In this document: positions 1 through 64,000 of the stretch, piece by piece | Layout: every line of letters begins with the position of its first letter | How positions within the stretch are numbered: position 1 is the first letter of the stretch | DNA from: Eubacteriales bacterium | Lineage (GTDB): Bacteria > Bacillota > Clostridia > Oscillospirales > SIG627 | Assembly (NCBI GenBank): GCA_045536965.1 | Contig: JAZSON010000029.1 | Location: forward strand, 72,052 to 136,051 | Direction: 5' to 3' | DNA length: 64,000 nucleotides | The notes under the pieces: model-generated | Database searches by the model: none | What the model was told of the DNA's origin: nothing | The model's input: the letters and a program-made list of their open reading frames with translations, nothing else | Position numbers and translations under genes: made by a program

Positions 1-1
1 C

Positions 2-2986
2 AATCAGTTTACAGGTTGTTTGGTTGACAGCTTGGAATCCCCGAACGTAGCGTGGTTAGATATTTGGGCGAATGTTATTTTCCTCTCTCGCGGATATCTT
101 TTGCTGGATGACGGCGGGGTGATTTATACCGATGTTATCCGCAACAGCATTCAGAATGTTTGGGATATACTCGATTCCAAGAGTGAATTTGATGAAAATG
201 ATGATTGGTCCGATTTTGTCGGAGTCGAAGTAAAAAATGAAACGGGTGTCACCGACATCACTTCCCGTGCATATTATCCCGATGCTTATAAATTTCTCTC
301 TGAACTTGAAACCTTGCGCAAGGCAGTCGGAAAAGACGTGAAAAATAAAACCCTTATTCGTTCCGAACTGGGCAGATTGCTTGCCGATTGCACAGACCTT
401 GGGCTTTACAGCGATTATTATCATCAGACCTTTGCAACCGCAGGGAATACTTACTTCGGTGCAAAGGAAGAAACCAACCCCATAGGCGGCGGTGTAGGTT
501 ATGTCAGTGGTATTTCGGGTGCGGCTACTTATACCGTAACGGATGACAACACATTGAAAGCCGCTCTTGACAAAGCAAAATCGGGCGATATCATTTTGGT
601 ATCGGGAGATATTACCATCGATCTTGCAGACTTTATTTTGGCGGGTGATCCCGAAGGATTTGATGGCAGCAAACCGGGTTATACCAAGATTGAATATCAA
701 TTTACCGTTCCCGCAGGCGTTACCCTGATGGGCGAGCGTGGTACAAACGGCAAAAAAGGCGCCGTTCTCAAAACCACCTCTTATGTGGAAAACATGTTTT
801 TCATGGAAGAGGGTTCTCGCATGAGCGGTCTTGTTTTGATGGGACCCGATCAGGCGACCGATGACTCGATCGGCGGAGAAAACCTCTCAGGCGCCATTAA
901 GGTAATCGGTGATAATGTTAAAATCGATAACTGTGAGATTGCAGGTTTTTATCGCTCGTTTGTAGTAGCTCGTGAGGTTGTCGGTTTGACCTTTGAAAAC
1001 AACTATTTCCATCACTGTCTGGGCAATACTACCGGTGTAGCCATTGATCTGTATAATACGGATGCAGTGATTTCAGGAAACTTATTTACCAATTTGCGCC
1101 GCATTGCAAGCATCGGCGGCAAGGAAAGCGATGTTGTTTTCTCGGGGAACGTAGAATCCTCAAACGATGAAACCACATTGATTCTCCTGCGTGTTTCAGG
1201 CGGTCTTGATCTTTCTTATCCGAGTATGCGTCAAAGCATTTCCACGTTGACGGTAGAACATAACGCCTTTTTCTCCAAGGCCAATCCGTTTTATTTCGGC
1301 GGTCTGGTGCAAAAAGTATTTACCCTGACAAATAACTGGTTTGTCTATCCCGAATCGGCGTATTCTGACAATCAGTTGTTACCCGGCGGCAGTGCGTTTG
1401 CCCTTGCTACCAAACGCGGTGTGGCACAAAACAACCTGTTCGGCGTTTCATCTCCCGTCGTTCTTTCCAAGGATCTTGCTTTTGATGAAGTTCCCGAAGA
1501 CGGTCGTTTCGGTTCATATTCTGCGGCGGTCGGCATTGCGGTAAGCCTGCCTGATGCCAAAGTCAATGCCAAAGCCAACCTGTCGTATTCTCAAAAATTG
1601 CAAGCGCCCGTTCTTTCTGCCTCTTATTATTCCGATAACGCAGATCTCCCTTACACCACGCTTGAAAATCTGATTGCAAGCTGTGAATCGGGAAGTGACG
1701 CCCAGATTATCCAAGGCATTGAGCAGATTATGCAGGGGATCGGATGCTATTCCAACTTCCTTTCTTGGAAAGATAACGGCAATATTTCCATGGAAGTGTA
1801 CGGTCAAACCTACGGTGCTTATGAATATAACGACGAACCCTTTGCGGGCGGTGTCGGATATTCGGAAATTTTCACCACGGGTGATTATATCGTTACAAAC
1901 GAAACTGAATTGAGAGCTGCATTGGAGGTTGCCAAGTCGGGAGAAGTTATATTCATTCCCGGATATGTTCAAATGGAACTTGGCGATGCCAATCAAGGCA
2001 TTTGCAAAACATTGAATATCCCGCAGGGTGTTACCCTCGCATCCAACCGCGGATATGTATATCCCGATGGTACGATTTCAACGGGTGCCCTTCTTACCAC
2101 CAGTGTATTTAGTTCTACTCCCATGATCACGGTTGCCATGCCCGACATCCGCATCACCGGTCTGACCATCCAGGGTCCTGACCCGGGACAGCACTTAGCA
2201 CACCATAAGCGTTCCTTCACGACTTACAGCGAAACCACCCACGGCCACGCTTATTACTACCAGCTGAGAACAGTAACAGGCGTGCAGGTTACCGCTGATA
2301 ATTTCCGCTTTGACAACTGCGAGATCTCAGCCTTTAACAATGTTGCCATCGCACTTCGTCCGAAGAATTCGGGTGTTGCCATCGTCAATGCGAAAATACA
2401 CAACAACTATATCCACCACAATCAGATCAACGGTCTTGGTTACGGTGTGTCGTTGACCAAAGCATACTGCGAGGTATATTCCAACTATTTCAACTATAAC
2501 CGTCACTCTATCGCGGGTTCGGGATATCCCGATAGCGGTTACAAAGCGTTTTGTAACGTTGAATTCGGCGCCAGCTTGTCTACATATTTTGATATGCACG
2601 GCGGTTATGACCGTAATAAAACTTATGTCGAAGAATTTGCGGGCGAATATGTTGAAATTTACCACAACACCTTCCTTGGTGACCGTGAGCCCTTCAATCT
2701 CCGTGGTTTCCCGACTTCACACCGTACGTTTGAGTATAACATCTGTTACCTACCGTTTGACTCTTATGGTAAGATCAAGTACACGGGTGTGGATGAAAAT
2801 GGTGAATCAATCATTTGGCTCAACGGAAACAGATTGACTCACTACTGGTACAGAGATGTGCTTGTTACCAACAACTATATCGGTAAAAATATTTGGAATG
2901 CCAAACAATCGCCTGTCATGATGGATCATGGTTACGGCGATAACTACAACTCCACGCCGGATGGATGGGGAAGTTTGGTTTCTTGA
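2..2986 (+). CDS. Parallel beta-helix (PbH1) repeat protein with two tandem beta-helix modules; N-terminus probably cut by the window edge
   Basis: The frame is open from nt 2, with no stop before the TTG at 20. There are two internally duplicated modules, each starting GGVGY...T(D/N)..L(K/R)AAL..AKSG(D/E).I and containing NNY(F/I)HH beta-helix turn motifs. The stop at 2984-2986 is followed by a hairpin terminator. Confidence 0.7.
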   Translation, partial: NQFTGCLVDSLESPNVAWLDIWANVIFLSRGYLLLDDGGVIYTDVIRNSIQNVWDILDSKSEFDENDDWSDFVGVEVKNETGVTDITSRAYYPDAYKFLSELETLRKAVGKDVKNKTLIRSELGRLLADCTDLGLYSDYYHQTFATAGNTYFGAKEETNPIGGGVGYVSGISGAATYTVTDDNTLKAALDKAKSGDIILVSGDITIDLADFILAGDPEGFDGSKPGYTKIEYQFTVPAGVTLMGERGTNGKKGAVLKTTSYVENMFFMEEGSRMSGLVLMGPDQATDDSIGGENLSGAIKVIGDNVKIDNCEIAGFYRSFVVAREVVGLTFENNYFHHCLGNTTGVAIDLYNTDAVISGNLFTNLRRIASIGGKESDVVFSGNVESSNDETTLILLRVSGGLDLSYPSMRQSISTLTVEHNAFFSKANPFYFGGLVQKVFTLTNNWFVYPESAYSDNQLLPGGSAFALATKRGVAQNNLFGVSSPVVLSKDLAFDEVPEDGRFGSYSAAVGIAVSLPDAKVNAKANLSYSQKLQAPVLSASYYSDNADLPYTTLENLIASCESGSDAQIIQGIEQIMQGIGCYSNFLSWKDNGNISMEVYGQTYGAYEYNDEPFAGGVGYSEIFTTGDYIVTNETELRAALEVAKSGEVIFIPGYVQMELGDANQGICKTLNIPQGVTLASNRGYVYPDGTISTGALLTTSVFSSTPMITVAMPDIRITGLTIQGPDPGQHLAHHKRSFTTYSETTHGHAYYYQLRTVTGVQVTADNFRFDNCEISAFNNVAIALRPKNSGVAIVNAKIHNNYIHHNQINGLGYGVSLTKAYCEVYSNYFNYNRHSIAGSGYPDSGYKAFCNVEFGASLSTYFDMHGGYDRNKTYVEEFAGEYVEIYHNTFLGDREPFNLRGFPTSHRTFEYNICYLPFDSYGKIKYTGVDENGESIIWLNGNRLTHYWYRDVLVTNNYIGKNIWNAKQSPVMMDHGYGDNYNSTPDGWGSLVS

Positions 2987-2995
2987 ACTGAATGT

Positions 2996-3031
2996 AAAAA
3001 CACTGCGGTCGAATTCGACCGCAGTGTTTTT
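2996..3031. terminator. Rho-independent terminator (bidirectional geometry)
   Basis: Perfect 11-bp arms cactgcggtcg/cgaccgcagtg (3001-3026), flanked by an A-run upstream and TTTTT downstream. Confidence 0.8.
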
Positions 3032-3034
3032 ATG

Positions 3035-3062
3035 AAAAAAAGAGCGGATTTCCGCTCTTTTT
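3035..3062 (-). terminator. Rho-independent terminator for the minus-strand pterin-binding gene
   Basis: Hairpin agagcg/cgctct (3041-3058). On the minus strand it is followed by a T-run (the plus-strand A-run at 3035-3040). Confidence 0.6.
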
Positions 3063-3069
3063 AGTGCTT

Positions 3070-3840
3070 TTAATTTTCAAATTCTCGTATACAGGTGATG
3101 TAATCCATGCAATACTCATCTTCGCCCGAAAGAAGTTTTATAGCGGCGCGCGTTTTTGTCATGGAAGGGGAAAGGGCATCTAAAATCGCCGAATCCAAAC
3201 CGAGGGATGCGCAAAGTGCAAAGAAAGCGGAGTTAACCGTTTGGCGAGAGGGGAGACCGAAAGCGATGTTAGACAGTCCGCAGGTGGTTTTGATACGGGG
3301 ATGATTTTGTTTTAAATATTTGAGTGTATCGATGGCGCGCTTGCCTGCGGTGTCGTCGGTTGCAACCGATTCGATGTACAAATCCATGTAGATACGCTCG
3401 GGCGAGAGACCTGCGTCGGTCAGCTTTCGGATAAACTTATCCATATCTTCATGGGATTCCACACCGATCGGCATGGCTACGAGTGAAGCGGTGGGGAAAT
3501 CGTTTACCAGTGCAGGGACGATGGTATCAAAACGATCGGTCGGTGTCACCGAATTGACGATGACAGGGCGATCCCCGCAAAGCGGCAGGGTTTCGAGAAT
3601 GACGTTGGGATCGGGAGAATCGAGCATAATACCGCAGGATGTGTGTTGGAGTACAAGCGAGACAAGTGTCTGCATCATACCCGCTTCATCCGAACAGAGG
3701 GCGGTGTTGATGTCCAAATAATCGGCCCCTGCTTCTGCTTGTTTTTGAATAAGGGCGGTAAGCGCAGCAATGTCCGAAGAGTCCATTAAGGGCTTGACCG
3801 ATGGGATTGAGGAGTTGAGTTTTTCTCCGATGATCAGCAT
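3070..3840 (-). CDS. Pterin-binding domain protein (methyltetrahydrofolate:corrinoid methyltransferase / DHPS-like family)
   Basis: N-terminal IIGEKLNSS motif, typical of pterin-binding MeTr/MetH-type domains, with a TIM-barrel-like length. I chose the ATG at 3840 because GGAGG lies 8 nt upstream; the ORF-track start at 3885 has no SD. Confidence 0.6.
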   Translation of the reverse strand: MLIIGEKLNSSIPSVKPLMDSSDIAALTALIQKQAEAGADYLDINTALCSDEAGMMQTLVSLVLQHTSCGIMLDSPDPNVILETLPLCGDRPVIVNSVTPTDRFDTIVPALVNDFPTASLVAMPIGVESHEDMDKFIRKLTDAGLSPERIYMDLYIESVATDDTAGKRAIDTLKYLKQNHPRIKTTCGLSNIAFGLPSRQTVNSAFFALCASLGLDSAILDALSPSMTKTRAAIKLLSGEDEYCMDYITCIREFEN

Positions 3841-3923
3841 GAGAAGTACCTCCGAATGATTGGATAATCCGAATATTTTTTTCATAAAAAGCCATACTTT
3901 ATCTCAAAAGGAGGCGGAAAAGT

Positions 3924-4004
3924 ATGGGTTTTCTTTTTGGTATGATGGCGGGCGGTTTGATAGCGTTTTTTTGGTTTGCTTTGTGCTGCGCCGCTAAATT
4001 ATGA
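3924..4004 (+). CDS. Candidate 26-aa hydrophobic micro-protein (MGFLFGMMAGGLIAFFWFALCCAAKL)
   Basis: AAGGAGG at 3908-3914 lies 9 nt upstream of the ATG. The peptide is a single predicted TM helix. It is not in the ORF track because it is too short. There is no comparative support. Confidence 0.25.
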   Translation: MGFLFGMMAGGLIAFFWFALCCAAKL

Positions 4005-4076
4005 GTAAGTATATCCCAATCTTTGTTATCTGTCAAGTGTACTCGCTTTTTGTTATGCGTTTTTTCGGCAATTCGC

Positions 4077-4104
4077 TTGACAAAAGTGTATAAGGGACTA
4101 TAAT
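4077..4104 (+). promoter_or_regulatory. Sigma-70/SigA-type promoter for the mrp-like gene
   Basis: TTGACA (4077-4082), 16-nt spacer, TATAAT (4099-4104). Confidence 0.6.
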
Positions 4105-4136
4105 ATTATAGAATGCAAAGAAAGGGAGTATGTATA

Positions 4137-4964
4137 ATGAGTCAAGAATGCAATCATGATTGCTCGAATTGCAAAAGCAACTGCGGCGGTAAGCCCGAAA
4201 GTTTAATAGAAAAATGTCATCCGATGGCCAAAGTAAAGAATGTCATCGGTGTAGTCAGCGGCAAGGGCGGTGTAGGTAAATCGGCTGTCACCTCCATGTT
4301 GGCGGTATTGTCCCGCAGAAAAGGATATGAAACGGCTGTTTTGGATGCTGATATCACAGGTCCCTCCATCCCTCGTATGTTCGGAATTACGGGGCATGCC
4401 CATGGCGATGAACAGGGAATCTATCCCGTTTTGACCAAAACGGGTATTCAAACCATGTCGGTCAACCTTCTTTTGGAAAATGAAACCGATCCCGTTGTTT
4501 GGCGCGGTCCCGTGATTGCAGGTACCGTCAAACAGTTCTGGACGGACGTTATTTGGAAAGATGTTGACTATATGTATGTCGATATGCCTCCGGGAACGGG
4601 TGATGTGCCCCTGACCGTTTTCCAGTCCATCCCGTTGACAGGTATCGTTGTGGTTGCATCTCCGCAAGAGCTTGTTTCCATGATTGTGGAAAAAGCAGTG
4701 AAAATGGCCGATATGATGAAGGTTCCCGTTTTGGGTATCGTGGAAAATATGTCCTATTTTGAATGTCCCGATTGCGGCGCAAAGCACAGAGTTTTCGGAG
4801 AAAATCATGTAGACGAAATTGCCGCGCGTTACGGCATTCGATCGGTTGCCTGTCTTCCCATTTCCCAAAATATTGCCCGCGCAGGGGACAAGGGCAGAAT
4901 TGAGGAATTTGAAGGTGGCTGGCTTGATGGATTGAGCGATTATTTGGAGACAGTGGCAAAATAA
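4137..4964 (+). CDS. Mrp/NBP35 family ATP-binding Fe-S cluster carrier protein
   Basis: Deviant Walker A motif GKGGVGKS and an N-terminal Cys-rich segment CNHDCSNCKSNC. The start at 4137 has GGGAG 8 nt upstream. The ATG at 4113 would sit almost on the predicted transcription start. Confidence 0.85.
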   Translation: MSQECNHDCSNCKSNCGGKPESLIEKCHPMAKVKNVIGVVSGKGGVGKSAVTSMLAVLSRRKGYETAVLDADITGPSIPRMFGITGHAHGDEQGIYPVLTKTGIQTMSVNLLLENETDPVVWRGPVIAGTVKQFWTDVIWKDVDYMYVDMPPGTGDVPLTVFQSIPLTGIVVVASPQELVSMIVEKAVKMADMMKVPVLGIVENMSYFECPDCGAKHRVFGENHVDEIAARYGIRSVACLPISQNIARAGDKGRIEEFEGGWLDGLSDYLETVAK

Positions 4965-4992
4965 TCGGTCAAAACGAAAAAACAAAAAACAC

Positions 4993-5021
4993 TTGACTTT
5001 TTTTGTCGGGTATGGTATTGT
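4993..5021 (+). promoter_or_regulatory. Promoter driving the T-box leader
   Basis: TTGACT (4993-4998), 17-nt spacer ending TGg, TATTGT (5016-5021). Confidence 0.5.
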
Positions 5022-5029
5022 ACTCGTGT

Positions 5030-5293
5030 AAAAGCTGTGACCGAAAACAAGTAGACGGCGGTTGTTTTTTCAGAGAGTCGGCGGTGGGTGTGAGCCGATG
5101 GAACGCCTCCTTCGAATACAGTTCGTGAGCTTCGTCCCGAAGCCGTTTTGGCGGTGTGTAGGCGGCGACGGTTTTACCCCGTTACGGTGAAGGGCATGTT
5201 TTGTGCCCGTTGAGGTCGTCTTTGTGAGAAGGCGGCGAAGTTCGAGGTGGTACCGCGGATAAATCCGCCCTCATGATTTTCATGAGGGCTTTT
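5030..5293 (+). promoter_or_regulatory. T-box riboswitch leader (probable Tyr specifier UAC)
   Basis: Stem I elements are present: AGUA (5050-5053), AG bulge AGAGAG (5072-5077) and a distal-loop GGUGUGA-like sequence. GAA-UAC-A lies at 5114-5120, with UAC at 5117-5119. The canonical T-box sequence GAGGUGGUACCGCGG is at 5244-5258. A terminator hairpin gccctcatg/catgagggc (5267-5289) is followed by TTTT. Confidence 0.8.
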
Positions 5294-5316
5294 TCATTTT
5301 GAAAGGATGTATAGAC

Positions 5317-6951
5317 ATGATAATTACCGAGTTACTGGAACGGAATGCCAAACTCTATCCTGATGATGTGAGTTTGGTCGAAGTCAATCCCGCCGTCCGT
5401 CCCGATCCGTCCCTTACATGGCATGAATTCAGTTTGATCGAAACGGCCGCGGGTGAAAAGTACAGACGGGAAATTAGCTGGAAGGATTTTGATGTCAAGG
5501 CCAACCGCTTTGCCAATTTACTGCTTACCCGCGGTGTCAAAAAAGGGGATAAGGTTGCCATACTTCTTATGAACTGTTTGGAATGGCTTCCCATTTATTT
5601 CGGTGTTTTGAAAGCGGGTGCTTTGGCCGTTCCCATGAATTACCGTTATACGGGTGAAGAAATTCGGTATTGTTTGGATCTGGCCGATGCCGATGTGTTG
5701 GTTTTCGGTCCTGAATTTGTCGAACGAATTGATTCGGTCCGTGATTCTTTGCACCGAGTCAAGGATTATTTTTATGTCGGCGCCGACTGTCCCGCTTATG
5801 CAGGGGAGTACACTCGTCTGGTCAACTATTGTTCTTCCATTGCTCCCGCCGTCCATCTCGATGAAGAAGATGATGCTGCGATCTATTTTTCTTCGGGTAC
5901 AACAGGTTTTCCGAAAGCTATTTTACATACCCATCGCGCTTTATACAGCTCCTGCTGCACCGAACAAAATCATCACGGTCAGACCCGTGACGACGTTTTC
6001 CTTTGTATTCCGCCTCTTTACCATACAGGCGCTAAAATGCATTGGTTCGGTTCTCTTTTGGCAGGAAGCCGTGCTGTTTTGCTGCGCGGCATTAAACCCG
6101 AATGGGTGCTTGAAACCGCATCGCAGGAACAGGCGACCATCGTGTGGCTTTTGGTGCCGTGGGTGCAGGATATTTTGGATGCCATCGACCGCGGTGATTT
6201 GAAACTTTCCGACTACTGCTTGGACGCTTGGCGATTGATGCACATTGGCGCCCAACCCGTTCCGCCCAGTTTGATTCGTCGCTGGCTGAAGGTGTTCCCC
6301 AAACATCAGTATGATACCAACTACGGTTTGAGTGAATCCATCGGGCCGGGATGCGTGCATCTTGGTGTGGAAAACATTGATAAAGTGGGTGCCATCGGAA
6401 AGGCAGGGTATCTTTGGGAAACCAAAATCGTGGATGAAAATGGCAATTCCGTGGTCGGTGAAGATGTCGGTGAATTGGCTGTCAAAGGCCCCGGTGTCAT
6501 GAAATGTTATTATAAAAATCCCGTCGCTACCGCTGAAATATTAAAAGATGGTTGGCTTTATACGGGAGATATGGCCAAATGCGATAAAGATGGTTTTATT
6601 TATTTGGTTGATCGCAAAAAAGATGTTATTATATCGGGCGGTGAGAACCTTTACCCCGTACAGATTGAGGATCATTTGCGTGCCCATCCTGCCGTAAAGG
6701 ATGTTGCTGTCATCGGATTGCCGGATGAACGCTTGGGTGAGATTGCTGCGGCCGTGATCGAAATAAAAGAAGATGCCGTTTGCACACAAAGTGATATCGA
6801 TGCTTTTTGTATGGAGCTTCCCCGTTATAAACGTCCCCGCAAGATAATCTTTGCAGATGTTCCCCGCAATCCGACGGGAAAGATTGAAAAACCGAAACTG
6901 CGTGAAAAATACTGCGGCGGCAGATTGGTAGAGGCGCAAACCACAAAATAA
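5317..6951 (+). CDS. Adenylate-forming enzyme (AMP-dependent acyl-CoA synthetase/ligase family)
   Basis: AMP-binding motif SSGTTGFPKA, plus later YTGD and GKIEKPKLRE motifs. The start at 5317 has GAAAGGA upstream. Confidence 0.85.
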   Translation: MIITELLERNAKLYPDDVSLVEVNPAVRPDPSLTWHEFSLIETAAGEKYRREISWKDFDVKANRFANLLLTRGVKKGDKVAILLMNCLEWLPIYFGVLKAGALAVPMNYRYTGEEIRYCLDLADADVLVFGPEFVERIDSVRDSLHRVKDYFYVGADCPAYAGEYTRLVNYCSSIAPAVHLDEEDDAAIYFSSGTTGFPKAILHTHRALYSSCCTEQNHHGQTRDDVFLCIPPLYHTGAKMHWFGSLLAGSRAVLLRGIKPEWVLETASQEQATIVWLLVPWVQDILDAIDRGDLKLSDYCLDAWRLMHIGAQPVPPSLIRRWLKVFPKHQYDTNYGLSESIGPGCVHLGVENIDKVGAIGKAGYLWETKIVDENGNSVVGEDVGELAVKGPGVMKCYYKNPVATAEILKDGWLYTGDMAKCDKDGFIYLVDRKKDVIISGGENLYPVQIEDHLRAHPAVKDVAVIGLPDERLGEIAAAVIEIKEDAVCTQSDIDAFCMELPRYKRPRKIIFADVPRNPTGKIEKPKLREKYCGGRLVEAQTTK

Positions 6952-6952
6952 C

Positions 6953-6981
6953 TTGACACAGTAGCCTTGATGTATTATAAT
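6953..6981 (+). promoter_or_regulatory. Consensus SigA-type promoter for the lipoprotein gene
   Basis: TTGACA (6953-6958), 17-nt spacer, TATAAT (6976-6981). Confidence 0.65.
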
Positions 6982-7018
6982 TTTCACATAGTTTTTCACT
7001 CGTCTTTAGGAGGATATT

Positions 7019-8575
7019 ATGAGCAAATATATGCGTATGGTTAGTTTCTTTCTTGCGCTTGTTTTGACTCTATCTTGCTCTTTGGTCGGTTGCGGCGACA
7101 GTGGAGATGGCGGAAAAGAGGATGGAAAGGGTGATAAAAACGATGGTGTGATATCACCTGATGATTATACCAAGAATCCCGGACATACCATGAGCGGTAT
7201 GTTTGGTTACGAACTCAAACCCGTGCAGGGACTTGATCTTGATGGATTTAATTTCAATGTGCTTGTTCCCGCCGATAGCGGTTGGGTGGTATCTCGTGAT
7301 TTTGCCACCGAGTATTCCGAGGCAGGCTCCGATGTTATTCAGGATGCCGCTTTTGCCCGTGTGGAAAAGTTAAAAGAGCTCTACAATGTAAACGTAAAGT
7401 CGATTACAACGAGTAGCAAAGTCGTTACCGATGCCGACATTGACATCGGCGGGCAGCTTGGAACATATTCTTTGATTCTTTGCGGCGTCACCGAGATCGG
7501 CAGTCTTTCCCTGAAAAACCGCTTGGCCGATTTGACAGAGTTTGCCGATGAAGAGATTACATTGGATGCCCCTTGGTACAATCAAAACTTCGTGGACAAC
7601 ATGACCATTGGCGGAAGACTCTTCTATGTTATCGGCGATTTTTCCATCATCGATAACGAGGGTATTTCGGTTTTGCAGTACAATCTCGATCTTTTCGATG
7701 AATACAAGCTTCCCAACCCTTATACCATGGTGTATGACGGAACTTGGACAATGGATGCCCTTCATGAACTCTGCAAAGGCCGTGTTTCCGACTTCACTGG
7801 TGACGGTATTGTCGATCAATACGATAGCTTTGGTTTCATGACAGCCTCCTCCAACATTGTCTTTTTCATGACATCGGGCGCTGTAAAGTTTGCCGATAAG
7901 GACGAAGATGATTTGCCCTATCTTTCGTTAAACAATAGCCACAGCATTGAAGTGCTTGATAAGGTTTTGCTTCTTTATGGCGACAAAACCTCGACGGTTT
8001 ATTACGACGAGTTTAACAAAGATTTGAACTCAAGCAATGAACAACATGAATATGCCAACAAGGTGTTTATGGAAAACCGTGCGCTTGTGCGTGAATGTTC
8101 CATGTATCGTGTCACCCAGACTCGTTCTATGGTGAGCGATTTCGGTATTCTTCCCATTCCGAAAGCCGATGTGGATCAGGATCAGTATTACCACATGTAT
8201 TCCTTCTCTTCTCCCGCTGTGGCAATTCCTGCTTATTTGAAAAAGGAACTGTCTCATGCGGAGGCTGCGGCCGTTTTGGAAGCCCTTTCTTATTACGGAA
8301 GATCGCTTCTCCTTTACTCTTACTACGAAACGGTGCTGAAAGGCCGTGTTGCCCGTGATGAAGATTCCCGCGCCATGCTTGATATCATTTTCGACTCTTC
8401 TTATTTTGATATCGGTATTTGTAACAACTTCGGCGGTATCGCCTATGTGTTCAACAACAGCAGCAAATATCGTGTCAACACATTTGCATCCGATTTTGAT
8501 GCCATCAAACAAAAAGCCGAATCGGATATTGAAGAGTATGTTGAATCCTGGTCTGAATTTCTTTTGAACACTTAA
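7019..8575 (+). CDS. Lipoprotein, large extracellular solute-binding-protein-like
   Basis: Signal peptide with lipobox LVGC, followed by a Gly/Asp/Lys-rich linker. AGGAGG SD. Size and composition resemble about 500-aa sugar-binding lipoproteins. No permease genes are adjacent. Confidence 0.5.
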   Translation: MSKYMRMVSFFLALVLTLSCSLVGCGDSGDGGKEDGKGDKNDGVISPDDYTKNPGHTMSGMFGYELKPVQGLDLDGFNFNVLVPADSGWVVSRDFATEYSEAGSDVIQDAAFARVEKLKELYNVNVKSITTSSKVVTDADIDIGGQLGTYSLILCGVTEIGSLSLKNRLADLTEFADEEITLDAPWYNQNFVDNMTIGGRLFYVIGDFSIIDNEGISVLQYNLDLFDEYKLPNPYTMVYDGTWTMDALHELCKGRVSDFTGDGIVDQYDSFGFMTASSNIVFFMTSGAVKFADKDEDDLPYLSLNNSHSIEVLDKVLLLYGDKTSTVYYDEFNKDLNSSNEQHEYANKVFMENRALVRECSMYRVTQTRSMVSDFGILPIPKADVDQDQYYHMYSFSSPAVAIPAYLKKELSHAEAAAVLEALSYYGRSLLLYSYYETVLKGRVARDEDSRAMLDIIFDSSYFDIGICNNFGGIAYVFNNSSKYRVNTFASDFDAIKQKAESDIEEYVESWSEFLLNT

Positions 8576-8585
8576 TAAGTCATAA

Positions 8586-8620
8586 AAACGGCGGCACCGA
8601 TTGTGTCGCCGTTTAATTTT
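8586..8620 (+). terminator. Rho-independent terminator
   Basis: 12-bp stem with one G-U pair (8586-8597 / 8603-8614), followed by a T-rich tail. Confidence 0.65.
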
Positions 8621-8640
8621 AAAAAGATATGAATAAAAAC

Positions 8641-8669
8641 TTGCAAAATAATGAAAATATTGCTATACT
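8641..8669 (+). promoter_or_regulatory. Promoter for lemA-DUF2207 operon
   Basis: TTGCAA (8641-8646), 17-nt spacer, TATACT (8664-8669). Confidence 0.55.
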
Positions 8670-8707
8670 GTGGACATAAACTGTAAAAAATGAAAGGTGG
8701 AGCATGT

Positions 8708-9265
8708 ATGAATTGGATCGTCATTGCCGTCATTGCGCTGGTTGCCCTTTTGGTCATTTGGTTTATTTCGTCGTATAATGGATTTGTCAAAAGAAAAAAT
8801 GGTGTAGAAGAAGCTTTTTCGACCATGGATGTCTATATGAAAAAACGCTTCGATATGATTCCCAATCTGGTTGAAACGGTCAAAGGATACGCCAAACATG
8901 AGAGCGAAACACTGGAAAAAGTCATTGCCGCCCGCAATCAAATTGCAAACGGTACCTCAACCGCGGATAGACTGAAAGGGGAGAATGCTTTAAGCGGCAC
9001 CTTGAAATCTCTCTTTGCTTTGGCTGAAAGTTATCCCGATTTGAAGGCCAACAGCAACTTTACCGCTTTGCAGAATCAACTGACCTCCATCGAGGGAGAA
9101 ATCGCCATGTCCCGCAAGTATTATAATGCTTGTGTCAAGGAGTTTAATACCAAGACACAAACCTTCCCCAGCGTCATCATTGCCAATATGTTTGGATTCC
9201 AACGCTTCACTATGTTTGAAGTGGATGCTCCCGAAGAACGTAAAAATGTGAAAGTGCAGTTCTGA
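8708..9265 (+). CDS. lemA: LemA family protein
   Basis: N-terminal TM helix, then the SYNGFV...V..AFS..DV..KRR.D.IPNLV pattern typical of LemA. GGTGGAG SD before the ATG at 8708. Confidence 0.85.
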   Translation: MNWIVIAVIALVALLVIWFISSYNGFVKRKNGVEEAFSTMDVYMKKRFDMIPNLVETVKGYAKHESETLEKVIAARNQIANGTSTADRLKGENALSGTLKSLFALAESYPDLKANSNFTALQNQLTSIEGEIAMSRKYYNACVKEFNTKTQTFPSVIIANMFGFQRFTMFEVDAPEERKNVKVQF

Positions 9266-9267
9266 TT

Positions 9268-11178
9268 ATGAAACGAATCGTTCAAATTACAGCCCTTTTA
9301 ATACTTGTATGCTGTCTGCTTTCCTGTTCACCGTTTGATTTTACCGAGGATGCAAGCGGTAACTTGAATATCGACAGCGGTTATTGCTATGAAGATCTTG
9401 CCATCCGTGTCGTAGTGGATGATGCCCACGCTTACCATGTCAGTTGGGATGTTTCCATTCAATATTTTAAACCGAGACACGGCTTTTACATCTATACCCC
9501 GTATGTAGCCGAGGTTGATTTAAAGGAAGCTGAATACGGTCGGTACTACATGGAGTATTCCGATTTTGCCGTAACAGGCGCTCCTTACGAGGTCTACACC
9601 GAGGACTTGAATTACATTGTCAAGGTCGGCGATCCCAACAAAACGGTGACGGGGATTCAAAAGTATACCATTTCCTATGTTTGTGAAGTTGGTGCTGATT
9701 TTTCCGATGCGCTTGATATTCTTTATTGGAACATTGTCGGCTCCTTTATGGATACCCAAATCAACAACATCTCTTTTGAAGTGGTCCTGCCTCACGCCAT
9801 TGAAAAGGGAAGCGAAGCCAAACTGTATCAGGGTGGTTATGGTTCGCCGCGATATTTGACCCTCAAAACCGAGGACGGCGTGTCCTTTAAGTATGAAAAT
9901 AAAAACGGTCTTGGCAGTTACAATGGGTTAACGCTGTATCTTGAACTGCCCGACGGATATTATACCGATGTGTCAACCCCTGGTATCCTGCCCGCGTTTC
10001 TTTTGATTGCAGTAGGAATCGGCACAGTTTTGCTTTGTGTTTTTCTCTACCGCAAATTCGGTGTTGACCGCACGGTTCTTCCCACGGTGGAGTTTGAAGC
10101 TCCCGAGGGGGTGGATTCGGCGGCGGCGGGATATATTCTCGATGGCTCTGCCGATGCAAAAGACATCGTTTCTCTCATTTTTTGGTTTGCCGATCATGGA
10201 TATTTAACGGTCGAGGATGCAGGCGCTGACACCTTTATTCTCCACAAGAAAAAAGAATTGCCCGACGATGCCCCCCGTTATTTGAATTCCGTCTTTGCAG
10301 GATTTTTTGATGGACGCGACAGCGTTTCCACCCAAGACTTGAATCTCCATTTTTATAAGACCACTCAGGCGGCGCAAACTTCCTTAACACATCATTGGTG
10401 TAAAAAGATATTTGATCAAAAAAGCAGTGTTATGCAGGTGCTTTCGGGGTTTGTTTCTCTCATACCCTTTTTCTTCTGTGTGCTGTGGTCGATTTGTGTC
10501 AGCTCTGCTTTGCTTGATACCGGTGTCATCGGCCTTATGCTTATTTTGGTGGTGGCCGTTGGTTCTGGAGAATTTCTCCTTTCCCGCTGGGTCACTTCAA
10601 AATCGTCCTACGGATTTATAAAGCGGAGTGGCATGCTCATGTTAAGCGTTCTCATTTTGCTCCTTTCCGCTTTCCTGTTTGGATGGATCATCCCCGCATT
10701 TGTGGTGGATCCTTGGGGGATCTCTCGCTGGGCGGGTGTGTTTACCATGGCTTGCTTGCCCTTTGTGATGTTTGCGGGGCGAAAGACCGAGGAGGGAGAA
10801 GCGCTCTTTGCAAAACTTTGCGGTTTCCGCACCTTCATCGAAAAGGCCGAGAAGGAGCGTATTGAAAAAATGGTAGCACAAGACCCTGCTTATTTTTATC
10901 ATGTTCTGCCGTATGCGTACGCTCTGGGTGTCACCGATCAATGGGCAAAACGTTTTGAAAAGATCACCATTGAACCCCCGAGCTGGTACAGTTCCTCAAG
11001 TATGGATGCCTTCACCCTCTATCTGTTCATGTCTTCGTTTAGGCGATCTGCGATGGTCATGAATCGTTCCATGGTTTCCCGTCCCGAAGTCAAAGGCAGT
11101 TCGGGTGGTGGATTCTCGGGCGGTGGTGGCGGATTCTCGGGCGGCGGCTTCGGCGGCGGTGGCGGCGGTAGCTGGTAA
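9268..11178 (+). CDS. DUF2207-like membrane protein with Gly-rich C-terminal tail
   Basis: Follows lemA by 2 nt, the usual LemA/DUF2207 pairing. Lipoprotein-like signal LLSC, multiple TM helices, and a C-terminal GGGFSGGGGGFSGGGFGGGGGGSW tail. Confidence 0.7.
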   Translation: MKRIVQITALLILVCCLLSCSPFDFTEDASGNLNIDSGYCYEDLAIRVVVDDAHAYHVSWDVSIQYFKPRHGFYIYTPYVAEVDLKEAEYGRYYMEYSDFAVTGAPYEVYTEDLNYIVKVGDPNKTVTGIQKYTISYVCEVGADFSDALDILYWNIVGSFMDTQINNISFEVVLPHAIEKGSEAKLYQGGYGSPRYLTLKTEDGVSFKYENKNGLGSYNGLTLYLELPDGYYTDVSTPGILPAFLLIAVGIGTVLLCVFLYRKFGVDRTVLPTVEFEAPEGVDSAAAGYILDGSADAKDIVSLIFWFADHGYLTVEDAGADTFILHKKKELPDDAPRYLNSVFAGFFDGRDSVSTQDLNLHFYKTTQAAQTSLTHHWCKKIFDQKSSVMQVLSGFVSLIPFFFCVLWSICVSSALLDTGVIGLMLILVVAVGSGEFLLSRWVTSKSSYGFIKRSGMLMLSVLILLLSAFLFGWIIPAFVVDPWGISRWAGVFTMACLPFVMFAGRKTEEGEALFAKLCGFRTFIEKAEKERIEKMVAQDPAYFYHVLPYAYALGVTDQWAKRFEKITIEPPSWYSSSSMDAFTLYLFMSSFRRSAMVMNRSMVSRPEVKGSSGGGFSGGGGGFSGGGFGGGGGGSW

Positions 11179-11195
11179 ACCCCAATTTGTAGTTT

Positions 11196-11230
11196 ATATG
11201 CACGCTTCGAGAGAGGCGTGCATATTTTTT
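11196..11230 (+). terminator. Rho-independent terminator
   Basis: Hairpin tatgcacgc/gcgtgcata followed by TTTTTT. Confidence 0.7.
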
Positions 11231-11267
11231 AGTTTCATAAAAATGTTTTTGTCATTGCATTCTCTTC

Positions 11268-11296
11268 TTGACAAAAAAGTTCTTTTGTGATATAGG
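11268..11296 (+). promoter_or_regulatory. Cassette A promoter (weak -10)
   Basis: TTGACA (11268-11273), 17-nt spacer ending TGa, TATAGG (11291-11296). Confidence 0.45.
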
Positions 11297-11354
11297 GTAT
11301 ACTGCATTTTTTTAAATACAATGCTTTATCACAATAATCACAAAGGAGATTGTT

Positions 11355-14300
11355 ATGAACACAAACAAACGTATTCTCTCTCTGCTTCTTTCGGTGCTTA
11401 TGCTTCTGTCTTTGCTCCGGCAGGACTGTTTGTATTCGCAGAAGGTGCCATGAATGCAGGAAATACTGTCTATGTCGATCAGACAAACGGCTCTGATGAA
11501 ACAGGCGACGGTACTGAGGCAAAGCCTGTTCAAACCATTGAAAAAGCAGTTGAACTGCTCGAAGCAGGAGATAAAACTGCAGATGGTTACGTTTATCTCT
11601 TAGATGATTACTCCGCCGTTTACAACGGAGAAAAATCCGGCGCCGAAGCCTTGACAAGCGTTTTGCCCGCCCATACCCGCCACATTATTATTACGGGTAA
11701 CGTGGGAAATAAACCCACTTGGGAATTGAGATTTAAACCGTTGATTTACAAGGACTTTTTTACACCTACGGCTAATAGACACGGCGCTGCCAGTTTGTAT
11801 CCTCTTACCAACGGCCCGTCACCTTTGATGCCGTTACGGTTCATTCGACGGTAGATAAGGAAAACTATATCCAATTCCCGACGACGACCACCTATACCAT
11901 TCCGGCAGATCATCCGAATGAAAAATATAGAGCCTATGCCGGTAAAACCATTACCTTTGAAGAAGGTTCCTATCTTTATATAGATTACAACATCACCGAT
12001 AACGGTGACGGCACCCTTACACTCACCCCGAATGGTGATGCGAAATACTATCTCCTGATCAACACTTTGCGTTGGATCCCCAAGGGATATTTCGCCACCA
12101 CCGCGAATAACACTCTCACTTGGGATACTGCGGCTGAAACCGACCGTCAGAACAGTGCTTTCCCGACCACGAAAGGAAATGCAGGTCACTGCCAAGTGGT
12201 TGCTCAAAAATATTTCTATTTTAATGCTCCCACTACCTTGAACGGCACCGGATGGGATTTATGCTACGCTTGCGTAGAGGGTGCAAAAAAAGGTGTTCAA
12301 CCCGAAAGTGAGATCATTCTTACCATCGGTGTAAACTCCGATCTTATCGGCAGATATTTGAATGCTCCCGCCAAAACAGCTCCTGCTTCCACCAAGGTAA
12401 CCTATGTGATCGAGAAACAAGGTTTTAACTGGACGCATACTACCTACAATATTTTTGGTGGCACCAAGACTTCCCCCGAAATCCTTTGTGACTTTGCGGT
12501 TGTTGTCAAAGCATCGGGTGCAAAATTTGCCGGCGGTTTGACAGAATCTTCCACCGCGACAGGCAAAGGTACCTACAATCTTGTGATTGACAATCCCTCG
12601 GTTAACTTCAGTGCCGCCGATCAGCTCATGAGCGGCTTTAACTCTTTGCAGTTTACAAACGTTGGTGAAGGCTTTACCTTCGATAACAGGAACCGTTTCA
12701 TACCTTCTCGACAGCGGCACTGTTGCCTACGCGAAGGGCGATGCCGAAGAAGAAATCGTTCTTCCCGAGAGCGAGACCGTTATTGTCGGCAATTCCATCA
12801 CCCTTGCCGCTCCTGCCACTACCACCCTTGCCGATGGCAAAAAATTTATGGGCTGGATGGATAAAGAGGGCAAACTTTACAAGGCAGGGGATGTTTTCGC
12901 GGTGGATGCAGCCGTTACCTTCACCCTGACCGCTGTTTGGGAACTTTGCATCAGCTTTACCACCGGTTATGAAGAAAGCGGCGTTTTCCAAAGCGACATT
13001 GCTGTCGATTTGGGTGAAAAATTCGCACTACCCAATGATCTTCGCGGCACCATCGTCAACGATGGCAAGTATGATCTTGTGTTCTACGGCTGGAATATTG
13101 GCGGCAAGATCCGTTTTGCCGGCGAAACGCTTACCATGGACGGCGCTGACCTTTCCGCCGAAGCCGTTTGGGTTCCCGCTATCTTCGTGGATGGCACCAA
13201 CGGAAATGATGAAGAGGCAGATGGCACGAGAGCGAAGCCTTACCAAACCCTCAATGCTGCCTATAAAGCGTTGGGTGATCTTCTCAGTGACCGCGGTAAT
13301 ACCGATGCGGCAGGCGCGGTTTATCTGTTAAGCGATGCGGCGTTTGCACCCATCGACGATTCTGTTTATTATCGCGAGTCGTCAAGTGTTGTAGCCCTCC
13401 AATCCCTCAATATGCCGATACTCTTTACCGCCGCGACTGCCAATACGGTATGCGAATTCAAAATGACTACGCAAATTTATATCTACTTCAATAACGATAT
13501 CTTATTTGATAACGTTAGCGTAGCCGTGACCTCCGAGTCCTATCCGAACGATACTAACATTCGTATGTATCCCAGTGGTGATTTGTATTTCGGCTTGCAT
13601 GTAAAAACCGAGCAATTTGTTATTGACTGCAATCAATTGATCGAGTTCTCGGCGGATTGCAAAGTGTATAACGGCACATTTAAACAAATCAACATGGGTG
13701 GCGCATCTTCTGTCCGTACCATGAACTTCAATCTCTATTTCGGTAACGGTACGAAAGAATCCACACCGTTTATTGATCCTGTTTTCCCGAATGGTCAAAA
13801 GAATGTCAACTCTCTCATTAACGCCGAATTCCGCTCCGGCACTGTCAATACTCTCGATATCAGAAAAAGCGGTACCGTTGCTGCCAACGATGATAGAAAA
13901 CTCTCGGGCGATCTGATCTGTAAGATTTACAAAGGTATAACTCTTACTAAAATTACAGACGGTGCTCCGATTTATTGTGAACAAACGTACAACAATAAAC
14001 AATACACCGATACTGAACACATGCATGATATGTCGAGAACGATCATTTTCAATGGATTCTGTGGTTCTGTATACTATGGCCATGGCACAGTGACAGGAAG
14101 TGTTGAGTATGATCATGAACTTCCCAACGGTCTGGATGCTATCGCATTTATCAATGGCGCAAACGTTACCTTTACAAACCATGCTCCCCGTATTGCCGCG
14201 CGTGCAAATGGTATCGGTAATGTTTATGTGGATGCTACCTCCACCTACACCGGAAAGGATATCATCCCCGTTTACTATGACCACGAAAATGAAGTCGAAG

Positions 14301-14785
14301 TTGACGGAACACACCTTTCACCCATTGCAGGTACCCTCCACACTTGGAACGGCACCGAATGGACCACCGATGTTTACGGTGCAGCCCTCGGCGCACAAAG
14401 ACGTACCACCGCTCCTTACGGCATCCGCTTTGGATTTGTCGGTTCTACCGCCACCCTTGAAGCCATGTTCGGACAAAAAGTAACCAAGGGAATTCTCCTG
14501 ATTCCCACCGCTCTTTTGAACGAAACCCTGGAACTTGACACCGAAAATGTTCTCAATGTAGAAGCCAAGGTTTCCTTCAGCTTGAGCCAGCCTAACGTCT
14601 TCACCGCTATGCTGATTGACGATTACGACAATTCTTCCGAAAAATGGCTGGAAACTTGGGAAAATGTAGAATTCACCGCCCGCGCATATTTTGAGCTTGC
14701 CGACGGTACCGTGTTCTACTCCGATTCTATCACAAAGAGCATCGCTTCCATCAACCAAGCATTGACCGAGATGTTGCCCGCCTGA
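11355..14785 (+). pseudogene. Cassette A giant secreted protein, disrupted (three frame breaks; lacks the middle module)
   Basis: AAAGGAG SD and ATG at 11355 encode signal peptide MNTNKRILSLLLSVLMLLSLL. The frame is lost at about 11417-11420, where the paralogs read LLPAG. There is a second shift at about 11815-11821, at the NGP(L)T motif. An out-of-frame internal deletion junction lies at about 12685-12692. The ORF-track pieces 11321-11854, 12067-12864 and 12662-14785 each align to the paralogs in turn. Confidence 0.75.
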
Positions 14786-14800
14786 TAGGGAGGAAGAGTC

Positions 14801-14920
14801 ATGAAAAACGTATATGAATCCCCCGCAATGATTTCTCTGGAATTTCCGGAAGAAATCATGTCCATCAGTTTCGGCGATAACTATGGTTCATTGCTTCCCG
14901 GTTGGGGAGAACCGAACTGA
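14801..14920 (+). CDS. Conserved 39-aa acidic small ORF, copy 1 (MKNVYESPAMISLEFPEEIMSISFGDNYGSLLPGWGEPN)
   Basis: GGGAGGA SD. The ATG lies 15 nt after the upstream stop (TGA then TAG). A terminator follows 22 nt downstream. Compared with copy 2 there are 6 synonymous and 2 non-synonymous codon differences. Confidence 0.7.
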   Translation: MKNVYESPAMISLEFPEEIMSISFGDNYGSLLPGWGEPN

Positions 14921-14942
14921 ATCATTTGCGCATACTATTTAC

Positions 14943-14981
14943 GCGAAGCACGCTTCTTATTGAAGTGTGCTTCGCTTTTTT
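14943..14981 (+). terminator. Rho-independent terminator of cassette A
   Basis: Arms gcgaagcac/gtgcttcgc followed by TTTTTT. Confidence 0.75.
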
Positions 14982-15096
14982 ACTTCACGCCAAAAGGTAA
15001 AAAAGGATTTTTTGTGATTTTGTTTTGATTTTCCCATGCAGTGAATGTTTTTTTGTTTCCATGTGTTAAAATATCGCAAATTGAAAGCGAGATATA

Positions 15097-15125
15097 TTGA
15101 CATGGCGATGATTTTGTGATAAACT
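15097..15125 (+). promoter_or_regulatory. Cassette B promoter
   Basis: TTGACA (15097-15102), 17-nt spacer ending TGa, TAAACT (15120-15125). Confidence 0.55.
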
Positions 15126-15182
15126 GTAGATGGTATACCTTAGCCGTGTTTTCACAATACCAATACTTTAGGAGGAAACGAA

Positions 15183-18100
15183 ATGAAAAACACAAACAAG
15201 CGCATTCTCTCTTTTGTGTTGTCTGCTCTTATGCTCATCTCTCTGCTTCCCGCAGGTATGATGGCAGGCGCGTTGGATGCTATGAACGCAACCAATACGA
15301 TCTATGTAGATCAGGCAAAAGGTTCGGATACCAACACAGGTACCGAATCGTCTCCCGTTAAAACCATCGAAAAGGCTGTTGAACTGCTTGAAGCGGGCGA
15401 CAAAACCGCCGATGGTTACATCTACCTCAAAAGTGATTATTCCCAACTGTATGACGGTAGAGGCCAGCGTAACTTTTTAGACATTATGCCCACCCATACC
15501 CGTAATATCATCGTAACGGGTAATGCAAATAAAAAGCCGACCTGGGAAATGATCATTGCTTGCAGTGCGAGCACCTCTGCCGCTTATTTGAAAGAGCGTC
15601 ATTTGGCCGCCTCGGGCTATATTCGCAACAATGGTCCTTTGACCCTTGATGTGGTTAAGGTTAATGTAAAGACCGACCCCAACAACCTCACCACTATTGC
15701 TTTGAAAATGGAATATGAATTCCCTGCAGGTCATGAATTTGCAGGCAAGAAGCTTGCTTTCAAGGGTGGCGATTATCTTTACAAAAAGTATGATCTTGCC
15801 ATCGATCCCAATAACGCTGCGTATGTGATCGATGTTACCGATCGTACCAAAGAAAATGAAGTATATCCCGTCCGTATGAACGATCTGCGTTGGACCACCA
15901 ATGCTAAATTCGTTGCAACCGAAAACTGCGAAGTTACCTACGAAGATCAGGCGGATAATTCTCGTTTGGAGGCGGATATCCCCACCACTTCGAGTCATGT
16001 CAAAGAGATCAACTACATCTATTTCCAACCCTACTCCAATGCCTCCTTGTACGGCGGCTTCTTTGGTGACGGCTGGGTTGTAGGTGCAAGCGCCACCTAT
16101 GATGATGAAGTGATTCTGACTATCGGCAGCAAGGATGCGTTGAAAATCCTCCGCGCTCCCAGTGCAGATGTTCCTGCCACCACCAAGGTTTCCTATGTTT
16201 TCGAAACCCCCGATGTTTTTAACATCCCCTTCTATACCTCCGAGAAAACGAACGCACCTGCCCTGAAATGTGAATTCAGCATGGTTTTGAAAACGACAGG
16301 TGTAACCTATGGTACGGGCGCAAGCGATATTGCCGAGTTGTACACTTCTTATGTAGACGGCTTCGGTACCTACAACATCGTATTTGATAACCCTGCCGAA
16401 ACATTTGACCAGAATCTTTTGTTGCCCGGTTACCATTCCCTTTATTTCAAGGGAATCGGCGGTTCCCTTTCCTTTGATTTTGAATCTCTTCCCCAAGTTG
16501 GTTACAAAGTCATTCGTATCGACGAAGGCGATATTCTCGATCTTCAGGGAACTACCGTTCAAAGAGAATTCATGCTTGACATCGTCAAAGCAGGAAAAAG
16601 CTTTGAAAACGATTCTTTCCCCGTAATTTATGCCGATGATGAATCGGTTCTCGACTTCATCACCCTGACCGAAGAAGCCGAAGCGCTCGGTTCTTTGGTA
16701 TATTCCGAAGATGACTATGCTGTTTACTACACCTTGGATCGCGGCAATGTTGTCTATGAAAAAGGCGATACCGACGAAGATGTTGAAATGCCCGCCGACT
16801 CCGAAACCGTTTTTGCAGGCGAAAACATCATCGTCAGCGCGCCCGTAAATAGCACTCTGGAAAACGGAAAGAAATTCTCCGGTTGGAAAGATGCGAAGGG
16901 CAACATCTATCAGCCCGGCGACAGCTATATGATCAACTCTAACGGCAGTGTAACCCTCACCGCAACTTGGGGCTTCCCCCTCTCGTTTGTGACAGGTTAT
17001 GAAGATGCCGCAACTCCCGTCACCAGAGAAGACATGTTCTTCGTTCCCGGTGACAGAGTGGCACTTCCCAATGATCTCCGCGCTTCCGATGAGGATAAAG
17101 ACGGTGTATACACCCTCAAAACCATCACCGATGGCGGCAAGGACTATGTCTTCTACGGCTGGACCATTGATGGCAAGTTCTATCATGCAGGCGAGACCAT
17201 TAAAACGGGTACTACTGCCATCACCGCAACCGCTGTTTGGATTCCCGCCATCTATGTCAAACCCTCCTATGCGGGCAACGACTCCGACGGTTCCAAAGCC
17301 AAACCCTACAACTCGATTCTGAAAGCACAGATGGCCGTTCGCGCTCTCTTTGGTGCCGATGAAGGAAATGAAATCCCCGCCGCTTCCATCGTTATGATGG
17401 AAAACACCATTTGGAACTGGAGCTACACCGAGACCGTTCCCGGTCATGTCGGTGGTGTTCAAGACGATGGCTATACCTATTATGAAAAGAATAGTGCAAA
17501 CGCCAACCATCCCAAACTGAATACTCTCGGCGGATCGGTTCTTTACACGGCAATTTCCAGCGACATCGAAGTTTTGATGTATCAGTACGAATCCCTGTAC
17601 TTCTACATTGCTGACGACTTCATGCTTGACAACTTGACCTACCTTGTCAGCGCCACCCACTCCATTTCCCGTCTTTACTTCACGACCACGGGCAGAGTCC
17701 TTTATATGGGCCCGACCGTGAAATGCTTGAAGAAAAACAACAATACCCAAAACGTAGATACCTTGTATGGTTTGCCTCTCGGTTCTTACAGCGCAACCGT
17801 TCATCAGCAGTATTCCTACATTCTGTTTGATGTCAACTTACCCGATATCACAGCGCATATCTATGGCGGTGAGTACACAGGTCTTTATATGCTCTATGCC
17901 AACGCAGGTACCAACACCTCTTATATCGGTGCTCCCGGTACTACTGGTCCGACCATTGCATATACCGCTCTCGGTAACACCAACAACCATCCTTCCGCTG
18001 TTTGGGATTACTACCAATATTCGGGCAATGTAAAGGAATTTCGTTTCGGTGTTCTTTCTACCGCTAACAATATTTTCCGTGGTACATGGAATCTCCATTT

Positions 18101-20396
18101 CTATGGCAACGCCAAATTCACCCTCAAAGACTGGAATGCTGCGTATGCAGGCAATGTAACCGATAGAAAAGCCAACCAGCAGACCATCAATCTTTATTTT
18201 GAAGATTGCGATGCCGAAGTGACCACAAACCATCAAAACACACCCCACCAAGCTACAATTGCTACCTCCAAAGGCGCCACCCTCGGCGATGACTATTACA
18301 ATTCTTCTGTCAGCGGTGCCAACACTATCTATTATTACAGTGCAACCAATCCCAGTGGTATTTCCTCTATTTCCTTGAAGAACAGTAATGTCGAATTCGT
18401 TAACCCCTTGTATGTCAGATCTGGCGCAGGCGTCAGCTTCTCGCAGGATGAAAACTCCTCTTATGTCGGTAACATCTACGCTACCAAAGATACCTTTGTC
18501 AAGGGTGAAGGCAATGTTTACACCCCCGTCGAAGTCACCCAAGTGCTTTCGGGCATGGGCGTGAAAGGCCAAGCGATCTCTACTTGCTTTAACGGCGAAA
18601 AATGGGTAAGAACCTATGCCTTTAACTATGAAACGGGCTATGATAGCGTGAAAATCGATGGCTCCTTCGGCGGCTTTGCAGGCAACCGTATCGTTCTGTC
18701 CGATGCACTTCGCGGCCAAGTAGTCACCGATGCAGGCAAAGAACTCACCTTCTTCGGTTGGAATATCGATGGCAAATTCTACGATGCAGGCGACGGCTAT
18801 GTGCTGGGTGAATCCGATGCAACTGCCACGGCAGTTTGGGTTCCCGCCATCTTCGTGGATCCCACCTATGCAGGCGGCAACTCCGATGGTTCCAAAGCAA
18901 AACCCTTCGTGAAAGTTGCAGATGCGTATGCAGCCCTGAAAACCCTCCTTGCTTCTTCGGATGCTGTGGGCGGCGCTGTATATCTCCTTTCCGATGCTGT
19001 GATGGATGCAGAACCCGACACCTCTTTTGCTCCTGTTTCCAACATTCCCAGCCTCGAGGATGCAGGTAAACCCGTTCTCTTTACCGCAGCGAATAAAACC
19101 ATTAAGTTCACCACCGATAACGAAAGCTACTCCAACACTCTCCATTTCCTCGGTTCTGTGATGTTTGATAACCTCACCCTCCGTGTGAAGGGTACCACCT
19201 TTATCAGACTTACGCCCGCCAAGGACGCTTACTTTGGCCCGAATTTTGCTTTTGAACAACCCAGCGGTTACAGAGTCGTTTATCTGGATGGTCAAAACCA
19301 AAATGTTGAAGAAGTAACCTACAAAATTTATAACGGCACCTTCTCTCTCGTTTGCTTTGGTTCCAACTTTACCAAAACCACCTATGCCAAGCAAAACGTC
19401 TATGTGGGTACAGGTGAATCTACCTCTGCTCCCACAGTGTCCAACCTCTTTGCAAACACGATTGCCACATTCGTCAATGCAAAAGTTGAATTGCGTTCGG
19501 GCACCGTGACCAACGCCATCCTCGGCACAAACTACGGCAACGCTGCTTACAGCAATGCACAGCCTTTCGGCGAATGGATTTACGTTGTCTACAACGGCAT
19601 GAACATCGGCAACATCCGCGATGCTTATTCCGATGGCGCAAATCAAATCCCCGCAACGACAACTTATTGCGCTAACCTTACGAGAACCCTGATCTTCGAT
19701 GGTTACAAAGGCAACATTGCATATAACCACTTTGCCAATACCAACGAAACCGTTGTCAACGGTATCAATAACGTTTCCTTTATAGGTGGCGCACAAGTCA
19801 ACTTTACAACTAACGATGTAGTTGTTACCTCCGGCTCTGTCTACGTCGAAGAAGGCTCTTCCTACACCGGCAAAGCCATCAAAGGCAGCTGCATCCATGA
19901 AGGAAACGAAGTGCAGGTTGCTTTGACTCCCGCAAATGGACTCAACACTTGGAACAGCGATAAGGATCACACCTGGACCACCGATGTTTACGGTGCAGCC
20001 CTCGGCGCACAGATCCGTGTCGAAGCTCCTTACGGTATTCGTTTCGGCTTCAATGGTTCCACCACCGCTCTCGAAGCTATGCTCGGCCAAGCCGTTGCTG
20101 AAAAAGGCGTCCTGATCATCCGTGATTCCATGTTGGATGGCGCTTTGACCCTTGACACCGAAAACGTTTTGAAGATTGTCGCAAACAAAGCATACAGCTT
20201 GACCCAGTCTGCTGTCTTCACAGGCGTTTTGGTCGACACCCCCGATGCCGGCGCTTCTTCCAAAGCATGGCTGGAAACCTGGAAAGATGTTGATTTCACC
20301 GCCCGCGCTTACTTCAAACTGGCCGATGGCAGTGTGATCTACTCTAACAGCGATACCAACAGCATTGCGGCTATTTCCGCTTCGTTGGTCGGCTGA
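15183..20396 (+). CDS. Giant secreted multi-module protein (1737 aa): signal peptide, three beta-helix-cap modules separated by InlB-B/Flg_new-like repeats, conserved C-terminal domain
   Basis: AGGAGG SD and signal peptide MKNTNKRILSFVLSALMLISLLPAG. The motif YV(D/K)...G(S/N)D..GS...P(V/Y/F)K(T/S) recurs three times, at about 15298, 17241 and 18841. (F/Y)(Y/F/S)GW..(D/N)GK.Y..G......(T/A)ATA(V/T)W repeats are present. The ORF is uninterrupted. Confidence 0.9.
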   Translation: MKNTNKRILSFVLSALMLISLLPAGMMAGALDAMNATNTIYVDQAKGSDTNTGTESSPVKTIEKAVELLEAGDKTADGYIYLKSDYSQLYDGRGQRNFLDIMPTHTRNIIVTGNANKKPTWEMIIACSASTSAAYLKERHLAASGYIRNNGPLTLDVVKVNVKTDPNNLTTIALKMEYEFPAGHEFAGKKLAFKGGDYLYKKYDLAIDPNNAAYVIDVTDRTKENEVYPVRMNDLRWTTNAKFVATENCEVTYEDQADNSRLEADIPTTSSHVKEINYIYFQPYSNASLYGGFFGDGWVVGASATYDDEVILTIGSKDALKILRAPSADVPATTKVSYVFETPDVFNIPFYTSEKTNAPALKCEFSMVLKTTGVTYGTGASDIAELYTSYVDGFGTYNIVFDNPAETFDQNLLLPGYHSLYFKGIGGSLSFDFESLPQVGYKVIRIDEGDILDLQGTTVQREFMLDIVKAGKSFENDSFPVIYADDESVLDFITLTEEAEALGSLVYSEDDYAVYYTLDRGNVVYEKGDTDEDVEMPADSETVFAGENIIVSAPVNSTLENGKKFSGWKDAKGNIYQPGDSYMINSNGSVTLTATWGFPLSFVTGYEDAATPVTREDMFFVPGDRVALPNDLRASDEDKDGVYTLKTITDGGKDYVFYGWTIDGKFYHAGETIKTGTTAITATAVWIPAIYVKPSYAGNDSDGSKAKPYNSILKAQMAVRALFGADEGNEIPAASIVMMENTIWNWSYTETVPGHVGGVQDDGYTYYEKNSANANHPKLNTLGGSVLYTAISSDIEVLMYQYESLYFYIADDFMLDNLTYLVSATHSISRLYFTTTGRVLYMGPTVKCLKKNNNTQNVDTLYGLPLGSYSATVHQQYSYILFDVNLPDITAHIYGGEYTGLYMLYANAGTNTSYIGAPGTTGPTIAYTALGNTNNHPSAVWDYYQYSGNVKEFRFGVLSTANNIFRGTWNLHFYGNAKFTLKDWNAAYAGNVTDRKANQQTINLYFEDCDAEVTTNHQNTPHQATIATSKGATLGDDYYNSSVSGANTIYYYSATNPSGISSISLKNSNVEFVNPLYVRSGAGVSFSQDENSSYVGNIYATKDTFVKGEGNVYTPVEVTQVLSGMGVKGQAISTCFNGEKWVRTYAFNYETGYDSVKIDGSFGGFAGNRIVLSDALRGQVVTDAGKELTFFGWNIDGKFYDAGDGYVLGESDATATAVWVPAIFVDPTYAGGNSDGSKAKPFVKVADAYAALKTLLASSDAVGGAVYLLSDAVMDAEPDTSFAPVSNIPSLEDAGKPVLFTAANKTIKFTTDNESYSNTLHFLGSVMFDNLTLRVKGTTFIRLTPAKDAYFGPNFAFEQPSGYRVVYLDGQNQNVEEVTYKIYNGTFSLVCFGSNFTKTTYAKQNVYVGTGESTSAPTVSNLFANTIATFVNAKVELRSGTVTNAILGTNYGNAAYSNAQPFGEWIYVVYNGMNIGNIRDAYSDGANQIPATTTYCANLTRTLIFDGYKGNIAYNHFANTNETVVNGINNVSFIGGAQVNFTTNDVVVTSGSVYVEEGSSYTGKAIKGSCIHEGNEVQVALTPANGLNTWNSDKDHTWTTDVYGAALGAQIRVEAPYGIRFGFNGSTTALEAMLGQAVAEKGVLIIRDSMLDGALTLDTENVLKIVANKAYSLTQSAVFTGVLVDTPDAGASSKAWLETWKDVDFTARAYFKLADGSVIYSNSDTNSIAAISASLVG

Positions 20397-20411
20397 TAGG
20401 GAGGAGAAATC

Positions 20412-20531
20412 ATGAAAAACGTGTATGAATCTCCCGTAATGATTTCTCTGGAATTTTCGGAAGAAATCATGTCCATCAGTTTCGGTGATAACTATGGTTC
20501 GCTTCTTCCCGGTTGGGGAGAACCAAACTAA
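20412..20531 (+). CDS. Conserved 39-aa acidic small ORF, copy 2 (MKNVYESPVMISLEFSEEIMSISFGDNYGSLLPGWGEPN)
   Basis: GGGAGGAG SD. The ATG lies 15 nt after the TGA-TAG double stop of the giant gene. A terminator follows 17 nt downstream. Confidence 0.75.
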   Translation: MKNVYESPVMISLEFSEEIMSISFGDNYGSLLPGWGEPN

Positions 20532-20548
20532 ACCAAACCTAAAAGCCG

Positions 20549-20585
20549 TGAGGCGCACTTAGTTAAAAGTGCGCCTCATTTTTTT
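20549..20585 (+). terminator. Rho-independent terminator of cassette B
   Basis: Arms tgaggcgcac/gtgcgcctca followed by a 7-T run. Confidence 0.85.
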
Positions 20586-20781
20586 GTAAAAGATTTGCCG
20601 GTGCACGCCAACCATACAAAATCCTTTATGCAAAACCTACCCCAACCTCGTAAGGGAGGATACCATCTTCCCGATAATTTTGCATTTTACCCATTTGCAT
20701 CTTTGAAAAAAAGTTCTGCCATGAATCTTCAATTATGCAATTTATATAATTATGGGTGCTGTAATTTGATAAGTTTATCCA

Positions 20782-20810
20782 TTGACATCATGTGTATTGA
20801 ATGTTAAAAT
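20782..20810 (+). promoter_or_regulatory. Cassette C promoter
   Basis: TTGACA (20782-20787), 17-nt spacer ending TGt, TAAAAT (20805-20810). Confidence 0.6.
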
Positions 20811-20869
20811 TTACTTGGTATATTATAAATTATATGATGATATTACCAAAATTTTTAGGAGGATTTAAG

Positions 20870-23800
20870 ATGAAACACACAAACATGCGCATTCTCTCAT
20901 TTGTGTTGTCTGCTCTCATGCTTCTTTCTTTGCTTCCTGCGGGTATTCTTGCGGGTGCAGCCGATGCCATGAATGCAGAAAACACCATCTATGTGGATCA
21001 GGCCAAAGGCTCTGATGCTAATGATGGCTCCAAATCCAATCCCGTGAAAACCGTCGTAAAGGCTGTTGAACTGCTCGAGGCAGGCGACGTGACCGCCGAT
21101 GGTTACATCTATCTTGTCGGTGATTACACCGCTCGATATGTAGGTAAAAACCTTGCGGGAACTGCGTTTGGTTCCGTTATCGATTATCTCCCCGTGCACA
21201 CCCGTCATATCATTGTGACCGGTGACCCTTCCGACAAACCGACCTGGACTCTCCAGATTGCAGTTCCGGCGGGTTCGGGTTACCCCGATCGTCATGCACC
21301 GGGTTCTGCCTATTTGCGCACCAACGGACCTTTGACCTTAGATGCGATTGCGGTGTATGTTACAAATGATAAAACCAATCTCACCGTGTTTCCCCAAGAT
21401 CTTGAATACTCTATTACCGGCGGTACATTCGCGGGTAAAAAATTCAAGCTCAAAGCCGGTGAATATCTTTATAAGATCTATGATTTTGCCGAGGATCCTC
21501 AAAACAGCGGTTATGTAATCGATGTTACCGACCGTTCGTCCGATCCCGAAAAACAAATTAAATTCCCCGTGCGTATCAATGACTTCCGCTGGATTATCAA
21601 TGGTACTTTTACCAGTACGGCGAATTTCTCCTTGAGTTATGACAACGCGATCGATCCCGATCGTGCTGCTGCTACTTTGGTGACCAATACCACCGATAAC
21701 AGCAAAAATATCACTCAGATCTATACCATCCCGTTTGCCTCTGCCTCGTTTTACGGTGGCAACTGGGGTAGCTTGATGGTTTATTCCACCTCGTCTTACG
21801 GCGCTTCCTATTCCACCGATGATCTTGTTGTGACCATTGGTGAAAAATCGGGTATTGGTTCTGTTTATTATCCCAACAGCACCGTTCCCGCAACCGTTAA
21901 AAAGGTGACCTATGTCATCGAAGAAGCAGGCAGAAAGATCAGCAATCCTTTTTACCTCGCTACCACTGAACCTATCATCAACTGTGACTTTTATTTGCAC
22001 ATCAAAGCTTCCGGTGTGATTATGGGGGCTGGCGGTTTGACCGAAAAGTCTTATATTTCGGGCAAAGGAACCTACAATCTTATCATCGAAAATCCCGGTG
22101 AAAATTTTGACTCGTCCCTCTTGCTCTCGGGCTATCATTCCCTCTATTTCAAGGGAATCGGTGGCGCCCTTTCCATGGATTTTGAATCTCTTCCCGCAGT
22201 CGGTTACGAAATTATTCGTATCGATGAAGGCGATACCTTGGATTTGCAGGGCACCGTTTTAGAAAATAAATTCATCCTTGACATTGTCAAGGCAGGTGAA
22301 AACTTTGAAAATGACTCTTTTGAAGTCATTTATGCCGACGATGAATCTGTTCTCGACTTTATCACCCTCACCGAAGAAGCCGATGCGCTCGGATCTTTGG
22401 TATATTCCGAAGATGACTATGCCGTTTACTACACCTTGGATCGCGGCAATGTTGTCTATGAAAAAGGCGATACCGAGGACGAAATCAAAATGCCCGAAGC
22501 CTCCGAAACCGTTTTGGGCGGCGAAACCATTGTTTTAGGTGCGCCCGCCAAGACTGTTCTTGAAAATGGCAAGAAGTTCTCCGGCTGGAAAGATGAATTG
22601 GGCAGAATTTATCAAGCAGGCGATACCTTTACCATCAAAGTCAACGGCACCGAAACCCTGACCGCAACCTGGGGTATTTCCATGTCCTTTGTTACAGGTT
22701 ATGAGTCGGCAGGTGTTGTCAGACAAGATTTGTTCTATGTTCCCGGCGAAAGAGTAACACTTCCCTCCGATCTTCGTGCAGATGATCAGGATGGCGACGG
22801 TGTCTCCACCTTGAAGATCGTCACCGACGGCGGTAAGGACTATGTGTTCTACGGTTGGACCATCGATGGTAAGTTTTACCATGCGGGCGAGACCATCCAA
22901 ACCTCCGATACCCTCATCACCGCAACCGCTGTTTGGGTTCCCGCCATTTATGTCAAACCCACCTACGCAGGCGGCGATTCGGACGGTTCTAAGGCAAAAC
23001 CTTATACCTCCATTTTGGCAGCCCAAATTGCCATGAACAAGCTTTTTGGTGAAACCACCGAAGAGGATGTTCCGGGCGGCTCCATTGTTATGCTTGAAGA
23101 TACTGTTTGGAGCTTTAGCTATTTGCAAAACATCGGCGACACCCCCAACCCCGGCTATGTTGGCGGCGCGCAAGCCGATGGAAATGTCTATTATACCAAT
23201 ACCGGTGCTCAGGTTCTCATGAAGGCGCTCAAGAGAAATGTTCTTTACACGGCCATTTCCAATGATGTAAGAGTTCTGTTCTACCAGTATGAAGCAATTT
23301 ATTTCTACTCTGAAGGCGATTTCTTCATCGATAACCTTTCCTACTTCACCCGTTGCTATCATTCCATTCCGCGTTTGTATCTCCAATCACCCAATAAAGT
23401 TCTTTATATTGGTCCGACTGTCAAGACCGCATCGAGTTCTTCCGCTGCATCCTTTACAGCCGATGATTATCTCTATGCAACCCATTCCTCCGATGCTGTG
23501 AATACAGGCAAAGCCCCTGTTTATTCCAAATTCTTGTTTGATATGAATAAAGCGGGTTCTACCGCTTACATTCTCGGTGGTGAGCACGTCGGTCTTTACG
23601 GTGTTTACGGTACCAGTGGTGTTTATACCTCCTACATTGGCGCTCCCAATACCGATGGCCCGACACTTGATTACATCGCACTCGGTAACACAAACTCCAA
23701 GACAACCACCGATACTTGGAACTATTACCAGTATTCGGGCAATGTGAAAGAAATCCGTTTTGGTGCTCTTTCTAACTACGACTATATGTTCCGCGGTACT

Positions 23801-26113
23801 TGGAATCTTCATTTCTATGGAAATGCAAACATCAAACTTGATGATGCTGTAGCTAGCTATTATGGCAATACGTCCACAAGAAATCCCAACGCACAGATCA
23901 TCAACCTCTTCTTTGAAGATTGCAAGGCTACGGTAACGACCCTGCATGATAACTTGCCCCACCAAGCTACAATCGCTACCTCCAACGGCGCAACCCTCGG
24001 CGACGATTATTATAAATCGGTTGTCAGTGGCAATAACACCATCTATTATTACGACGCTACTGTTCCGAGTGGTGTAAATTCGATTTCCTTGAAGAACAGC
24101 CAGGTCAATTTCTCCACCCCCTTGTATGTCAAGTCGGGCGCAGATGTTACCTATGCTCAGGATGAAAAATCTTCCTATACCGGTAGTATCTACGCCACCA
24201 AAGACACCTTTGTCAGGGGTGAAGGCAATCGTTATACCGCTGTTGAAGTCACCGATGTCCTTGCAGGCATGGGTGTCGAAGGAAAAGTCATTACTGCTTG
24301 CTTTGATGGTGATAAGTGGAAGCAATCCTTCAGCATGAGCTATCAAACCGGTTATGACTCTGTTAAATTTGATGTCACCGCAGGCGGTCTTGCAGGTACT
24401 CGTCTGGTATTGTCCGATGCACTCCGTGGCCAAGTGGTTACTGATGCAGGCAAAGAACTGACCTTCTACGGTTGGAATATCAATGGCAAGTTCTACGATG
24501 CGGGCGATGCTTATGTACTGGGTGAATCCGATGTCATTGCCGCGGCAGTTTGGGTTCCCGCCATCTTTGTCGATCCCGCTTATGCTGGCGGCGATTCCGA
24601 TGGTAGCCGAACCAAACCTTTCGTAAGCGCTTTGGATGCCTATGCAGCTGCTGTTGCCGCTGAAGGTGATGCCATCGCAGTTGTTCTTCTCGCAAATGCC
24701 ACTATGACGCAAACCGCAGAATCTTCCTTTGACATGGTAGGCACAGCAACGGGCTTTGCCGATGCAGGCAAGAGAGTGCTTCTTACCGCTGTTTCAAGCG
24801 ATATCACTTTGACGATTGACAGCGGCAGCAGCTCCTCTTATGTCAGAATTTTCAACTCTATTATGTTTGATAACCTGACTCTCCATGCGACTACTTCTTC
24901 GGCGGCCTACATCCGACTTCTTCCCGCCAAGGATATTTACTTTGGCCCGAACTTTATTTTCGCCCAACCCACCGGCTTGAAGTATTTCGGTCTCGATGGT
25001 ATGTATCAGGAAGCTTCGGAAGTGATCTATAAGATCTACAACGGCGCCGTCAACTTTGTTTACCTCGGTACTTCCATTGTTTCTACCGAACAAACCAAGG
25101 CCAATGCATTGATTGGTACAGGCGAAGAAACTTCTAAGCCTGAAATCGACCTTGTATCCGTCAATACACTTTCGGCTGTCGTTTCTGCCAAGGTTGATTT
25201 CCGTTCGGGTATAATTAAGAGAGGAATGTTAGGTGCCACCAAGGGTGGTGCGGGCGATACCTCTTACGCCACCAAGCAACCTTCGGGCGATTTCATCTTC
25301 ACCGTTTATAGCGGTGTAACCGAATTGTGTCTTATGGATTCCTGGACAGGCGTCAACCCCGGACTTTCCTCTTATTGCGCCAACCTTTCCAGAACCCTTG
25401 TTTTTGACGGTTATGTCGGCAATGTTAAATACATCCACTACAGTGCAGCAAATGGTATTTTTGCAAACGGTATCGATAACATTGCGTTTATCAATGGTGC
25501 AAAAGTTAACTTTACCAACAATGATGTAGTCGTAGCCGCCCGTGCAAACGGTGTTGGCAGTGTCTATGTCGAAAGCGGTTCTTCTTACAGTGGTAAGGTC
25601 ATCAAAGGTGCCTACATCAACGAAAGTGCCGAAGCTTTTGTCGACTTTACCCCCGTTGTCGGTAAGATCAACGCGTTCAATGGTACTGCATGGACAACCG
25701 ATACTTACGGTGCAGCCCTCGGCGCACAGATCCGCGTAGAAGCCCCCTATGGTATCCGCTTTGGCTTTGTCGGTTCTAACGCCGCCCTCGAAGCTATGCT
25801 CGGTCAGGCTGTTGTCGAAAAAGGTGTGTTGGTTATCCGCAGCTCGCTGTTGGAAGGCAAACTCACTCTTGATACAGAAAATGTTCTCAAGATCGTTGCT
25901 GAAAAAGCCCATTCCTTGAAACAATACAACTGCTTCAACGGTGTTTTGGTCGATACTGCCGACGCAGGTGCTTCTTCGGAAGCTTGGTTGGAAGCATGGG
26001 AGAATGTTGACTTTACCGCTTGCGCCTACTTTACGTTGGCCGACGGCACTGTTCTTTACTCCAATAGCACCCAAAACAACATCGCAGGTGTATACGCTTC
26101 GCTGGTCGGTTGA
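20870..26113 (+). CDS. Giant secreted multi-module protein (1747 aa), paralog of 15183-20396
   Basis: AGGAGG at 20857-20862, then the ATG at 20870, gives signal peptide MKHTNMRILSFVLSALMLLSLLPAG. The ORF-track start at 20801 lies inside the promoter. The module order matches cassette B. Confidence 0.9.
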   Translation: MKHTNMRILSFVLSALMLLSLLPAGILAGAADAMNAENTIYVDQAKGSDANDGSKSNPVKTVVKAVELLEAGDVTADGYIYLVGDYTARYVGKNLAGTAFGSVIDYLPVHTRHIIVTGDPSDKPTWTLQIAVPAGSGYPDRHAPGSAYLRTNGPLTLDAIAVYVTNDKTNLTVFPQDLEYSITGGTFAGKKFKLKAGEYLYKIYDFAEDPQNSGYVIDVTDRSSDPEKQIKFPVRINDFRWIINGTFTSTANFSLSYDNAIDPDRAAATLVTNTTDNSKNITQIYTIPFASASFYGGNWGSLMVYSTSSYGASYSTDDLVVTIGEKSGIGSVYYPNSTVPATVKKVTYVIEEAGRKISNPFYLATTEPIINCDFYLHIKASGVIMGAGGLTEKSYISGKGTYNLIIENPGENFDSSLLLSGYHSLYFKGIGGALSMDFESLPAVGYEIIRIDEGDTLDLQGTVLENKFILDIVKAGENFENDSFEVIYADDESVLDFITLTEEADALGSLVYSEDDYAVYYTLDRGNVVYEKGDTEDEIKMPEASETVLGGETIVLGAPAKTVLENGKKFSGWKDELGRIYQAGDTFTIKVNGTETLTATWGISMSFVTGYESAGVVRQDLFYVPGERVTLPSDLRADDQDGDGVSTLKIVTDGGKDYVFYGWTIDGKFYHAGETIQTSDTLITATAVWVPAIYVKPTYAGGDSDGSKAKPYTSILAAQIAMNKLFGETTEEDVPGGSIVMLEDTVWSFSYLQNIGDTPNPGYVGGAQADGNVYYTNTGAQVLMKALKRNVLYTAISNDVRVLFYQYEAIYFYSEGDFFIDNLSYFTRCYHSIPRLYLQSPNKVLYIGPTVKTASSSSAASFTADDYLYATHSSDAVNTGKAPVYSKFLFDMNKAGSTAYILGGEHVGLYGVYGTSGVYTSYIGAPNTDGPTLDYIALGNTNSKTTTDTWNYYQYSGNVKEIRFGALSNYDYMFRGTWNLHFYGNANIKLDDAVASYYGNTSTRNPNAQIINLFFEDCKATVTTLHDNLPHQATIATSNGATLGDDYYKSVVSGNNTIYYYDATVPSGVNSISLKNSQVNFSTPLYVKSGADVTYAQDEKSSYTGSIYATKDTFVRGEGNRYTAVEVTDVLAGMGVEGKVITACFDGDKWKQSFSMSYQTGYDSVKFDVTAGGLAGTRLVLSDALRGQVVTDAGKELTFYGWNINGKFYDAGDAYVLGESDVIAAAVWVPAIFVDPAYAGGDSDGSRTKPFVSALDAYAAAVAAEGDAIAVVLLANATMTQTAESSFDMVGTATGFADAGKRVLLTAVSSDITLTIDSGSSSSYVRIFNSIMFDNLTLHATTSSAAYIRLLPAKDIYFGPNFIFAQPTGLKYFGLDGMYQEASEVIYKIYNGAVNFVYLGTSIVSTEQTKANALIGTGEETSKPEIDLVSVNTLSAVVSAKVDFRSGIIKRGMLGATKGGAGDTSYATKQPSGDFIFTVYSGVTELCLMDSWTGVNPGLSSYCANLSRTLVFDGYVGNVKYIHYSAANGIFANGIDNIAFINGAKVNFTNNDVVVAARANGVGSVYVESGSSYSGKVIKGAYINESAEAFVDFTPVVGKINAFNGTAWTTDTYGAALGAQIRVEAPYGIRFGFVGSNAALEAMLGQAVVEKGVLVIRSSLLEGKLTLDTENVLKIVAEKAHSLKQYNCFNGVLVDTADAGASSEAWLEAWENVDFTACAYFTLADGTVLYSNSTQNNIAGVYASLVG

Positions 26114-26128
26114 TAGGGAGGAGAAATC

Positions 26129-26248
26129 ATGAAAAACGTGTATGAATCTCCCGTAATGATTTCTCTGGAATTTTCGGAAGAAATCATGTCCATCAGTTTC
26201 GGTGATAACTATGGTTCGCTTCTTCCCGGTTGGGGAGAGCCGAGCTAA
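26129..26248 (+). CDS. Conserved 39-aa acidic small ORF, copy 3 (MKNVYESPVMISLEFSEEIMSISFGDNYGSLLPGWGEPS)
   Basis: Same SD, 15-nt spacing and terminator as copy 2. It is nucleotide-identical to copy 2 over its first 110 nt. Confidence 0.75.
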   Translation: MKNVYESPVMISLEFSEEIMSISFGDNYGSLLPGWGEPS

Positions 26249-26265
26249 ACAAAACCTAAAAGCTG

Positions 26266-26300
26266 TGAGGCGCACTTATTAAAAAGTGCGCCTCATTTTT
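26266..26300 (+). terminator. Rho-independent terminator of cassette C
   Basis: Arms tgaggcgcac/gtgcgcctca followed by TTTTT. Confidence 0.85.
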
Positions 26301-26343
26301 CTTTTAACGCCTCATCCTAACCGATGGTATGATGAGAATTGTA

Positions 26344-26372
26344 TTGACAATACTTGCTTTTAGTGATACACC
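26344..26372 (+). promoter_or_regulatory. Cassette D promoter (weak -10)
   Basis: TTGACA (26344-26349), 17-nt spacer ending TGa, TACACC (26367-26372). It overlaps the small hairpin acaccaa-tac-ttggtgt. Confidence 0.4.
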
Positions 26373-26430
26373 AATACTTGGTGTAGAGTAATTTATCTAA
26401 ACCAAAACAAACCATTCAGGAGGACTCACG

Positions 26431-29400
26431 ATGAAACACACAAACAAGCGTATTCTCTCATTTGTGTTGTCTGCTCTCATGCTTCTTTCTTTGCTTCCTG
26501 CAGGTATCCTTGCGGGTGCGGTTGATGCCATGAATGCAGAAAATACCGTTTATGTCGATCAGAGCAAAGGTTCTGATTCCAACAACGGTACCGAATCCAA
26601 TCCCGTCAAAACCATCGAAAAGGCTGTTGCGTTGCTTGAAGCAGGCGATAAGACTGCCGATGGCTACATCTATCTTGTCGGTGATTATACGGCTGTATAT
26701 GATTGTACTGAGACATCTCAGAATATCTCTCTTGTGCCGGTTCATACCCGTCATATCATTATCACGGGTGATTCCGACAGCAAGCCCACTTGGACCGTGA
26801 AAATCCATTGCTCTACTTTGGCTACTTATATGGATGTTACCGCTGACAACAAAATGAGACAAGGTATGAACGGTGTTAGATATTTAAACAACGGACCACT
26901 TACCTTGGACTTTATCAAAATGTATTCGACGGTAGATGAAACCAACGCCATCATCTTCCCCCAAGATATCGAATACACCTTTAAGGATACGCATGCAAAC
27001 GAAAAATATAAAGCATTTGCCGGCTATAAATTTGTATTTAAGCAAGGCGAACCGCTTTAGAAAGAATATGACTTTGCAATCGATGCCAACAACCCCGGTT
27101 ATCTCAAAGATGTTACCGATCGCTCGAAATATTCGGATAAATATTGCGTTTTTATCAATGACTTGCGTTGGGCTCCCAATGCCTATTTGGGACTGACCGA
27201 AAATGTCGAGATTTCTTATAATAAAACGCCTGATTACGATCGTAAAAATGCGGCATTCCCTGTCATGGACAATGCATACTGCCTGCCTATTTCTCAGCTC
27301 TACTTCCAGGCCTATGCTTCCGCTGATATTTACACCGATATTTTTGATGGCAACAGAGGTACCATTTGGGTCATGTCCGCATCCTATGGTGTAACCCATG
27401 CTTCTGAAATCGTCCTCACCATCGGTCCCAAGGTAGGAGATGCTTCTACTGTCGATCTTTATTCTCCTGCTAAAAATGTTCCCGCTTCCACCAAAGTAAC
27501 TTATGTCATTGAAAAACCCGATTTCGTAATCAATCAGCCTTTTTATGAGTCGACCGAGTCTCCTGCTATTAAATGTGACTATTCACTTGTCATCAAAGCA
27601 CCCGGCGTTACTCTAAAAGATGGTAAACAGTTGACCACTTCCGCCACTGCTGCGGGGTGCGGCACCTATAACCTTGTAATTGAAAATCCTGCCAAAAATT
27701 TGAATGACGGTCTTTTGCGTTCGGGTTTCTATTCGTTGTATTTCAAAGAAGTCGGCGGTACCCTTTCCTTTGACTTTGCCTCCTTGCCCCAGGTTGGTTA
27801 TCAAGTTATTCGCTTCAACGAAGGGGATAGTCTTGATTTGACAGATACTTTGGATAGAGAAATCATGCTTGACATTGTCAAGGCCGGTAAAGAATTTTCA
27901 AATGACTCCTTCGAAGTGATCTATAGCGACGATGATTCCCTCCTTGAGTTCATCACCCTCACCGAAGAAGCCGATAAGATCGGTTCTTTGGTGTATTCTG
28001 AAGACGATGGTGTGGTTTACTACCAGTTGGATCGCGGCACCGTCTCCTTCAACAAAGGCGATATTGATGAAGATGTTGCAATGCCCGCAACCACCAAAGA
28101 AGTTTTGACAGGTAAGACCATTACCCTTCCCACTCCCGCCACTACCACTCTTGCAAACGGCAAAAAATTCTCGGGGTGGAAAAATGAGGCAGGTAAATTC
28201 TTTGCCGCAGGTTCGGAATATACCATTTCCGTCAATGGTAACGAAACCCTCACCGCTGTTTGGGGACTTGCGTTCTCCTTTGTTACAGGTTATGAAAATT
28301 CCGATGCCACTCCTGTTGTACAAAATGAAATTTTGGTTGGTGTTGGCGAAAAGTTTGTTCTTCCCAACATCCGCGGCACCATCGTCAACGATGGAAAATA
28401 TGACCTCGTATTCTACGGTTGGAATGTAAACGGCAATATCCGTTTTGCAGGGGAGACCCTTGTAATGGATGGAACCGGCCTTTCCGCCACCGCTGTTTGG
28501 GTTCCTGCTTTCTATGTGGCTCCTTCCTTCACAGGCGAATCCGACGGCACTTTCGACGCTCCCTATAAGTCGGTTGTTGAAGCCCAGCACAACATCAAGG
28601 TTTTCTTTGAGAATGCTCAAAATAAGGCTGCTTATGCGGCCGGTGCGATTGTTTTGAAAGAAGATGCTGTTTTGGATTGGACGCCCGCAGGCCCCAATTC
28701 TTCCTTCGGCGGTGTCACCTATTATACCACCAAAGGTTTGGCTGTTGAAATCGGAGCTCCCATACTTTTTGTCGGTATCACCAGCGACGTTTCTTTGACA
28801 CTTTTCAACTCTTCGACTCAAAATGACTTTACCATTGGAAAATCTCTTCTCTTTGACTATCTTGTACTTCGCTCCATTTGTCGTTATAACCCGATCCGTG
28901 TGCACACAACGGGTGGCTCTGAATTGTCTCCCGCTATGCTGTACTTCGGTCCTGCCTTGACCACCTCCGTTCCTACAACGGCTCTGCCCGCTGAATATGC
29001 ATCTTTGACAACCCATGTTTGGGCTCGTTTCCTCATTGAGCCTAATACCATGACGAACGTGCACATTTATGGCGGTGATAGTTGGTATGGTGTTTATGCC
29101 TGCAACTCCAAGTCCTCCACCAACACCTATATCGGTTCTCACGGCGACGACACTTACCCCGTTGTTCCTGTCGCGCAAATCGTCAACTCAACGACTCTTT
29201 CCGAAAACGTATGGAATTATTATCAGTACGGCGGCGTAGTAACCAAGTTGAATACAGGTCTTCAAGCAAGCGGCAAACCCGCTGTGAATGAGGGTGTTGT
29301 CAACATGTATTTCTATGGCGGTGTTGTCACCACGTTCATGGACGGTTTGGACTACTCTGCTGCGACAAATTCCCGCAATCCTTCTCCTATCAAGAGAAAC

Positions 29401-31615
29401 ATGTATTTTGAAAACTTCAACGGCACGATTTACACCACCCATGTCAACCCTGAAATTCGCATCACCTCCGCAGCTTATGGAGATGCCTACTATAAATTGG
29501 TAAGTGGCACCTATTACTATTCTGCTATTTCTCCCAACGCGATTGATTCCGCCACATTCGTCAATAGTAATGTTACCTTCACGGGTAGCGGCCTGAATCT
29601 CCGTGCGGGCGCAGAAGTGACCTATCGTCAGGATGAAACCTCGGTAGTAACAGGTACCATCGTCGCGACCAAAGATATTTTCAAAGAAGATGAAAATACC
29701 CCCAACAAATTCAATCCCGTCACGGTAGCTCTTCCCGATTTTTCTGGTGCTGTTTCCTATACCTTCAACGGTTCTGCATGGAAACAGACGATGTCTGTGA
29801 ACTATGTAACAGGTTATGATCAAATCAAGGTCACCCAGTCAACCGAAGGTATGGCGGGTTCTCAGATTGCTCTGTCCGATGAACTTCGCGGACAAACCGT
29901 CACTGTCGGCGGACAAGAAATGACTTTCTATGGTTGGATGATCAACGGCAAGTTCTATGATGCAGGCGATTTGGCAGAAATGTCTGAATCGGGTTTGACT
30001 GCCACCGCTGTTTGGGTACCCGTTATCTTTGTTGACGGCGTATCGGGCAACGATGAAACTGCAGACGGCACCAAAACCCTTTAAGACTGTAAACCTTGCT
30101 CACAAGGCGCTCGGTGATTTGTTGGATGCCCGCGGTAATACCGATGTAGCAGGTTCGATTCTTCTTCTCGATGATACTACTGTGACACCCGCGGATGGAA
30201 CCAATTTTAAAAACTCAGGTTCTTCCGATGTTGTACTTGCAGCTTTGGGTGTTCCCGTTCTCTTCACCGCAGAAGATCCCGACACCCTCCTCGTTTTCAA
30301 TACCTTGGCAAGAATTCAAATGCTGTTACTTGATTCTACCCTCTTTGACAACATTTCTGTTGCGGTTGCAACCGATTATGCAACTGATCCCACCCTTTAT
30401 GTTCGTGTCTATCCCTCCAAAGATTTTTATTTTGGTCCGATGGTAAAAACCCCTGTTCTTGGTGATGGTTCTACCCACGATACATGGCTCTTGGATGGTG
30501 ATAATGTAGCTCTCAATTCGGTTGATTATAAGATCTATAACGGCGATTTTGAGTATATTATGCTGGGCGATTCCTCTTCTACCCAAGCCAAAGTTGTCAA
30601 TCTGCATTTCGGTAATGGTACCGTCGATTCCAAACCTTATGCAAAACAACTGTACACAACGGGTCTGTCCAATGTTAATAGTGTGATCACCGCCCAATTC
30701 CGTTCGGGCACTGTTTACGACTTGCGTTTGGGCAAAGCTTCCAACAAAGTTGGTAAGATTTTCTCGGGCGACTTGATTTACAGAGTATATAGTGGTGTGT
30801 CAATCAATCAAATTGTTGACTATACCACCAATGCTCTCGGTGACAAAGACTTCTTTGGTAATATGGCGAGAACCCTCGTTTTCGATGGTTATGTCGGCTC
30901 TATCAAATATGTTCACGGTCCTGCCGATGCAGCTGTTAACGGTGATAATGGCGGTATTCCCAATGGTTTGGATGCCATCGCATTTTTAAACGGCGCCAAC
31001 GTTACCTTCACCGAAAATGCTGTTCGTGTAGTATCCCGCTCCAATGGTTTTGGTAATGTCTATGTAGACGAAACCTCCTCTTTCGGTGGTCTTGGTATTG
31101 TTGGTTCTTACTATGACACCGATTTGCAAAAACAGGTCAATGGTTCCGCTTTGGAAGCAACTTCGGGTACTCTCTACACTTGGCATGGTTCGGGCTGGAT
31201 GACCGACATCTACGGCAAGTCGCTGGGTGCTCAGGTTCGTGTGGAAGCTCCCTATGGTATCCGTTTTGGCTTCATGGGTTCTACCGCCGCACTCGAAGCC
31301 ATGGTTGGTCAAAAGGTTACAGAAAAAGGCGTGCTGATTATCCGCAGCTCTCTCTTGGCCGGCGATTTGACTCTCGAAACCGAAAACTCCCTCAAGATTG
31401 TTGCGAATAAAGCCTTTAGCTTAACCCACCCCAACCTCTTCACGGGTGTTTTAGTTGATACCGCCGATGCTTCTGCTTCTTCCGAAGCTTGGTTGCAAGA
31501 ATGGAAGAATGTTAACTTCACCGCTCGTGCATACTTTACTCTTGCGGATGGTTCTGTGATTTACACTGATACCGACACAACTACTATCCAAGATGTATTG
31601 AATGCCCTTAACTAA
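26431..31615 (+). pseudogene. Cassette D giant secreted protein, disrupted by an in-frame TAG and one frameshift
   Basis: AGGAGG SD and an intact signal peptide. TAG at 27058-27060 replaces the Tyr codon seen in paralogs (YLYKKYD / YLYKIYD versus PL*KEYD), and the same frame continues. A frameshift at about 30070-30080 falls inside the conserved ADGT..KP(Y/F) cap motif. No sORF follows. Confidence 0.75.
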
Positions 31616-31640
31616 AGTTTTGTTGGCCTTATAACAATTT

Positions 31641-31675
31641 GCGGGCGTGTTCGATGAACACGCCCGCGTATTTTT
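31641..31675 (+). terminator. Rho-independent terminator ending the array
   Basis: Arms gcgggcgtgttc/gaacacgcccgc, then a T-run. Confidence 0.8.
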
Positions 31676-31676
31676 A

Positions 31677-31706
31677 TAAAAAAACCGCGCGAATTTCTTC
31701 GCGCGG
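31677..31706 (-). terminator. Rho-independent terminator for the minus-strand gene 31721-32911
   Basis: Hairpin ccgcgcgaa/ttcgcgcgg. On the minus strand it is followed by a T-run (the plus-strand A-run at 31677-31684). Confidence 0.7.
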
Positions 31707-31720
31707 TTTTGGTGTTTTGT

Positions 31721-32911
31721 TTATGCGGTATAGTTATCAAAATAACCTTGAACCAAGACGATGGGAGTACCTTTGTCACCACTGCCTGAGGTCAAATCGC
31801 AGAGAGAACCGATCAAGTCGGTGAGACGGCGAGGGGTGGTTCCTTGGGAAACCATTTTGCCCATGAGGTTATCGTCTTTTTTGCGGATGTAATCCGAAAT
31901 AGCTTGCTTGAGAGCATCGCCCGAAAGGTTGGCAAAATCGTTATCGGCCAAATATTTCAATTTTACTTCATTAGGAACGCCGACAAGACCTTCAGTAAAT
32001 GCAGGGGAGACAACGGGGTCAGCAAGCTCCCAAATTTTACCGACGGGATCTTTGAATGCGCCGTCGCCGTAAATCATGGCTTCAACCTTTTTACCCGTTG
32101 CTTCGAAGATAGCCGATTGAATGCGGTCGACAACTTCCTGACCATCGCGAGGGAAGAGCTTGACGGTATGTTCGGTGGCTTTGTTGCTGCCGAGAAGTCC
32201 GTAATTTTCATTATAGCCGCTGTTTTCCACAGAAGCGGTGAGAATATCATCCAAACCATAAACGAGTTTTGCACCGGCTGCTTTGAGCAGGCGTTTGGTT
32301 CTTTTTCTGGTGTGAATGTCACAGCAAAGAACATGATCGGTGTAAGAAAGGATAGAGCGGCAATCGTTAGCAAGGATGATTTCGCAAGCACAACCGGTCG
32401 ATGTAATCAATTCTTTATAGTAGGCGATGTAATCCACCTTGGTAAAGGGGTGGACGCTTTCGCCAAACAGTTCGCGGTATTTCTTTTCGGTCAGAACTTC
32501 GGTGGCGAATTGAACACCCTTTTCGTCGAGCAGGTCTATATCAAGCAGGTGATTGCCGACCTCGTCCGAGGGATAACTGAGCATGAGCACGATTTTTTTT
32601 GCGCCCATGGCAATACCTTTCAGACAAACAGCAAAACGGTTGCGGCTGAGAATCGGGAAAATAACACCGATGGTTGCATCACCGAATTTTGTCTTAATAT
32701 CGGTAGCGATTTGCTTGGTTGAGGCATAATTTCCTTGTGCGCGGGCAACGACGGCTTCGGTTACAGCGATAACATCGCGGTCTCTCAAATCAAAGCCTTC
32801 GGATTTAGATGCTGCCAGCACGCTGTCAACGACGATCTTTGCGATGTCATCACCCTCGCGGATGATAGGTGCGCGTACGCCGCGGGAAACAGTGCCGATG
32901 AGTCTCTCCAT
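31721..32911 (-). CDS. CofE-like protein (F420-0:gamma-glutamyl ligase family domain)
   Basis: N-terminal pattern GVRAPIIREGDDI......L.DRDVIAVTEAVVARAQG is typical of the F420_ligase fold. Confidence 0.5.
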   Translation of the reverse strand: MERLIGTVSRGVRAPIIREGDDIAKIVVDSVLAASKSEGFDLRDRDVIAVTEAVVARAQGNYASTKQIATDIKTKFGDATIGVIFPILSRNRFAVCLKGIAMGAKKIVLMLSYPSDEVGNHLLDIDLLDEKGVQFATEVLTEKKYRELFGESVHPFTKVDYIAYYKELITSTGCACEIILANDCRSILSYTDHVLCCDIHTRKRTKRLLKAAGAKLVYGLDDILTASVENSGYNENYGLLGSNKATEHTVKLFPRDGQEVVDRIQSAIFEATGKKVEAMIYGDGAFKDPVGKIWELADPVVSPAFTEGLVGVPNEVKLKYLADNDFANLSGDALKQAISDYIRKKDDNLMGKMVSQGTTPRRLTDLIGSLCDLTSGSGDKGTPIVLVQGYFDNYTA

Positions 32912-33048
32912 AAAAATCTTCCTTTACAAAAGTATATGAGTTTATCCAACAGCGTACAGTATACAACATTTTCGAGAGAAATTCAAGCATTTTATGTATT
33001 TTTTGCATTGTTTTTGTAACTTTTTATAAGAATGATCGTATGTATGAC

Positions 33049-33077
33049 TTGACATAACCGTTTGAATTTGTTATACT
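33049..33077 (+). promoter_or_regulatory. Promoter for the epimerase/aldolase-like operon
   Basis: TTGACA (33049-33054), 17-nt spacer, TATACT (33072-33077). Confidence 0.6.
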
Positions 33078-33092
33078 TATAATGTTAAGGTC

Positions 33093-33106
33093 TGTACATA
33101 TGTACA
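33093..33106. promoter_or_regulatory. Candidate operator: perfect 14-bp palindrome TGTACATATGTACA
   Basis: The sequence is exactly self-complementary and starts 16 nt downstream of the -10 hexamer. Confidence 0.4.
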
Positions 33107-33154
33107 AGTTATTTTTTGTATGAAAGGACGCTTGTTTTGAGCGGGTGTAAATTC

Positions 33155-34171
33155 ATGTTGAATGAAGCAAAACTTGATCAAATGCTGACGACCCCTTCTG
33201 TGCGGTTAATCGAAGATGTTAAAAAAATCAAAGGTGATCTGATTATTTTAGGTGCAGGCGGTAAGATGGGTCCTACCTTGGCCATCCTTGCCAAGAATGC
33301 CTTTGAAGCGGCAGGTTGTTCCAACCGTGTTATTGCCGTATCCCGTTTTTCCGATCCCTTTGCCGTGAAACTTCTCAATGATAACAAAGTTGAATGCATT
33401 TCGTGCGACATGATGGAGCATGGTGCGGTTGATAAACTGCCTGATTGCGAAAACGTAATTTATATGGCAGGTAAAAAATTCGGTACTTCGGCTAACAGTG
33501 CCCCCACTTGGGCAATGAACGCTTGGCTCCCCGCTTTGGTTGCGGAGCGCTATAAGAAGTCTAACATCGTTGTCTTTTCTTCGGGTAATATTTATCGTTT
33601 CTGCCCCATCGCTCAGTGTGGCGCTTCCGAGAATTCTCCCGTTGAGCCCATCGGTGAATATGCGCAGAGCGTTCTCGCCCGTGAAAAAATGTTTGAATAT
33701 GGTTCCATGACTTATGGTACCAAAACTTTGATGTATCGTCTGTCCTATGCATGTGATATGCGTTATGGCGTATTGCACGATATCGCACAACATGTATTGA
33801 AGGATGAGCCCGTTGCGCTCGATCCCACTGCATTTGCTTGCATTTGGCAGGGCGATGCCAACGAGATTGCAATTAGAAGTTTATTGCATTGCGATGAAAC
33901 TGCTCCCAAATTGGTTGTATCCGGTCCCGAATGCGTTTCCATTCGTAAGACCGCTCTCCGCTTTGGCGAACTGTTCGGCAAAAAAGTCACCTTTACAGGT
34001 GAAGAACAGCCCAACGCTCTCTTGGTGGATGCTTCTCGTTGTTGCCAGATCATGGGTTACCCCTCTGTAACCGTTGCCCAGATGATCGAATGGCAAGCTG
34101 AATACCTGCTCGGCGGCGGCAGAACCTTAAATAAGCCGACCCACTATGAAGAAAGAAAAGGTGATTATTAA
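33155..34171 (+). CDS. NAD(P)-dependent epimerase/dehydratase-family oxidoreductase
   Basis: Rossmann motif ILGAGGKMG near the N-terminus. The start is uncertain: ATG at 33155, or TTG at 33137 with a GAAAGGA SD. Confidence 0.6.
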   Translation: MLNEAKLDQMLTTPSVRLIEDVKKIKGDLIILGAGGKMGPTLAILAKNAFEAAGCSNRVIAVSRFSDPFAVKLLNDNKVECISCDMMEHGAVDKLPDCENVIYMAGKKFGTSANSAPTWAMNAWLPALVAERYKKSNIVVFSSGNIYRFCPIAQCGASENSPVEPIGEYAQSVLAREKMFEYGSMTYGTKTLMYRLSYACDMRYGVLHDIAQHVLKDEPVALDPTAFACIWQGDANEIAIRSLLHCDETAPKLVVSGPECVSIRKTALRFGELFGKKVTFTGEEQPNALLVDASRCCQIMGYPSVTVAQMIEWQAEYLLGGGRTLNKPTHYEERKGDY

Positions 34172-35229
34172 TGTCTCGTTTCGATAAAGTAAAAGAAATT
34201 TTGCATGATGGTGTTGTTATTCCCGCTACACCTCTCGCGCTTCATGCCGACCGCTCCTTCAATCCCGAAGGACAGGCTACTCTTTGCCGCTACTATTTGG
34301 ATTGCGGTGTTGGCGGTATCGCAACGGCTGTACATACTACTCAGTTTGAAATTCGCAACCCCGAATACAATTTGTATGATACCGTTTTGAAGATCATGGC
34401 CGATGAAATCGATGCCTATGAAGCCAAAACAGGTAAGATCGTTGTAAAAGTTGCAGGCGTTTGCGGCAAGATTCCCCAAGCGATCAGCGAAGCAAAAATT
34501 GCAAAGAGCCTCGGTTTTGACTGCGTATTGCTCAGCCCCGGCGGTCTTTCTGATCTTTCTGAAGATGAAATGATTGAGCGTACCAAAGCAGTTGCCGAGA
34601 TCATGCCCGTTATCGGTTTCTATCTCCAACCTGCTGCAGGCGGCCGTATTTTCAGCTATAACTACTGGGAACGTCTCTGCGCTTGCGAAGGTGTTGTCGC
34701 TATCAAATGCGCTTCCTTCAACCGTTATCAGACTCTCGACGTTATGCGTGCGGCAGCTTTGTCTCCTCGCAGCAAAGAGATTGCTCTCTATACCGGTAAT
34801 GATGACAACATCGTTATCGATCTGTTGACTCCTTACAAATTTGTTGTCGCCGGAAAAGAATACACTTCTCATTTTGTTGGCGGACTTCTCGGTCACTGGA
34901 CTGTTTGGACCAAAAAAGTGGTTGAAATGCATGCCATGCTGAAAGAAGCTGCCAAAAAAGATACCATTCCCGTTGAACTTTTGACTTTGGCTACCCATGT
35001 TACCGATATGAACGCCGCCCTGTTTGATGCCGCCAACGGCTTTGCAGGTTGCGTACCCGGTGTTCATGAGGTGCTCGTGCGTCAGGGTTTGATGGAGGGT
35101 ACTTGGTGCTTGAATCCCGATGAAAAACTCAGCAAGGGTCAACCCGAAGAACTCACCCGTGTTTGCGAATATTACCCCGATCTCGTTGATGATGCTTTTA
35201 TTGCAGCACATCTGCCTGAATGGAGATAA
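34171..35229 (+). CDS. TIM-barrel aldolase-like protein (DapA/DUF993-like family, uncertain)
   Basis: The start overlaps the upstream stop (TAATG), so the two genes are translationally coupled. The ORF is long and uninterrupted. The family call rests on weak pattern resemblance only. Confidence 0.4.
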   Translation: MSRFDKVKEILHDGVVIPATPLALHADRSFNPEGQATLCRYYLDCGVGGIATAVHTTQFEIRNPEYNLYDTVLKIMADEIDAYEAKTGKIVVKVAGVCGKIPQAISEAKIAKSLGFDCVLLSPGGLSDLSEDEMIERTKAVAEIMPVIGFYLQPAAGGRIFSYNYWERLCACEGVVAIKCASFNRYQTLDVMRAAALSPRSKEIALYTGNDDNIVIDLLTPYKFVVAGKEYTSHFVGGLLGHWTVWTKKVVEMHAMLKEAAKKDTIPVELLTLATHVTDMNAALFDAANGFAGCVPGVHEVLVRQGLMEGTWCLNPDEKLSKGQPEELTRVCEYYPDLVDDAFIAAHLPEWR

Positions 35230-35243
35230 ATAATTGAATTGAA

Positions 35244-35277
35244 ATAGCCGCGACAATATGTCGCGGCTATTTTTTTA
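35244..35277. terminator. Bidirectional rho-independent terminator
   Basis: Arms atagccgcgac/gtcgcggctat followed by a 7-T run. It sits between convergent genes. Confidence 0.75.
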
Positions 35278-36699
35278 ATTTGTTTCTTTACCTTGGGTTG
35301 AGCGGAAAAACAGTCGAAAAAAAACCTTGTGATTATACGGATAAATTGGATAGAGATAACTTCTGTTTTCAATGGTTTTTGTTTTCAATAAGACAACTGC
35401 AATCAAAAGCAACCCACTCAACAGCCCGAAAATTTGAAACAAAGATACCAAAATAATCAAAAGAAGCCGAGCAAATTTTGAACTGTATCCAAGCTCATAA
35501 TTTGCAGGAATGAAATTGGAGAGTGCGGTGAAAGCGGCGCAAAGTATGGTATCGGGAACAAACCAACCCGCTTTTACAGCAAAATCCCCAAGTAAGAGAC
35601 CGCCGACCACACTCAAAGAATTAGAGAGTGTTGAGGGGGTATTTAGCGATGCAATTTTAATTCCGTCGATTGCGAACTCTAAAATGAGAAGCTGTGTGAA
35701 TATCGGGATGGTGTAAGAATCGGTTACATCTAAAAATGATAGAGAATCGGGCAAAATATCCCGATATTCAAAGGATAAAAGCCAAAGCGGCGCCAACATG
35801 ATAGAACCAATAAAAATAATAAAACGTATAATCCGAAGATAACTTCCGGTAAACGGTGGAAAATAATAGTCTTCGGTTTCTTCAAAAAAATCATAAATAC
35901 ATACAGGTAATACAATGACCGCAGGGGAAGCATCGGTTAAGATCAAAATTTTCCCTTCTGTGAGTTGTGCAACGGCAGTATCAGGGCGTTCTATATAACG
36001 TACTCGTGGGAGCGGATTCCATTTTGCCCAAAATTTGTTTTTAAAAAACAAGTGTTCTGTGATGGTTTCTTGTGACATGGTAAGATACTGCATTTTTAAT
36101 CCTTTTAGTTTTTCTCGCAAATCACTTACAAACTTTTGATCGACTTGTCCATCAAGATACGCCATGATCACATCGGTTTTAGCGCTGATTCCCAGCGGGA
36201 TTTTTTCAAAAATCAGAGATGGCGTGGTGAGTCTTCGACGAATGAGGATGGTATTTTGTAAAATATTTTCCACAAATCCTTCGTGTGGACCTCTGAGTGT
36301 ACGGTTTTTTTCAGGTTCTTTGGTCTCTTTTTGAGGATACATGCGAATATCAAGTATTAAAATATCGCTAAATCCATCCATTAAAAGAATAGCCATTCCT
36401 TTTAGTATGGCATCCATGGCAACAGTTACATCTTCGGTGGATGAAAATGAGATTTGCGGTATAAATTGCGTGGCCATGTCAAAAGTGTTTTGAATGCTTT
36501 CAGAGATGTCTTGTGGCTTGATTTTAATGAGGGTCTCGTGAATCTTAATCAAACTTTCCACTCTGACAAATCCGTCTATATAGTAGTAGGCAGCATTTTT
36601 ACCGCCTGTCTGCATGCGGGTTTGAATAACATCAAAATTTATATTTCTGTTGAGTCGGGTATCCAATGTGTATAATTGTTCAGAGAAAGATGGCTGCAT
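35275..36699 (-). CDS. Spore germination protein, GerA family (A subunit-like)
   Basis: The N-terminal soluble region (YYIDGF..., ILLMDG) and C-terminal multi-TM region are typical of GerAA/GerKA/SpoVAF. No B or C subunit genes are adjacent. Confidence 0.75.
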   Translation of the reverse strand: MQPSFSEQLYTLDTRLNRNINFDVIQTRMQTGGKNAAYYYIDGFVRVESLIKIHETLIKIKPQDISESIQNTFDMATQFIPQISFSSTEDVTVAMDAILKGMAILLMDGFSDILILDIRMYPQKETKEPEKNRTLRGPHEGFVENILQNTILIRRRLTTPSLIFEKIPLGISAKTDVIMAYLDGQVDQKFVSDLREKLKGLKMQYLTMSQETITEHLFFKNKFWAKWNPLPRVRYIERPDTAVAQLTEGKILILTDASPAVIVLPVCIYDFFEETEDYYFPPFTGSYLRIIRFIIFIGSIMLAPLWLLSFEYRDILPDSLSFLDVTDSYTIPIFTQLLILEFAIDGIKIASLNTPSTLSNSLSVVGGLLLGDFAVKAGWFVPDTILCAAFTALSNFIPANYELGYSSKFARLLLIILVSLFQIFGLLSGLLLIAVVLLKTKTIENRSYLYPIYPYNHKVFFRLFFRSTQGKETN

Positions 36700-36738
36700 A
36701 AAAAACCTCCCTTTGGCAAGTAGTATGCCAAAGGGAGG
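36700..36738 (-). terminator. Rho-independent terminator after transketolase genes (overlaps the gerA SD)
   Basis: 13-bp arms (plus strand cctccctttggca/tgccaaagggagg). On the minus strand the T-run runs directly into the gerA-family ATG. Confidence 0.65.
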
Positions 36739-36750
36739 GAGAAAAAATGC

Positions 36751-37719
36751 TTATTTTTTCAAAGCGATGGCTTCTTTTGCTTTTTTTACGATCTCTTCTG
36801 CAGTCAAGCCGAAGTATTCAAGTACAGCTTTGGCAGCACCCGATTTACCGAATTTATCGGGAACACCGTGACGAATGACGGGCACGGGGCAGGATGCCGA
36901 AAGAACTTCGCAAACTGCGCTACCCAGACCGCCGATGACATTGTGCTCTTCGGTGGTGACAACACATCCGGTGCGTTTGGCCGATTCAATGATCATTTCG
37001 CTGTCGATCGGTTTCACGGTGTGGATGTTGATCAAATCAACAGAAATACCTTCTGCTTTCAGCATTTCGGTGGCTTTGATGGCTTCAGAGGTCATCAAAC
37101 CGGTAGAAATGATGGTGACATCCTTGCCTTCATTCAAGCGAATGCCTTTGCCGATTTGGAAATCATAATCCTTTTCATCATAGATGACGGGAACGGCAAG
37201 TCTGCCAAAGCGCAGATAAACAGGACCGACATAATCAAGCGCGGCGCGAACAGCTGCACGAGCTTCTACTGCGTCGGCGGGGTTGAGGATCACCATGCCG
37301 GGGATGGTACGCATAATGCCCATATCCTCGTTGCATTGATGGGTGGCACCGTCCTCACCGACAGAAACGCCGGCGTGGGTAGCACCGATTTTCACATTCA
37401 ACTGAGGATATGCTACGGAGTTGCGGACGGGTTCAAAAGCACGTCCTGCGGCAAACATGGCAAACGAACTGGCAAAAACGATTTTACCGGTAGTAGCCAT
37501 ACCGGCGGCAGTGGACATCATGTTGGCTTCTGCGATACCGCAGTTAATAAAACGTTCGGGGAATGCTTTTTGGAATGTATTGGTTTTTGTGGATTTGGAA
37601 AGGTCGGCGTCAAAAACGTAGAGATTTTCAAATTCTGCGCCGAATTCAGCGAGTGCATCGCCGTATGCTTCACGGGTAGCAACCTTTTGTCCGAGTTCAT
37701 ATTTGGGTGTTAATTTCAT
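36751..37719 (-). CDS. Transketolase, C-terminal subunit (pyrimidine-binding and C-terminal domains)
   Basis: Split-transketolase B-subunit pattern (ATREAYG..L, FINCGIAEANM, GATHQ). Confidence 0.9.
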   Translation of the reverse strand: MKLTPKYELGQKVATREAYGDALAEFGAEFENLYVFDADLSKSTKTNTFQKAFPERFINCGIAEANMMSTAAGMATTGKIVFASSFAMFAAGRAFEPVRNSVAYPQLNVKIGATHAGVSVGEDGATHQCNEDMGIMRTIPGMVILNPADAVEARAAVRAALDYVGPVYLRFGRLAVPVIYDEKDYDFQIGKGIRLNEGKDVTIISTGLMTSEAIKATEMLKAEGISVDLINIHTVKPIDSEMIIESAKRTGCVVTTEEHNVIGGLGSAVCEVLSASCPVPVIRHGVPDKFGKSGAAKAVLEYFGLTAEEIVKKAKEAIALKK

Positions 37720-37735
37720 TGTACCTCACTCCTCC

Positions 37736-38560
37736 TTACATAGATGCCTGCAATTCGGCAACAGCAGCAGTATATTGTTCATCGTTGGGGGCGGTTCCGT
37801 GCCAAGAGGCTTGGTTTTCCATAAAGGAAACGCCTTTGCCCTTTACGCATTTTGCAATAATGGCTGTGGGGGCATCCGATTTTTCAGAAGCGGCAACAGC
37901 GGCTTCGATTTCATCAAAGTTGTGTCCGTCGATAACGATTACATTCCAGTTAAAAGCGCGGAATTTTTCGTCGATGGGGGTGGGATTCATAACTTTGGTA
38001 ATATCACCGTCGATCTGGAGACCGTTGTAGTCGATAAATGCGGTGAGATTGTTCAGTTTGTAGTGTGCGGCAAACATTGCGGCTTCCCAGACCTGACCTT
38101 CTTCCAGTTCGCCGTCTCCAAGAATGGTGTATACGCGGTAGTTTTTGCCCGACAGTTTGCCCGAAAGAGCCATACCGTTGGCGGCAGAAATACCAAGTCC
38201 CAAAGAACCGGCAGACATGTCAACACCTTTGACTTTGTTCATGTCGGGGTGACCTTCCAATGTGGTATTGATGTTGCGGAAGCCTTTGAGGTCTTCAACA
38301 GGGAAGTAACCGCGGTGTGCCAAGGTAGCATACAATGCAGGACAGGTATGACCTTTGGAAAGAACAAAGCGATCACGATCTTCCATTCTGGGGTTTTTCG
38401 GATCGATGTTCATTTTGTCAAAATAGAGGTATGCGAGAATGTCTGCGATAGAAAGGGATCCGCCGGGATGGCCGGCTTTGGCGCTGTGAACTGCTGTCAG
38501 CGAACCAACACGGATATTGGCGGCAACTTTGGCAAGTTCTTGTTTTTTTGTTTGTTGCAT
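37736..38560 (-). CDS. Transketolase, N-terminal subunit (TPP-binding)
   Basis: GHPGGSLS, LSKGH and GDGELEEGQVWEA motifs. Confidence 0.9.
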   Translation of the reverse strand: MQQTKKQELAKVAANIRVGSLTAVHSAKAGHPGGSLSIADILAYLYFDKMNIDPKNPRMEDRDRFVLSKGHTCPALYATLAHRGYFPVEDLKGFRNINTTLEGHPDMNKVKGVDMSAGSLGLGISAANGMALSGKLSGKNYRVYTILGDGELEEGQVWEAAMFAAHYKLNNLTAFIDYNGLQIDGDITKVMNPTPIDEKFRAFNWNVIVIDGHNFDEIEAAVAASEKSDAPTAIIAKCVKGKGVSFMENQASWHGTAPNDEQYTAAVAELQASM

Positions 38561-38579
38561 GATGTGTTCCTCCTGTGTT

Positions 38580-39689
38580 TTATTGCATTTTATTTTTTAA
38601 GAAAGCAAGGAATAAATTCCAGTCTTCGCGTGACAAGGTATGACCGCGCTTTCTGACGTGGTAACCGATTCTGCCGTCATGATAGTGCTTGGGGGCATTA
38701 TCGGGCATTTCTTCGGGCACGACAAATCCGTCTAAACCCAAAGCGTTGTAAATTTCGGACGCGGCGTAGCAGGAAAGATAATCGGAACGCCAGTCGATAC
38801 AGTGATCATCCTCACCGCTTGAAACGTACATGTACCGCGGTGCAACGCAGGCAAGCAGCATGTGTTGATCGGTAGGACGCGCGGATTCTGGCATATCAAG
38901 GGTGTTTAAGAAGTTTTCGCAGAAAAAGTCCTTGCTGCCTACCGTGATAAAGTTAGCGACCACCTCGCCGATATGACCACGGTGGAGAGCAGAGCCGCCG
39001 TATCCGCCGTCATTACAGTGGACGGCAAAGAAACGCTCGTCCTGAGCTCCTGCCCAAAGAGCAGTCTTGCCAAGGCGGGAGTGTCCGTTGATGGCAATGT
39101 GGGATGTGTCGATGTCGTCGCGGGTCACGAGATGATCCATGAGACGCATGGCGCCGTATGCCCAAAGACCGACTCTGCCGATCTCGTTCTTTTTACGGGG
39201 ACGGTCACCGATAAAATGATCGGCAAGACCGAGGGTGAAATCGTTATTCAAGCCGTCGCGGGAAATGTCGTTGTGGATAAGAATGGCAAGTCCGAAGCCA
39301 TGATCGATGATCTCCTCAAGAGGAATATAATAGTCAGGGAGAGGACGGTATGAAAGATGTAAAACGATCGGCGGCTTTTCGACGCTTGTGGGAAGGGCGA
39401 GCATAAAGGGGAAGGAATATTCACCCTTCGGTGTATCAAAATGCAGATCGTATGCTTTTATGGAGATTTTTCCTGCATAAACCATATGCTTTTTAACGAG
39501 TCGGGGAATTTCGCGTTCTTCTGCCCACACCGATTTCGGCGGGGGCGGCGTAAAGCCGTACATATGCTCGGATAATTCGCGTATAAAACGTTTGCGCAGA
39601 ATTTGAAATTCATCATTTGTAAGGGTAGTTTTATTTTTGGGGAGCAACTGTGGAAGCTCTCTTTTGAGAATTTCTTGCTTTGCATTCAT
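38580..39689 (-). CDS. Alpha/beta hydrolase, CE15 glucuronoyl-esterase-like (paralog 1)
   Basis: The GHSRLGKTALW nucleophile motif resembles the G-C/H-S-R-x-G-K motif of CE15. No signal peptide. Confidence 0.55.
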   Translation of the reverse strand: MNAKQEILKRELPQLLPKNKTTLTNDEFQILRKRFIRELSEHMYGFTPPPPKSVWAEEREIPRLVKKHMVYAGKISIKAYDLHFDTPKGEYSFPFMLALPTSVEKPPIVLHLSYRPLPDYYIPLEEIIDHGFGLAILIHNDISRDGLNNDFTLGLADHFIGDRPRKKNEIGRVGLWAYGAMRLMDHLVTRDDIDTSHIAINGHSRLGKTALWAGAQDERFFAVHCNDGGYGGSALHRGHIGEVVANFITVGSKDFFCENFLNTLDMPESARPTDQHMLLACVAPRYMYVSSGEDDHCIDWRSDYLSCYAASEIYNALGLDGFVVPEEMPDNAPKHYHDGRIGYHVRKRGHTLSREDWNLFLAFLKNKMQ

Positions 39690-39713
39690 ATTATTTATCT
39701 CCTGCGTGAAAAC

Positions 39714-40823
39714 TTACCCAATCTTCTTTTTTAAGAAAGCAAGGAATAAATTCCAGTCTTCGCGTGACATATAATGGTGATTTTTTCTTACATGGTATCC
39801 GATGGTTCCCTCATGGAAATAAAACGGAACGGTATCAGGGATTTCTTCCGAAGCGATAAATCCTTTTTTACCTAAAACTTTATAAACTTCAGAAGCGGCA
39901 TAACAAGAAAGATAATCGGAACGCCAATCCATGCAATGATCAATTTCTGCGCTGGAAACGTATAGATAGCGTGGCGCGATACATGCAAGTAACATATGTT
40001 GATCGGTGGGACGCGCCGATTCGGGCATATCAAGTGTATTTAAGAAATTTTCACAGAAAAAGTCTTTGCTGCCACAACGGACAAATGCGGAAACGATCTC
40101 GCCGATATGACCGCGGTGGAGACCTGAACCGCCGTACCCGCCCTCATTGCAATGAACGGCGAAGAAGCGTTCGTCCTGCGCACCGACCCAGAGTGCGGTC
40201 TTGCCTAAGCGGGAATGGCCGTTGACAGCGATGTGTGCGGTATCAATATCCTCGCGCGTCATTAAATAATCCATGAGTCTCATGGCGCCGTATGCCCAAA
40301 GACCGACACGACCGATTTCGTTCTTTTGACGGGGACGGTCACCGATGAAATGATCGGCAAGACCCAAGGTGAAATCGCTGTTTAATCCATCGAAAGAAAC
40401 ATCGTTATAAACCATAACAGCAACACCGAAACCTTGATCGGTGATTTCTTCCAGCGGAATATAGGAATCGGGGAGTCCGCGGAAAGCGATGTGTAAGACA
40501 ACGGGCGATTTTTCAACATTGATGGGAAGCGCGAGAACAAACGGGAATGAAAACTCGCCTTTGGGTGTATCAAAATGAAGATTGTAGGATTCAATGGTTA
40601 CTTTACCTGCGCAGATCAAATGGTTTAAATCTGCCTTGGGGATCTCTCGTTTTTTCACCCAGACTGATTTTGGGGCAGGGGGAGTAAACCCATACATATG
40701 CTCGGATAAATCGCGGATGAATTGTTTTCGAAGATTTTCAAATTCGCCGTTGGTGAGGGAAGTTACGTTTGGGGGAAGCAAAGGAGGAAGTTCTCTTTTG
40801 AGAAGTTCTTGTTTTGCGTTCAT
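39714..40823 (-). CDS. Alpha/beta hydrolase, CE15 glucuronoyl-esterase-like (paralog 2)
   Basis: Same length (369 aa) and roughly three quarters identical by eye to 38580-39689. Same GHSRLGKTALW motif. Confidence 0.55.
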   Translation of the reverse strand: MNAKQELLKRELPPLLPPNVTSLTNGEFENLRKQFIRDLSEHMYGFTPPAPKSVWVKKREIPKADLNHLICAGKVTIESYNLHFDTPKGEFSFPFVLALPINVEKSPVVLHIAFRGLPDSYIPLEEITDQGFGVAVMVYNDVSFDGLNSDFTLGLADHFIGDRPRQKNEIGRVGLWAYGAMRLMDYLMTREDIDTAHIAVNGHSRLGKTALWVGAQDERFFAVHCNEGGYGGSGLHRGHIGEIVSAFVRCGSKDFFCENFLNTLDMPESARPTDQHMLLACIAPRYLYVSSAEIDHCMDWRSDYLSCYAASEVYKVLGKKGFIASEEIPDTVPFYFHEGTIGYHVRKNHHYMSREDWNLFLAFLKKKIG

Positions 40824-40836
40824 GGTAAGCCTCCGA

Positions 40837-41640
40837 TCAGAGTTTGTAAATCAAATCTGCAATGGCACCTTGATCATGATGACAAAGATGAACCGAGCAA
40901 ATATTTTTCACTTCAGGCACAGCGTTGTCGGGACAAGCGGCAACGTCGGCACATTTGAGCATATCAATGTCATTGTTGTAATCACCCACAGCGTAGACAA
41001 CAGGAGAGGGATGAGATACAAGTGTCTTTAATTGTGGAATACGTTTACCCTTGGTTGCGTTTACGTTGCATACCTCAAGCAGGATGGGGGAGGAATGGAA
41101 AATGGCAAGCTCGGGTAAATGAAGGGTGTCAAGATAAGCTTTTAAAGGAGCCAACTCCTCGGGCGAAGCAACGAACACGAATTTATTAAAATCGCGCGGC
41201 AATTCGTCAATCGACATAAAGGTGGTGATGGAAAGAAGTTTTCGGATTTCATGTTCCAAAAATGGGGTGCGGTTGGTAACAAGATAGGTTTCGCCACGCC
41301 CGACACGAACACCGACGTTTGGAAACTTGTCTAAAGCATCCTTTAAGAGGGAAACGGTTACGTCGAAAGGCATCAGCAATTCATCGTAAACCGATTGCGT
41401 TTGAAAATCATAAAGAACAGAACCGTTTGTTAAAATTCCGCAGATGTTGGCGATCTCCCAAGCCTCGGGACAGACACGTTTGAGCGCGCCTGCACTTCTG
41501 CCTGTTGAAAATGTAATATGACCGCCATGTTCTTTGAAATATCTTATAGCATCGAGATTTTCCGGAACAACTCGGGAATCCTTACCCAAAAATGTGCCGT
41601 CCAAATCGGTTGCAATGATAATGTCGTCAAAACGTTTCAT
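40837..41640 (-). CDS. Cof-type HAD-IIB family hydrolase
   Basis: ATDLDGTFL motif I and C-terminal GDYNNDIDML motif. Confidence 0.8.
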   Translation of the reverse strand: MKRFDDIIIATDLDGTFLGKDSRVVPENLDAIRYFKEHGGHITFSTGRSAGALKRVCPEAWEIANICGILTNGSVLYDFQTQSVYDELLMPFDVTVSLLKDALDKFPNVGVRVGRGETYLVTNRTPFLEHEIRKLLSITTFMSIDELPRDFNKFVFVASPEELAPLKAYLDTLHLPELAIFHSSPILLEVCNVNATKGKRIPQLKTLVSHPSPVVYAVGDYNNDIDMLKCADVAACPDNAVPEVKNICSVHLCHHDQGAIADLIYKL

Positions 41641-41646
41641 GTAAAC

Positions 41647-42591
41647 CTACCGTAATTTTTGAACTTTTTGTATGGTTGCCGTAAAGAAATCGGGGAGAGG
41701 TGCGTGAAATGTAAGAAATTCGCCTGAACGGGGATGGATAAATCCCAGCGTTGTGGCTACAAGACATTGCCCTTGCAAACCCAATGTGGGGCGGCCCGGT
41801 GCATACACATCATCACCGACAACGGGATGGCCGATGGAAGAGAGGTGGACGCGAATTTGATGGGTGCGGCCCGTTTCAAGGCGACAGGAAAGGTGGGTAT
41901 AGCCCGAGTAAACGGCCTTGCATTCATAGTGAGTGACCGCATCTCGTATTCCTACGCTGACCGAGGGGAAGACGGCCATTTTCTTGCGATCCTTTAAACT
42001 GCGTCCGATGGGTTTGTGGATGGTGCCGTTTTCGGGGGAGGGAAGACCGTAAACCACTGTTTCGTATTGGCGAAGAAGGGTATGCGCACGAATCTGCTCG
42101 GAGAGACCGATGTGAGTAAAATCGTTTTTGGCAACCATCAAAAGTCCTGCGGTGTTCTTATCAATGCGATGGACGATGCCGGGGCGGATGGTACCGCCTA
42201 TACCCGACAGAGAGGATCGGCAATGATAGAGAAGGGCGTTGACCAAAGTGCCGCTTTCATTTCCCGGTGCAGGATGAACCACCATGCCCTGCGGTTTATT
42301 GACAACCAAGAGATCGTCATCTTCATATAAAATATCCAGAGGGATATTTTCGGGCTGAGCGTCTTGTTCTTTGAGGGGGGGGAGTTTCACCGAAACGGTA
42401 TCGCCGACATTCACTTGCGTGTTCTTTTTAGGTATAATACCATTGATAAAAACAGAGGAATCGGCAATGAGTCGCTGTATGGCAGAACGGCTAAAGTCGG
42501 TATTGTCGGCAAGATACTTGTCTACCCGTGCAACATTTTCGGTTGCAATGGAAACAAGAAGCTGCTCGTCATCAAAGGTGTCCTTATGCAT
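41647..42591 (-). CDS. rluD: RluA-family 23S rRNA pseudouridine synthase (RluD-like)
   Basis: S4-like N-terminus and HRIDKNTAGLL catalytic motif. I chose the ATG at 42591 (MHKDTFDD), which overlaps the lspA stop by 8 nt. The ORF-track start at 42654 lies inside lspA. Confidence 0.85.
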   Translation of the reverse strand: MHKDTFDDEQLLVSIATENVARVDKYLADNTDFSRSAIQRLIADSSVFINGIIPKKNTQVNVGDTVSVKLPPLKEQDAQPENIPLDILYEDDDLLVVNKPQGMVVHPAPGNESGTLVNALLYHCRSSLSGIGGTIRPGIVHRIDKNTAGLLMVAKNDFTHIGLSEQIRAHTLLRQYETVVYGLPSPENGTIHKPIGRSLKDRKKMAVFPSVSVGIRDAVTHYECKAVYSGYTHLSCRLETGRTHQIRVHLSSIGHPVVGDDVYAPGRPTLGLQGQCLVATTLGFIHPRSGEFLTFHAPLPDFFTATIQKVQKLR

Positions 42592-43084
42592 GATCGTCAC
42601 CGGCGCTATTTTGTTTTTTCTCGTTGTTTTTCTTTCTCTCTGCAGGAAAATCAATGAAAATAAACCAAGCGATCAGCAAGGAGCCTCCTATGGTTACGCC
42701 GCAATCTGCAATGTTGAATGTGGGGAATGAAATGAATTCAAAGTGTAAAAAATCCACCACTTCGCCAAAGAGAATACGATCGATCATGTTTCCGATACCA
42801 CCGCCTAAAATCAAGGCGAGGGAGACCGTCAAAAGCGGATGACGGTTTTTATATACAAAGAAAAAGATGATCACACCAATGATAGCAACCGTCGAAAGGG
42901 TCATAAAAATCCATGGATGTGAACTTAACATTCCCCATGCGGCACCGGGGTTTAATACATAGCGAAAAGAAAGAAAATGAGGGATGAAGTCGGAAAAACC
43001 TATGGGGGCAAGATATGCGCTTGCGAAGTATTTAGTCAGTTGGTCAAGGCCAATCACGGCGGCTGTGATCCAAATCCACCACAT
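42584..43084 (-). CDS. lspA: Lipoprotein signal peptidase II
   Basis: LDQLTK, NPGAAWG and FNIAD motifs; four TM segments. Confidence 0.9.
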   Translation of the reverse strand: MWWIWITAAVIGLDQLTKYFASAYLAPIGFSDFIPHFLSFRYVLNPGAAWGMLSSHPWIFMTLSTVAIIGVIIFFFVYKNRHPLLTVSLALILGGGIGNMIDRILFGEVVDFLHFEFISFPTFNIADCGVTIGGSLLIAWFIFIDFPAERKKNNEKKQNSAGDDHA

Positions 43085-43158
43085 AGTCGACTCCTTAATG
43101 ATTCAAAGTAAGCACAACTTGCGGGCACACATATTTGTGCGCCCACAAAAAAGTGATT

Positions 43159-45984
43159 TTATTTACCTAAAACGCTGCGGCAACGTGCGCAGAGATGGCC
43201 ATTGTCAATTTCTGTGCAATCGTTTGAATAAATCCAGCAACGGTCGCACTTGATACCATCGGCGGGTTCAACCAAAACAGCAATTTGGTGTTCGGTTTCG
43301 GAAAATGCATTTGCAGGGGGATTGTCGTGCGAGAGGGTGGTACCCGAGGTGATGAATATGGTGTTCAACTCGTTTTTGAAGCGAATAAACTCCTGCATAG
43401 CTTCGTTGTCTTGGGGAGCAAAAATGGTGATTTTTGCTTCAAGTGATTTGCCGATCACCTTGGAAGCGCGGGCTTCTTCCAGTGCTTTCATGACGTCATC
43501 ACGATAGAGGAAGAGGCGAGAGTAGCTTTCTTCCACGGCATTGTCGGTCAAAGAAGCATCGACACTTGGCATTTGGTTGTAGAATACACTGCCCTTGTCG
43601 TCGGTGGGAAGATGGGGCATGAATCCCCAAGTTTCTTCTGCGGTGAACGAAAGAAGCGGGGCAATCAAGAGGGTCAAGCTATGCAAAATTCTATACATAG
43701 CCGTCTGACCGCTTCTTCTTTCCAAGGAATCTTTCTTTTCGACATAGAGGCGGTCTTTGGAAATGTCGATATAAAGCTTGGAAAGGTCGGTGGTGCAGAA
43801 GTTATGAATGTCGTGATAGATGGTATGGAATTCATATGCATCATAGCAAGCGCGCACACGTCCGATCAATTGCTGCAAACGGGTAAGCGCCCAACGGTCA
43901 AGATCGAGCATCTTTTCAAAAGGAACCATATCGTTTGCGGGATCAAAATCAGTAGCGGGATCACCGAGATTGGCCATTAAGATGCGGAGTGTATTGCGGA
44001 TCTTACGATAAATCTCGGAAAGCTGTTTGAGAATTTCTTTGGAAAGACGGACATCTCCCGTGTAATCGGAAGAAGATACCCAAAGACGGAGGATGTCGGC
44101 ACCGTATTCTTTGATGATATCACGGGGATCGATGCCGTTTCCAAGGGATTTGGACATCTTTTTGCCTTCGCCATCCACTACCATACCGTGGGTAATGACC
44201 ATCTTATAGGGAGCAACGCCACGGGTTGCTACCGAGGTGAGAAGGGAGGACTGGAACCAACCGCGGTACTGATCGTTTCCTTCCAAATACAGATCGGCGG
44301 GGAAACTGTGGTGTGCTCTTTCAAGCACCGATGCATAGGATGCGCCGGAATCGAACCAAACATCCATGATGTCTGTTTCTTTGGTCAAATGGGTGGAGCC
44401 ACACTTGTCACAGACGGCCAAATCACCGATCAATTCTTCGGGGGTATAGCGATACCATGCATCCGAACCCTCTTTTTCGAAAATAGCGGCGATGCGGTCG
44501 ATGGCTTTTTTGGAAATGATGGTGTGCTTGCAATCTTCACAATAGAAGATCGGAATAGGTACACCCCAAGTGCGTTGGCGGGAAATACACCAGTCGGCAC
44601 GATCGGAGACCATGCTTTCAATGCGGGATTCGCCCCAAGCGGGCAACCAATTGACATCTTTGATGGCACGAATGGCTTCGTCCTTAAAACCGTCTACCGA
44701 GCAGAACCATTGTTGGGTCGCGCGGAAGAGGATAGGACTCTTGCAACGCCAACAGTGCGGATACTGGTGAACAATGTTTGCTTTTGCCCAGAGGACATGG
44801 TTATCCTCCAGTTTTTTCAAAATAGCAACATTGGCTTCATCGGTGGTCAATCCCGCGAATTCACCGGCCAACTCATTCATTCTGCCGTGCTCATCCACAG
44901 GAACCACAATGTTTTGTTTCAAAGTGGGGTAATTCTGGCAAACCACGAAGTCCTCTACACCGTGTCCGGGGGCTGTGTGAACACAACCCGTACCGCTTTC
45001 GAGGGTGACATGATCGCCGACGATCAAAAGGGAATCCTTGTCCATGAAGGGATGACGGCATACCATGCCCTCAAGCTCTGCGCCCGTGAAGGTAGCAAGA
45101 ACCTGGCAATCGTCAGAATAGCCTGCTGCATCCAATACCGACTGAGTCAATTCTTCGGCTATCACGATGATCTCATCTTTGCAGCGGAGAAGAGAATATT
45201 GGAACTGCGGACCGAGACAGATGGCCATATTGCCGGGAAGTGTCCAAGTTGTGGTGGTCCAAATTACAAAGTAAACATTATCAAGAGATTTGGTAAAAGG
45301 GGTGAAAAGGCCCTTGTCGTCTTTGAGAGGGAATTTAACATAAATCGAAACACAAGGATCGTCAGAATACTCTATTTCAGCTTCGGCAAGTGCGGTTTCG
45401 TCATGTGCGCACCAATAAACAGGCTTCATGCCCTTGTAAATATAGCCTTTTTCGGCCATGGTGCCAAAAACTTCAATTTGTCTGGCTTCGAAATCATGTT
45501 GCAAGGTTAAATAAGGATGCTCGAAATCGGCCAAGCAACCCAAACGCTGGATCTGTTCTTTCTGGGTGTTGACGGAATTGACAGCAAATTCTTTGCAAAG
45601 CTTTCTAAAAGCAATGGGATCCATCATTTTGGGATTGACTTTGTGCTTTTTGATCATTTGCAATTCGATGGGAAGTCCGTGTGTATCCCAACCGGGAATG
45701 AAGGGCACTTTGTAGCCGCTCATGGTTTTGTATTTGAGTACAAAATCCTTCAGGCAGCGGTTGAGAGCGTGACCCATGTGCATATCGCCGTTGGCATAGG
45801 GAGGACCGTCATGGAGAATATAGGTCGGCTTACCCTCATTTTTTTCAAGCAATGTATCATATAATGCGTTGTCCTGCCATTGTTTTAAGAACTCACCTTC
45901 ACGTTGGGGAAGGTTGGCACGCATCGGAAACGCGGTTGTGGGCAGATTGAGAGTAGAAGAAAAGTCGGTTTTTTCGTTTGACAT
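43159..45984 (-). CDS. ileS: Isoleucine--tRNA ligase
   Basis: HMGH and KMSKS motifs, a C-terminal zinc-finger Cys pairs region, 941 aa. AAAGGAG SD. Confidence 0.95.
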   Translation of the reverse strand: MSNEKTDFSSTLNLPTTAFPMRANLPQREGEFLKQWQDNALYDTLLEKNEGKPTYILHDGPPYANGDMHMGHALNRCLKDFVLKYKTMSGYKVPFIPGWDTHGLPIELQMIKKHKVNPKMMDPIAFRKLCKEFAVNSVNTQKEQIQRLGCLADFEHPYLTLQHDFEARQIEVFGTMAEKGYIYKGMKPVYWCAHDETALAEAEIEYSDDPCVSIYVKFPLKDDKGLFTPFTKSLDNVYFVIWTTTTWTLPGNMAICLGPQFQYSLLRCKDEIIVIAEELTQSVLDAAGYSDDCQVLATFTGAELEGMVCRHPFMDKDSLLIVGDHVTLESGTGCVHTAPGHGVEDFVVCQNYPTLKQNIVVPVDEHGRMNELAGEFAGLTTDEANVAILKKLEDNHVLWAKANIVHQYPHCWRCKSPILFRATQQWFCSVDGFKDEAIRAIKDVNWLPAWGESRIESMVSDRADWCISRQRTWGVPIPIFYCEDCKHTIISKKAIDRIAAIFEKEGSDAWYRYTPEELIGDLAVCDKCGSTHLTKETDIMDVWFDSGASYASVLERAHHSFPADLYLEGNDQYRGWFQSSLLTSVATRGVAPYKMVITHGMVVDGEGKKMSKSLGNGIDPRDIIKEYGADILRLWVSSSDYTGDVRLSKEILKQLSEIYRKIRNTLRILMANLGDPATDFDPANDMVPFEKMLDLDRWALTRLQQLIGRVRACYDAYEFHTIYHDIHNFCTTDLSKLYIDISKDRLYVEKKDSLERRSGQTAMYRILHSLTLLIAPLLSFTAEETWGFMPHLPTDDKGSVFYNQMPSVDASLTDNAVEESYSRLFLYRDDVMKALEEARASKVIGKSLEAKITIFAPQDNEAMQEFIRFKNELNTIFITSGTTLSHDNPPANAFSETEHQIAVLVEPADGIKCDRCWIYSNDCTEIDNGHLCARCRSVLGK

Positions 45985-46011
45985 TTTGGTAACTCCTTTA
46001 ACTCGATGGAT

Positions 46012-46605
46012 TTATTCGGCCGTATCTAAGCGGTCTGTAATCAGTGCAATGTCTTGCTCTTCCCCCTCGTCGGGAGCGGGTTCGGATGCCTTGATACCGT
46101 CAGCAGCGGCTTGATCGATCTTATTTTCATCAGGCATGTCGCGAGCAATTTGATCGATAGTTCCGATTTCCACTGTTTTCAGATATTCCAAATGTTTTAT
46201 GTATGCATCGTATATGCTGGTGCGGAAGGCTTCGGCGGCGAGACGTACTTCTTCCAAGTTGCGCTTTTCGGTCTCGACGCGGCCTGCCGCTTCTTTGACC
46301 AACGCGTCGACACGCGCTTTGGCTTCAGCGATCATGGCGTCTGATTGTTTACGGGCGGTATCCAACATAACTTCACTGAGCTTTTGCGCCTTTACAATGG
46401 CAGAACGGATGGATTCTTCGTCCCCTGCGAGTGAATCGTATTTTGCTGTTATCACATTTAACTTTTGTTGATTGGAAGCGTTTTCTTTGTAAAGCTCGGT
46501 GTATTTTTCGAGCAGAAAATCAATATACTCTTCTACCTCGGCAGGATTGTATCCGCGTATGGCATGCGTAAATACTTTGTCTTTTAATTCGTGGGGAGCG
46601 ATCAT
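46012..46605 (-). CDS. divIVA: DivIVA domain cell-division protein
   Basis: N-terminal F...RGY...EV..(F/Y) motif followed by coiled coil. Confidence 0.85.
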   Translation of the reverse strand: MIAPHELKDKVFTHAIRGYNPAEVEEYIDFLLEKYTELYKENASNQQKLNVITAKYDSLAGDEESIRSAIVKAQKLSEVMLDTARKQSDAMIAEAKARVDALVKEAAGRVETEKRNLEEVRLAAEAFRTSIYDAYIKHLEYLKTVEIGTIDQIARDMPDENKIDQAAADGIKASEPAPDEGEEQDIALITDRLDTAE

Positions 46606-46624
46606 ATGGTTGTGTTCTCCTATG

Positions 46625-46918
46625 TTACATATTCACTGCGGGGAGCAGTCCTTGTATCACGCTTAATAAAATGTAAGTGACGAAAAACGATAGATCTATA
46701 GGAAGCATCTGCACCGATTTTGAACGCTCCAGTAAACTTCTGATGGGTATGATCAACGGTTCGGTCACGGCGTAAGTAAAGCGCACCAATGGGCTGTCAT
46801 CGTCAAAGGGAAGCCATGAGAGTATGGCACGAAGAAGCATACAAATCTGCACGGAAGACAGCATAATGGTGACGAGCTTTACCAAAATATAGAGTGTGTA
46901 CTCCATGTATTTGTTCAC
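46625..46918 (-). CDS. YggT family membrane protein
   Basis: Small two-TM protein sitting between sepF and divIVA. The start is uncertain: GTG at 46918 or ATG at 46906. Confidence 0.7.
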   Translation of the reverse strand: MNKYMEYTLYILVKLVTIMLSSVQICMLLRAILSWLPFDDDSPLVRFTYAVTEPLIIPIRSLLERSKSVQMLPIDLSFFVTYILLSVIQGLLPAVNM

Positions 46919-47016
46919 TCATCTCTTTGGATAATTACGGAAAAACGGTACCTGCCTCATGTCAATACACGAAAGCCTGTACCGCTACTCCTGCGTGCGA
47001 TTTGGAAACATGCATT

Positions 47017-47499
47017 TCAAAACAGGTTGGTGTTCTCCGCGGGGGCGGTTGCGGCAGCCGCCTGTAAAGATTCGCCCGACACGTCAACATTGCTGGGGGT
47101 GATGACGTAGGTGCTGTTAGCAACTTTTTTCAGCGAACCGTTGATGGCGTAAGCCACACCGTTAAGGAAGTCGATCAAACGACGTGCGTTCTCTTTGTTG
47201 GTGTCTTCCAGGTTGAGGAGAACGGTTTTTCTGTCAAGGAGATAATCAGCAATTTGCTCTACCTTTTCAAGACCTTCGGGTTTGACAACCTTCATTTCAA
47301 TGGAGGCGCCGGAAGACATCGAAAAGTTAGAAGGACGGGAATCTCTGGCAGAAGCAACCGATTCGGCTTTGGGTTGAACGGGAGAGATGCCTTCGACCGG
47401 AGTTTCATCTTCGGGTTCGATTGTGTTATCGGGTTCGTAGTCGTCACCTTGATCGGTACCGACCGCCATTGTTTTCAACCACTCAGTAAATTTGCTCAT
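47017..47499 (-). CDS. sepF: Cell division protein SepF
   Basis: C-terminal SepF domain (V.P....V..IAD.L......LLNLE........RL.DFL.G..YA..G). Confidence 0.85.
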   Translation of the reverse strand: MSKFTEWLKTMAVGTDQGDDYEPDNTIEPEDETPVEGISPVQPKAESVASARDSRPSNFSMSSGASIEMKVVKPEGLEKVEQIADYLLDRKTVLLNLEDTNKENARRLIDFLNGVAYAINGSLKKVANSTYVITPSNVDVSGESLQAAAATAPAENTNLF

Positions 47500-47539
47500 T
47501 TTTAACCTCCGCTATATTTGTTGTTAAAATTTTTCATTT

Positions 47540-48256
47540 TCAGTTTTGGGGTGTTGTCGGATAAACACGGGCACCGAAAATACCCGAACCGACACGCACC
47601 ATTGTCGAACCTGCCGATGCCGCGATAGCATAATCATCGGACATACCGATCGACAATACCTGCATATTACTATTATCTATGTTTTTGCTCGATATGTCAA
47701 TAAAAATTTCAAATATTTTTTGGAAAAATTCAAGTTGTCGTGCAGAATCGGTACAAATAGGGGGGATTGCCATCAAACCTTTGACGGAAATTCCCTCTAA
47801 AGGACTGATTTTTTGGATGAAATCAAGAGTGTCCTCGGGACGGATTCCCGATTTGGTTTCTTCAGCGGCCAGATTCAACTCGACCAAAATATCCATTCGT
47901 TTTCCTTTTGCAAGCGCGCGCTTTGAAATTTCGGATGCAAGCTCATAGGAATCTACCGATTGGATCATGTCAACCTTGTCGACAATGTATTTGACTTTGT
48001 TGGTTTGTAAATGTCCGATGAAATGGACTTGCACGCGATCGGTATTGATCTTGTCATACTTCTCAAGAAGTTCCTGCACACGGTTTTCACCGATGTGGGT
48101 CAAGCCGCAATCGATGGCAAAGTTGATTTCCTCGGGGGTGCGTGTTTTGGTGGCCGCAAGTAAAACAATGTCGGGATTGACGGCCGTTATTTTCAAATCC
48201 TCGCGTATGCGGGCAATGTTGTTTTGAATGTTCTCTTTCTGCTGATTGGTCATCAT
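47540..48256 (-). CDS. YggS/PLPBP family pyridoxal-phosphate homeostasis protein
   Basis: LLAATKT, HFIGHLQTNKV and MGMS.DY motifs. Confidence 0.85.
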   Translation of the reverse strand: MMTNQQKENIQNNIARIREDLKITAVNPDIVLLAATKTRTPEEINFAIDCGLTHIGENRVQELLEKYDKINTDRVQVHFIGHLQTNKVKYIVDKVDMIQSVDSYELASEISKRALAKGKRMDILVELNLAAEETKSGIRPEDTLDFIQKISPLEGISVKGLMAIPPICTDSARQLEFFQKIFEIFIDISSKNIDNSNMQVLSIGMSDDYAIAASAGSTMVRVGSGIFGARVYPTTPQN

Positions 48257-48271
48257 ATCTATTCACCTTGC

Positions 48272-49504
48272 TTATGTAATGGTTTTTCCCTCAAAAAGAT
48301 CCTTGCCGCCAATCAGCACGGTATCGTGCAGATGGAGGGAAGTGGCGTAATTTTCATCTTCTTCCGACACGGCTTTGACGATGTAATAACCACCGGATTC
48401 ATACAAACGCTCAATGGTACGGAAGGTGACGGTGCTGCCGTTTAAGATGTAAACACCCTCTTTTCCTTGGATGTAACGAACGGCATCTTTGGATATGCGG
48501 TATCCTTCATGGACGGCGCGTCTGAGCTGAACGCTTTGAGCCCGCGTGTAATCGAAATCGATGGGCATTTCGGTCATTTCAAAAACCAAAAGCTGTTCGT
48601 TTTGACCCGATTCGGCAATTTTTTTTAGCAGTTTGCCCCGAATGGAAATGCTGTCGGAATAGGGGAATATGACCGAATAATATTTGTTTTCGGTAAAATT
48701 GAAGCATTCTTCTTTGGAAAGAGGACAAACAACGTACCATGTGTAATCCGTTATGATCTTTCCAACAGCTCCGTCGGCGGTGACTTTTTCATTGAGCGCC
48801 TCATAAAAACCCGAGACTGTAAGTGTGTCAATCAAAGAGGGGGTGAAGATTGTTTCATATCCGTCGATCCGGGAAGAAAAATAACCGGGAACGGTGGCAC
48901 AAACAGGTTCTTTGGGGGATGAGAGAGAGTTGTAAAGCGCCTCTTTTTCTTCTTTTAACGCGGCAATTTGCGCATCGAACCCCGCAACCTCATTGACCAT
49001 CAACTGCCGCTTGTTCATCAAAGTCAAAAGGGAAGAACGCTTTTGCAGAGCAAGTAAAGTTTTGCCGGCAAGCAAATTTTGCTTTATTTCCAAAATACTG
49101 TTGTAAATGGATTGATCCAAAGCGCCGATATCGGAGATTAAATACGATGTGTCAACGGTGCTGGCTTCTAATGTTCGGATTTTTTCTTCGATGGCACGAA
49201 TGCGATTCTGAATGTTGACATCGGGGGAATCGGTATAGACGGCTACAATCGGTTGCTTTACCGAAACCTTCTCACCCTCATCGACCAAGTTGTAAAAGAT
49301 ACCCGATTCGTCGGTGGTTAAGAGTGTTTCGCTACGCATCAGATAGGCCGATGCATCCACAATATCTTCCATCTCTGTTTTGAAAACGTATTCGGTGGTC
49401 ATACCCGTATTGAAGCGGGAAGAGAGTTGCATCAAAAGATAAAAGACTACGAGAAAGGGCACAACGAAAGCCAAAATGCGCTGAAGTATTTTCTTGGATT
49501 TCAT
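48272..49504 (-). CDS. Membrane-anchored protein with barrel-sandwich/coiled-coil features (HlyD-like, uncertain)
   Basis: N-terminal TM helix and a central coiled-coil-like stretch (IAALKEEKEALYNSL). Its start overlaps the miaA stop by 4 nt. Confidence 0.4.
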   Translation of the reverse strand: MKSKKILQRILAFVVPFLVVFYLLMQLSSRFNTGMTTEYVFKTEMEDIVDASAYLMRSETLLTTDESGIFYNLVDEGEKVSVKQPIVAVYTDSPDVNIQNRIRAIEEKIRTLEASTVDTSYLISDIGALDQSIYNSILEIKQNLLAGKTLLALQKRSSLLTLMNKRQLMVNEVAGFDAQIAALKEEKEALYNSLSSPKEPVCATVPGYFSSRIDGYETIFTPSLIDTLTVSGFYEALNEKVTADGAVGKIITDYTWYVVCPLSKEECFNFTENKYYSVIFPYSDSISIRGKLLKKIAESGQNEQLLVFEMTEMPIDFDYTRAQSVQLRRAVHEGYRISKDAVRYIQGKEGVYILNGSTVTFRTIERLYESGGYYIVKAVSEEDENYATSLHLHDTVLIGGKDLFEGKTIT

Positions 49505-50445
49505 TTTTGCACCTCCTCCTTGTATAACAATTCATTCAATTCATTATCATCGGGAAGCCCGTTATCCATGGGCAGAAAAACAGCTTGATTGTAGCGTTTG
49601 AACCAGGTGATCTGACGTTTTGCATATTGTCTTGAGCGTGTTTTCAAAATATCTACCGCTTCTTCTTGTGTCATGGTGCCTTCAAAATAAGAAATAAACT
49701 CTTTGTAACCTATAGCTTGACTTGCGGTGGGATTATCGGCGAGCCCCGATTGCAGTAAGGATTCGGTCTCTTTCATCAAGCCGTCTTTGACCATTTGATC
49801 GACGCGCCTGTTGATGCGGTCGTACAGCTTTTGACGGTCCTCGAAAACCGTCACGATCAAGCGGTAGGAAAAAGGCGGCGGGGTATGATGAGAGTCGGAT
49901 TGCAGTTTGCTGATGGGGGTACCTGTTTCTTCATATACTTCCAGCGCTCGAATAATACGGCGAATGTTGGAAGGGTGGAGCTTTTGAGCCGTCTCCGGAT
50001 CGACCGAAAAAAGTTTTGCAAGCATTGCTTCGGCCCCCTCTTGTTCGGCTTGCTGTTGTAACTTTTCCCTCAAACCTTGCGTGGGGGTGTAGCGGCCGAA
50101 ATCGGTGTTTTGAATGAGTGCATCGATGTAAAGTCCTGTTCCGCCAACGACAATGGGGAACTTGCCGCGAGAGAGTACGTCACGAATGGTTCGGTTGGCC
50201 GCTTCTTGATAGGCGGCCGCTGAAAACGGCTGGGTGATATCGAGAATGTCGATCAAGTGGTGAGGGATACCCTCGGTTTCACTTGGGGTGGGTTTGGCCG
50301 TACCGATGTTCATGCCGCGATATATCTGCATGGAATCGGCGGAAACGATCTCACCGCCGAAACGTTTTGCAATGGCAAGGGAAAGAGCGGTTTTTCCCGA
50401 TGCTGTCGGGCCGCCGATGACCAAACAATCAAAAGGTATTTTCAC
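49501..50445 (-). CDS. miaA: tRNA dimethylallyltransferase
   Basis: GPTASGKT P-loop, SADSMQIYRGMNIGTAKP. Confidence 0.9.
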   Translation of the reverse strand: MKIPFDCLVIGGPTASGKTALSLAIAKRFGGEIVSADSMQIYRGMNIGTAKPTPSETEGIPHHLIDILDITQPFSAAAYQEAANRTIRDVLSRGKFPIVVGGTGLYIDALIQNTDFGRYTPTQGLREKLQQQAEQEGAEAMLAKLFSVDPETAQKLHPSNIRRIIRALEVYEETGTPISKLQSDSHHTPPPFSYRLIVTVFEDRQKLYDRINRRVDQMVKDGLMKETESLLQSGLADNPTASQAIGYKEFISYFEGTMTQEEAVDILKTRSRQYAKRQITWFKRYNQAVFLPMDNGLPDDNELNELLYKEEVQK

Positions 50446-51509
50446 TGCATATCCTTTCTTTCGATGAACATAGCATCACCGAAGGAGAAAAAGCGGAAAC
50501 GATTGTCCACTGCATAACGATAGGCCGCCATGGTTTCATCATATCCCATAAAGGCGGAAACCAACATGATAAGGGTGCTTTCGGGCAGATGGAAGTTGGT
50601 GATTAACCCATCGGGGATTTTAAAGCGGTAGCCCGGATAGATGAAGATGGAAGTGTTTCCGTCGCCGCTCAAGAGCGTGCCGTTTTCATCCGAGGCTCCT
50701 TCCAGAGTGCGCAGTGAGGTTGTACCGACCGCGATGACACGCCTACCCTCAGCTTTTGCAAGGTTAACCTGATCGGCGGTTTCTTTCGGAACCGAGAAAA
50801 ATTCGTTGTGCATCAGATGTTTTGTGATATCCTCTTCTTTTACGGGACGGAATGTGCCCAAACCGACATGCAATGTAACGGGCGCGATGATGACGCCCAT
50901 GTTACGGATGGCATCCAACAAGGCGGGGGTGAAATGGAGACCGGCGGTTGGTGCTGCGGCTGAACCGTCATGACGGGCATAGACGGTTTGATAACGAGAG
51001 GTATCCTCGCACTTTTTTGTGATATAAGGGGGGAGAGGGGTGTTTCCGAGTTTATCGAGCAACGAAAAGAACGGCTCGCTGTGATCGTAGTCAAAACGAA
51101 CGAGGCGATTTCCGCCGTCGGTGATTTCCAAAACTGTGCCGCTCAATGCATCACCGATCCTAAAGGTCTGGCCACACTTTGCTCGCTTGCCCGGTTTTGT
51201 CAAAACCTCCCATACATCCTGGGCTTGTTGACGGAGAAGAAGAATTTCCAGAGGCTTTTCGTTTCCGTCACCATCGTGGGTAACGGCGAAAAGTCGCGCG
51301 GGGATGACCCGCGTTTCATTCAAGACCAAAACATCTCCTGCTTTTAACAGAGAGGGAAGGGCAGAGAATAAACCTTCGCTCAGCGGCAGTTTTTTTTTGC
51401 ATATAAGCAGACGCGAATGATCCCGAGGCTCTGCGGGCGTTTGGGCAATCAGTTCGGGGGGGAGGTCATAAAAATATGAAGAGCGTTTTGTGCATAACTC
51501 GTTATTCAT
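50442..51509 (-). CDS. queA: S-adenosylmethionine:tRNA ribosyltransferase-isomerase
   Basis: YDLPPELIAQ.PA.PRD.SRLL N-terminus and FSFGDAM C-terminus. Confidence 0.9.
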   Translation of the reverse strand: MNNELCTKRSSYFYDLPPELIAQTPAEPRDHSRLLICKKKLPLSEGLFSALPSLLKAGDVLVLNETRVIPARLFAVTHDGDGNEKPLEILLLRQQAQDVWEVLTKPGKRAKCGQTFRIGDALSGTVLEITDGGNRLVRFDYDHSEPFFSLLDKLGNTPLPPYITKKCEDTSRYQTVYARHDGSAAAPTAGLHFTPALLDAIRNMGVIIAPVTLHVGLGTFRPVKEEDITKHLMHNEFFSVPKETADQVNLAKAEGRRVIAVGTTSLRTLEGASDENGTLLSGDGNTSIFIYPGYRFKIPDGLITNFHLPESTLIMLVSAFMGYDETMAAYRYAVDNRFRFFSFGDAMFIERKDMQ

Positions 51510-51539
51510 GGGATTTTTTCCTTTTCGGGATAAAATGGC

Positions 51540-51568
51540 TTGACGGAGCGATAAAAAGGTGATACAAT
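51540..51568 (+). promoter_or_regulatory. Promoter for dapA-dapB
   Basis: TTGACG, 17-nt spacer ending TGa, TACAAT. This leaves a 5' UTR of about 150 nt. Confidence 0.5.
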
Positions 51569-51721
51569 ACCTATACTTGATATTCTAACGCAAATAGTTT
51601 GTTTTTGCAAGGTTTTCAACGATAATTTATAAAAATCTCGGTGCTTCGGTCGAAAAATGGGCGTTTGATCTTACTTTGCATATACTGGAGCAGACAGATA
51701 ATACAGAAAGGGAAGCTTACA

Positions 51722-52603
51722 ATGAAAAAAAAGACGATTTTTGAAGGTGCGGCTACCGCTTTGATTACCCCGTTCAGAGATGGGCACATAGATTATAAGG
51801 CGTTCGACAAGATTATAGAGGATCAGATTGCCGCAGGTATCGATGCATTGGTTGTTTGCGGTACCACGGGTGAATCTTCCACTTTGACCGACTTGGAGCA
51901 CAGAGAATTGATTTCCGACTGCGTTACCCGTGTAGCGGGTCGCGTGCCCGTAATTGCGGGTACGGGAAGCAATGAAACGTCTTATGCGGTTGAACTCTCT
52001 CGCTTTGCAGCATCCGAGGGTGTTGACGGCGTTTTGATCGTTACCCCTTATTACAACAAATCCACCCCCAAGGGCTTGGTGCGCCATTACAATGCGATTG
52101 CCGATGCTAGCACCGCTCCCGTGATCGTTTATAATGTTCCCTCTCGTACCGGTGTGAACATCAAGCCGGAAACCTATGTGAAATTGGCTGAACACGAAAA
52201 CATCGTTGCGATCAAAGAGGCAAACGGCGATGCTGCGGCCGCCGCTACAACTTTGGCGCTGTGCGGCGATTCTATCGATATGTATTCAGGTAACGATGAT
52301 GAGATCGTTTCTTTGATGGCTGTCGGTGCCAAGGGTGTTATCTCGGTGCTTTCCAATGTAGTTCCCGCCGAGACCCACGAAATGTGCCGTGCGCTTCTTG
52401 ATGGTGATCTTGTCCGTGCTCGTACACTCCAACTTCGCTACATGGATTTGATCCATGCTCTCTTTTGCGAGGTCAATCCCATCCCCGTTAAAACTGCTAT
52501 GGCGGCTATGGGGTATTGCACTGAAGAAATGCGTCTGCCCCTTTGCGAGATGGAAGAGGCTACTCGTGTCCGTCTTATGAAGGCGTTGCAAATCTGTATT
52601 TAA
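51722..52603 (+). CDS. dapA: 4-hydroxy-tetrahydrodipicolinate synthase
   Basis: VCGTTGES and YNVP.RTG motifs. The ATG at 51722 has an AAGGGAAG SD. The ORF-track start at 51641 is an upstream extension. Confidence 0.9.
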   Translation: MKKKTIFEGAATALITPFRDGHIDYKAFDKIIEDQIAAGIDALVVCGTTGESSTLTDLEHRELISDCVTRVAGRVPVIAGTGSNETSYAVELSRFAASEGVDGVLIVTPYYNKSTPKGLVRHYNAIADASTAPVIVYNVPSRTGVNIKPETYVKLAEHENIVAIKEANGDAAAAATTLALCGDSIDMYSGNDDEIVSLMAVGAKGVISVLSNVVPAETHEMCRALLDGDLVRARTLQLRYMDLIHALFCEVNPIPVKTAMAAMGYCTEEMRLPLCEMEEATRVRLMKALQICI

Positions 52604-52617
52604 GCGGGGACTGCGAT

Positions 52618-53385
52618 ATGGTGAATATTTTACTGTCAGGTTGCTTGGGGAAAATGGGGCGAATGATTGCTTCGCTCGTGAATGAAACAGAGGGTGTCCG
52701 TGTCGTTGCGGGTGTCGATATAAACACTGCCGATGATTTGGGATTCCCTGTGTATACCGATATTTTTGCGGTCAAGGAAAAAGCAGATGTTTTGATCGAC
52801 TTTTCCCATCATAGCGCTGTCTTTTCTGTCCTGCGCATGGCTAAGATGAATCGTATGCCCGTTGTGATATGCACCACGGGTCACACACCCGACGAAAAAG
52901 AACTGATCACAGCCGCTTCTTCCGAGGTGCCCGTCTTCTTCTCGGCCAATATGTCGCTTGGTATCAATCTTTTGATGCTTTTGTGTAAGCAGGCGGCTTC
53001 TGTTTTGGAGAATGATTTTGATATTGAACTGATTGAAAAGCATCACAATCAGAAACTGGATGCTCCCAGCGGAACCGCATATCTTCTTGCCGATGCCATC
53101 AACGATGCTCTCGAGCAGCCCTGTGAATATGTATACGACCGTCACGATCGCCGTGAAAAACGCGGTAAAAAAGAGATCGGTTTGCATGCTGTTCGCGGTG
53201 GAAATATCGTCGGTGAGCACGAAGTGATTTTTGCAGGACAGGACGAAGTGGTTACCCTTTCTCACAGCGCTACTTCCCGTCGGGTTTTTGCTGAGGGTGC
53301 TGTAAAAGCGGCGGTGTTTGTTAAGGATCAGAACCCCGGTCTTTATTCCATGCAGGATCTGTTAAAATTGCGTCTCGGTTTATAA
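52618..53385 (+). CDS. dapB: 4-hydroxy-tetrahydrodipicolinate reductase
   Basis: N-terminal G..GKMG Rossmann motif and E.HH..K.DAPSGTA motif. Start ATG at 52618. Confidence 0.9.
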   Translation: MVNILLSGCLGKMGRMIASLVNETEGVRVVAGVDINTADDLGFPVYTDIFAVKEKADVLIDFSHHSAVFSVLRMAKMNRMPVVICTTGHTPDEKELITAASSEVPVFFSANMSLGINLLMLLCKQAASVLENDFDIELIEKHHNQKLDAPSGTAYLLADAINDALEQPCEYVYDRHDRREKRGKKEIGLHAVRGGNIVGEHEVIFAGQDEVVTLSHSATSRRVFAEGAVKAAVFVKDQNPGLYSMQDLLKLRLGL

Positions 53386-53399
53386 ACTGTATATACGAC

Positions 53400-53428
53400 A
53401 AAAAGCGTCACAATGCGTGACGCTTTTT
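53400..53428. terminator. Bidirectional rho-independent terminator
   Basis: Arms agcgtcac/gtgacgct, flanked by an A-run and a T-run, between convergent dapB and uppP. Confidence 0.75.
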
Positions 53429-53452
53429 GTATGCCGTTTGTATGTAATTTGT

Positions 53453-54268
53453 CTATTTGAGGAGATAATAAACAAGGAGAATGGCTGCAAGAATGATGCG
53501 GTAAATACCGAAAGAACGAAAATCATGTTTTTTTACAAATCCGAGCAGGAAACGAATGGCAAGGAGTGAAACCGCAAAAGAGATAACCGAGCCTGTGAGG
53601 AGGAGCCAAAGTTCGGTGGAGGTGAAATTAAGGCCGAAATCAAGAAGCTTAATAGCGGAAGCACCGAACATGACGGGGATGGCGAGAAAGAAGGAGAATT
53701 CAGCCGCGAGTTCTCTGGAACAACCGATTAAAATAGCCGCCAAAATGGTAGAACCTGAACGGGATGTGCCGGGGATAATGGAAAGACATTGGATGATACC
53801 TATGATAAAGGCGGTTTTGTATGATAGCTCGGAAAAAGAGCGGATGGCAGGAGTTTTCGTTTTGTTTTGGTTTTCTATGAGTATAAATAAAACGCCGTAT
53901 ATAAAGAGGGTGCAGATGACGGTGGGGAAGTTGAAGAAGTGTTCATCCATCCAATCGTCAAACAAAACGCCGATGATTCCGGCGGGAAGGCAGGCGATGA
54001 ATACGCGAAACCAAATATGCCAGGTTTCTTTTTTTTGCACCGAACTTTTGGAGGGGGCGAATGGATTTAGCTTGTTAAAATATAGGAAAATAACGGCAAA
54101 AATAGCGCCGAGTTGGATGACTACATCAAACATTTCATAAAAGGCGGACGACGTATCCGTGCCGAAAAATTCGTGTGCGATAATCAAATGGCCGGTTGAA
54201 CTGATCGGTAAAAATTCGGTGATGCCTTCAATGATACCGAGGACGATAACTTTGATGAATTCGATCAT
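53453..54268 (-). CDS. uppP: Undecaprenyl-diphosphate phosphatase
   Basis: EFLPISSTGHL and PGTSRSG motifs; polytopic membrane protein. Confidence 0.9.
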   Translation of the reverse strand: MIEFIKVIVLGIIEGITEFLPISSTGHLIIAHEFFGTDTSSAFYEMFDVVIQLGAIFAVIFLYFNKLNPFAPSKSSVQKKETWHIWFRVFIACLPAGIIGVLFDDWMDEHFFNFPTVICTLFIYGVLFILIENQNKTKTPAIRSFSELSYKTAFIIGIIQCLSIIPGTSRSGSTILAAILIGCSRELAAEFSFFLAIPVMFGASAIKLLDFGLNFTSTELWLLLTGSVISFAVSLLAIRFLLGFVKKHDFRSFGIYRIILAAILLVYYLLK

Positions 54269-54438
54269 AAGGACTTCCTTTCAAAAAATGGTTTGAATGC
54301 ATATATTGTAACATAATGTCTTGTCTTTTGCAAGATATGTTGTGGGGGATGGTATATAAAATATGCACAAAAATCAAAAAGAATGTTGTGCAAATCGTAA
54401 ATTGTTTGAAAAAAGTGGCGGAATGATAAAATTAGACC

Positions 54439-54467
54439 TTGATTTATTTTATATTTTGCGTTATAAT
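54439..54467 (+). promoter_or_regulatory. Promoter for the kinase / Wzz / BY-kinase genes
   Basis: TTGATT (54439-54444), 17-nt spacer, TATAAT (54462-54467). Confidence 0.55.
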
Positions 54468-54536
54468 ATAAATATAAAAAGGAATTGCGTTTATATTGCC
54501 TTTTCGTAATGCATTACAGCGAAGGGGGGTATCCCA

Positions 54537-55649
54537 ATGAACCGTAATAGCGGTTTTATCAGCGTCGGTTTGTTGTCTAAATTTGGAATTAACGACCGTG
54601 TTGCTAAGGAAACAGTCTTGGAAAATGGCCATATCAACGGAACTTATCGGATTGACCTTTTAGGGAAGAACGGTCCGTACAGTGTTATTTTGCAGTCGGT
54701 CAATACGTTTGTTTTCAGCGAACCGACTTTGATTATGCAAAATATCGAAAAAGTGACAAGCCACATCCGCGATCGAATGATTGCGGCGGGCATCAATCCC
54801 GAACGGCGTGTCATGGAGTTTTTTAAGACACAAAGCGGAGATAATTATTATATTGATGAGCATGGTTCGTTTTGGCGTTCCTATGTCTTTATTGATGGCG
54901 CTCGTACCTATGATTTTGCCGACACTCTCGATCTTCTTTACCGCACCGGTTGTGCTTTTGGCAGTTTTCAGCGTTGGCTTTCGGATTTCCCGATGCGAGA
55001 ACTGTATGAGACGATTCCCAATTTCCATAATACGCCGCTTCGTCTTCGTCAACTGGAAGAGGCGATAGCGTCGGATCCGTTGGGACGTGTAAAGGAAGTC
55101 ACCGAAGAAATAGCTTTCTTCCGCGATCGCAAGGGTGTCGCCGCCAAGTTGGTCAATATGCTCGAAAACGGAGAAATTCCTCTCCGTGTAACCCACAACG
55201 ATACAAAATGCAACAATGTTTTGATCGATTTGGAAACACACGAGGATTTGTGTGTCATAGACTTGGATACCGTAATGCCCGGTCTTGCCGCATTTGATTT
55301 TGGTGATGCCGTTCGTTTTGCTGCAAGTTCTGTAGCCGAAGATGAAACCGACCTTTCGAAAGTATATCTTGATTTGAATCGTTTTGAAGCATTTGCGCGC
55401 GGTTTTATCGGTGAGTCGTCAGGCTTTTTCACCTCTGCCGAGCTTGCATCTATGCCTTGGGGTGCACTGGTTATTACCATTGAATTGGCTTCCCGCTTTT
55501 TGGCTGATTATATTATGGGCGATAAATACTTTAGAATTCACCGTTCGGGACAAAATCTTGATAGGGCGCGTAATCAAATTCACCTTGCCAAAAGTATGGA
55601 GTCGAAGTTTGATCTCATGTGTTCCTTAGTGGAAAGGTATGTAAAGTAG
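54537..55649 (+). CDS. APH-family phosphotransferase (N-acetylhexosamine 1-kinase-like)
   Basis: GHINGTY near the N-terminus, HNDTKCNNVLID catalytic loop, IDLDT Mg-binding motif. Confidence 0.6.
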   Translation: MNRNSGFISVGLLSKFGINDRVAKETVLENGHINGTYRIDLLGKNGPYSVILQSVNTFVFSEPTLIMQNIEKVTSHIRDRMIAAGINPERRVMEFFKTQSGDNYYIDEHGSFWRSYVFIDGARTYDFADTLDLLYRTGCAFGSFQRWLSDFPMRELYETIPNFHNTPLRLRQLEEAIASDPLGRVKEVTEEIAFFRDRKGVAAKLVNMLENGEIPLRVTHNDTKCNNVLIDLETHEDLCVIDLDTVMPGLAAFDFGDAVRFAASSVAEDETDLSKVYLDLNRFEAFARGFIGESSGFFTSAELASMPWGALVITIELASRFLADYIMGDKYFRIHRSGQNLDRARNQIHLAKSMESKFDLMCSLVERYVK

Positions 55650-55739
55650 CCCGATATGCGGAAATTTAATATCCAGAAGTTGAACATTCGAAAGATTAAA
55701 ATTCAAAATAGACTTGCATTTAGGAGAGTATGTTTTCAT

Positions 55740-56462
55740 ATGGAAATTACGTTAAAGGATTGCGGACTTGCAATTTTAAGACATGTACTGCCCATTCTTT
55801 TGGTGAGTGTGTTTGTGTTTGTTGTTGTTTTTGCTTATTTTTCCGCAAACGTGGAGACCTCTTATTCTTATGAGGTGACTTTTTCAAACACAACGGTTGA
55901 TGTGCTTCCCCCCGAAACGGTTACTGGCACATCCTATGCAATTCACACCTATTTGGTAACGGTTATTCCCACACAGATTGATTTGCTTGATACCGAAACT
56001 TTCTTTGCTTTGGTGGCGCAGGATTCTGCCGTTAAGGCGTTGGGTGAGAATAAATACACTAAACAGACATTGCAGAAAATGGTCACTTTCTCGCAACCCG
56101 ATGAAGAGGTTGCCAACTTCCATGCGAAGATTGCCGCTTCTTCCAATGCAGATTCAAAGGTCCTTTCCGAAGCCATCGCAAAGTATGTCCCGCAATATTT
56201 GAAGCAATGCGGACACGGAAACGGCAACAAAGCAATCGGTGAACCTGCAGGCCCGAAAAAATCGGTTACCAATCCTTTTACGCAGGGAATCAAGGGTTTT
56301 ATTATCATTGCTGTATTGATGTGTGCTGTCTTTGTTGTTCGCGAGGCTTTGGACACTCGAATTAAAAACGAAAAGGTTATTACAACCAACCTCAAAATCC
56401 CCGTATTGGGATCGGTCCCCTCCTTTTCGGTTGACAAAAAACTGAAAGGAAGTGACAAATAA
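55740..56462 (+). CDS. Wzz/CpsC-like polysaccharide chain-length determinant (BY-kinase modulator)
   Basis: N- and C-terminal TM helices flank an extracellular region. It lies immediately upstream of the BY-kinase gene, with a 1-nt stop/start overlap. The start is uncertain (55740 versus 55656). Confidence 0.6.
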   Translation: MEITLKDCGLAILRHVLPILLVSVFVFVVVFAYFSANVETSYSYEVTFSNTTVDVLPPETVTGTSYAIHTYLVTVIPTQIDLLDTETFFALVAQDSAVKALGENKYTKQTLQKMVTFSQPDEEVANFHAKIAASSNADSKVLSEAIAKYVPQYLKQCGHGNGNKAIGEPAGPKKSVTNPFTQGIKGFIIIAVLMCAVFVVREALDTRIKNEKVITTNLKIPVLGSVPSFSVDKKLKGSDK

Positions 56463-57205
56463 TGCGTAACAATAAGTTGGAGACGTTTTCTCCCGTTGAA
56501 TCTAATGTCTTTGAAAAAGAAAATGCTTTTTATGCACGCGAGGCGTACCGTTCCATCCGAACCAATTTAACCTTTTCGGTATTGAAGGATGGTTGCAAAC
56601 GGATCCTTTTTTCCAGTCCTGCTCCCAGTGAAGGTAAAACGACCACGACTGTCAATCTTTCCATCTCTATGGCGCAGACTGAAAACCGCGTGTTACTTAT
56701 TGATACCGATTTGCGTAAGCCCCGTGTTCATTCAGTTTTTGGTTTTGAGGCATCGCCCGGTGTTTCCAATGTTTTGGGGCGCATGTCTTCCTTGGCCGAT
56801 GCAATCCGCCACACAAAGTACAAAAATCTTGATGTTCTTTGTGCGGGAGACAGAGTGGCCAACCCCGCTGAAATGGTTACAAGTGAAGCCATGATGCAAA
56901 TGCTTGATCAGCTTTCCAAAGTGTATGATTATATTTTCATCGATACACCGCCGCTCAATGTTGTTTCGGATGCGCTTCCTCTTGCAAAGCAGTCTGATGG
57001 TGTTGTGTTGGTTGTCCGTCAAATGGTTTCGACCTACAATGAGCTTGAAAAGGCCGTTAATTCTCTTGCTTTTGTAGAAGCCAATCTCATCGGTGTTGTA
57101 TTGAATGACACAATTACCGACGATGATGGTAATCGTTATAGCCGCTATGGTAAATACGGCAAACATGGAAGGTACAGTAAATACAGTTCCTATCGCAATT
57201 CTTGA
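56462..57205 (+). CDS. CpsD/CapB-family protein tyrosine kinase (BY-kinase)
   Basis: Walker A SEGKTTT and a C-terminal Tyr cluster YSRYGKYGKHGRYSKYSSY. Confidence 0.85.
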   Translation: MRNNKLETFSPVESNVFEKENAFYAREAYRSIRTNLTFSVLKDGCKRILFSSPAPSEGKTTTTVNLSISMAQTENRVLLIDTDLRKPRVHSVFGFEASPGVSNVLGRMSSLADAIRHTKYKNLDVLCAGDRVANPAEMVTSEAMMQMLDQLSKVYDYIFIDTPPLNVVSDALPLAKQSDGVVLVVRQMVSTYNELEKAVNSLAFVEANLIGVVLNDTITDDDGNRYSRYGKYGKHGRYSKYSSYRNS

Positions 57206-57270
57206 CAAAGTATTTCACGCGATTTCGCGTAAAATAAATTAAATAAGAAAATTTTATTAGGAGGTTCCCC

Positions 57271-57846
57271 ATGAAAAAAGTTCTTTCTCTCGCACTTTGC
57301 GCAATCATGTTGATTGCATTGTCCGTCATGACTGTTGTTGCAGCCGGCGACCTGAACGAATACGAACAGGCCATCATGGACGAATTGAAGGAAAAAGTTT
57401 CCATTGGTGACATTGAAATGATCATTCCTTCTGCTTACTTCAACTATGTTGAAAACTACTTTAGACAAGACGGTGTTTCCTTGACCGAAGATCAGGCCAA
57501 TACTATTTTGGCTGAAATCGCTGCCAGTAAAGCTGCCATCGTTGCAGGTGGCGAACTTGCTTACAACGATATGTCTTCCAGCACCACCTCTGCTGTTCTC
57601 GAAAACATCAAAGATGCTGCTGCCGCTATCGGTCTGAACGCTGAATTCAATGCCAACACCCAAGTGGTCACCCTTAAAGATGCTAACGGCGCTCCCGTTA
57701 TGGAATCCATGGATGTCACCGAAGTTCGTGCTACCGGTTCTTCCGTCAGCGTGACCACCATTGTTGTTGCTGCTCTTTCTGTTGTTGCTGCTCTCGGCCT
57801 CTGCGTCGTGATTGCCAAAAAAGCGAAAGTTGCTGCCGCAGCCTAA
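57271..57846 (+). CDS. Small secreted protein with C-terminal cell-wall-sorting-like signal (VRATG + hydrophobic helix + KKAK)
   Basis: AGGAGG SD and an N-terminal signal peptide. The C-terminus reads VRATG (57724-57738), then SSVSVTTIVVAALSVVAALGLCVVIA, then KKAKVAAAA. Confidence 0.7.
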   Translation: MKKVLSLALCAIMLIALSVMTVVAAGDLNEYEQAIMDELKEKVSIGDIEMIIPSAYFNYVENYFRQDGVSLTEDQANTILAEIAASKAAIVAGGELAYNDMSSSTTSAVLENIKDAAAAIGLNAEFNANTQVVTLKDANGAPVMESMDVTEVRATGSSVSVTTIVVAALSVVAALGLCVVIAKKAKVAAAA

Positions 57847-57878
57847 TCGTTTTGTTTAATTATTCCATTGAGTTTAGT

Positions 57879-57913
57879 ATGCGGGTATGATCATTCATGC
57901 CCGCATATTTTTT
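57879..57913 (+). terminator. Rho-independent terminator / attenuator between substrate and sortase genes
   Basis: Arms atgcggg...cccgcat with an extended imperfect stem, then a T-run (57908-57913). Confidence 0.6.
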
Positions 57914-57933
57914 CAAAGAAATAGTGGTGTAAT

Positions 57934-58875
57934 ATGAATAAAATCATCAATTTTCTTAAAAATTTAATACCCATTGTTTTGCCTTGTGCTTCGGTCATGT
58001 TGTTGGTCACCCTTTTTATGCTGGTTATTTGGCCGCAACTTGGCCCTATTTTGTCTGCAGGATCGTTGTTTATCGCTTCGGAAGATAAAGCAGGCGAGAA
58101 TACCGACTCGGAACACAAGCAGGGGTTTAATGAAAATACAAATTTTGATGATATGCCGTATATTATTCCTGAGGAAGATTTACAACAACCCGATGTTTTG
58201 CCCGATGGGGGCAATGAAAACACAGAAGATGAAACGGTGAATAACACCGAAAGCACCGATGGGAATGATCCTGTAAAAGATCCAAAACCTGATAAAGACA
58301 CATCAAGTGGTTCATCGAGCAGTTCATCGAGCAGTTCAAGTGATAAAAATAAGGGATACAAACAAGAGCTTGGTTTGGTAGAATATCCTGCTACGTATAT
58401 TTTGTCGGAATATGTTTCCTATCCGTCTTATAATGAGCATTATGCCATGATCGATATTTATGGTCGTAAGGTCAAGGTCTTTTTTTCGGATGGGAATTCT
58501 GCCCTTAATAAAGGCGCAGGCCAGTCTATGGGGAGTATGCCGCCGGGATTTGGTCGTCCCATTTTATTGGGAGGGCATAACAACAGTTATTTTAAGAATT
58601 TGAAAAAATACGTCGTGGGTGATATAATCACCATTACAACCAATTACGGCGTTTATTATTATAGAGTATATGAAACAAAGATTGCATCGCGAGATGATCG
58701 CGCCGCACAGCATTTGGATAATCAGAAAGAGGAATTGATTTTATATACTTGTTATCCTTTTACAACACTTCGTTTGACAAAACGTCGCTATTTTGTGTAT
58801 GCGGAAAAAATTGCGGGGCCTACCGTGGTAGATTCGCTTGATCAGATTCCCTCGTCGAATTCTACTGAATCGTAG
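57934..58875 (+). CDS. Sortase family transpeptidase with N-terminal TM anchor and acidic/Ser-rich linker
   Basis: The catalytic triad context is present: GGHNNSYFKNLKKYVVGD (His), LILYTCYP (Cys), RRYFVYAEK (Arg). Confidence 0.8.
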   Translation: MNKIINFLKNLIPIVLPCASVMLLVTLFMLVIWPQLGPILSAGSLFIASEDKAGENTDSEHKQGFNENTNFDDMPYIIPEEDLQQPDVLPDGGNENTEDETVNNTESTDGNDPVKDPKPDKDTSSGSSSSSSSSSSDKNKGYKQELGLVEYPATYILSEYVSYPSYNEHYAMIDIYGRKVKVFFSDGNSALNKGAGQSMGSMPPGFGRPILLGGHNNSYFKNLKKYVVGDIITITTNYGVYYYRVYETKIASRDDRAAQHLDNQKEELILYTCYPFTTLRLTKRRYFVYAEKIAGPTVVDSLDQIPSSNSTES

Positions 58876-58918
58876 ACAGAAGACCATTGTTTGACTTAGA
58901 AAGTCGGAGGCTGTTTCA

Positions 58919-59797
58919 ATGCAAATAAAAACAAAAAACAACATCATTGGATGGGTGGTTTCTTTCATCATATCTATTGGTTGTGTAGGATTTCTTGTTG
59001 CAGTTTTATCTTTCCACACCGTCTTTAGCTACGATTATGCTTTGCGCGGAGCCGAAAAGGTTTCTTATATCGAGGGAACACGGGATGAGATACAAAAGCA
59101 ATTTTTAATGCTTGCAATGCCATCGGACGATCCGGAGGAAGCCAATATTCCCGTTGATGTCATGGAGGATTTCTTTGCGAAATTTGATATGATTCCTGAC
59201 ATTGAAAACGCCATTGCCCAAGCATACGGAAAGGGAGAATTTTCAACCGAACGAATGGAAAAAGCTATGGCAGAGCATTTGATTGCTTATGCCGAAAGAA
59301 TCCAAGTAGAGCATCTGGATGAAGTTAAAGAGAGTATGGGAGAGACAACCGCGCTCTTTGCTGAAGAATATACTGCCGTTTGTAACAATGCGTTGCTTGA
59401 ATATTTTGGTTTTTACCGCGCGGGTATTTTGCAGTTTTTGATTATTGCGGCCGTTTTTTGCGGGGCGATCTTTATATTTGGGTGTGGCTTTTTGTGGTGG
59501 CTTTTTTGGAAAGAGCGGCGCAATACATTTTTCTATATGATGTATAACGCGATTTTTCCCAGTGCACTGATTCTTTTGCCTTTGGGAATTTATTTGGGGA
59601 TGTCCGATTTTCTCTATCGGTTGTCCATCAATCCAAAGTATGTGCGTGATTTTATCGCCTTTATTGGCAGTGGTCTGTTTATGGATATTTTATATACCGG
59701 CGTTGTTTTATTGGTTTTATCGGTTGCTTGTTTTTGTGTTTATCGCTTTTGGAAATTTGGCGTTAATTCACAAAACAAAAGTGTGAATAATGTTTAA
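58919..59797 (+). CDS. Polytopic membrane protein, unknown function
   Basis: GGAGG SD. One N-terminal TM helix, a soluble region and about four C-terminal TM helices. Confidence 0.55.
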   Translation: MQIKTKNNIIGWVVSFIISIGCVGFLVAVLSFHTVFSYDYALRGAEKVSYIEGTRDEIQKQFLMLAMPSDDPEEANIPVDVMEDFFAKFDMIPDIENAIAQAYGKGEFSTERMEKAMAEHLIAYAERIQVEHLDEVKESMGETTALFAEEYTAVCNNALLEYFGFYRAGILQFLIIAAVFCGAIFIFGCGFLWWLFWKERRNTFFYMMYNAIFPSALILLPLGIYLGMSDFLYRLSINPKYVRDFIAFIGSGLFMDILYTGVVLLVLSVACFCVYRFWKFGVNSQNKSVNNV

Positions 59798-59814
59798 AAT
59801 TCACGGTATTTTGG

Positions 59815-59843
59815 TTGACTTTGACTTTTTTGTATGGTATACT
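59815..59843 (+). promoter_or_regulatory. Promoter for the aminotransferase gene
   Basis: TTGACT (59815-59820), 17-nt spacer ending TGg, TATACT (59838-59843). Confidence 0.55.
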
Positions 59844-59888
59844 TTAGGCGTATAACCCGTATCTAACGGGATATTGAGGAGGATAAAT

Positions 59889-61157
59889 ATGTCACAGAAT
59901 GCTTTGTCCGCTTTGGCGATAAATGGCGGCGAAAAAACCATTACTAAACCGTTTCCCCCGCGTGGACATTTTGGACAAGAAGAAAAAGATGCTTGCAACC
60001 GTGTTATCGATAAGGCGATTGCTGCAGGCGTTGCCCCCGGTTACGGCGGCGTAGAAGAAGATTCTCTTTGCGCTGAATTTGCTCAAATGCTCGGTGGTGG
60101 CTATGCAGACGCTGTTAACGGCGGTACCACTGCTGTTTATGTTGCCCTCCGCGCGATTGATATTCAACCCTTTACCGAAGTAATTGTCGGTCCTATCACC
60201 GATCCCGGCGGAATCATGCCCATCACCATGATGAACTGTATTCCGATTATTGCTGACTCTAAGCCCAATTCCTTTAACATCAGCCTTGACAGCATCAAGG
60301 AACGTGTCACTCCTTGGACATCTGCTATCGTTGTTCCGCACATTTCCGGCGAACCTGCCGATATTGAAGCCATTGTTGAATTTGCGCATAGCCGCGGCAT
60401 TAAAGTTGTAGAAGACTGTGCTCAGGCACATGGTGCTACCATTAATGGTAAGATGGTCGGTACCTTTGGTGATTGCGCCGCTTTCTCTATGATGTTTGGT
60501 AAGCATACCTGTGCAGGTGGTCAGGGCGGTCTTGTATTCACCAAAGATTACAATACCTACCTCCGCGCACGTCATGCTTCTGACCGTGGCAAACCTTTTG
60601 GTGTGCCCGGTGCCAACGGTAACGTTGTGGCTTCCTTAAACTATAACATGGATGAAATGCATGCTGCCATTTGCCGTGTTCAGATTCAGAAGATGGAATC
60701 CATTGCTGCACGCAGAAACCACTATGTCAATTCGATCCGTGAGAAAATTTCCGAAGTGAAGGCTCTTCGTTTTGCGCCCGTTCCCGATGGTTCGCGTCCT
60801 TCCTATTGGTTTGTTTGCACATTCTTTGATGAATCCACCGTTACCTGCGACAAAAATACTTTCATTGCTGCTTTGAAAGCTGAAGGTTTGAACGCGGTCG
60901 GTGCATACGTTGCAAATCCCTATACCTATCAGTGGTATACTCGTCGCAAAGTATTTGGTGACAGTGGTTATCCTTGGGCCGCTCCCGAATATAAGGGCGA
61001 TAAGAACAAGTTCTACACCATGGATGACCTTCCCAACTGCGCAGAAAGCATGAAAAACATTCTGCGTCTCGAAGCTTCTGAAGCTTGGGATACTCCCGAA
61101 TATATCGATTTGGTTTCTAAGGCCATCCTCAAAGTTTGGAACGCTTACAAGAAATAA
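59889..61157 (+). CDS. DegT/DnrJ/EryC1/StrS-family PLP-dependent aminotransferase
   Basis: GAGGAGG SD before the ATG at 59889. Sugar-aminotransferase fold pattern (..GG.P........W....E...). The family call is by overall resemblance. Confidence 0.65.
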   Translation: MSQNALSALAINGGEKTITKPFPPRGHFGQEEKDACNRVIDKAIAAGVAPGYGGVEEDSLCAEFAQMLGGGYADAVNGGTTAVYVALRAIDIQPFTEVIVGPITDPGGIMPITMMNCIPIIADSKPNSFNISLDSIKERVTPWTSAIVVPHISGEPADIEAIVEFAHSRGIKVVEDCAQAHGATINGKMVGTFGDCAAFSMMFGKHTCAGGQGGLVFTKDYNTYLRARHASDRGKPFGVPGANGNVVASLNYNMDEMHAAICRVQIQKMESIAARRNHYVNSIREKISEVKALRFAPVPDGSRPSYWFVCTFFDESTVTCDKNTFIAALKAEGLNAVGAYVANPYTYQWYTRRKVFGDSGYPWAAPEYKGDKNKFYTMDDLPNCAESMKNILRLEASEAWDTPEYIDLVSKAILKVWNAYKK

Positions 61158-61169
61158 TGTTTTTTTGAA

Positions 61170-61199
61170 AACGGGCTGTTCTTTCAGCCCGTTTTCTTT
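61170..61199 (+). terminator. Rho-independent terminator
   Basis: Arms aacgggctg/cagcccgtt followed by a T-rich tail. Confidence 0.6.
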
Positions 61200-61207
61200 G
61201 GAGAAAT

Positions 61208-62884
61208 ATGAAGAAACCCGAATTGCTTTCCCCCTGCGGATCGCCTGAAGCCCTGCAAGCTGCGGTTCGCGCGGGTGCAGATGCCGTTTATTTGGGCGGC
61301 CCTGCATTTCACGCCCGTATGAATGCAAAAAATTTCACTATGCAGGAGATTGAAAAAGCAGTGGATTTTTGCCATGATGCAGGTGTATCCGTGTATATTA
61401 CTTTAAACACACTGCTTTCCGATCGAGAGATTTTACCCGCCTTGCGCTATGTCGAGTCATTGTATATGAGTGGTGTAGATGGCTTGATTACCGCAGATCT
61501 GGGGCTTTCTACTGCCATACATCGGTATTTTCCCGATCTTCCGCTTCACGCCAGCACCCAAGCCTGCGCCCATAACGGTGATGCGGGTGTAGCCTTTGAA
61601 CGCTTGGGATTTACCCGCATGGTTGCCGCAAGAGAGTTGACAAAAGAAAATATCATTTCAATGGTCAAAATCTCGCCCATTGAAATTGAAATTTTTGTAC
61701 ATGGCGCGATGTGTGTCTGTCATTCGGGGCAATGTCTGATGAGTTCTGTGATCGGTGGCCGAAGCGGTAATCGAGGACTGTGTGCCCAGCCATGCCGCTT
61801 GCCGTATAATGGTGCTTACCCTTTAAGCTTGAAAGATATGTGTCTTGCGCAGCACATGAAAGAAATACTCGATATCGGTGTTGCTTCTTTAAAGATTGAG
61901 GGGAGAATGAAACCTCCTGCATATGTACAAGGGGTTACAGCGATTTACAGAAAATTGATTGATGAACGCCGTGATGCGACCAATGAGGAGATGCAATATT
62001 TGGCATCGCTCTTTTCTCGCAGCGGATTTACCGATGGTTATTTTGCCGGCAAAAAGACTTCTGCAATGCTTGGAATTCGTCGGGAAGAAGACAAAAATCA
62101 AGTGATTTTAACCCGAAAAACCCAAAAAATCACCCCTAAATTACCCATAAAAACCCCTAAAAGGAAGTCTTGTTTACCCGAAAATCCCACCTTAAATAGG
62201 CCTGCAACCAAAGAACGGTTTATAAAAAGCGCGCGATATCTTTCACCTGCGCAAATGATGGATTGTGACGATTTTGACATTCGCTATCTGCCGCTTGAAG
62301 TGTTTCAATCTCCTGCTAACGCTTTTATTATGCCATATCCCGTGCTCGATAGCGAAAAAGAGAAGGTATATTCCATGGTGGAAAAGGCGATTGATGACGG
62401 TGCAAAGCACATATTGGTTACTCATATTTCGCAAATCGATGATTTGAGAAAATATCCTTGCAGTTTACATGGAGATTATCGTTTGAATATTACCAATGCA
62501 GGTGGAGCGGCTGTTTATTCCGCGTTGGAAGATGTGATATTGTCACCCGAGTTGACATTGCCGCAGATTCGAGATTTGCATTTTGCAAAATCCACCATTG
62601 TTTACGGAAGACTTCCCTTGATGACGCTGGAAAAAGTGGTTGGAGCTGCATCGTTGACCGATCGGCGCGATGTGACATTTCCCATTGTTTCTTCTTTTGG
62701 CCGCGATCTTCTTTTAAACAGTGTTCCGATATATATGCTGGATAAAAAAGCAAATCTGAAAAAAGTGGGTGGGGGGATTCATTTCATGTTTACAACCGAA
62801 ACCCCTCAGCAGATTAGGGATATAATGCAGGCATTTCGTGAAGGATTGCCGCCCAAAGGCGATGTGAAACGTATTAAAGAATGA
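61208..62884 (+). CDS. Peptidase U32 family protein
   Basis: N-terminal ELL.P.G...AL.AA...GADAVYLGG and the E.FVHGA.C...SG.C motif. Confidence 0.85.
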   Translation: MKKPELLSPCGSPEALQAAVRAGADAVYLGGPAFHARMNAKNFTMQEIEKAVDFCHDAGVSVYITLNTLLSDREILPALRYVESLYMSGVDGLITADLGLSTAIHRYFPDLPLHASTQACAHNGDAGVAFERLGFTRMVAARELTKENIISMVKISPIEIEIFVHGAMCVCHSGQCLMSSVIGGRSGNRGLCAQPCRLPYNGAYPLSLKDMCLAQHMKEILDIGVASLKIEGRMKPPAYVQGVTAIYRKLIDERRDATNEEMQYLASLFSRSGFTDGYFAGKKTSAMLGIRREEDKNQVILTRKTQKITPKLPIKTPKRKSCLPENPTLNRPATKERFIKSARYLSPAQMMDCDDFDIRYLPLEVFQSPANAFIMPYPVLDSEKEKVYSMVEKAIDDGAKHILVTHISQIDDLRKYPCSLHGDYRLNITNAGGAAVYSALEDVILSPELTLPQIRDLHFAKSTIVYGRLPLMTLEKVVGAASLTDRRDVTFPIVSSFGRDLLLNSVPIYMLDKKANLKKVGGGIHFMFTTETPQQIRDIMQAFREGLPPKGDVKRIKE

Positions 62885-62890
62885 AGAAAA

Positions 62891-62921
62891 ACGGAAAGCA
62901 TTTGTATGCTTTCCGTTTTTG
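62891..62921. terminator. Bidirectional rho-independent terminator
   Basis: Arms acggaaagca/tgctttccgt, flanked by an A-run and a T-run, between convergent genes. Confidence 0.75.
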
Positions 62922-62945
62922 TGTATACATGAAATAGAATCAATA

Positions 62946-64000
62946 TCAGATTTCCAGAAGGTTCGAGATGGTTTGGCGATCGCTGTTAAATTTAAAGGTT
63001 CCTCTAAAGAATCTAAACCACATATAATGGTCGAAGCAGGTTTGGATTTCAGCTTCATATTTTCCGAAATTGTAATAAAGCTCTGCGGCGAAATTCGCAC
63101 CCTTTTCCAGATCGCCCACTGCCAATCGTTCGATGGCGCGGGAAGCACCGAGGACGTATTCGGTGTGGTATTTCAAAAGACGCCATGATACCGTGGAGGC
63201 GCGCATTCTCTGACACTTGTTTTTTTCGATCACGGGTAAAAATGCGTTGACAACATCGGGAACTTGCGCGGCGGTGCGGGATACCTCCGGATTATAATAA
63301 GGTCCTTTTTCGGCATCGGCGCTCATTTGCATTTCAAGATAAGGCTGAGGAATCAGCTTTTCGATCTGTTTTAAGTAATCGAGTACCACTTTCCAACTTT
63401 CTCCGAATGCATGGGAGAAATAATCCTCGACCAGACTGTCATAAGATGCGTTGACGTCAAAGAGAGTTTCGGCATATACGAAGAAGGGAAAACCTGTGGG
63501 GAAAAAGCTGCGCTGCGAACCATCTTCAATGATGCCTAACAAACCGTGCTTTTTGAGGTTTTTGATGTCATTGTGGACAAGTTTGGCCAGCGTCAGACCG
63601 CTGTAATCATAGGTCTGGTGGCGGTAGAAGTGATATTCGTAGCAGAAGCAGTCGCCCGAAAAAGTTTCTTTCCATTTTTGCAGATAGCCAAGCGATTCGC
63701 CCATGCCTTTGGGGAATTGGCAATGATTACGGTTGTAGGGGGTAACGAGGTCGGGTCGGGCGTCTTGGCCGTAATCCTGTGTGTAGAGACGGGAACCGGG
63801 CGCGAAAAGCATGGAAAAACGCTTGGGATTATTAAGTCTTTCCACAATGGGAGGCCAGAAGGTATCGTTGTAGACAATAAAAACGAGGTGGGTGTCGAGA
63901 TTGCGTTTTTCAAGTTCTGCATCAATCTCATTTAGGAGGATCATATACCAATCGGAGGTATCTTTCTTTTGACATTCGGGACATTCGCAATGGACATTTC
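62946..64000 (-). CDS. Hypothetical protein, 5' end outside window (possibly DUF4838-like)
   Basis: The frame stays open upstream of the Met at 63944 to the window edge (...NVHCECPECQKKDTSDWY-MILLNE...). The CxCxxC motif is the only family hint. Confidence 0.5.
   Translation of the reverse strand, partial: NVHCECPECQKKDTSDWYMILLNEIDAELEKRNLDTHLVFIVYNDTFWPPIVERLNNPKRFSMLFAPGSRLYTQDYGQDARPDLVTPYNRNHCQFPKGMGESLGYLQKWKETFSGDCFCYEYHFYRHQTYDYSGLTLAKLVHNDIKNLKKHGLLGIIEDGSQRSFFPTGFPFFVYAETLFDVNASYDSLVEDYFSHAFGESWKVVLDYLKQIEKLIPQPYLEMQMSADAEKGPYYNPEVSRTAAQVPDVVNAFLPVIEKNKCQRMRASTVSWRLLKYHTEYVLGASRAIERLAVGDLEKGANFAAELYYNFGKYEAEIQTCFDHYMWFRFFRGTFKFNSDRQTISNLLEI

Follow-up and report, generated by a model that had tools for sequence, protein, structure and literature searches.

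A tRNA-Tyr-specific T-box leader upstream of an adenylate-forming ligase with a probable role in aryl-acid salvage

What would a T-box control when the gene behind it resembles an acyl-CoA synthetase? Few natural labels of gene function are as reliable as the specifier codon of a T-box, and the leader considered here differs from known T-boxes in its target, which is neither an aminoacyl-tRNA synthetase nor a canonical biosynthetic gene nor a recognized amino acid transporter but an ANL-superfamily acyl-CoA-type ligase. The leader and its gene lie within a 64-kb stretch of DNA, here called the window, for which a sequence-only reading had proposed that uncharged tRNA-Tyr induces an enzyme activating either an aromatic acid or an amino acid.

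When the window was scanned with cmscan, the sole Rfam match in the 64 kb was the T-box model RF00230 at positions 5028 to 5275 of the plus strand, with a score of 104.1 bits (gathering score, 93) and an E value of 6.7e-22. The match spanned model positions 1 to 219 and represents a full-length T-box; the T-box leader that had been claimed is confirmed. Moreover, the leader scored 151 bits against the family HMM in nhmmer, and no open reading frame of 60 amino acids or more overlapped it on either strand. The AG bulge, the AGUA, the GAA-UAC-A, the T-box sequence, and the terminator were all found where the sequence-only reading had placed them, and the distal loop was also present but reads GGUGGGUGUGA rather than the GGUGUGA given earlier. 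In the model alignment, the AG bulge and distal loop form the distal platform of Stem I for the tRNA elbow. A sigma-70-type promoter, which we infer is the one used for leader transcription, would put the transcription start near position 5028, the same place at which the T-box model begins (Table 1).

Comparison of 34 homologous T-boxes, with that of the window included, supported the predicted fold. In the basal, loop-closing, and distal helices of Stem I, 93.1% of cells were paired, compared to 33 to 44% in slid controls. Compensatory changes were found in 12/12 pairs of the framing helices, and the observed values were reached by 0 of 500 shuffles; the distal helix taken separately was 94.6% paired, with compensatory changes in 6/6 pairs. 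RNAalifold, applied to a MAFFT alignment of Stem I, recovered the distal helix alone because the variable regions align poorly, and the named helices were therefore tested by pair counting. The UGGU bulge that had been claimed was present in the window and in every one of the 34 T-boxes, and its sequence predicts that it would pair with an ACCA tRNA 3′ end (discriminator A). Each of the 34 also had a terminator (−10.8 to −30 kcal/mol) with a T-run behind it. In the window, the 5′ arm of the terminator shares positions 5267 to 5272 with the 3′ strand of the antiterminator, such that the two structures are mutually exclusive and the antiterminator holding the UGGN-bulge T-box sequence competes with the terminator.

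The specifier loop contains both halves of an S-turn (AGUA and GAA) and a codon with a purine on its 3′ side, and the helix that closes the loop covaries. In the cmscan alignment, UAC occupies loop positions 4 to 6 of the layout GAA-NNN-A-N, and the same codon block in the 34 homologous T-boxes was UAC in 27 cases and UUC in 7, with nothing else observed. Thus, the covariance model and the comparative alignment agree on the Tyr codon that had been proposed. The Rfam scan detected no tRNA gene in the window, and tRNA genes present in two other loci (L029 and L053) were those for Gly and Met, not Tyr. We conclude that the leader is, as judged from its sequence, a standard transcription-attenuation T-box that is specific for tRNA-Tyr and ordinary as an RNA; the leader itself contributes nothing new to riboswitch mechanism.

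Table 1. Features of the leader, the regulated ligase gene, and the adjoining gene (window positions)
Feature	Coordinates	Strand	Basis
Sigma-70-type promoter of leader, TTGACT, 17-nt spacer, TGn, TATTGT (extended −10)	4993–5021	+	9/12 consensus matches, TG present
T-box leader RNA (RF00230), full length	5028–5275	+	cmscan, nhmmer
Stem I: basal helix with GA/K-turn-like motif, specifier loop, AG bulge, distal loop	5034–5130	+	cmscan structure line
AGUA, 5′ half of S-turn in specifier loop	5050–5053	+	Sequence, cmscan; AGTA column invariant in comparative alignment
AG bulge, AGAGA	5072–5076	+	Sequence, cmscan alignment to model
Distal loop, GGUGGGUGUGA	5083–5093	+	Sequence, cmscan alignment to model
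Specifier loop 3′ side, GAA-UAC-A-G: GAA (5114–5116), UAC (Tyr, 5117–5119), conserved purine A5120	5114–5121	+	cmscan, comparative alignment
Stem II and Stem IIA/B region, F-box-like CCGUUA (5179–5184) at its end	5133–5184	+	cmscan alignment
Stem III	5215–5236	+	cmscan alignment; also present in MFE fold
T-box sequence and antiterminator; helix A1, GAGG (5244–5247) paired with CCUC (5269–5272)	5244–5272	+	cmscan
Conserved T-box sequence, GAGGUGGUACCGCGG	5244–5258	+	cmscan
Bulge UGGUACC, holding UGGU (5248–5251)	5248–5254	+	cmscan
Intrinsic terminator: 10-bp stem (5267–5289), 3-nt loop, TTTTT (5290–5294), U-rich through 5297	5267–5297	+	~−19.7 kcal/mol; seen in MFE fold
Putative ribosome binding site AAAGGA, 8 nt upstream of ATG	5303–5308	+	Sequence
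544-aa ANL-superfamily adenylate-forming ligase, FadD13/4CL-like class	5317–6951	+	PF00501 and PF13193
Perfect consensus promoter of next gene, TTGACA-17-TATAAT, right behind ligase stop	6953–6981	+	
Next gene: 518-aa lipoprotein, unrelated to ligase	7019–8575	+	No Pfam match

The gene behind the terminator encodes the ANL enzyme that had been read from the sequence, with its start corrected to the ATG at 5317. The product matched PF00501 with 242 bits and PF13193 with 47.6 bits, and the ANL core motifs at S192-A201, Y336-E340, T416-D418, and K522 were invariant across 17 homologs. SSGTTGFPKA, remarked on in the sequence-only reading, is invariant in the ligase family. With an AMP-binding N-domain and a C-domain, SSGTTGxPK, YGxSE, TGD, and the catalytic Lys, the ligase is a member of ANL class I. 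Its family within that class is highly conserved, and no NCBIfam cutoff was reached, the best match being PRK06187 at 419.6 against 476 with the others listed far below, and the PaaK models (TIGR02155) were absent from its best 25 NCBIfam matches. The ligase thus falls outside the PaaK family, and a role as an arylacetate ligase would rest on analogy, not on family membership. The closest characterized relatives of the family are fatty-acyl and feruloyl-CoA ligases, and among solved structures FadD13 of Mycobacterium tuberculosis (PDB 3r44; 258 bits over residues 54 to 533) comes nearest, though it is distantly related; some sources also give the name FadD13 to homologs of the ligase. Members of the family turned up in at least 589 stretches of species-representative genomes, and in the loci examined the carriers were for the most part Clostridia of the gut and rumen. 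Metagenomes from these habitats widely list the ligase under "long-chain fatty-acid-CoA ligase" or "class I adenylate-forming enzyme." On the downstream side, the promoter said to follow the ligase stop codon was found and reads as perfect consensus; no terminator lies between the ligase and lipoprotein genes, and the promoter likely marks the end of the T-box-controlled unit.

The pairing of leader and ligase was compared in 80 GTDB species-level orthologous loci, with ligases 70 to 77% identical to that of the window. A T-box headed the unit as its first element in 32 of the 80, and the loci that bear it range from Oscillospiraceae and Acutalibacteraceae to Sporomusa (including Sporomusa ovata DSM 2662, in which the order is Tyr T-box, ligase, CstA). 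Orthologs of the ligase occurred in syntrophs as well (Smithella and Syntrophomonadaceae). The leader was absent from 48 of the 80 loci and from three contigs carrying the closest relatives (76 to 79% identity). Thus, the expectation that the leader is kept with orthologs of the gene held in part: it is retained in 32 loci, always with a Tyr or Phe specifier, but is not universal. Chance juxtaposition was rejected on the basis of the 32 independent-species occurrences and the restriction of their specifiers to Tyr and Phe. We conclude that the leader is patchy and that Tyr control is, to judge from these genomes, lineage specific.

The genes around the ligase point to aromatic metabolism in the related genomes. 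The ligase adjoins a sodium:solute symporter (SSF) gene and/or the genes for indolepyruvate:ferredoxin oxidoreductase (IOR; IorAB) in 52 of the 80 loci, and a PaaK-like ligase often comes next; IorA is adjacent in 39 loci and the symporter in 32, and 27 of the 32 T-boxes stand at the head of a symporter and/or IorAB cluster. IorA passed the cutoff of TIGR03336 (734.7 versus 650.9), IorB passed that of NF005325 (295.4 versus 230), and the gene behind IorB matched PaaK models (TIGR02155). The best models for the symporter were PutP and PanF, with scores below their cutoffs, and its cargo could be an amino acid instead of an aryl acid. Gaps between the ligase and IorA are typically ~20 to 55 nt, suggesting a single operon. 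The window differs from these loci, as tblastn detected no SSF, IorA, IorB, or PaaK gene in its 64 kb; the ligase stands alone, and the linkage to IorA/IorB found in the 39 orthologous loci does not extend to the window itself.

The distribution of the two specifiers was considered in relation to IorA. One locus (L045) provides a natural dissection: the ligase has a Tyr T-box upstream, and IorA-IorB has a Phe T-box of its own. Moreover, T-box units without IorA in view carried a Tyr specifier in 13 of 13 cases. Division of the Tyr and Phe specifiers by IorA presence gave a Fisher p of 0.059 over loci that are not phylogenetically independent, and it is only suggestive that the specifier split follows IorA.

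One way in which these genes could serve a common end is a salvage route to Tyr and Phe that is switched on by shortage of the amino acid. Transcription would begin near 5028, and Stem I would offer UAC (5117 to 5119) to the tRNA-Tyr anticodon, GUA. The free ACCA end of an uncharged tRNA would pair with UGGU (5248 to 5251) and stabilize the antiterminator (5244 to 5272), the terminator stem (5267 to 5289) would be blocked, and polymerase would read into the ligase gene (5317 to 6951). If the tRNA were charged, contact with UGGU would be impossible and transcription would stop at the U-tract. Antitermination in vivo would thereby depend on tRNA, and control by uncharged tRNA suggests that the pathway runs in the biosynthetic direction. 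The symporter, IorAB, and PaaK-like ligase of related genomes suggest a pathway of uptake, activation, and reductive carboxylation. After import by the symporter, environmental aryl acids, most likely 4-hydroxyphenylacetate and probably phenylacetate too, would be activated to CoA thioesters by the ligase; IOR, drawing on ferredoxin, would reductively carboxylate the arylacetyl-CoA to 4-hydroxyphenylpyruvate or phenylpyruvate, and the arylpyruvate would be transaminated to Tyr or Phe. The earlier suggestion of an aromatic-acid-activating enzyme induced by uncharged tRNA is supported, and strengthened by the clustering with a symporter and/or IorAB, often together with a PaaK-like ligase, in 52/80 loci; its amino-acid-activating alternative is not favored. 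We give a probability of roughly 0.65 to the reading that a Tyr T-box responding to uncharged tRNA-Tyr switches on a CoA ligase for an aryl acid, probably 4-hydroxyphenylacetate, whose product feeds IOR-dependent Tyr/Phe salvage. The broader proposal is that Tyr and Phe are made by reductive carboxylation under T-box control and that the ligase family provides the missing 4-hydroxyphenylacetate/arylacetate-activating enzyme of this route; it is tentative, and we put it at slightly worse than even odds.

Other explanations begin with the codon itself. Read one base earlier, the specifier would be AUA or AUU in the two sequence classes, both of them Ile codons, a reading with which the sequence alone is compatible, and read one base later, it would be Thr or Ser (ACA or UCA). 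We rejected these frames and consider a specifier other than Tyr improbable in the extreme: the loop reads GAA-NNN-R-N and has its codon at positions 4 to 6, a layout set both by the covariance model and by covariation in the helix that closes the loop, and the aromatic gene context (IorAB and PaaK) speaks against Ile, Thr, or Ser. Placement at positions 4 to 6 also puts the invariant C at the third codon position, a known T-box preference, and the usual codon of Ile T-boxes is AUC. A real T-box might instead precede a medium- or long-chain fatty-acyl-CoA synthetase of a generic kind that has nothing to do with tyrosine, by accidental pairing or as a decaying leader. The best family matches of the ligase are indeed fatty-acid-CoA ligase models (PRK06187, FadD5, and FadD13), FadD13 names appear on some homologs, the window gene is solitary, and 48 of 80 orthologs have no T-box. 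We nonetheless judge this very unlikely, as leader and ligase occur together in 32 of 80 species-level loci from several families, the 34 T-boxes specify Tyr or Phe only with all terminators intact, no NCBIfam cutoff was reached, and the neighbors are IorAB, PaaK, and the symporter rather than beta-oxidation genes.

If the ligase does supply Tyr and Phe, its substrate might be another aromatic acid, such as 3-(4-hydroxyphenyl)propionate, p-coumarate, or an aryl-lactate, with a reversed reductive (Stickland-type) route leading to the arylpyruvate and the aryl acetates left to IorAB and PaaK. Acids of this kind are plentiful in the gut and rumen. Such a division would account for two different ligases per cluster, and relatives of the ligase family include 4-coumarate and feruloyl-CoA ligases. 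Genes for phenyllactate dehydratase, CoA-transferase, and acyl-CoA dehydrogenase were, however, not seen in the 3- to 10-kb flanks examined, and the tight ligase-IorA spacing fits a product used directly by IOR, such that we regard another aromatic acid as unlikely. The cluster could also be catabolic, with the symporter importing Tyr or Phe, IOR oxidizing it to arylacetyl-CoA, and the AMP-forming ligases working in reverse for energy conservation or in detoxification. Consistent with catabolism, the symporter resembles amino acid symporters and orthologs of the ligase occur in the syntrophs Smithella and Syntrophomonadaceae, organisms reported to run AMP-forming ligases in reverse. IOR is classically oxidative, and that of Bacteroides has been tied to phenylacetate production (PMC13285125). 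A T-box, however, switches its gene on when Tyr or Phe is scarce, which is the opposite of catabolic need, and AMP-forming ligases favor thioester synthesis, as argued in PMC13285125; a catabolic role therefore seems hardly probable.

The salvage reading was compared with known systems. The leader resembles the B. subtilis tyrS and glyQS T-boxes in Stem I (GA motif, S-turn loop, AG bulge, and distal loop), Stems II, IIA/B, and III, the T-box sequence with its UGGN bulge, the competing antiterminator and terminator, and the predicted induction by uncharged tRNA, and it shares the Tyr codon with tyrS. It differs in its target, which in relatives extends to the whole ligase-symporter-IorAB-PaaK cluster. 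In the E. coli acs-actP operon, an SSF permease is paired with an AMP-forming acetyl-CoA synthetase, and acetate uptake is followed by metabolic trapping. The pairing of an SSF permease with an AMP-forming CoA ligase may be analogous here, but aryl acids are the proposed substrates, the symporter is not an ActP ortholog (43 bits versus a cutoff of 750), and control is by a T-box and not by CRP or other transcription factors. The ligase shares its ANL fold class and core motifs with M. tuberculosis FadD13 but is distant from that very-long-chain fatty-acyl-CoA synthetase, and the context of the ligase family holds no pointer to lipid metabolism.

Precedents exist for the proposed pathway. A passage of PMC4162585 cites the entry of aryl acids into aromatic amino acid synthesis via IOR in Methanococcus maripaludis, phenylacetate can serve for Phe synthesis in rumen cultures (PMC7356843), and the IOR of Bacteroides, for which an anabolic role was suggested, colocalizes with an AMP-forming arylacetate-CoA ligase (PMC13285125). 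Like the Bacteroides and M. maripaludis routes, the loci studied here couple an AMP-forming ligase to IOR (39 of 80), and anabolic use of aryl acids is proposed or shown for those routes (PMC13285125 and PMC4162585). Unlike the PaaK type of ~430 amino acids, the ligase of the window is a FadD13/4CL-like ANL enzyme of 544 amino acids (PF00501 and PF13193) that stands alone. No report of this regulon or ligase family was found in the literature searched on T-boxes, IOR, and arylacetate-CoA ligases, nor was Tyr/Phe T-box regulation of IorAB-ligase clusters found there, and a ligase/IorAB T-box regulon is not mentioned by Wels et al. (2008). Within that literature, neither this regulon member nor its ligase family seems to have been described.

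The Tyr and Phe specifiers tag an abundant and conserved ligase family, along with its IorAB cluster, as part of Tyr/Phe supply. If the salvage reading is correct, a function would be assigned to a ligase that is widespread in gut and rumen metagenomes under the annotations given above, and an anabolic rather than catabolic role of IorAB in many Clostridia would gain support. It would also bear on models of how microbes produce and consume phenylacetate and 4-hydroxyphenylacetate, precursors of host-relevant metabolites such as phenylacetylglutamine and p-cresol. On the broader proposal, the Tyr and Phe T-boxes would be direct regulatory evidence that IorAB is biosynthetic in these bacteria, and the finding, now decades old, that rumen anaerobes build aromatic amino acids from aryl acids would acquire a genetic basis. 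The Tyr-responsive leader would then be a simple experimental handle, with Sporomusa ovata among the cultured carriers. As a separate observation, clusters often hold both this ligase and the PaaK-like arylacetate-CoA ligase, a combination that looks redundant unless their substrates differ.

An Rfam scan of all 64 kb returned a single match above the gathering score, to the T-box leader family RF00230, at 5028-5275 on the forward strand (104.1 bits vs 93; E = 6.7e-22; model positions 1-219). The T-box that the sequence-only reading had proposed ahead of the ligase gene was thereby confirmed, with every element it had named in place, and the start of the ligase open reading frame was corrected from 5318 to an ATG at 5317. 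The leader is free of overlapping open reading frames of at least 60 aa, and the upstream promoter-like site would set the transcription start near 5028, exactly where the RF00230 model begins. In the cmscan alignment, GAGG (5244-5247) pairs with CCUC (5269-5272) to form an antiterminator, inside which lie the helix GCGGA/UCCGC and a bulge, UGGUACC (5248-5254). The terminator, predicted at about -19.7 kcal/mol and present in the minimum-free-energy fold of the entire leader, takes the same CCUC bases into its 5′ arm, and thus the two structures are mutually exclusive. The predicted partner of UGGU is a tRNA terminating in ACCA, and hence a discriminator A, which agrees with bacterial tRNA-Tyr and tRNA-Phe; the Rfam scan detected no tRNA genes in the 64 kb. 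All defining sequence and structure features of RF00230 that were open to testing were found. We conclude that the leader is, as an RNA, an ordinary member of its family, that it is almost certainly a Tyr T-box of functional type, and that the ligase gene is controlled by a transcriptional T-box that is complete and carries a Tyr codon.

Features of the T-box leader, the ligase gene and the following promoter (window positions)
Feature	Position	Strand	Basis
Promoter-like site TTGACT, 17 nt, TGn-TATTGT	4993-5021	+	consensus match
AGUA	5050-5053	+	sequence and RF00230 alignment
AG bulge	5072-5076	+	sequence and RF00230 alignment
Distal loop GGUGGGUGUGA	5083-5093	+	sequence and RF00230 alignment
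GAA-UAC-A	5114-5120	+	sequence and RF00230 alignment
GAGGUGGUACCGCGG	5244-5258	+	RF00230 alignment
Terminator, 10-bp stem, then U-run	5267-5289	+	sequence (5′ arm 5267-5276) and minimum-free-energy fold
Ribosome-binding site AAAGGA	5303-5308	+	sequence
Ligase ORF, 544 aa, PF00501 and PF13193	ATG 5317 to 6951	+	domain search
Perfect TTGACA-17-TATAAT promoter of next gene	6953-6981	+	12/12 consensus matches, sigma-70

Eight bases, GAA-UAC-A-G, make up the specifier loop on its 3′ side; cmscan matched them to GAAauuca in the model, and the codon slot at loop positions 4-6 reads UAC. The reading frame was fixed independently by aligning 34 homologous Stem I sequences and testing the named helices for pairing. 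The loop-closing helix of four pairs was 91.9% paired across the 34 leaders, with compensatory changes in all four pairs. Moreover, 93.1% of cells were paired over the three helices tested, compared to 33-44% when the partner was slid by 1-3 columns, and none of 500 shuffles reached the observed pairing. The codon block was UAC in 27 T-boxes and UUC in 7, with no other codon, and the UAC (Tyr) specifier first read from the sequence held in both the cmscan layout and the alignment with its covarying closing helix. A frame of -1 (AUA/AUU, Ile) was rejected on the fixed layout, the aromatic gene context and the invariant C at codon position 3, a base that T-boxes usually prefer there. The leaders of two orthologous ligase loci, L016 (307-573) and L066 (1128-1390), read GAAUUACA and GAAUUACG, respectively; the codon is UUA (Leu) if counted from GAA but UAC (Tyr) if counted from the closing helix, such that automated callers could assign the wrong specifier.

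To survey relatives, one genome per GTDB species was scanned; at least 589 stretches encode a relative of the ligase, and the best 80 loci (69-77% identity) were kept. Their sources are Oscillospiraceae, Acutalibacteraceae, Ruminococcus and Christensenella-like MAGs, with Sporomusa ovata, a Syntrophomonadaceae MAG, Smithella and another deltaproteobacterium also represented. When 38 loci were scanned with Rfam, 29 RF00230 matches exceeded the gathering score, and an HMM built from those matches and run across all loci indicated T-boxes in 32 of the 80 as well as in the window, with two in the Pseudoflavonifractor locus L045 (n = 34 in total). UGGU was present in all 34, as was a terminator (-10.8 to -30 kcal/mol) with a T-run after it, and in every T-box locus a T-box was the first element of the ligase-containing unit. 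The other 48 loci, including Ruminococcus flavefaciens strains and the proteobacteria, had no T-box, and three contigs with close relatives (76-79% identity) had ordinary promoters in its place. Thus, the refuting condition set by the sequence-only reading, that orthologous genes elsewhere lack the leader (a chance juxtaposition), applies only in part: the pairing is recurrent and specific, but it is lineage dependent. We conclude that the T-box-ligase arrangement, with Tyr and Phe codons only, is conserved. In a close relative without a T-box (L083, 7337-9888; likewise L084), a gene for an XRE-type HTH regulator precedes the ligase gene, and beyond that regulator gene lies another AMP-binding gene (558 aa) in divergent orientation; the regulator may provide an alternative, protein-based control.

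Orthologous loci also indicated recurrent partner genes. IorA and IorB, the subunits of indolepyruvate:ferredoxin oxidoreductase (IOR), were encoded directly downstream of the ligase in 39 of the 80 loci, usually with a gap of 20-55 nt (IorA, TIGR03336, 734.7 vs a cut-off of 650.9; IorB, NF005325, 295.4 vs 230), and the gene 3′ of IorB often matched models of the phenylacetate-CoA ligase PaaK. In 32 loci the immediate neighbor of the ligase, on one side or the other, was a sodium:solute symporter (SSF) of about 510 aa (PF00474). The symporter and/or IorA was present in 52 of 80 loci, and 27 of 32 T-boxes stood at the head of such a cluster. None of these partners (symporter, IorA, IorB, PaaK) was found in the 64-kb window. 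In L045, a Tyr (UAC) leader at 2705-2947 stands ahead of the ligase and a Phe (UUC) leader at 4726-4962 lies between the ligase and IorA-IorB, and thus adjacent genes of one pathway answer to different tRNAs, a natural dissection of the cluster. All 13 T-box units without IorA in view had Tyr specifiers, and all six Phe leaders at unit heads preceded units including IorA, a split that is suggestive only (Fisher p = 0.059; the loci are not phylogenetically independent). CstA follows the ligase in Sporomusa, an ACT-domain pair follows it in Smithella and a deltaproteobacterium, and an aminotransferase gene lies ahead of it in the Syntrophomonadaceae MAG. We conclude that gene context links the ligase to IorAB, the symporter and a PaaK-like ligase, a linkage that, together with the Tyr/Phe-only leaders, supports and sharpens the original interpretation.

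Sporomusa ovata DSM 2662, which is cultured and has a complete genome, carries T-box(Tyr)-ligase-CstA (L065, 2658-6462), with CstA, a member of the carbon-starvation/pyruvate-peptide transporter family, in the usual place of the symporter; the strain could serve as an experimental model. The 143-aa ACT-domain pair protein (PF19571) after the ligase in both deltaproteobacterial loci (L067, 3720-4151, and the L080 equivalent) raises the possibility that, where the T-box is absent, a protein mediates the response to amino acids.

The ANL core motifs of the ligase, S192-A201 (SSGTTGFPKA), Y336-E340, T416-D418 and K522, were invariant in 17 homologues. No NCBIfam model reached its cut-off, the top one being the PRK06187 "long-chain-fatty-acid-CoA ligase" subfamily (419.6 vs 476), and the closest solved structure was the distant FadD13 of Mycobacterium tuberculosis, followed by FadD5, a feruloyl-CoA synthetase, malonyl-CoA synthetase and 4-coumarate ligases. 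The libraries thus place the ligase in a superfamily without indicating its substrate. Model comparison placed the ligase outside the PaaK family; activity as an arylacetate ligase would make it PaaK-like in function without family membership. Homologues number in the thousands, the best 120 at 75-79% identity. Identity of 69-71% between the window and L064, L065, L067 and L080, spanning Clostridia, Sporomusa (Negativicutes), the Syntrophomonadaceae MAG, Smithella and another deltaproteobacterium, is unusually high for an ANL enzyme, and suggests strong constraint or recent horizontal transfer.

We consider it probable (roughly 0.75) that the ligase functions in supplying aromatic amino acids. 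Under tyrosine shortage, uncharged tRNA-Tyr would stabilize the antiterminator and the ligase would be made. The enzyme would then convert an imported aryl acid to its CoA thioester, IorAB would use reduced ferredoxin to carboxylate the aryl-CoA reductively to an arylpyruvate, and a transaminase would yield Tyr or Phe. 4-Hydroxyphenylacetate is the most plausible acid, perhaps alongside phenylacetate, and its assignment as the specific substrate is tentative, at slightly under even odds. C3-side-chain aryl acids or aryl-lactates may be used instead, which would explain the two ligases in many clusters, but the flanks examined showed no Fld-type genes. The aromatic neighbors and the conservation of leaders limited to Tyr and Phe contradict a reading of the enzyme as a generic fatty-acyl-CoA ligase whose leader is there by accident. 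As a T-box switches on when its amino acid is lacking, the pathway would run in the direction of salvage or biosynthesis, and a catabolic cluster conflicts with that logic. The symporter may import an amino acid rather than the acid, as its top matches were PutP and PanF, both subthreshold.

There is precedent for the proposed salvage pathway. In Methanococcus maripaludis, according to a paper citing the original work, aryl acids supply an additional route to aromatic amino acids that depends on IOR (PMC4162585); conversion of phenylacetate to phenylalanine is possible in rumen cultures (PMC7356843); and a 2026 study argued for an anabolic role of Bacteroides IOR from its colocalization with an AMP-forming arylacetate-CoA ligase (PMC13285125). 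A search of the open-access literature found neither T-box control of an ANL ligase or of IorAB nor a characterization of this ligase family. We conclude that the T-box is conventional but that its regulon reaches into a proposed module for aryl-acid assimilation; a concrete, testable function follows for a very widespread "hypothetical" ligase.

Downstream in the window, the sigma-70 consensus promoter begins 2 bases past the ligase stop codon. The gene that it precedes (6953-8575 with the promoter) encodes a 518-aa lipoprotein, with a Cys-containing signal peptide and no Pfam or NCBIfam match. No terminator was found between the ligase and lipoprotein genes, and thus T-box read-through could reach the latter. 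Unrelated to the T-box-ligase finding, a LemA (PF04011) gene and, immediately after it, a DUF2207 membrane-protein gene occupy 8690-11178; the two, of unknown function, commonly co-occur.

What the first reader, a model, noticed from the sequence alone, without database searches (positions are those of the whole stretch)
14801..14920. The divergent sORF copy shows a coding-type substitution pattern
I compared copy 1 (14801-14920) with copy 2 codon by codon. Six codons differ synonymously: gta/gtg, tcc/tct, ggc/ggt, tca/tcg, ttg/ctt and ccg/cca. Only two change the amino acid: A9V and P16S. The stop also changes from TGA to TAA at the same position. Length, SD and the 15-nt spacing are all preserved, even though the upstream giant gene in this cassette is a pseudogene. 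This pattern is expected for a translated peptide under purifying selection. It is not expected for a 3' UTR element.
Basis: seen in the sequence. Interest (0 to 1): 0.55.

Follow-up and report, generated by a model that had tools for sequence, protein, structure and literature searches.

The report
Small peptide gene behind giant genes
A 39-codon open reading frame that follows each giant secreted-protein gene in a tandem array is a real, conserved protein-coding gene of a previously unnamed small-protein family, but what the peptide does is still unknown.

Summary
Copy 1 (14801-14920) differs from copy 2 (20412-20531) at six synonymous codons, by two replacements (A9V, P16S) and by TGA versus TAA. 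Length, Shine-Dalgarno sequence and the 15-nt gap are unchanged.

I recovered 17 more copies from ENA metagenome contigs. This gives 20 copies and 16 distinct DNA sequences. All have 39 codons, no indels and the stop at the same position. Changes by codon position are 22/11/75, with 70 synonymous against 38 replacement changes (P=2.5e-19) and dN/dS 0.12. The other frames carry stops or have dN/dS above 1. There is no RNA covariation and no Rfam hit. The coding reading is supported.

Two corrections are needed:
- Both replacements and the TGA stop arose on copy 1's own lineage, so continued selection on that copy inside its pseudogene cassette is not shown.
- Within the window the sORF is 87-100% identical between cassettes while the flanks are 40-80% identical, which implies gene conversion.

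The peptide is acidic, has no signal peptide and matches no Pfam or NCBIfam model. A related sequence ends a paralogous secreted protein (2897-2971). My best guess, at low confidence, is a translationally coupled accessory peptide derived from a detached C-terminal tail.

The parts
14801..14920 (+). sORF copy 1 (39 codons + TGA): MKNVYESPAMISLEFPEEIMSISFGDNYGSLLPGWGEPN
   Evidence: A9, P16 and the TGA stop are unique derived states of this copy.
14788..14793 (+). Shine-Dalgarno GGGAGG of copy 1, inside the 15-nt gap after the giant gene's TGA (14783-14785), which is followed by an in-frame TAG
14943..14981 (+). intrinsic terminator after copy 1 (14-bp stem plus T run)
20412..20531 (+). sORF copy 2 (39 codons + TAA)
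20399..20404 (+). Shine-Dalgarno GGGAGG of copy 2
20548..20586 (+). intrinsic terminator after copy 2 (13-bp stem plus T run)
26129..26248 (+). sORF copy 3 (39 codons + TAA; N39S)
26116..26121 (+). Shine-Dalgarno GGGAGG of copy 3
26265..26300 (+). intrinsic terminator after copy 3 (13-bp stem)
11355..14785 (+). giant-gene paralog of cassette 1, a pseudogene (frameshifts and an internal deletion of about 340 aa); its promoter has a degenerate -10 box (TATAGG)
15183..20396 (+). intact giant secreted-protein gene of cassette 2 (1737 aa, Sec-type signal peptide); promoter at 15097-15125
20870..26113 (+). intact giant secreted-protein gene of cassette 3 (about 1747 aa from the MKHTN start); promoter at 20782-20810
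26431..31615 (+). giant-gene paralog of cassette 4, a pseudogene (in-frame stop near 27060, frameshift near 30040). It has no sORF; the terminator at 31640-31668 follows directly.
2897..2971 (+). C-terminal tail (...NAKQSPVMMDHGYGDNYNSTPDGWG; four more residues, SLVS, then the stop at 2984-2986) of a further paralog that runs off the left edge of the window. It resembles the sORF peptide and may be a fused version of it.
   Evidence: The match is weak by profile (E 0.24).

Best explanation
The element is a real small protein-coding gene. It encodes a 39-residue, strongly acidic peptide with no cysteine and no signal peptide, and it belongs to a small-protein family that has no name yet.

Gene organisation. 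Each copy is the last cistron of a two-gene transcription unit: a sigma-A-type promoter, a giant secreted-protein gene of about 1740 aa, a 15-nt gap that holds a GGAGG Shine-Dalgarno sequence, the sORF, and an intrinsic terminator.

What is shown:
- The coding status and purifying selection on the peptide sequence.
- Co-transcription by anatomy (promoter and terminator positions), not by RNA data.
- The strict pairing of the sORF with the giant gene's 3' end in every copy recovered.
- Concerted evolution of the copies within the window.

What is inferred:
- Ribosomes that terminate on the giant gene can re-initiate 15 nt downstream, so the peptide would be made in step with, and next to, the newly finished giant protein.
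- The peptide has no stable fold of its own and probably acts by binding a partner. The most likely partner is the giant beta-helix protein or its handling machinery, with the peptide serving as a private accessory or chaperone-like factor.
- The gene arose as a C-terminal tail that became detached. It lies in frame with the giant gene, and a paralog that lacks a downstream sORF ends in a related tail.

The confidence value given here refers to the first statement: a translated small-protein gene of a new family, functionally tied to the giant-gene cassettes. I rate the specific binding-partner or detached-tail mechanism at only about 0.3.
For: Coding status:
- 20 copies and 16 distinct sequences, all 39 codons, no indel, stop at the same place (TAA in 15 distinct sequences, TGA in 1). 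ATG and Shine-Dalgarno sequence are always present.
- Variable columns by codon position are 13/6/27. dN/dS is 0.118 in this frame. The other two + frames have dN/dS above 1.4 and 42-49 stops.
- Parsimony on a neighbour-joining tree gives 22/11/75 changes by codon position and 70 synonymous against 38 replacement changes. The neutral synonymous fraction is 0.239 (P=2.5e-19).
- The antisense ORF has lost its start or gained stops in relatives.
- No covarying pairs and no Rfam match.
- More distant peptides of 38-59 aa keep Y5, E6, P8, F15, M20, G25, N27, P33 and W35.

Operon anatomy:
- Strong terminators sit right after each sORF, and TTGACA-17-TGnTAAACT/TAAAAT promoters sit before cassettes 2 and 3.
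- In every metagenome locus where upstream sequence is present, the upstream gene is the C-terminus of a giant paralog and the gap is 15 nt. In L009 the contig starts only 21 nt before the ATG and only the giant gene's stop codon is visible. The downstream gene is often the signal-peptide end of the next paralog.

Constraint and concerted evolution:
- sORF dN/dS is 0.12, against 0.23 for the adjoining 60 codons of the giant gene.
- Within the window, pS is 0.08-0.25 in the sORF against 0.67-0.73 in those 60 codons.
- The sORF is an identity island of 87-100% in flanks of 40-80%.

Peptide properties:
- pI about 4, net charge -5.5, GRAVY about -0.1.
- AlphaFold2 with a 12-sequence alignment gives no fold: pLDDT 66, one 5-residue helix.

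Fused relative:
- The tail of the left-edge paralog scores 59 against the peptide, compared with 20.5 +/- 4.3 for shuffled tails (0 of 5000 reach it). tblastn E is 4.7e-4 within the window.
- That paralog contains the giant family's C-terminal domain at window 8-160 and has no downstream sORF.
Against: There is no direct evidence of translation and none of any interaction.
- The fused model of the giant C-terminal domain plus the peptide was uninformative: pLDDT 50 overall and 21-35 over the peptide, from an alignment of 5 sequences.
- The profile HMM of the family scores the left-edge tail at only E 0.24, so homology of tail and peptide is not secure.
- A cytoplasmic peptide cannot accompany a Sec substrate through the translocon. 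A binding role would therefore have to act before export, or the peptide would need an unknown export route.
- sORF sequences group by genome rather than by the type of the upstream C-terminal domain. That argues against pair-specific co-evolution with the neighbouring giant protein.
- Being in frame has a one-in-three chance, and the constant 15-nt gap could simply reflect recent common ancestry.
- The genomic context of the distant homologs could not be retrieved, so pairing with giant genes is shown only for the close clade.
Confidence: 0.85

Rival explanations
1. The peptide is a precursor of a modified or exported peptide (a RiPP or pheromone-like signal). The N-terminal MKxxYExPx-hydrophobic segment would be a leader bound by a recognition domain encoded elsewhere in the genome. 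The invariant ...GDN...LPGW end would be the part that is matured.
For: - Residues 1-12 of two distant homologs (P0016, P0017) give weak hits to the NCBIfam lasso-peptide model NF033528 (E 0.006 and 0.053; 16.5 and 13.5 bits against a cut-off of 33).
- Y5, P8 and a hydrophobic residue at position 10 are kept across the family.
- The Trp near the C-terminus is invariant.
- Longer homologs repeat an IP[DGN]W motif and carry a DSDGDGIPDW stretch that looks like a calcium-binding loop typical of extracellular proteins.
- The gene is present in several copies.
- The peptide has no fold of its own.
Against: - The 64-kb window holds no radical-SAM enzyme, lasso B or C enzyme, other maturase, peptidase-ABC exporter or RRE-type domain (Pfam).
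- The window peptides themselves give no NCBIfam or Pfam hit.
- The window peptides contain no Thr, so a Thr at -2 is impossible. No register gives a Gly/Ala/Ser/Cys at core position 1 together with Asp/Glu at positions 7-9.
- Conservation runs along the whole peptide rather than splitting into a conserved leader and a variable core.
- The peptide is tied strictly to giant-gene 3' ends, not to a biosynthetic cluster.
Confidence: 0.15
2. The peptide is an immunity or inhibitor protein for an activity carried by the giant secreted protein. This would parallel colicin immunity proteins or staphostatins, which are encoded directly downstream of the gene whose product they neutralise.
For: - It is a small acidic protein gene immediately downstream of, co-transcribed with, and probably translationally coupled to, a secreted multi-domain protein with beta-helix-like modules.
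- The tandem cassettes, with pseudogenised copies that keep the small gene, recall orphan toxin-immunity modules.
Against: - No toxin or enzyme domain is recognised in the giant proteins (Pfam, NCBIfam, PDB sequence search).
- The C-terminal domains of the paralogs differ much more than the peptides do, and the peptides do not track them. Matched toxin-immunity pairs show the opposite.
- 39 residues with no predicted fold is unusually small for an immunity protein.
Confidence: 0.1
3. Only the act of translating the sORF matters, for example to keep ribosomes on the 3' end of a 5-kb mRNA for stability or to modulate the terminator. Alternatively the region works as an RNA element, and the peptide sequence itself has no function.
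For: - Within the window the sORF is also unusually conserved at synonymous sites: pS 0.08-0.25 against about 0.7 in the flank.
- It sits between a long gene and its terminator.
Against: - Across genomes the synonymous sites vary freely (pS 0.48) while replacements are rare (pN 0.088, dN/dS 0.12). Selection therefore acts on the amino-acid sequence.
- Distant homologs share residues but little DNA.
- The RNAalifold consensus is weak (-7.9 kcal/mol) with 0 compensatory pairs.
- No Rfam hit.
Confidence: 0.05

Closest known systems
Lasso-peptide precursor leaders (YxxPxL recognition motif; NCBIfam NF033528 lasso_cyano)
   Same: Both are short, unstructured peptides without a signal peptide. They share the start M-K-x-x-Y-x-x-P-x-hydrophobic. 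Residues 1-12 of two family members give weak model hits.
   Different: The scores are half the curated cut-off, and the window's own copies give no hit. The peptide has no Thr at -2, no core with an acidic residue at positions 7-9, and no B or C maturation genes in 64 kb. The gene follows a giant surface-protein gene rather than sitting in a biosynthetic cluster.
Small immunity or inhibitor genes encoded directly downstream of secreted toxins or enzymes (colicin immunity proteins, staphostatins; polymorphic toxin cassettes, PMC3482391)
   Same: A small acidic product. The gene lies a few bases after the stop of a large secreted-protein gene, in the same transcription unit. The cassettes are arranged in tandem and include degenerate copies.
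   Different: The peptide is only 39 aa and has no predicted fold. It is nearly invariant between cassettes whose neighbouring C-terminal domains differ. No toxin or enzyme domain was identified in the giant proteins.
Split genes, where a domain or tail is fused in one paralog and free-standing in another ('Rosetta stone' logic)
   Same: The sORF lies in frame with the giant gene, 15 nt after its stop. A paralog with no downstream sORF ends in a related sequence (SPVM...YGDNY...GWG).
   Different: The similarity is short and not significant with the family profile. The fused tail follows two extra beta-helix modules rather than the shared C-terminal domain.
ComX-type pheromone precursors of Bacillus (recalled from memory, not tested)
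   Same: Both are acidic peptides without a signal peptide. Both have an invariant Trp a few residues from the C-terminus (...QWGD in ComX, ...PGWGD/E here).
   Different: There is no adjacent comQ-like prenyltransferase and no two-component system. The length and the rest of the sequence differ. No model or alignment supports a relationship.

Membership tests
Translated small protein-coding gene | Open frame of constant length, with start, ribosome-binding site and stop kept in all homologs | tested here: met
   20 copies and 16 distinct sequences. All have 39 codons, no indel, ATG plus GGAGG, and the stop at the same codon.
Translated small protein-coding gene | Excess of synonymous and third-position change in this frame only | tested here: met
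   dN/dS is 0.118, against more than 1.4 in the other + frames. Changes by codon position are 22/11/75. There are 70 synonymous and 38 replacement changes (P=2.5e-19). The antisense ORF is broken in relatives.
Translated small protein-coding gene | Direct detection of the product (ribosome profiling, mass spectrometry) | not testable with these tools
   No expression data are available for this organism.
Structured RNA or 3' UTR element | Conserved secondary structure supported by compensatory changes, or a match to a curated RNA family | tested here: not met
   RNAalifold gives -7.9 kcal/mol and 0 of 18 pairs with changes on both sides. No Rfam match lies in or next to the sORF at E<=1.
Lasso peptide precursor | Leader with the YxxPxL motif that scores above the family threshold | tested here: inconclusive
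   Y5-x-x-P8-x-M/I/L10 is present. NF033528 hits only P0016 and P0017, at 16.5 and 13.5 bits against a cut-off of 33, and only over residues 1-12. The window peptides give no hit.
Lasso peptide precursor | Thr at leader position -2, and a core that starts with G/A/S/C and has Asp/Glu at position 7-9 | tested here: not met
   Read from the sequences. The window peptides contain no Thr, and no register satisfies the core rule.
Lasso peptide precursor or RiPP in general | Maturation enzymes (RRE protein, protease, cyclase, radical-SAM enzyme and so on) encoded next to the precursor | tested here: not met
   Pfam scans of the long ORFs (150 aa or more) of the 64-kb window find housekeeping and surface-protein genes only.
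Toxin-immunity (polymorphic toxin) cassette | A variable C-terminal toxin domain matched by an equally variable downstream immunity protein | tested here: not met
   The peptides are 95-97% identical between window cassettes, whereas the adjoining 60 codons have pN 0.15-0.29. No toxin domain is found.
Sec-exported signalling propeptide (Phr/RRNPP type) | N-terminal signal peptide with a hydrophobic core | tested here: not met
   Net charge -5.5 and GRAVY about -0.1. No hydrophobic N-terminal stretch is visible in the sequence.

The most novel reading that the evidence does not exclude
The peptide is a free-standing former C-terminal tail of a rare family of giant beta-helix surface proteins. 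It is made by re-initiation right after each giant protein and re-associates with it, or is exported by a route that does not use a signal peptide. That would be a split-protein arrangement kept uniform across cassettes by gene conversion. An alternative novel reading is that it founds a new class of YxxP-leader peptides (signal or RiPP) whose genes ride on surface-protein operons instead of on biosynthetic clusters.
Probability: 0.2. Interest if true: 0.6.

Novelty: new member of a known kind. Interest (0 to 1): 0.4.

Why it matters
Small proteins under 50 residues are routinely missed by genome annotation. None of the three window peptides is in the 15-billion-protein collection as an exact sequence, and the family has no Pfam or NCBIfam model.

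This case has unusually clean comparative evidence that such a gene is real. It also has a fixed genomic partner, the 3' end of a giant secreted-protein gene, which gives a concrete handle for experiments on how very large surface proteins are made or handled in gut Clostridia.

It is also a compact example of concerted evolution. A 120-bp gene is kept nearly identical between cassettes whose large genes have diverged or decayed.

Tried and rejected
- Genome and metagenome scans. The context of the distant homologs P0016-P0023 therefore could not be retrieved. The last contig look-up, for P0023, returned nothing.
- Other collections. Viral contigs, plasmids, PDB sequences, PHROGs and PADLOC gave no match to the peptide.
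- Giant C-terminal domain. A search with the 300-aa C-terminal domain found only the window's own fourth cassette (P0027) and one Logan fragment (P0028). Neither has a fused tail.
- AlphaFold2. The model of the giant C-terminal domain joined to the peptide was too uncertain to read (pLDDT 50). The peptide alone gave no fold.
- Antisense ORF (14716-14865, minus strand). Rejected, because its start or frame is lost in relatives. Its low apparent dN/dS (0.21) is the expected mirror effect of the frame in which third codon positions coincide.
- Stop-codon read-through that would fuse the peptide to the giant protein. Considered because the sORF is in frame. Rejected as the main route: most copies have two consecutive stops (TGA TAG), the rest have TAA, and all keep their own Shine-Dalgarno sequence and ATG.
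- The 'SAYSDNQLLPGG' motif at the end of the first beta-helix module of the left-edge protein. It does not align with the tail of the second module, so I dropped it.
- Two hits of the profile search, P0019 and P0020, are repetitive sequences and were discarded.
- Literature searches for the motif strings found nothing relevant.

Full report
**What is there**

The window holds three copies of a 39-codon ORF: 14801-14920, 20412-20531 and 26129-26248, all on the + strand. Each copy starts exactly 15 nt after the stop codon of a very large gene.
- Cassette 1 (11355-14785) is broken by frameshifts and lacks about 340 aa.
- Cassette 2 (15183-20396) is intact and encodes 1737 aa.
- Cassette 3 (20870-26113) is intact.
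- Cassette 4 (26431-31615) has an in-frame stop and a frameshift, and has no sORF.

The 15-nt gap reads TGA TAG GGA GGA ... ATG. It therefore contains a GGGAGG Shine-Dalgarno sequence that ends 7 nt before the ATG, and the sORF lies in the same frame as the giant gene. A strong hairpin with a T run follows each sORF within about 25 nt (14943-14975, 20548-20579, 26265-26296). All four cassettes keep a TTGACA -35 box. The -10 box is TGnTAAACT or TGnTAAAAT before the two intact genes, but TATAGG and TACACC before the two pseudogenes. By anatomy, each cassette is one transcription unit: promoter, giant gene, sORF, terminator.

**Check of the observation**

For this single pair, Nei-Gojobori counting gives 6 synonymous and 3 replacement differences. 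The double change TTG/CTT is averaged over both paths. The binomial P is 0.0036.

A protein search found 39-aa relatives in ENA metagenome assemblies. The cluster members and their contigs gave 17 further loci. Together with the window this makes 20 copies and 16 distinct DNA sequences.
- All have 39 codons, no indel and the stop at the same codon. The stop is TAA in 15 distinct sequences and TGA only in window copy 1.
- All have an ATG preceded by GGGAGG or AAAGGAG, and all have the 15-nt gap.
- Variable columns by codon position are 13, 6 and 27 of 39. Pairwise dN/dS is 0.118 in the sORF frame. It is 1.5 and 2.6 in the other two + frames, which also carry 42-49 stops.
- On a neighbour-joining tree with parsimony reconstruction there are 22/11/75 changes by codon position, and 70 synonymous against 38 replacement changes. 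The neutral expectation for the synonymous fraction is 0.239, giving P=2.5e-19.
- The one antisense frame with a low ratio (0.21) is the frame whose third positions coincide with those of the sense frame. The antisense ORF seen in the window has lost its start codon or gained stops in seven of the thirteen relatives examined.
- RNAalifold finds only a weak consensus (-7.9 kcal/mol) with no compensatory pair. Rfam has no match there.

This is a protein-coding gene.

**Two corrections to the interpretation**

First, I polarised the differences between copy 1 and copy 2 with the 13 non-window sequences. Both replacements (A9, P16) and the TGA stop are states found only in copy 1. Most of the synonymous differences are ambiguous or lie on the lineage of copies 2 and 3. 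On copy 1's own branch the count is about two replacements to one to three synonymous changes, which does not differ from neutrality. Copy 1 is intact, but continued selection on it inside its decayed cassette is not shown, and that cassette's -10 box is degenerate.

Second, within the window the sORF is an island of 87-100% nucleotide identity. The last 400 nt of the giant genes are 40-80% identical, and the sequence beyond the terminator is unalignable. Synonymous divergence is 0.08-0.25 in the sORF against 0.67-0.73 in the adjoining 60 codons. Selection on the peptide cannot lower synonymous divergence, so the copies must be homogenised by gene conversion.

Across all 16 sequences, synonymous divergence is similar in the sORF (0.48) and in the flank (0.57), while dN/dS is 0.12 against 0.23. 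There is therefore no general constraint at the nucleotide level. In line with this, sORF sequences group by lineage and not by the type of the upstream C-terminal domain.

**Context in relatives**

In every metagenome locus that includes upstream sequence, the gene before the sORF is the C-terminus of a giant paralog. In five loci the next gene is the signal-peptide end of another paralog, so the tandem array is conserved. In L009 and L010 the downstream gene is the F420-ligase-like gene that also follows the array in the window (31721-32911, minus strand). In those relatives the last cassette therefore has a sORF, whereas the window's decayed fourth cassette lacks one.

The record names of the contigs suggest gut or rumen metagenome projects. 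This is my inference from the names only. The window itself looks like a spore-forming member of the Clostridia, with GerA, SepF, DivIVA and a sortase, and 46% G+C.

**What the peptide is like**

The sequence is MKNVYESPVMISLEFSEEIMSISFGDNYGSLLPGWGEPN. It has pI about 4 and net charge -5.5. It has no Cys, a single Lys and no hydrophobic N-terminal stretch.
- It matches no Pfam, NCBIfam, PHROG, PADLOC or PDB sequence.
- The exact window sequences are absent from the 15-billion-protein collection.
- A profile search of 1.84 billion representatives found only small proteins, plus two repetitive false positives.
- The distant homologs are 38-59 aa long. They keep Y5, E6, P8, F15, M20, G25, N27, P33 and W35. 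The longer ones add a second IP[DGN]W motif and a DSDGDGIPDW stretch that resembles a calcium-binding loop.
- AlphaFold2 with 12 sequences predicts no fold: pLDDT 66 and a single 5-residue helix.

**Leads on function**

(a) Residues 1-12 of two distant homologs hit the NCBIfam lasso-peptide model weakly, at 16.5 and 13.5 bits against a cut-off of 33. The family keeps Y-x-x-P-x-hydrophobic, the motif that recognition domains of lasso systems bind (this point rests on my knowledge of that family). The other defining features fail. There is no Thr at -2, no core register with an acidic residue at positions 7-9, and no maturation or export genes anywhere in the 64 kb.

(b) The best match to the peptide elsewhere in the window is the extreme C-terminus of the ORF that runs off the left edge (..20-2986): NAKQSPVMMDHGYGDNYNSTPDGWG, followed by SLVS and the stop.
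- tblastn E is 4.7e-4.
- The Smith-Waterman score is 59 against 20.5 +/- 4.3 for shuffled tails, and 0 of 5000 shuffles reach it.
- The family profile gives only E 0.24.

That ORF begins in the window with the C-terminal domain of the giant family (window 8-160, 43% identity). It continues through two beta-helix modules, ends with this tail, and is followed directly by a terminator with no sORF. A fused tail in one paralog and a free, in-frame peptide gene behind the others fits an origin of the sORF as a detached C-terminal tail. The evidence for this is thin.

(c) The giant family itself is very rare. The 300-aa C-terminal domain finds only the window's own fourth cassette and one other fragment among 5.8 billion clusters.

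**Most likely mechanism**

The following points are shown:
- It is a coding gene under purifying selection.
- It is always the promoter-distal cistron behind a giant secreted-protein gene.
- It has its own ribosome-binding site 15 nt after the upstream stop.
- It is homogenised between cassettes.

The following points are inferred:
- Terminating ribosomes can re-initiate, so peptide output follows giant-protein output.
- The peptide is unstructured alone and acts by binding. Its partner is most probably the giant protein before export, or the machinery that handles it.

I put about 0.85 on 'a translated small protein of a new family tied to these cassettes' and about 0.3 on the binding or detached-tail mechanism. 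The rivals are a RiPP or pheromone precursor matured elsewhere (0.15), an immunity or inhibitor protein (0.10), and translation-only or RNA function (0.05).

**Novelty and score**

The kind of thing, a small accessory protein gene co-transcribed with a large gene, is familiar. The family is new and unannotated, and its fixed pairing with giant surface-protein genes is unusual. The finding is a solid confirmation with two corrections, but no function has been established. Interest 0.4.

Noticed in passing
window 1-2986 (+), tail at 2897-2971: A fifth paralog runs off the left edge of the window. It contains the giant family's C-terminal domain (window 8-160) but does not stop there. It continues through two beta-helix modules (Pfam Beta_helix, DUF4957) and ends in a tail that resembles the sORF peptide. 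A terminator follows, with no sORF.
   Followed up: partly
window 11200-31700: The tandem array holds four giant-gene cassettes, of which only two are intact. The two pseudogene cassettes (1 and 4) also have -10 boxes that lack the final T (TATAGG, TACACC), whereas the intact ones have TGnTAAACT or TGnTAAAAT. Promoter and coding sequence appear to have decayed together.
   Followed up: partly
window 14786-14925, 20397-20536, 26114-26253: The Shine-Dalgarno sequence plus the sORF form an island of 87-100% identity between cassettes whose flanks are 40-80% identical. Synonymous divergence there is 3-9 times lower than in the adjoining giant-gene codons. This suggests short-tract gene conversion confined to about 130 bp.
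   Followed up: partly
window 15183-20396 and 20870-26113: The giant proteins (about 1740 aa, Sec-type signal peptide, three modules that open with a YVD..GSD.N.G...P motif) have no Pfam domain and no recognisable cell-wall anchor. They have almost no homologs in 5.8 billion protein clusters. This is a very rare surface-protein family.
   Followed up: partly
proteins P0018, P0022, P0023 (not in the window): Distant homologs of the peptide are longer. They carry a second IP[DGN]W motif and a DSDGDGIPDW or DDDGDGIPNW stretch that looks like a dockerin- or thrombospondin-type calcium-binding loop. That would be odd for a peptide without a signal sequence. Their genomic context could not be retrieved.
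   Followed up: no
window 31640-31710: Two consecutive strong hairpins lie between the fourth cassette and the convergent F420-ligase-like gene. The first is a bidirectional terminator. They give weak, sub-threshold Rfam hits to unrelated sRNA models, which are probably just terminator-like structure.
   Followed up: no
window 38580-40823 (-): Two tandem paralogous genes of 369 aa each carry a glucuronyl-esterase-like domain (Pfam GCE_fung). This fits a plant-fibre-degrading gut organism.
   Followed up: no

What the first reader, a model, noticed from the sequence alone, without database searches (positions are those of the whole stretch)
15183..20396. Internal triplication: three [InlB-B/Flg_new-like repeat, beta-helix cap, long beta-rich region] modules in one polypeptide
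Within B, the motif (I/A)I(Y/F)V(D/K)(Q/P)..(G/A)G.(S/N)D..(G)(S/T)...P(V/Y/F)K.. appears three times, at about nt 15298, 17241 and 18841. This is the usual N-terminal cap of DUF1565/pectate-lyase-like right-handed beta-helices. The second and third copies each directly follow a repeat ending ...ATAVW(I/V)PAI(Y/F)V, of the type (Y/F)(V/T)F(Y/F)GW.(I)DGKFY.AG. The repeats lie at about 16867-16972, 17146-17241 and 18742-18840. C and D have the same order. A lacks the middle module. All four end in a conserved ~140-aa domain (W.TD.YG..LGAQ.R...PYGIRFGF.GS...LEAM.GQ...KG.L.I...). Three stacked beta-helix-like units on one secreted protein is an unusual architecture.
Basis: partly seen in the sequence, partly recalled or inferred. 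Interest (0 to 1): 0.55.

Follow-up and report, generated by a model that had tools for sequence, protein, structure and literature searches.

The report
Modular secreted beta-solenoid protein family
Gene B encodes a rare 1737-residue secreted protein of an uncultured-type Clostridiales bacterium, built from all-beta (probably solenoid) modules separated by small InlB-type spacer domains; the architecture is real and almost unannotated, but it is a duplication plus one distantly related first module, not a clean triplication, and its function is unknown.

Summary
The cap motif occurs three times in B, at aa 40, 690 and 1223. The three FxGW...TAxW repeats are also there. C and D have the same order, A lacks the middle module, and all four end in the same ~140-aa domain.

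- The layout is SP-M1-Ra-Rb-M2-Rc-M3-CT.
- M2 and M3 are full-length paralogues (hhalign E 5e-33). M1 shares only its first ~140-160 residues with M3 (90.7% probability).
- So this is an internal duplication of an [R-M] cassette behind a distinct first module.
- The R domains are Flg_new/InlB B-repeat-type: TM 0.55-0.61 to PDB 2y5p, and the three significant profile-search hits all carry Flg_new.
- M3 models confidently as all-beta. Its best fold matches are beta-helix proteins, but they are weak (TM <=0.37). A solenoid is likely but not proven, and M1 is unresolved.
- No Pfam or PDB sequence relative exists for M or CT.

The M module is rare: about 20 cluster representatives among 1.84 billion. 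The CT domain occurs in about 100 other secreted proteins, always near a terminus.

Five family genes lie within 32 kb. Two are decayed. The most likely role is a diversifying surface or extracellular binding protein. An enzyme role is not excluded.

The parts
15097..15125 (+). Promoter-like site upstream of B (TTGACA-17-TAAACT, with TG extension)
   Evidence: Consensus scan, 10 of 12 matches. This is a pattern match only.
15183..15272 (+). Sec-type signal peptide (aa 1-30, MKNTNKRILSFVLSALMLISLLPAGMMAGA)
   Evidence: Read directly from the translation: basic n-region, hydrophobic core, AGA/LDA cleavage-like site. Conserved 70-83% in C and P0003. No predictor was run, so this is an inference.
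15273..16742 (+). M1 (aa 31-520): cap motif plus a ~490-aa region. Only its first ~140-160 aa are related to M3.
   Evidence: Sub-threshold hits: DUF1565 positions 2-29 at E 6e-4, NCBIfam LIC10774 at E 5e-8 over 36 aa, and PHROG 16653 'hydrolase' at E 2.6e-9 over aa 4-144. AF2 gives pLDDT below 50 for the first ~250 residues and 65-90 after that.
16743..16973 (+). Ra (aa 521-597): Flg_new/InlB B-repeat-type domain
   Evidence: Alignment A2; hhalign Ra~Rb 95%; R HMM E 4e-22; modelled at pLDDT ~77-87.
16974..17240 (+). Rb (aa 598-686): Flg_new/InlB B-repeat-type domain with a 12-aa acidic insertion, directly preceding the M2 cap
   Evidence: Rb~Rc is 41.5% identical, blastp E 1.5e-14; hhalign 99.5%. 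The model containing Ra and Rb hits InlB B repeat 2y5p at TM 0.55-0.61 and SHIRT 7avh at E 1e-4.
17241..18614 (+). M2 (aa 687-1144): cap plus all-beta body, a paralogue of M3 with ~80 extra residues in loops
   Evidence: hhalign M2~M3 gives 99.9%, E 5e-33, over 335 columns; alignment A1. The M2 modules of B, C, D and P0003 form their own clade.
18615..18839 (+). Rc (aa 1145-1219): Flg_new/InlB B-repeat-type domain, directly preceding the M3 cap
   Evidence: This is the most conserved segment between paralogues: 76% to C and 81% to P0003.
18840..19967 (+). M3 (aa 1220-1595): cap strand, one helix, then ~27 short strands; probably a beta-solenoid
   Evidence: AF2 gives pLDDT mostly 75-95 and pTM 0.76. 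The best Foldseek hits are beta-helix proteins, but they are weak. Invariant in 17 modules: D1329, G1352, D1480, F1505, H1516, S1559 and G1586. Near-invariant glycines lie at 1352, 1385, 1409, 1440 and 1463.
19968..20396 (+). CT (aa 1596-1737) plus the stop codon: conserved terminal domain (GAQIR..APYGIRFGF...KGVLII...ARAYF.LADG.VIYS)
   Evidence: Present in A, B, C and D. Found in ~100 further cluster representatives, near the N-terminus in 32 and near the C-terminus in 23 of 60 outside the family. No Pfam match and no PDB sequence relative. AF2 confidence is low, 40-60.
20548..20579 (+). Terminator-like hairpin after B (13-bp stem, T-run)
   Evidence: A near-identical hairpin follows C at 26265-26296.
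11355..14785 (+). Paralogue A: SP-M1-R-R-M-CT, no M2, disrupted by at least 3 frameshifts
   Evidence: The same architecture is intact in Clostridiales bacterium UBA5448 (L001, 1205 aa).
20867..26113 (+). Paralogue C: same architecture as B, 58% identical, intact
   Evidence: The start at 20867 is inferred from homology to B and D and from the promoter-like site at 20782-20810.
26431..31615 (+). Paralogue D: same architecture, with an in-frame TAG at 27058-27060 and a frameshift near 30050
1..2986 (+). 3' part of a fifth family gene (P0011, 1587 aa: SP-R-M-CT followed by Beta_helix PF13229 regions and DUF4957)
   Evidence: The window ORF equals the last 994 aa of P0011; domains.

Best explanation
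B is a Sec-secreted, multi-domain extracellular protein with the order SP-M1-Ra-Rb-M2-Rc-M3-CT.

How it was built (shown). The unit of construction is a cassette [R-M]. R is a ~75-aa beta-grasp-like Flg_new/InlB B-repeat domain. M is a ~380-460-aa all-beta module that opens with a 'IYVD..G.D..DG(S/T)...P(F/Y)' cap strand and helix. Relatives carry one cassette (SP-R-M-CT), two cassettes (R-M-R-M-CT), or M1-R-R-M-CT. B, C, D and P0003 arose by an old internal duplication of the cassette behind a distinct first module, M1. The whole gene, with its own promoter and terminator, then duplicated in tandem.

How it works (inferred). The M modules are most likely rigid beta-solenoids that present long, fast-evolving surfaces. 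The small R domains act as conserved spacers or joints. The CT domain is a terminal module shared with many other secreted Clostridia proteins, and it attaches or targets the protein, perhaps to the cell wall or to a polymer. Together this gives a beads-on-a-rod surface or extracellular binding protein, adhesin-like and probably glycan-directed. The family is undergoing birth-and-death diversification.
For: Architecture and homology:
-. M2~M3 gives E 5e-33 and Rb~Rc gives 99.5%.
- Cassette number varies from 1 to 2, with or without M1, across relatives.
- The M2 modules form a separate clade, so the duplication predates the B/C/D split.

R domain identity.

M3 fold:
- All-beta model with pTM 0.76.
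- Long alignments to beta-helix proteins top both Foldseek lists: Pme8A, IgA1 protease, HxuA, SRRP, tailspikes and 'pectate lyase superfamily' proteins.
- Near-invariant glycines spaced 23-33 residues apart.
- The N-terminal two-thirds of M is homologous (E 1e-17 to 1e-7) to modules of other proteins whose sequences are, by eye, visibly glycine-rich and repetitive.

Secretion without a known anchor: signal peptide, no LPXTG, no SLH, CWB or LysM in Pfam.

CT: it lies near a terminus in 55 of 60 other proteins, and none of those has an LPXTG motif or a hydrophobic tail. It co-occurs with Big_2, Flg_new and peptidoglycan hydrolase domains.

Binder rather than enzyme:
- The M bodies are the least conserved parts (48-58% amino-acid identity B vs C; 45-60% nucleotide identity).
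- The R, CT and junction segments are the most conserved (73-91%).
- Two of the five local copies are decayed.

Independent transcription units.
Against: - No significant structural match for M: PDB best E 0.5 with TM <=0.34. BFVD gave one unnamed hit at E 2e-4 with TM 0.20.
- Model coordinates could not be inspected, so handedness, rung count and even the solenoid topology are unverified.
- A crude coil-motif shuffle test was not significant.
- M1's first 250 residues are unmodelled.
- No binding or anchoring function was tested for any domain.
- Invariant Asp, Asp, His and Ser residues in all 17 M modules would also fit a catalytic site.
- Two relatives fuse R-M-CT to enzyme-like PbH1 beta-helix regions.
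Confidence: 0.55

Rival explanations
1. B is a multi-headed carbohydrate-active enzyme. Each M module would be a catalytic beta-helix (lyase, hydrolase or esterase) of an undescribed family. The R domains would be linkers and CT a carbohydrate-binding module. B would then carry two or three active sites on one chain.
For: - The cap is typical of pectate-lyase-fold enzymes: DUF1565 and Pel9A-like N-termini at E ~4e-4 to 6e-4.
- M1 aa 4-144 matches a phage family labelled 'hydrolase' at E 2.6e-9.
- D1329, D1480, H1516 and S1559 are invariant in 17 divergent modules. D1480 and H1516 sit at the same register at the end of the second strand of two consecutive strand-turn-strand units, so they could be adjacent.
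- P0011 and P0012 fuse R-M-CT to Beta_helix and DUF4957 regions.
- Two CE15 esterase genes lie 7 kb away.
Against: - No Pfam, NCBIfam or PDB sequence match beyond the cap.
- No profile similarity to the PbH1 domain of P0011.
- The M bodies are the fastest-evolving parts of the paralogues, which is unusual for catalytic domains.
- Only four polar residues are invariant, and two of them are ~150 residues apart.
Confidence: 0.27
2. The M modules are not beta-helices. They would be some other all-beta arrangement, for example strings of sandwich or hairpin-repeat subdomains. In that case the resemblance to beta-helix proteins is limited to a shared ~30-residue N-terminal motif.
For: - Foldseek TM-scores are only 0.2-0.37, with E >= 0.5 against solved structures.
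- Several predicted strand pairs are joined by 2-residue turns, which could be antiparallel hairpins.
- The coil-motif test was not significant.
- There is no PbH1 signal.
Against: - Nearly all long (>300-column) top alignments in both libraries are to beta-helix or solenoid proteins.
- The cap is followed by a single helix and then ~27 short strands with no other helices.
- There is a glycine ladder with a 23-33-residue spacing.
- M is homologous to modules that, by eye, show a ~22-24-residue repeat.
- Foldseek is known to score repetitive solenoids poorly (my own knowledge, not tested here).
Confidence: 0.13
3. The array is a remnant of a prophage or tailocin tail-fibre or tailspike cluster.
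For: There are weak BFVD hits to tailspike and tail-fibre models and PHROG hits for M1.
Against: - tblastn of M1 and of M3+CT found no match in 50,697 phage genomes.
- The proteins carry Sec signal peptides.
- The neighbours are housekeeping genes, with no phage genes within the 64 kb.
- Each copy has its own promoter and terminator.
Confidence: 0.03

Closest known systems
Flg_new / Listeria-Bacteroides repeat (PF09479, TIGR02543), prototype the InlB B repeat (PDB 2y5p)
   Same: The R domains have the same length (~70-75 aa core), the same F-x-G-W and C-terminal T-A-x-W signature, and the same beta-grasp-like fold in the model (TM 0.55-0.61, 22-25% identity). A profile search hits only Flg_new proteins. 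As in other Gram-positive surface proteins, they occur as single or tandem spacers.
   Different: They score below Pfam's gathering cut-off when scanned singly (best E 3e-4). Rb carries a 12-residue acidic insertion. Here each repeat is welded directly onto the cap strand of the next module ('TAVW-VPAI-FVD'). I did not find that junction described in the literature.
DUF1565 (PF07602) / Pel9A-like and other pectate-lyase-fold right-handed beta-helix proteins
   Same: The N-terminal cap motif 'hYVd..G.D.n.Gt...P..ti..A' is shared. The body is all-beta, and its best, though weak, structural neighbours are beta-helix proteins.
   Different: Only positions ~2-30 (DUF1565) or ~6-44 (Pel9A-like) of these profiles match. 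There are no PbH1 repeats, no profile similarity to a PbH1 domain and no solved relative by sequence. No catalytic residues of any known PL or GH family could be identified.
Beta-solenoid adhesins and passenger domains (L. reuteri SRRP binding region 5ny0, HxuA 4i84, IgA1 protease or Hap passenger)
   Same: These are long secreted beta-solenoids used as binding rods. They appear among the top Foldseek hits. They offer a plausible working analogy for a variable binding surface on a rigid rod.
   Different: The matches are not significant (E 0.8-1.1, TM <=0.31). The secretion routes differ (autotransporter, TPS or aSec versus plain Sec here). None of them has several solenoids separated by Flg_new domains.
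Other multi-cap proteins found here (P0017, P0025, P0030, P0033, P0037, P0070)
   Same: They are large SP-bearing proteins with two to four modules. Each of these modules aligns to the N-terminal ~230-330 positions of the M profile at E 1e-17 to 1e-5. They show that serial stacking of such modules recurs.
   Different: Their bodies are visibly glycine-rich ~22-24-residue repeats, judged by eye from the sequences. They have no R domains between modules and no M-type C-terminal third. Most lack CT, and some end in a membrane anchor. They too lack any Pfam annotation for these modules.

Membership tests
Flg_new / InlB B-repeat (PF09479, PF18998) | Match to the Pfam model at or above the gathering score | tested here: not met
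   Scanned singly, 4 of 17 repeats match Flg_new (best E 3.2e-4) and 4 of 17 match Flg_new_2 (best E 4e-3). In whole proteins the only hit is D2 at 14.7 bits against a cut-off of 23.6.
Flg_new / InlB B-repeat (PF09479, PF18998) | Profile-level homology to bona fide Flg_new domains | tested here: met
   The profile of 17 repeats found 3 hits at E<=1e-3 in 5.8e9 proteins. All three are annotated PF09479, and two are named TIGR02543 family. hhalign against P0122 gives 95.4%, E 1.7e-8, over 69 of 75 columns.
Flg_new / InlB B-repeat (PF09479, PF18998) | Beta-grasp-like fold of the InlB B repeat | tested here: met
   The AF2 model (R domains at pLDDT ~77-87) aligns to 2y5p chains at TM 0.55-0.61, rmsd 3.8-4.2 A, probability 0.77-0.97. 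It also aligns to InlB 36-392 (E 7e-4) and to SHIRT 7avh (E 1e-4). The fold description comes from PMC8900821.
DUF1565 / pectate-lyase-fold right-handed beta-helix | N-terminal cap motif | tested here: inconclusive
   Sub-threshold matches confined to profile positions 2-30: E 6e-4 (B M1), 4e-3 (D1) and 0.11 (C). Pel9A-like best E is 3.6e-4. Only 3 of 16 caps match each family.
DUF1565 / pectate-lyase-fold right-handed beta-helix | Full-length match, or PbH1 repeats (Beta_helix PF13229) | tested here: not met
   No such hit in B, C or the fragments of A and D at E<=1. hhalign of M and of M1 against the PbH1 region of P0011/P0012 gives 0.1%.
DUF1565 / pectate-lyase-fold right-handed beta-helix | Three-stranded right-handed parallel beta-helix fold | tested here: inconclusive
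   The M3 model is all-beta with pTM 0.76. The top Foldseek hits are beta-helix proteins, but with E >=0.5 and TM 0.24-0.34 in PDB, and TM <=0.37 in BFVD. M1 is unmodelled.
LIC10774/LIC10365 surface protein family (NF047854) | Equivalog score of at least 380 bits over the 358-position model | tested here: not met
   32.3 bits over 36 residues, covering the cap only.
Sortase-anchored (LPXTG) or SLH/CWB2/LysM-anchored Gram-positive surface proteins | C-terminal LPXTG motif with a hydrophobic tail, or a known wall-binding domain | tested here: not met
   No LPXTG in B and no such Pfam domain. None of 60 other CT-bearing proteins has an LPXTG motif or a hydrophobic tail.
Known CAZy-type catalytic beta-helix families (PL1/3/9, GH28, CE8) | Family-specific catalytic residues in a recognisable family alignment | not testable with these tools
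   No alignable relative was found, and no CAZy/dbCAN library was available. The invariant D1329, D1480, H1516 and S1559 are noted but cannot be mapped to any known site.

The most novel reading that the evidence does not exclude
The M module may be a previously undescribed beta-solenoid family. Its invariant Asp-His pair on adjacent rungs (D1480 and H1516), with invariant S1559, could form an active site. B and C would then be two-headed extracellular enzymes of a new class. Separately, the ~140-aa CT domain could be a new non-covalent cell-surface attachment module. It lies near a terminus in 55 of 60 CT-bearing secreted proteins outside this family, has no Pfam or PDB relative, and occurs in proteins that never carry LPXTG.
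Probability: 0.15. Interest if true: 0.65.

Novelty: new variant of a known kind. Interest (0 to 1): 0.4.

Why it matters
Large secreted proteins of gut or rumen-type Clostridia are mostly unannotated. This family shows two things.

First, it gives a clean example of growth by duplication of a [beta-grasp spacer + all-beta module] cassette. Copy number ranges from one to two cassettes plus an optional first module. Tandem gene birth and death is visible in one 32-kb stretch.

Second, it exposes two domains that no curated library covers:
- the M module, present in about 20 cluster representatives among 1.84 billion;
- a much commoner terminal CT domain.

Defining CT alone would annotate about a hundred further surface proteins. 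If M binds or cleaves a specific polymer, the divergent paralogues would be a natural specificity series.

Tried and rejected
- **Chance recurrence of the motif.** Rejected: 3 observed against 0.002 expected.
- **Equal triplication.** Rejected by blastp and hhalign.
- **Sequence relatives with solved structures.** None found for R (the InlB sequence was not recovered; best hit TibA at E 0.1), for M+CT, for CT or for the left-edge gene.
- **Coil periodicity in M by a strand-Gly-strand motif against shuffles.** Not significant: M3 had 4 against 1.6 expected, with 146 of 2000 shuffles reaching that count; M1 and M2 showed no excess.
- **M related to PbH1 beta-helix domains.** No signal.
- **Phage origin.** No tblastn hit in phage genomes.
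- **Organism identification.** Exact-protein look-ups all failed. The species-representative genome scan found only one relative, Clostridiales bacterium UBA5448.
- **More M1 relatives.** An indexed profile search returned only the window's own fragments.
- **Literature.** No paper was found combining Flg_new with beta-helix modules.
- **CT fold.** The CT structure was too poorly predicted (pLDDT 40-60) to assign a fold.
Full report
**1. Setting**

The window is chromosomal DNA of a spore-forming Firmicute. Neighbouring genes include GerA, a class I tRNA synthetase, transketolase, LemA/DUF2207 and two CE15 glucuronoyl esterases. No phage or plasmid genes were seen.

Between 11.3 and 31.6 kb lie four tandem + strand paralogues:
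- A, 11355-14785
- B, 15183-20396
- C, 20867-26113
- D, 26431-31615

B and C are intact. A has at least three frameshifts. D has an in-frame TAG at 27058-27060 and one frameshift near 30050.

Each copy has a promoter-like site upstream and a strong hairpin terminator downstream. The hairpins after B and C are nearly identical.

The ORF cut by the left edge of the window is the last 994 residues of a fifth family member, P0011.

**2. The observation**

The cap motif is at aa 40, 690 and 1223 of B. A loose regular expression finds it three times, against 0.002 expected per shuffled sequence.

These are Ra (aa 521-597), Rb (598-686) and Rc (1145-1219).

C and D have the same order. A lacks the middle module. 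All four end in the same ~140-residue domain.

**3. Anatomy of B**

The order is SP (1-30), M1 (31-520), Ra, Rb, M2 (687-1144), Rc, M3 (1220-1595), CT (1596-1737).

Within B:
- Rb~Rc is 41.5% identical (E 1.5e-14).
- M2~M3 is 27.5% identical over the first 160 residues (E 4e-11).
- M1 gives nothing significant against M2 or M3.

With family profiles:

| Pair | hhalign probability | E-value | Columns |
|---|---|---|---|
| M2~M3 | 99.9% | 5e-33 | 335 (essentially end to end) |
| M1~M3 | 90.7% | 1e-6 | 137 (N-terminal columns only) |
| M1~M2 | 3% | 0.014 | 33 (cap only) |
| Rb~Rc | 99.5% | 2.9e-22 | 74 |
| Ra~Rb | 95% | 2.3e-8 | 55 |
| Ra~Rc | 88% | 3e-6 | 51 |

The protein is thus a duplicated [R-M] cassette behind a first module. 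That first module shares only its cap and probably its first rungs with the others. It is not a triplication of equal units.

**4. How the architecture arose**

Relatives carry different numbers of cassettes:

| Protein | Architecture |
|---|---|
| P0010 | SP-R-M-CT |
| P0011 | SP-R-M-CT, then Beta_helix regions and DUF4957 |
| P0005 | R-M-R-M-CT |
| L001 (Clostridiales bacterium UBA5448) and the decayed A | SP-M1-R-R-M-CT |
| B, C, D | M1-R-R-M-R-M-CT |
| P0003 | M1-R-R-M-R-R-M-CT |

In a neighbour-joining tree of 17 M modules, the M2 copies of B, C, D and P0003 form their own clade. The M3 copies group with the modules of single-cassette proteins. The internal duplication is therefore older than the tandem gene duplications.

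Identity between paralogues is mosaic:
- The first 150 nt are 88-97% identical.
- The end of M1 is 91% identical between B and C.
- Rc is 84% identical and the start of CT is 72-79%.
- The M bodies are only 45-60% identical at nucleotide level.
- B's M3 is closer to P0003's (74% amino-acid identity) than to C's (48%). The opposite holds for M1.

This pattern points to recombination between family members.

**5. The R domains**

- Singly they fall below Pfam's cut-off: Flg_new best E 3e-4 and Flg_new_2 best E 4e-3, each in 4 of 17 copies.
- A profile of all 17 copies retrieves three proteins at E<=1e-3 from 5.8 billion. All three are annotated PF09479.
- The profile aligns to one of these over the whole domain at 95.4%.
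- The AF2 model containing Ra and Rb matches the isolated InlB B repeat (2y5p) at TM 0.55-0.61. It also matches InlB 36-392 and SHIRT domains at E 1e-4 to 7e-4.
- The B repeat is a beta-grasp-like fold (PMC8900821).

Formal membership by Pfam's own threshold is not met.

**6. The M modules**

No curated model covers them:
- Pfam finds nothing for B at E<=1, and only sub-threshold cap matches elsewhere (DUF1565 positions 2-30, Pel9A-like).
- NCBIfam matches 36 residues of a Leptospira surface-protein model.
- The M profile has no relative among PDB sequences.

An exhaustive HMMER search of 1.84 billion representatives found 119 proteins at E<=1e-3. Only about 20 of them carry M-like sequence. 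The rest match CT alone.

AF2 on an 11-row alignment gave a confident model for M3:
- pLDDT is mostly 75-95 and pTM is 0.76.
- The model has a short strand, one helix, then about 27 short strands and no further long helices.

Foldseek found no significant solved neighbour (best E 0.5). However, the long alignments at the top are to beta-helix proteins: pectin methylesterase, IgA1 protease, HxuA, SRRP and tailspikes, at TM 0.24-0.34. In the viral library the named top hits are likewise tailspike, pectate-lyase-superfamily and right-handed beta-helix entries.

Further points:
- Near-invariant glycines are spaced 23-33 residues apart.
- The N-terminal two-thirds of M is homologous to modules in other proteins that, by eye, look glycine-rich and repetitive.
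- A crude motif-periodicity test was not significant.
- There is no similarity to a PbH1 domain.

I rate a beta-solenoid fold for M2 and M3 at about 0.8. Membership of the pectate-lyase-type family is unproven.

M1's first 250 residues were modelled at pLDDT below 50. Apart from its cap region, which matches DUF1565 and a PHROG labelled 'hydrolase' at E 2.6e-9, its fold is open.

**7. The CT domain**

CT is conserved in all family members. It also occurs in about 100 other cluster representatives.

Among 60 such proteins outside the family:
- It lies just after the signal peptide in 32 and at the C-terminus in 23.
- 53 have a signal-peptide-like start.
- None has an LPXTG motif or a hydrophobic tail.

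Partner domains include Big_2/Big-like, Flg_new, a glucosaminidase-amidase-SH3 wall hydrolase, an Exo_endo_phos nuclease and a transglutaminase core.

No Pfam model and no PDB sequence matches it. Its model here was poor. A terminal targeting or attachment role is an inference from position and company only.

**8. Function**

Shown:
- B has a signal-peptide-like N-terminus (read by eye; no predictor was run) and carries no recognised anchor.
- It is modular.
- The family diversifies fastest in the M bodies.
- The family undergoes gene birth and decay.

Inferred: B is a rod-like extracellular binding protein. Its solenoid surfaces provide specificity, the R domains act as joints, and CT localises the protein.

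The main rival is a multi-headed polysaccharide-active enzyme. It is supported by three points:
- the enzyme-type cap;
- invariant Asp, Asp, His and Ser residues in all 17 modules, with D1480 and H1516 in the same register on consecutive strand-turn-strand units;
- fusion of R-M-CT to PbH1 beta-helix regions in P0011 and P0012.

It is weakened by the absence of any family match and by the M bodies being the least conserved parts. A phage origin is very unlikely.

**9. Novelty and verdict**

The parts belong to known kinds: Flg_new spacers, a cap-initiated all-beta (probably solenoid) module, and a Sec-secreted Gram-positive giant protein. The M module and the CT domain themselves are uncatalogued.

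The [R-M] cassette with the repeat fused directly onto the next cap was not found described. Serial stacking of cap-initiated modules also occurs in other unannotated proteins, so the architecture is rare rather than unique.

Verdict:
- This is a new variant of a known kind, of moderate interest.

Noticed in passing
window 1-2986 (+): The ORF cut by the window's left edge is the last 994 aa of P0011 (1587 aa). P0011 is a fifth family member in which SP-R-M-CT is followed by PbH1-type Beta_helix regions (PF13229) and DUF4957. CT is internal there, not terminal.
   Followed up: partly
window 11355-14785 and 26431-31615 (+): Paralogue A has frameshifts near 11415, 11810 and 12680. Paralogue D has an in-frame TAG at 27058-27060 and a frameshift near 30050. 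B and C are intact. These are likely pseudogenes, although assembly errors cannot be excluded. NCBI annotates the fragments as separate proteins (P0004, P0006, P0007, P0125).
   Followed up: partly
window 20548-20579 and 26265-26296 (+): Nearly identical 13-bp-stem terminator hairpins follow B and C. Others follow A (14943-14975) and D (31640-31668). The tandem duplication therefore included the regulatory flanks.
   Followed up: no
window 20782-20867 (+): The longest ORF of C starts at 20801 and NCBI's call (P0002) starts at 20837. A strong promoter-like site (TTGACA-17-TAAAAT) ends at 20810, and homology to B and D puts the real start at the ATG of 'MKHTNMRILS' at 20867.
   Followed up: partly
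window 15183-31615; P0003: Identity between family members is mosaic. B's M3 is 74% identical to P0003's but 48% to C's, while B's M1 is 56% to C's and 42% to P0003's. Junction segments reach 84-97% nucleotide identity while module bodies are 45-60%. This suggests module exchange or gene conversion between copies.
   Followed up: partly
window 19968-20393 (CT); proteins P0020-P0121: The ~140-aa CT domain is shared with about 100 otherwise unrelated secreted proteins. It lies near a terminus in 55 of 60 outside the family, never occurs with an LPXTG motif, and once occurs with a glucosaminidase/amidase/SH3 wall hydrolase. No Pfam model or PDB sequence relative exists, so it is a candidate for a new domain family.
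   Followed up: partly
B aa 1329, 1480, 1516, 1559 (nt 19167, 19620, 19728, 19857): Asp, Asp, His and Ser are invariant in all 17 aligned M modules from 13 proteins. D1480 and H1516 occupy the same position at the end of consecutive strand-turn-strand units in the model. It is unexplained whether this is structural or catalytic.
   Followed up: partly
window 38580-40823 (-): Two tandem paralogous genes (369 aa each) match the fungal-type glucuronoyl esterase (CE15) Pfam model. This hints that the organism degrades lignocellulose or glucuronoxylan.
   Followed up: no
proteins P0017, P0025, P0030, P0033, P0037, P0070 (not in the window): These are large unannotated secreted proteins with two to four cap-initiated, glycine-rich solenoid-like modules distantly related to M. 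Some are combined with a Peptidase_M14 domain or a C-terminal membrane anchor. They form a wider uncatalogued superfamily.
   Followed up: no
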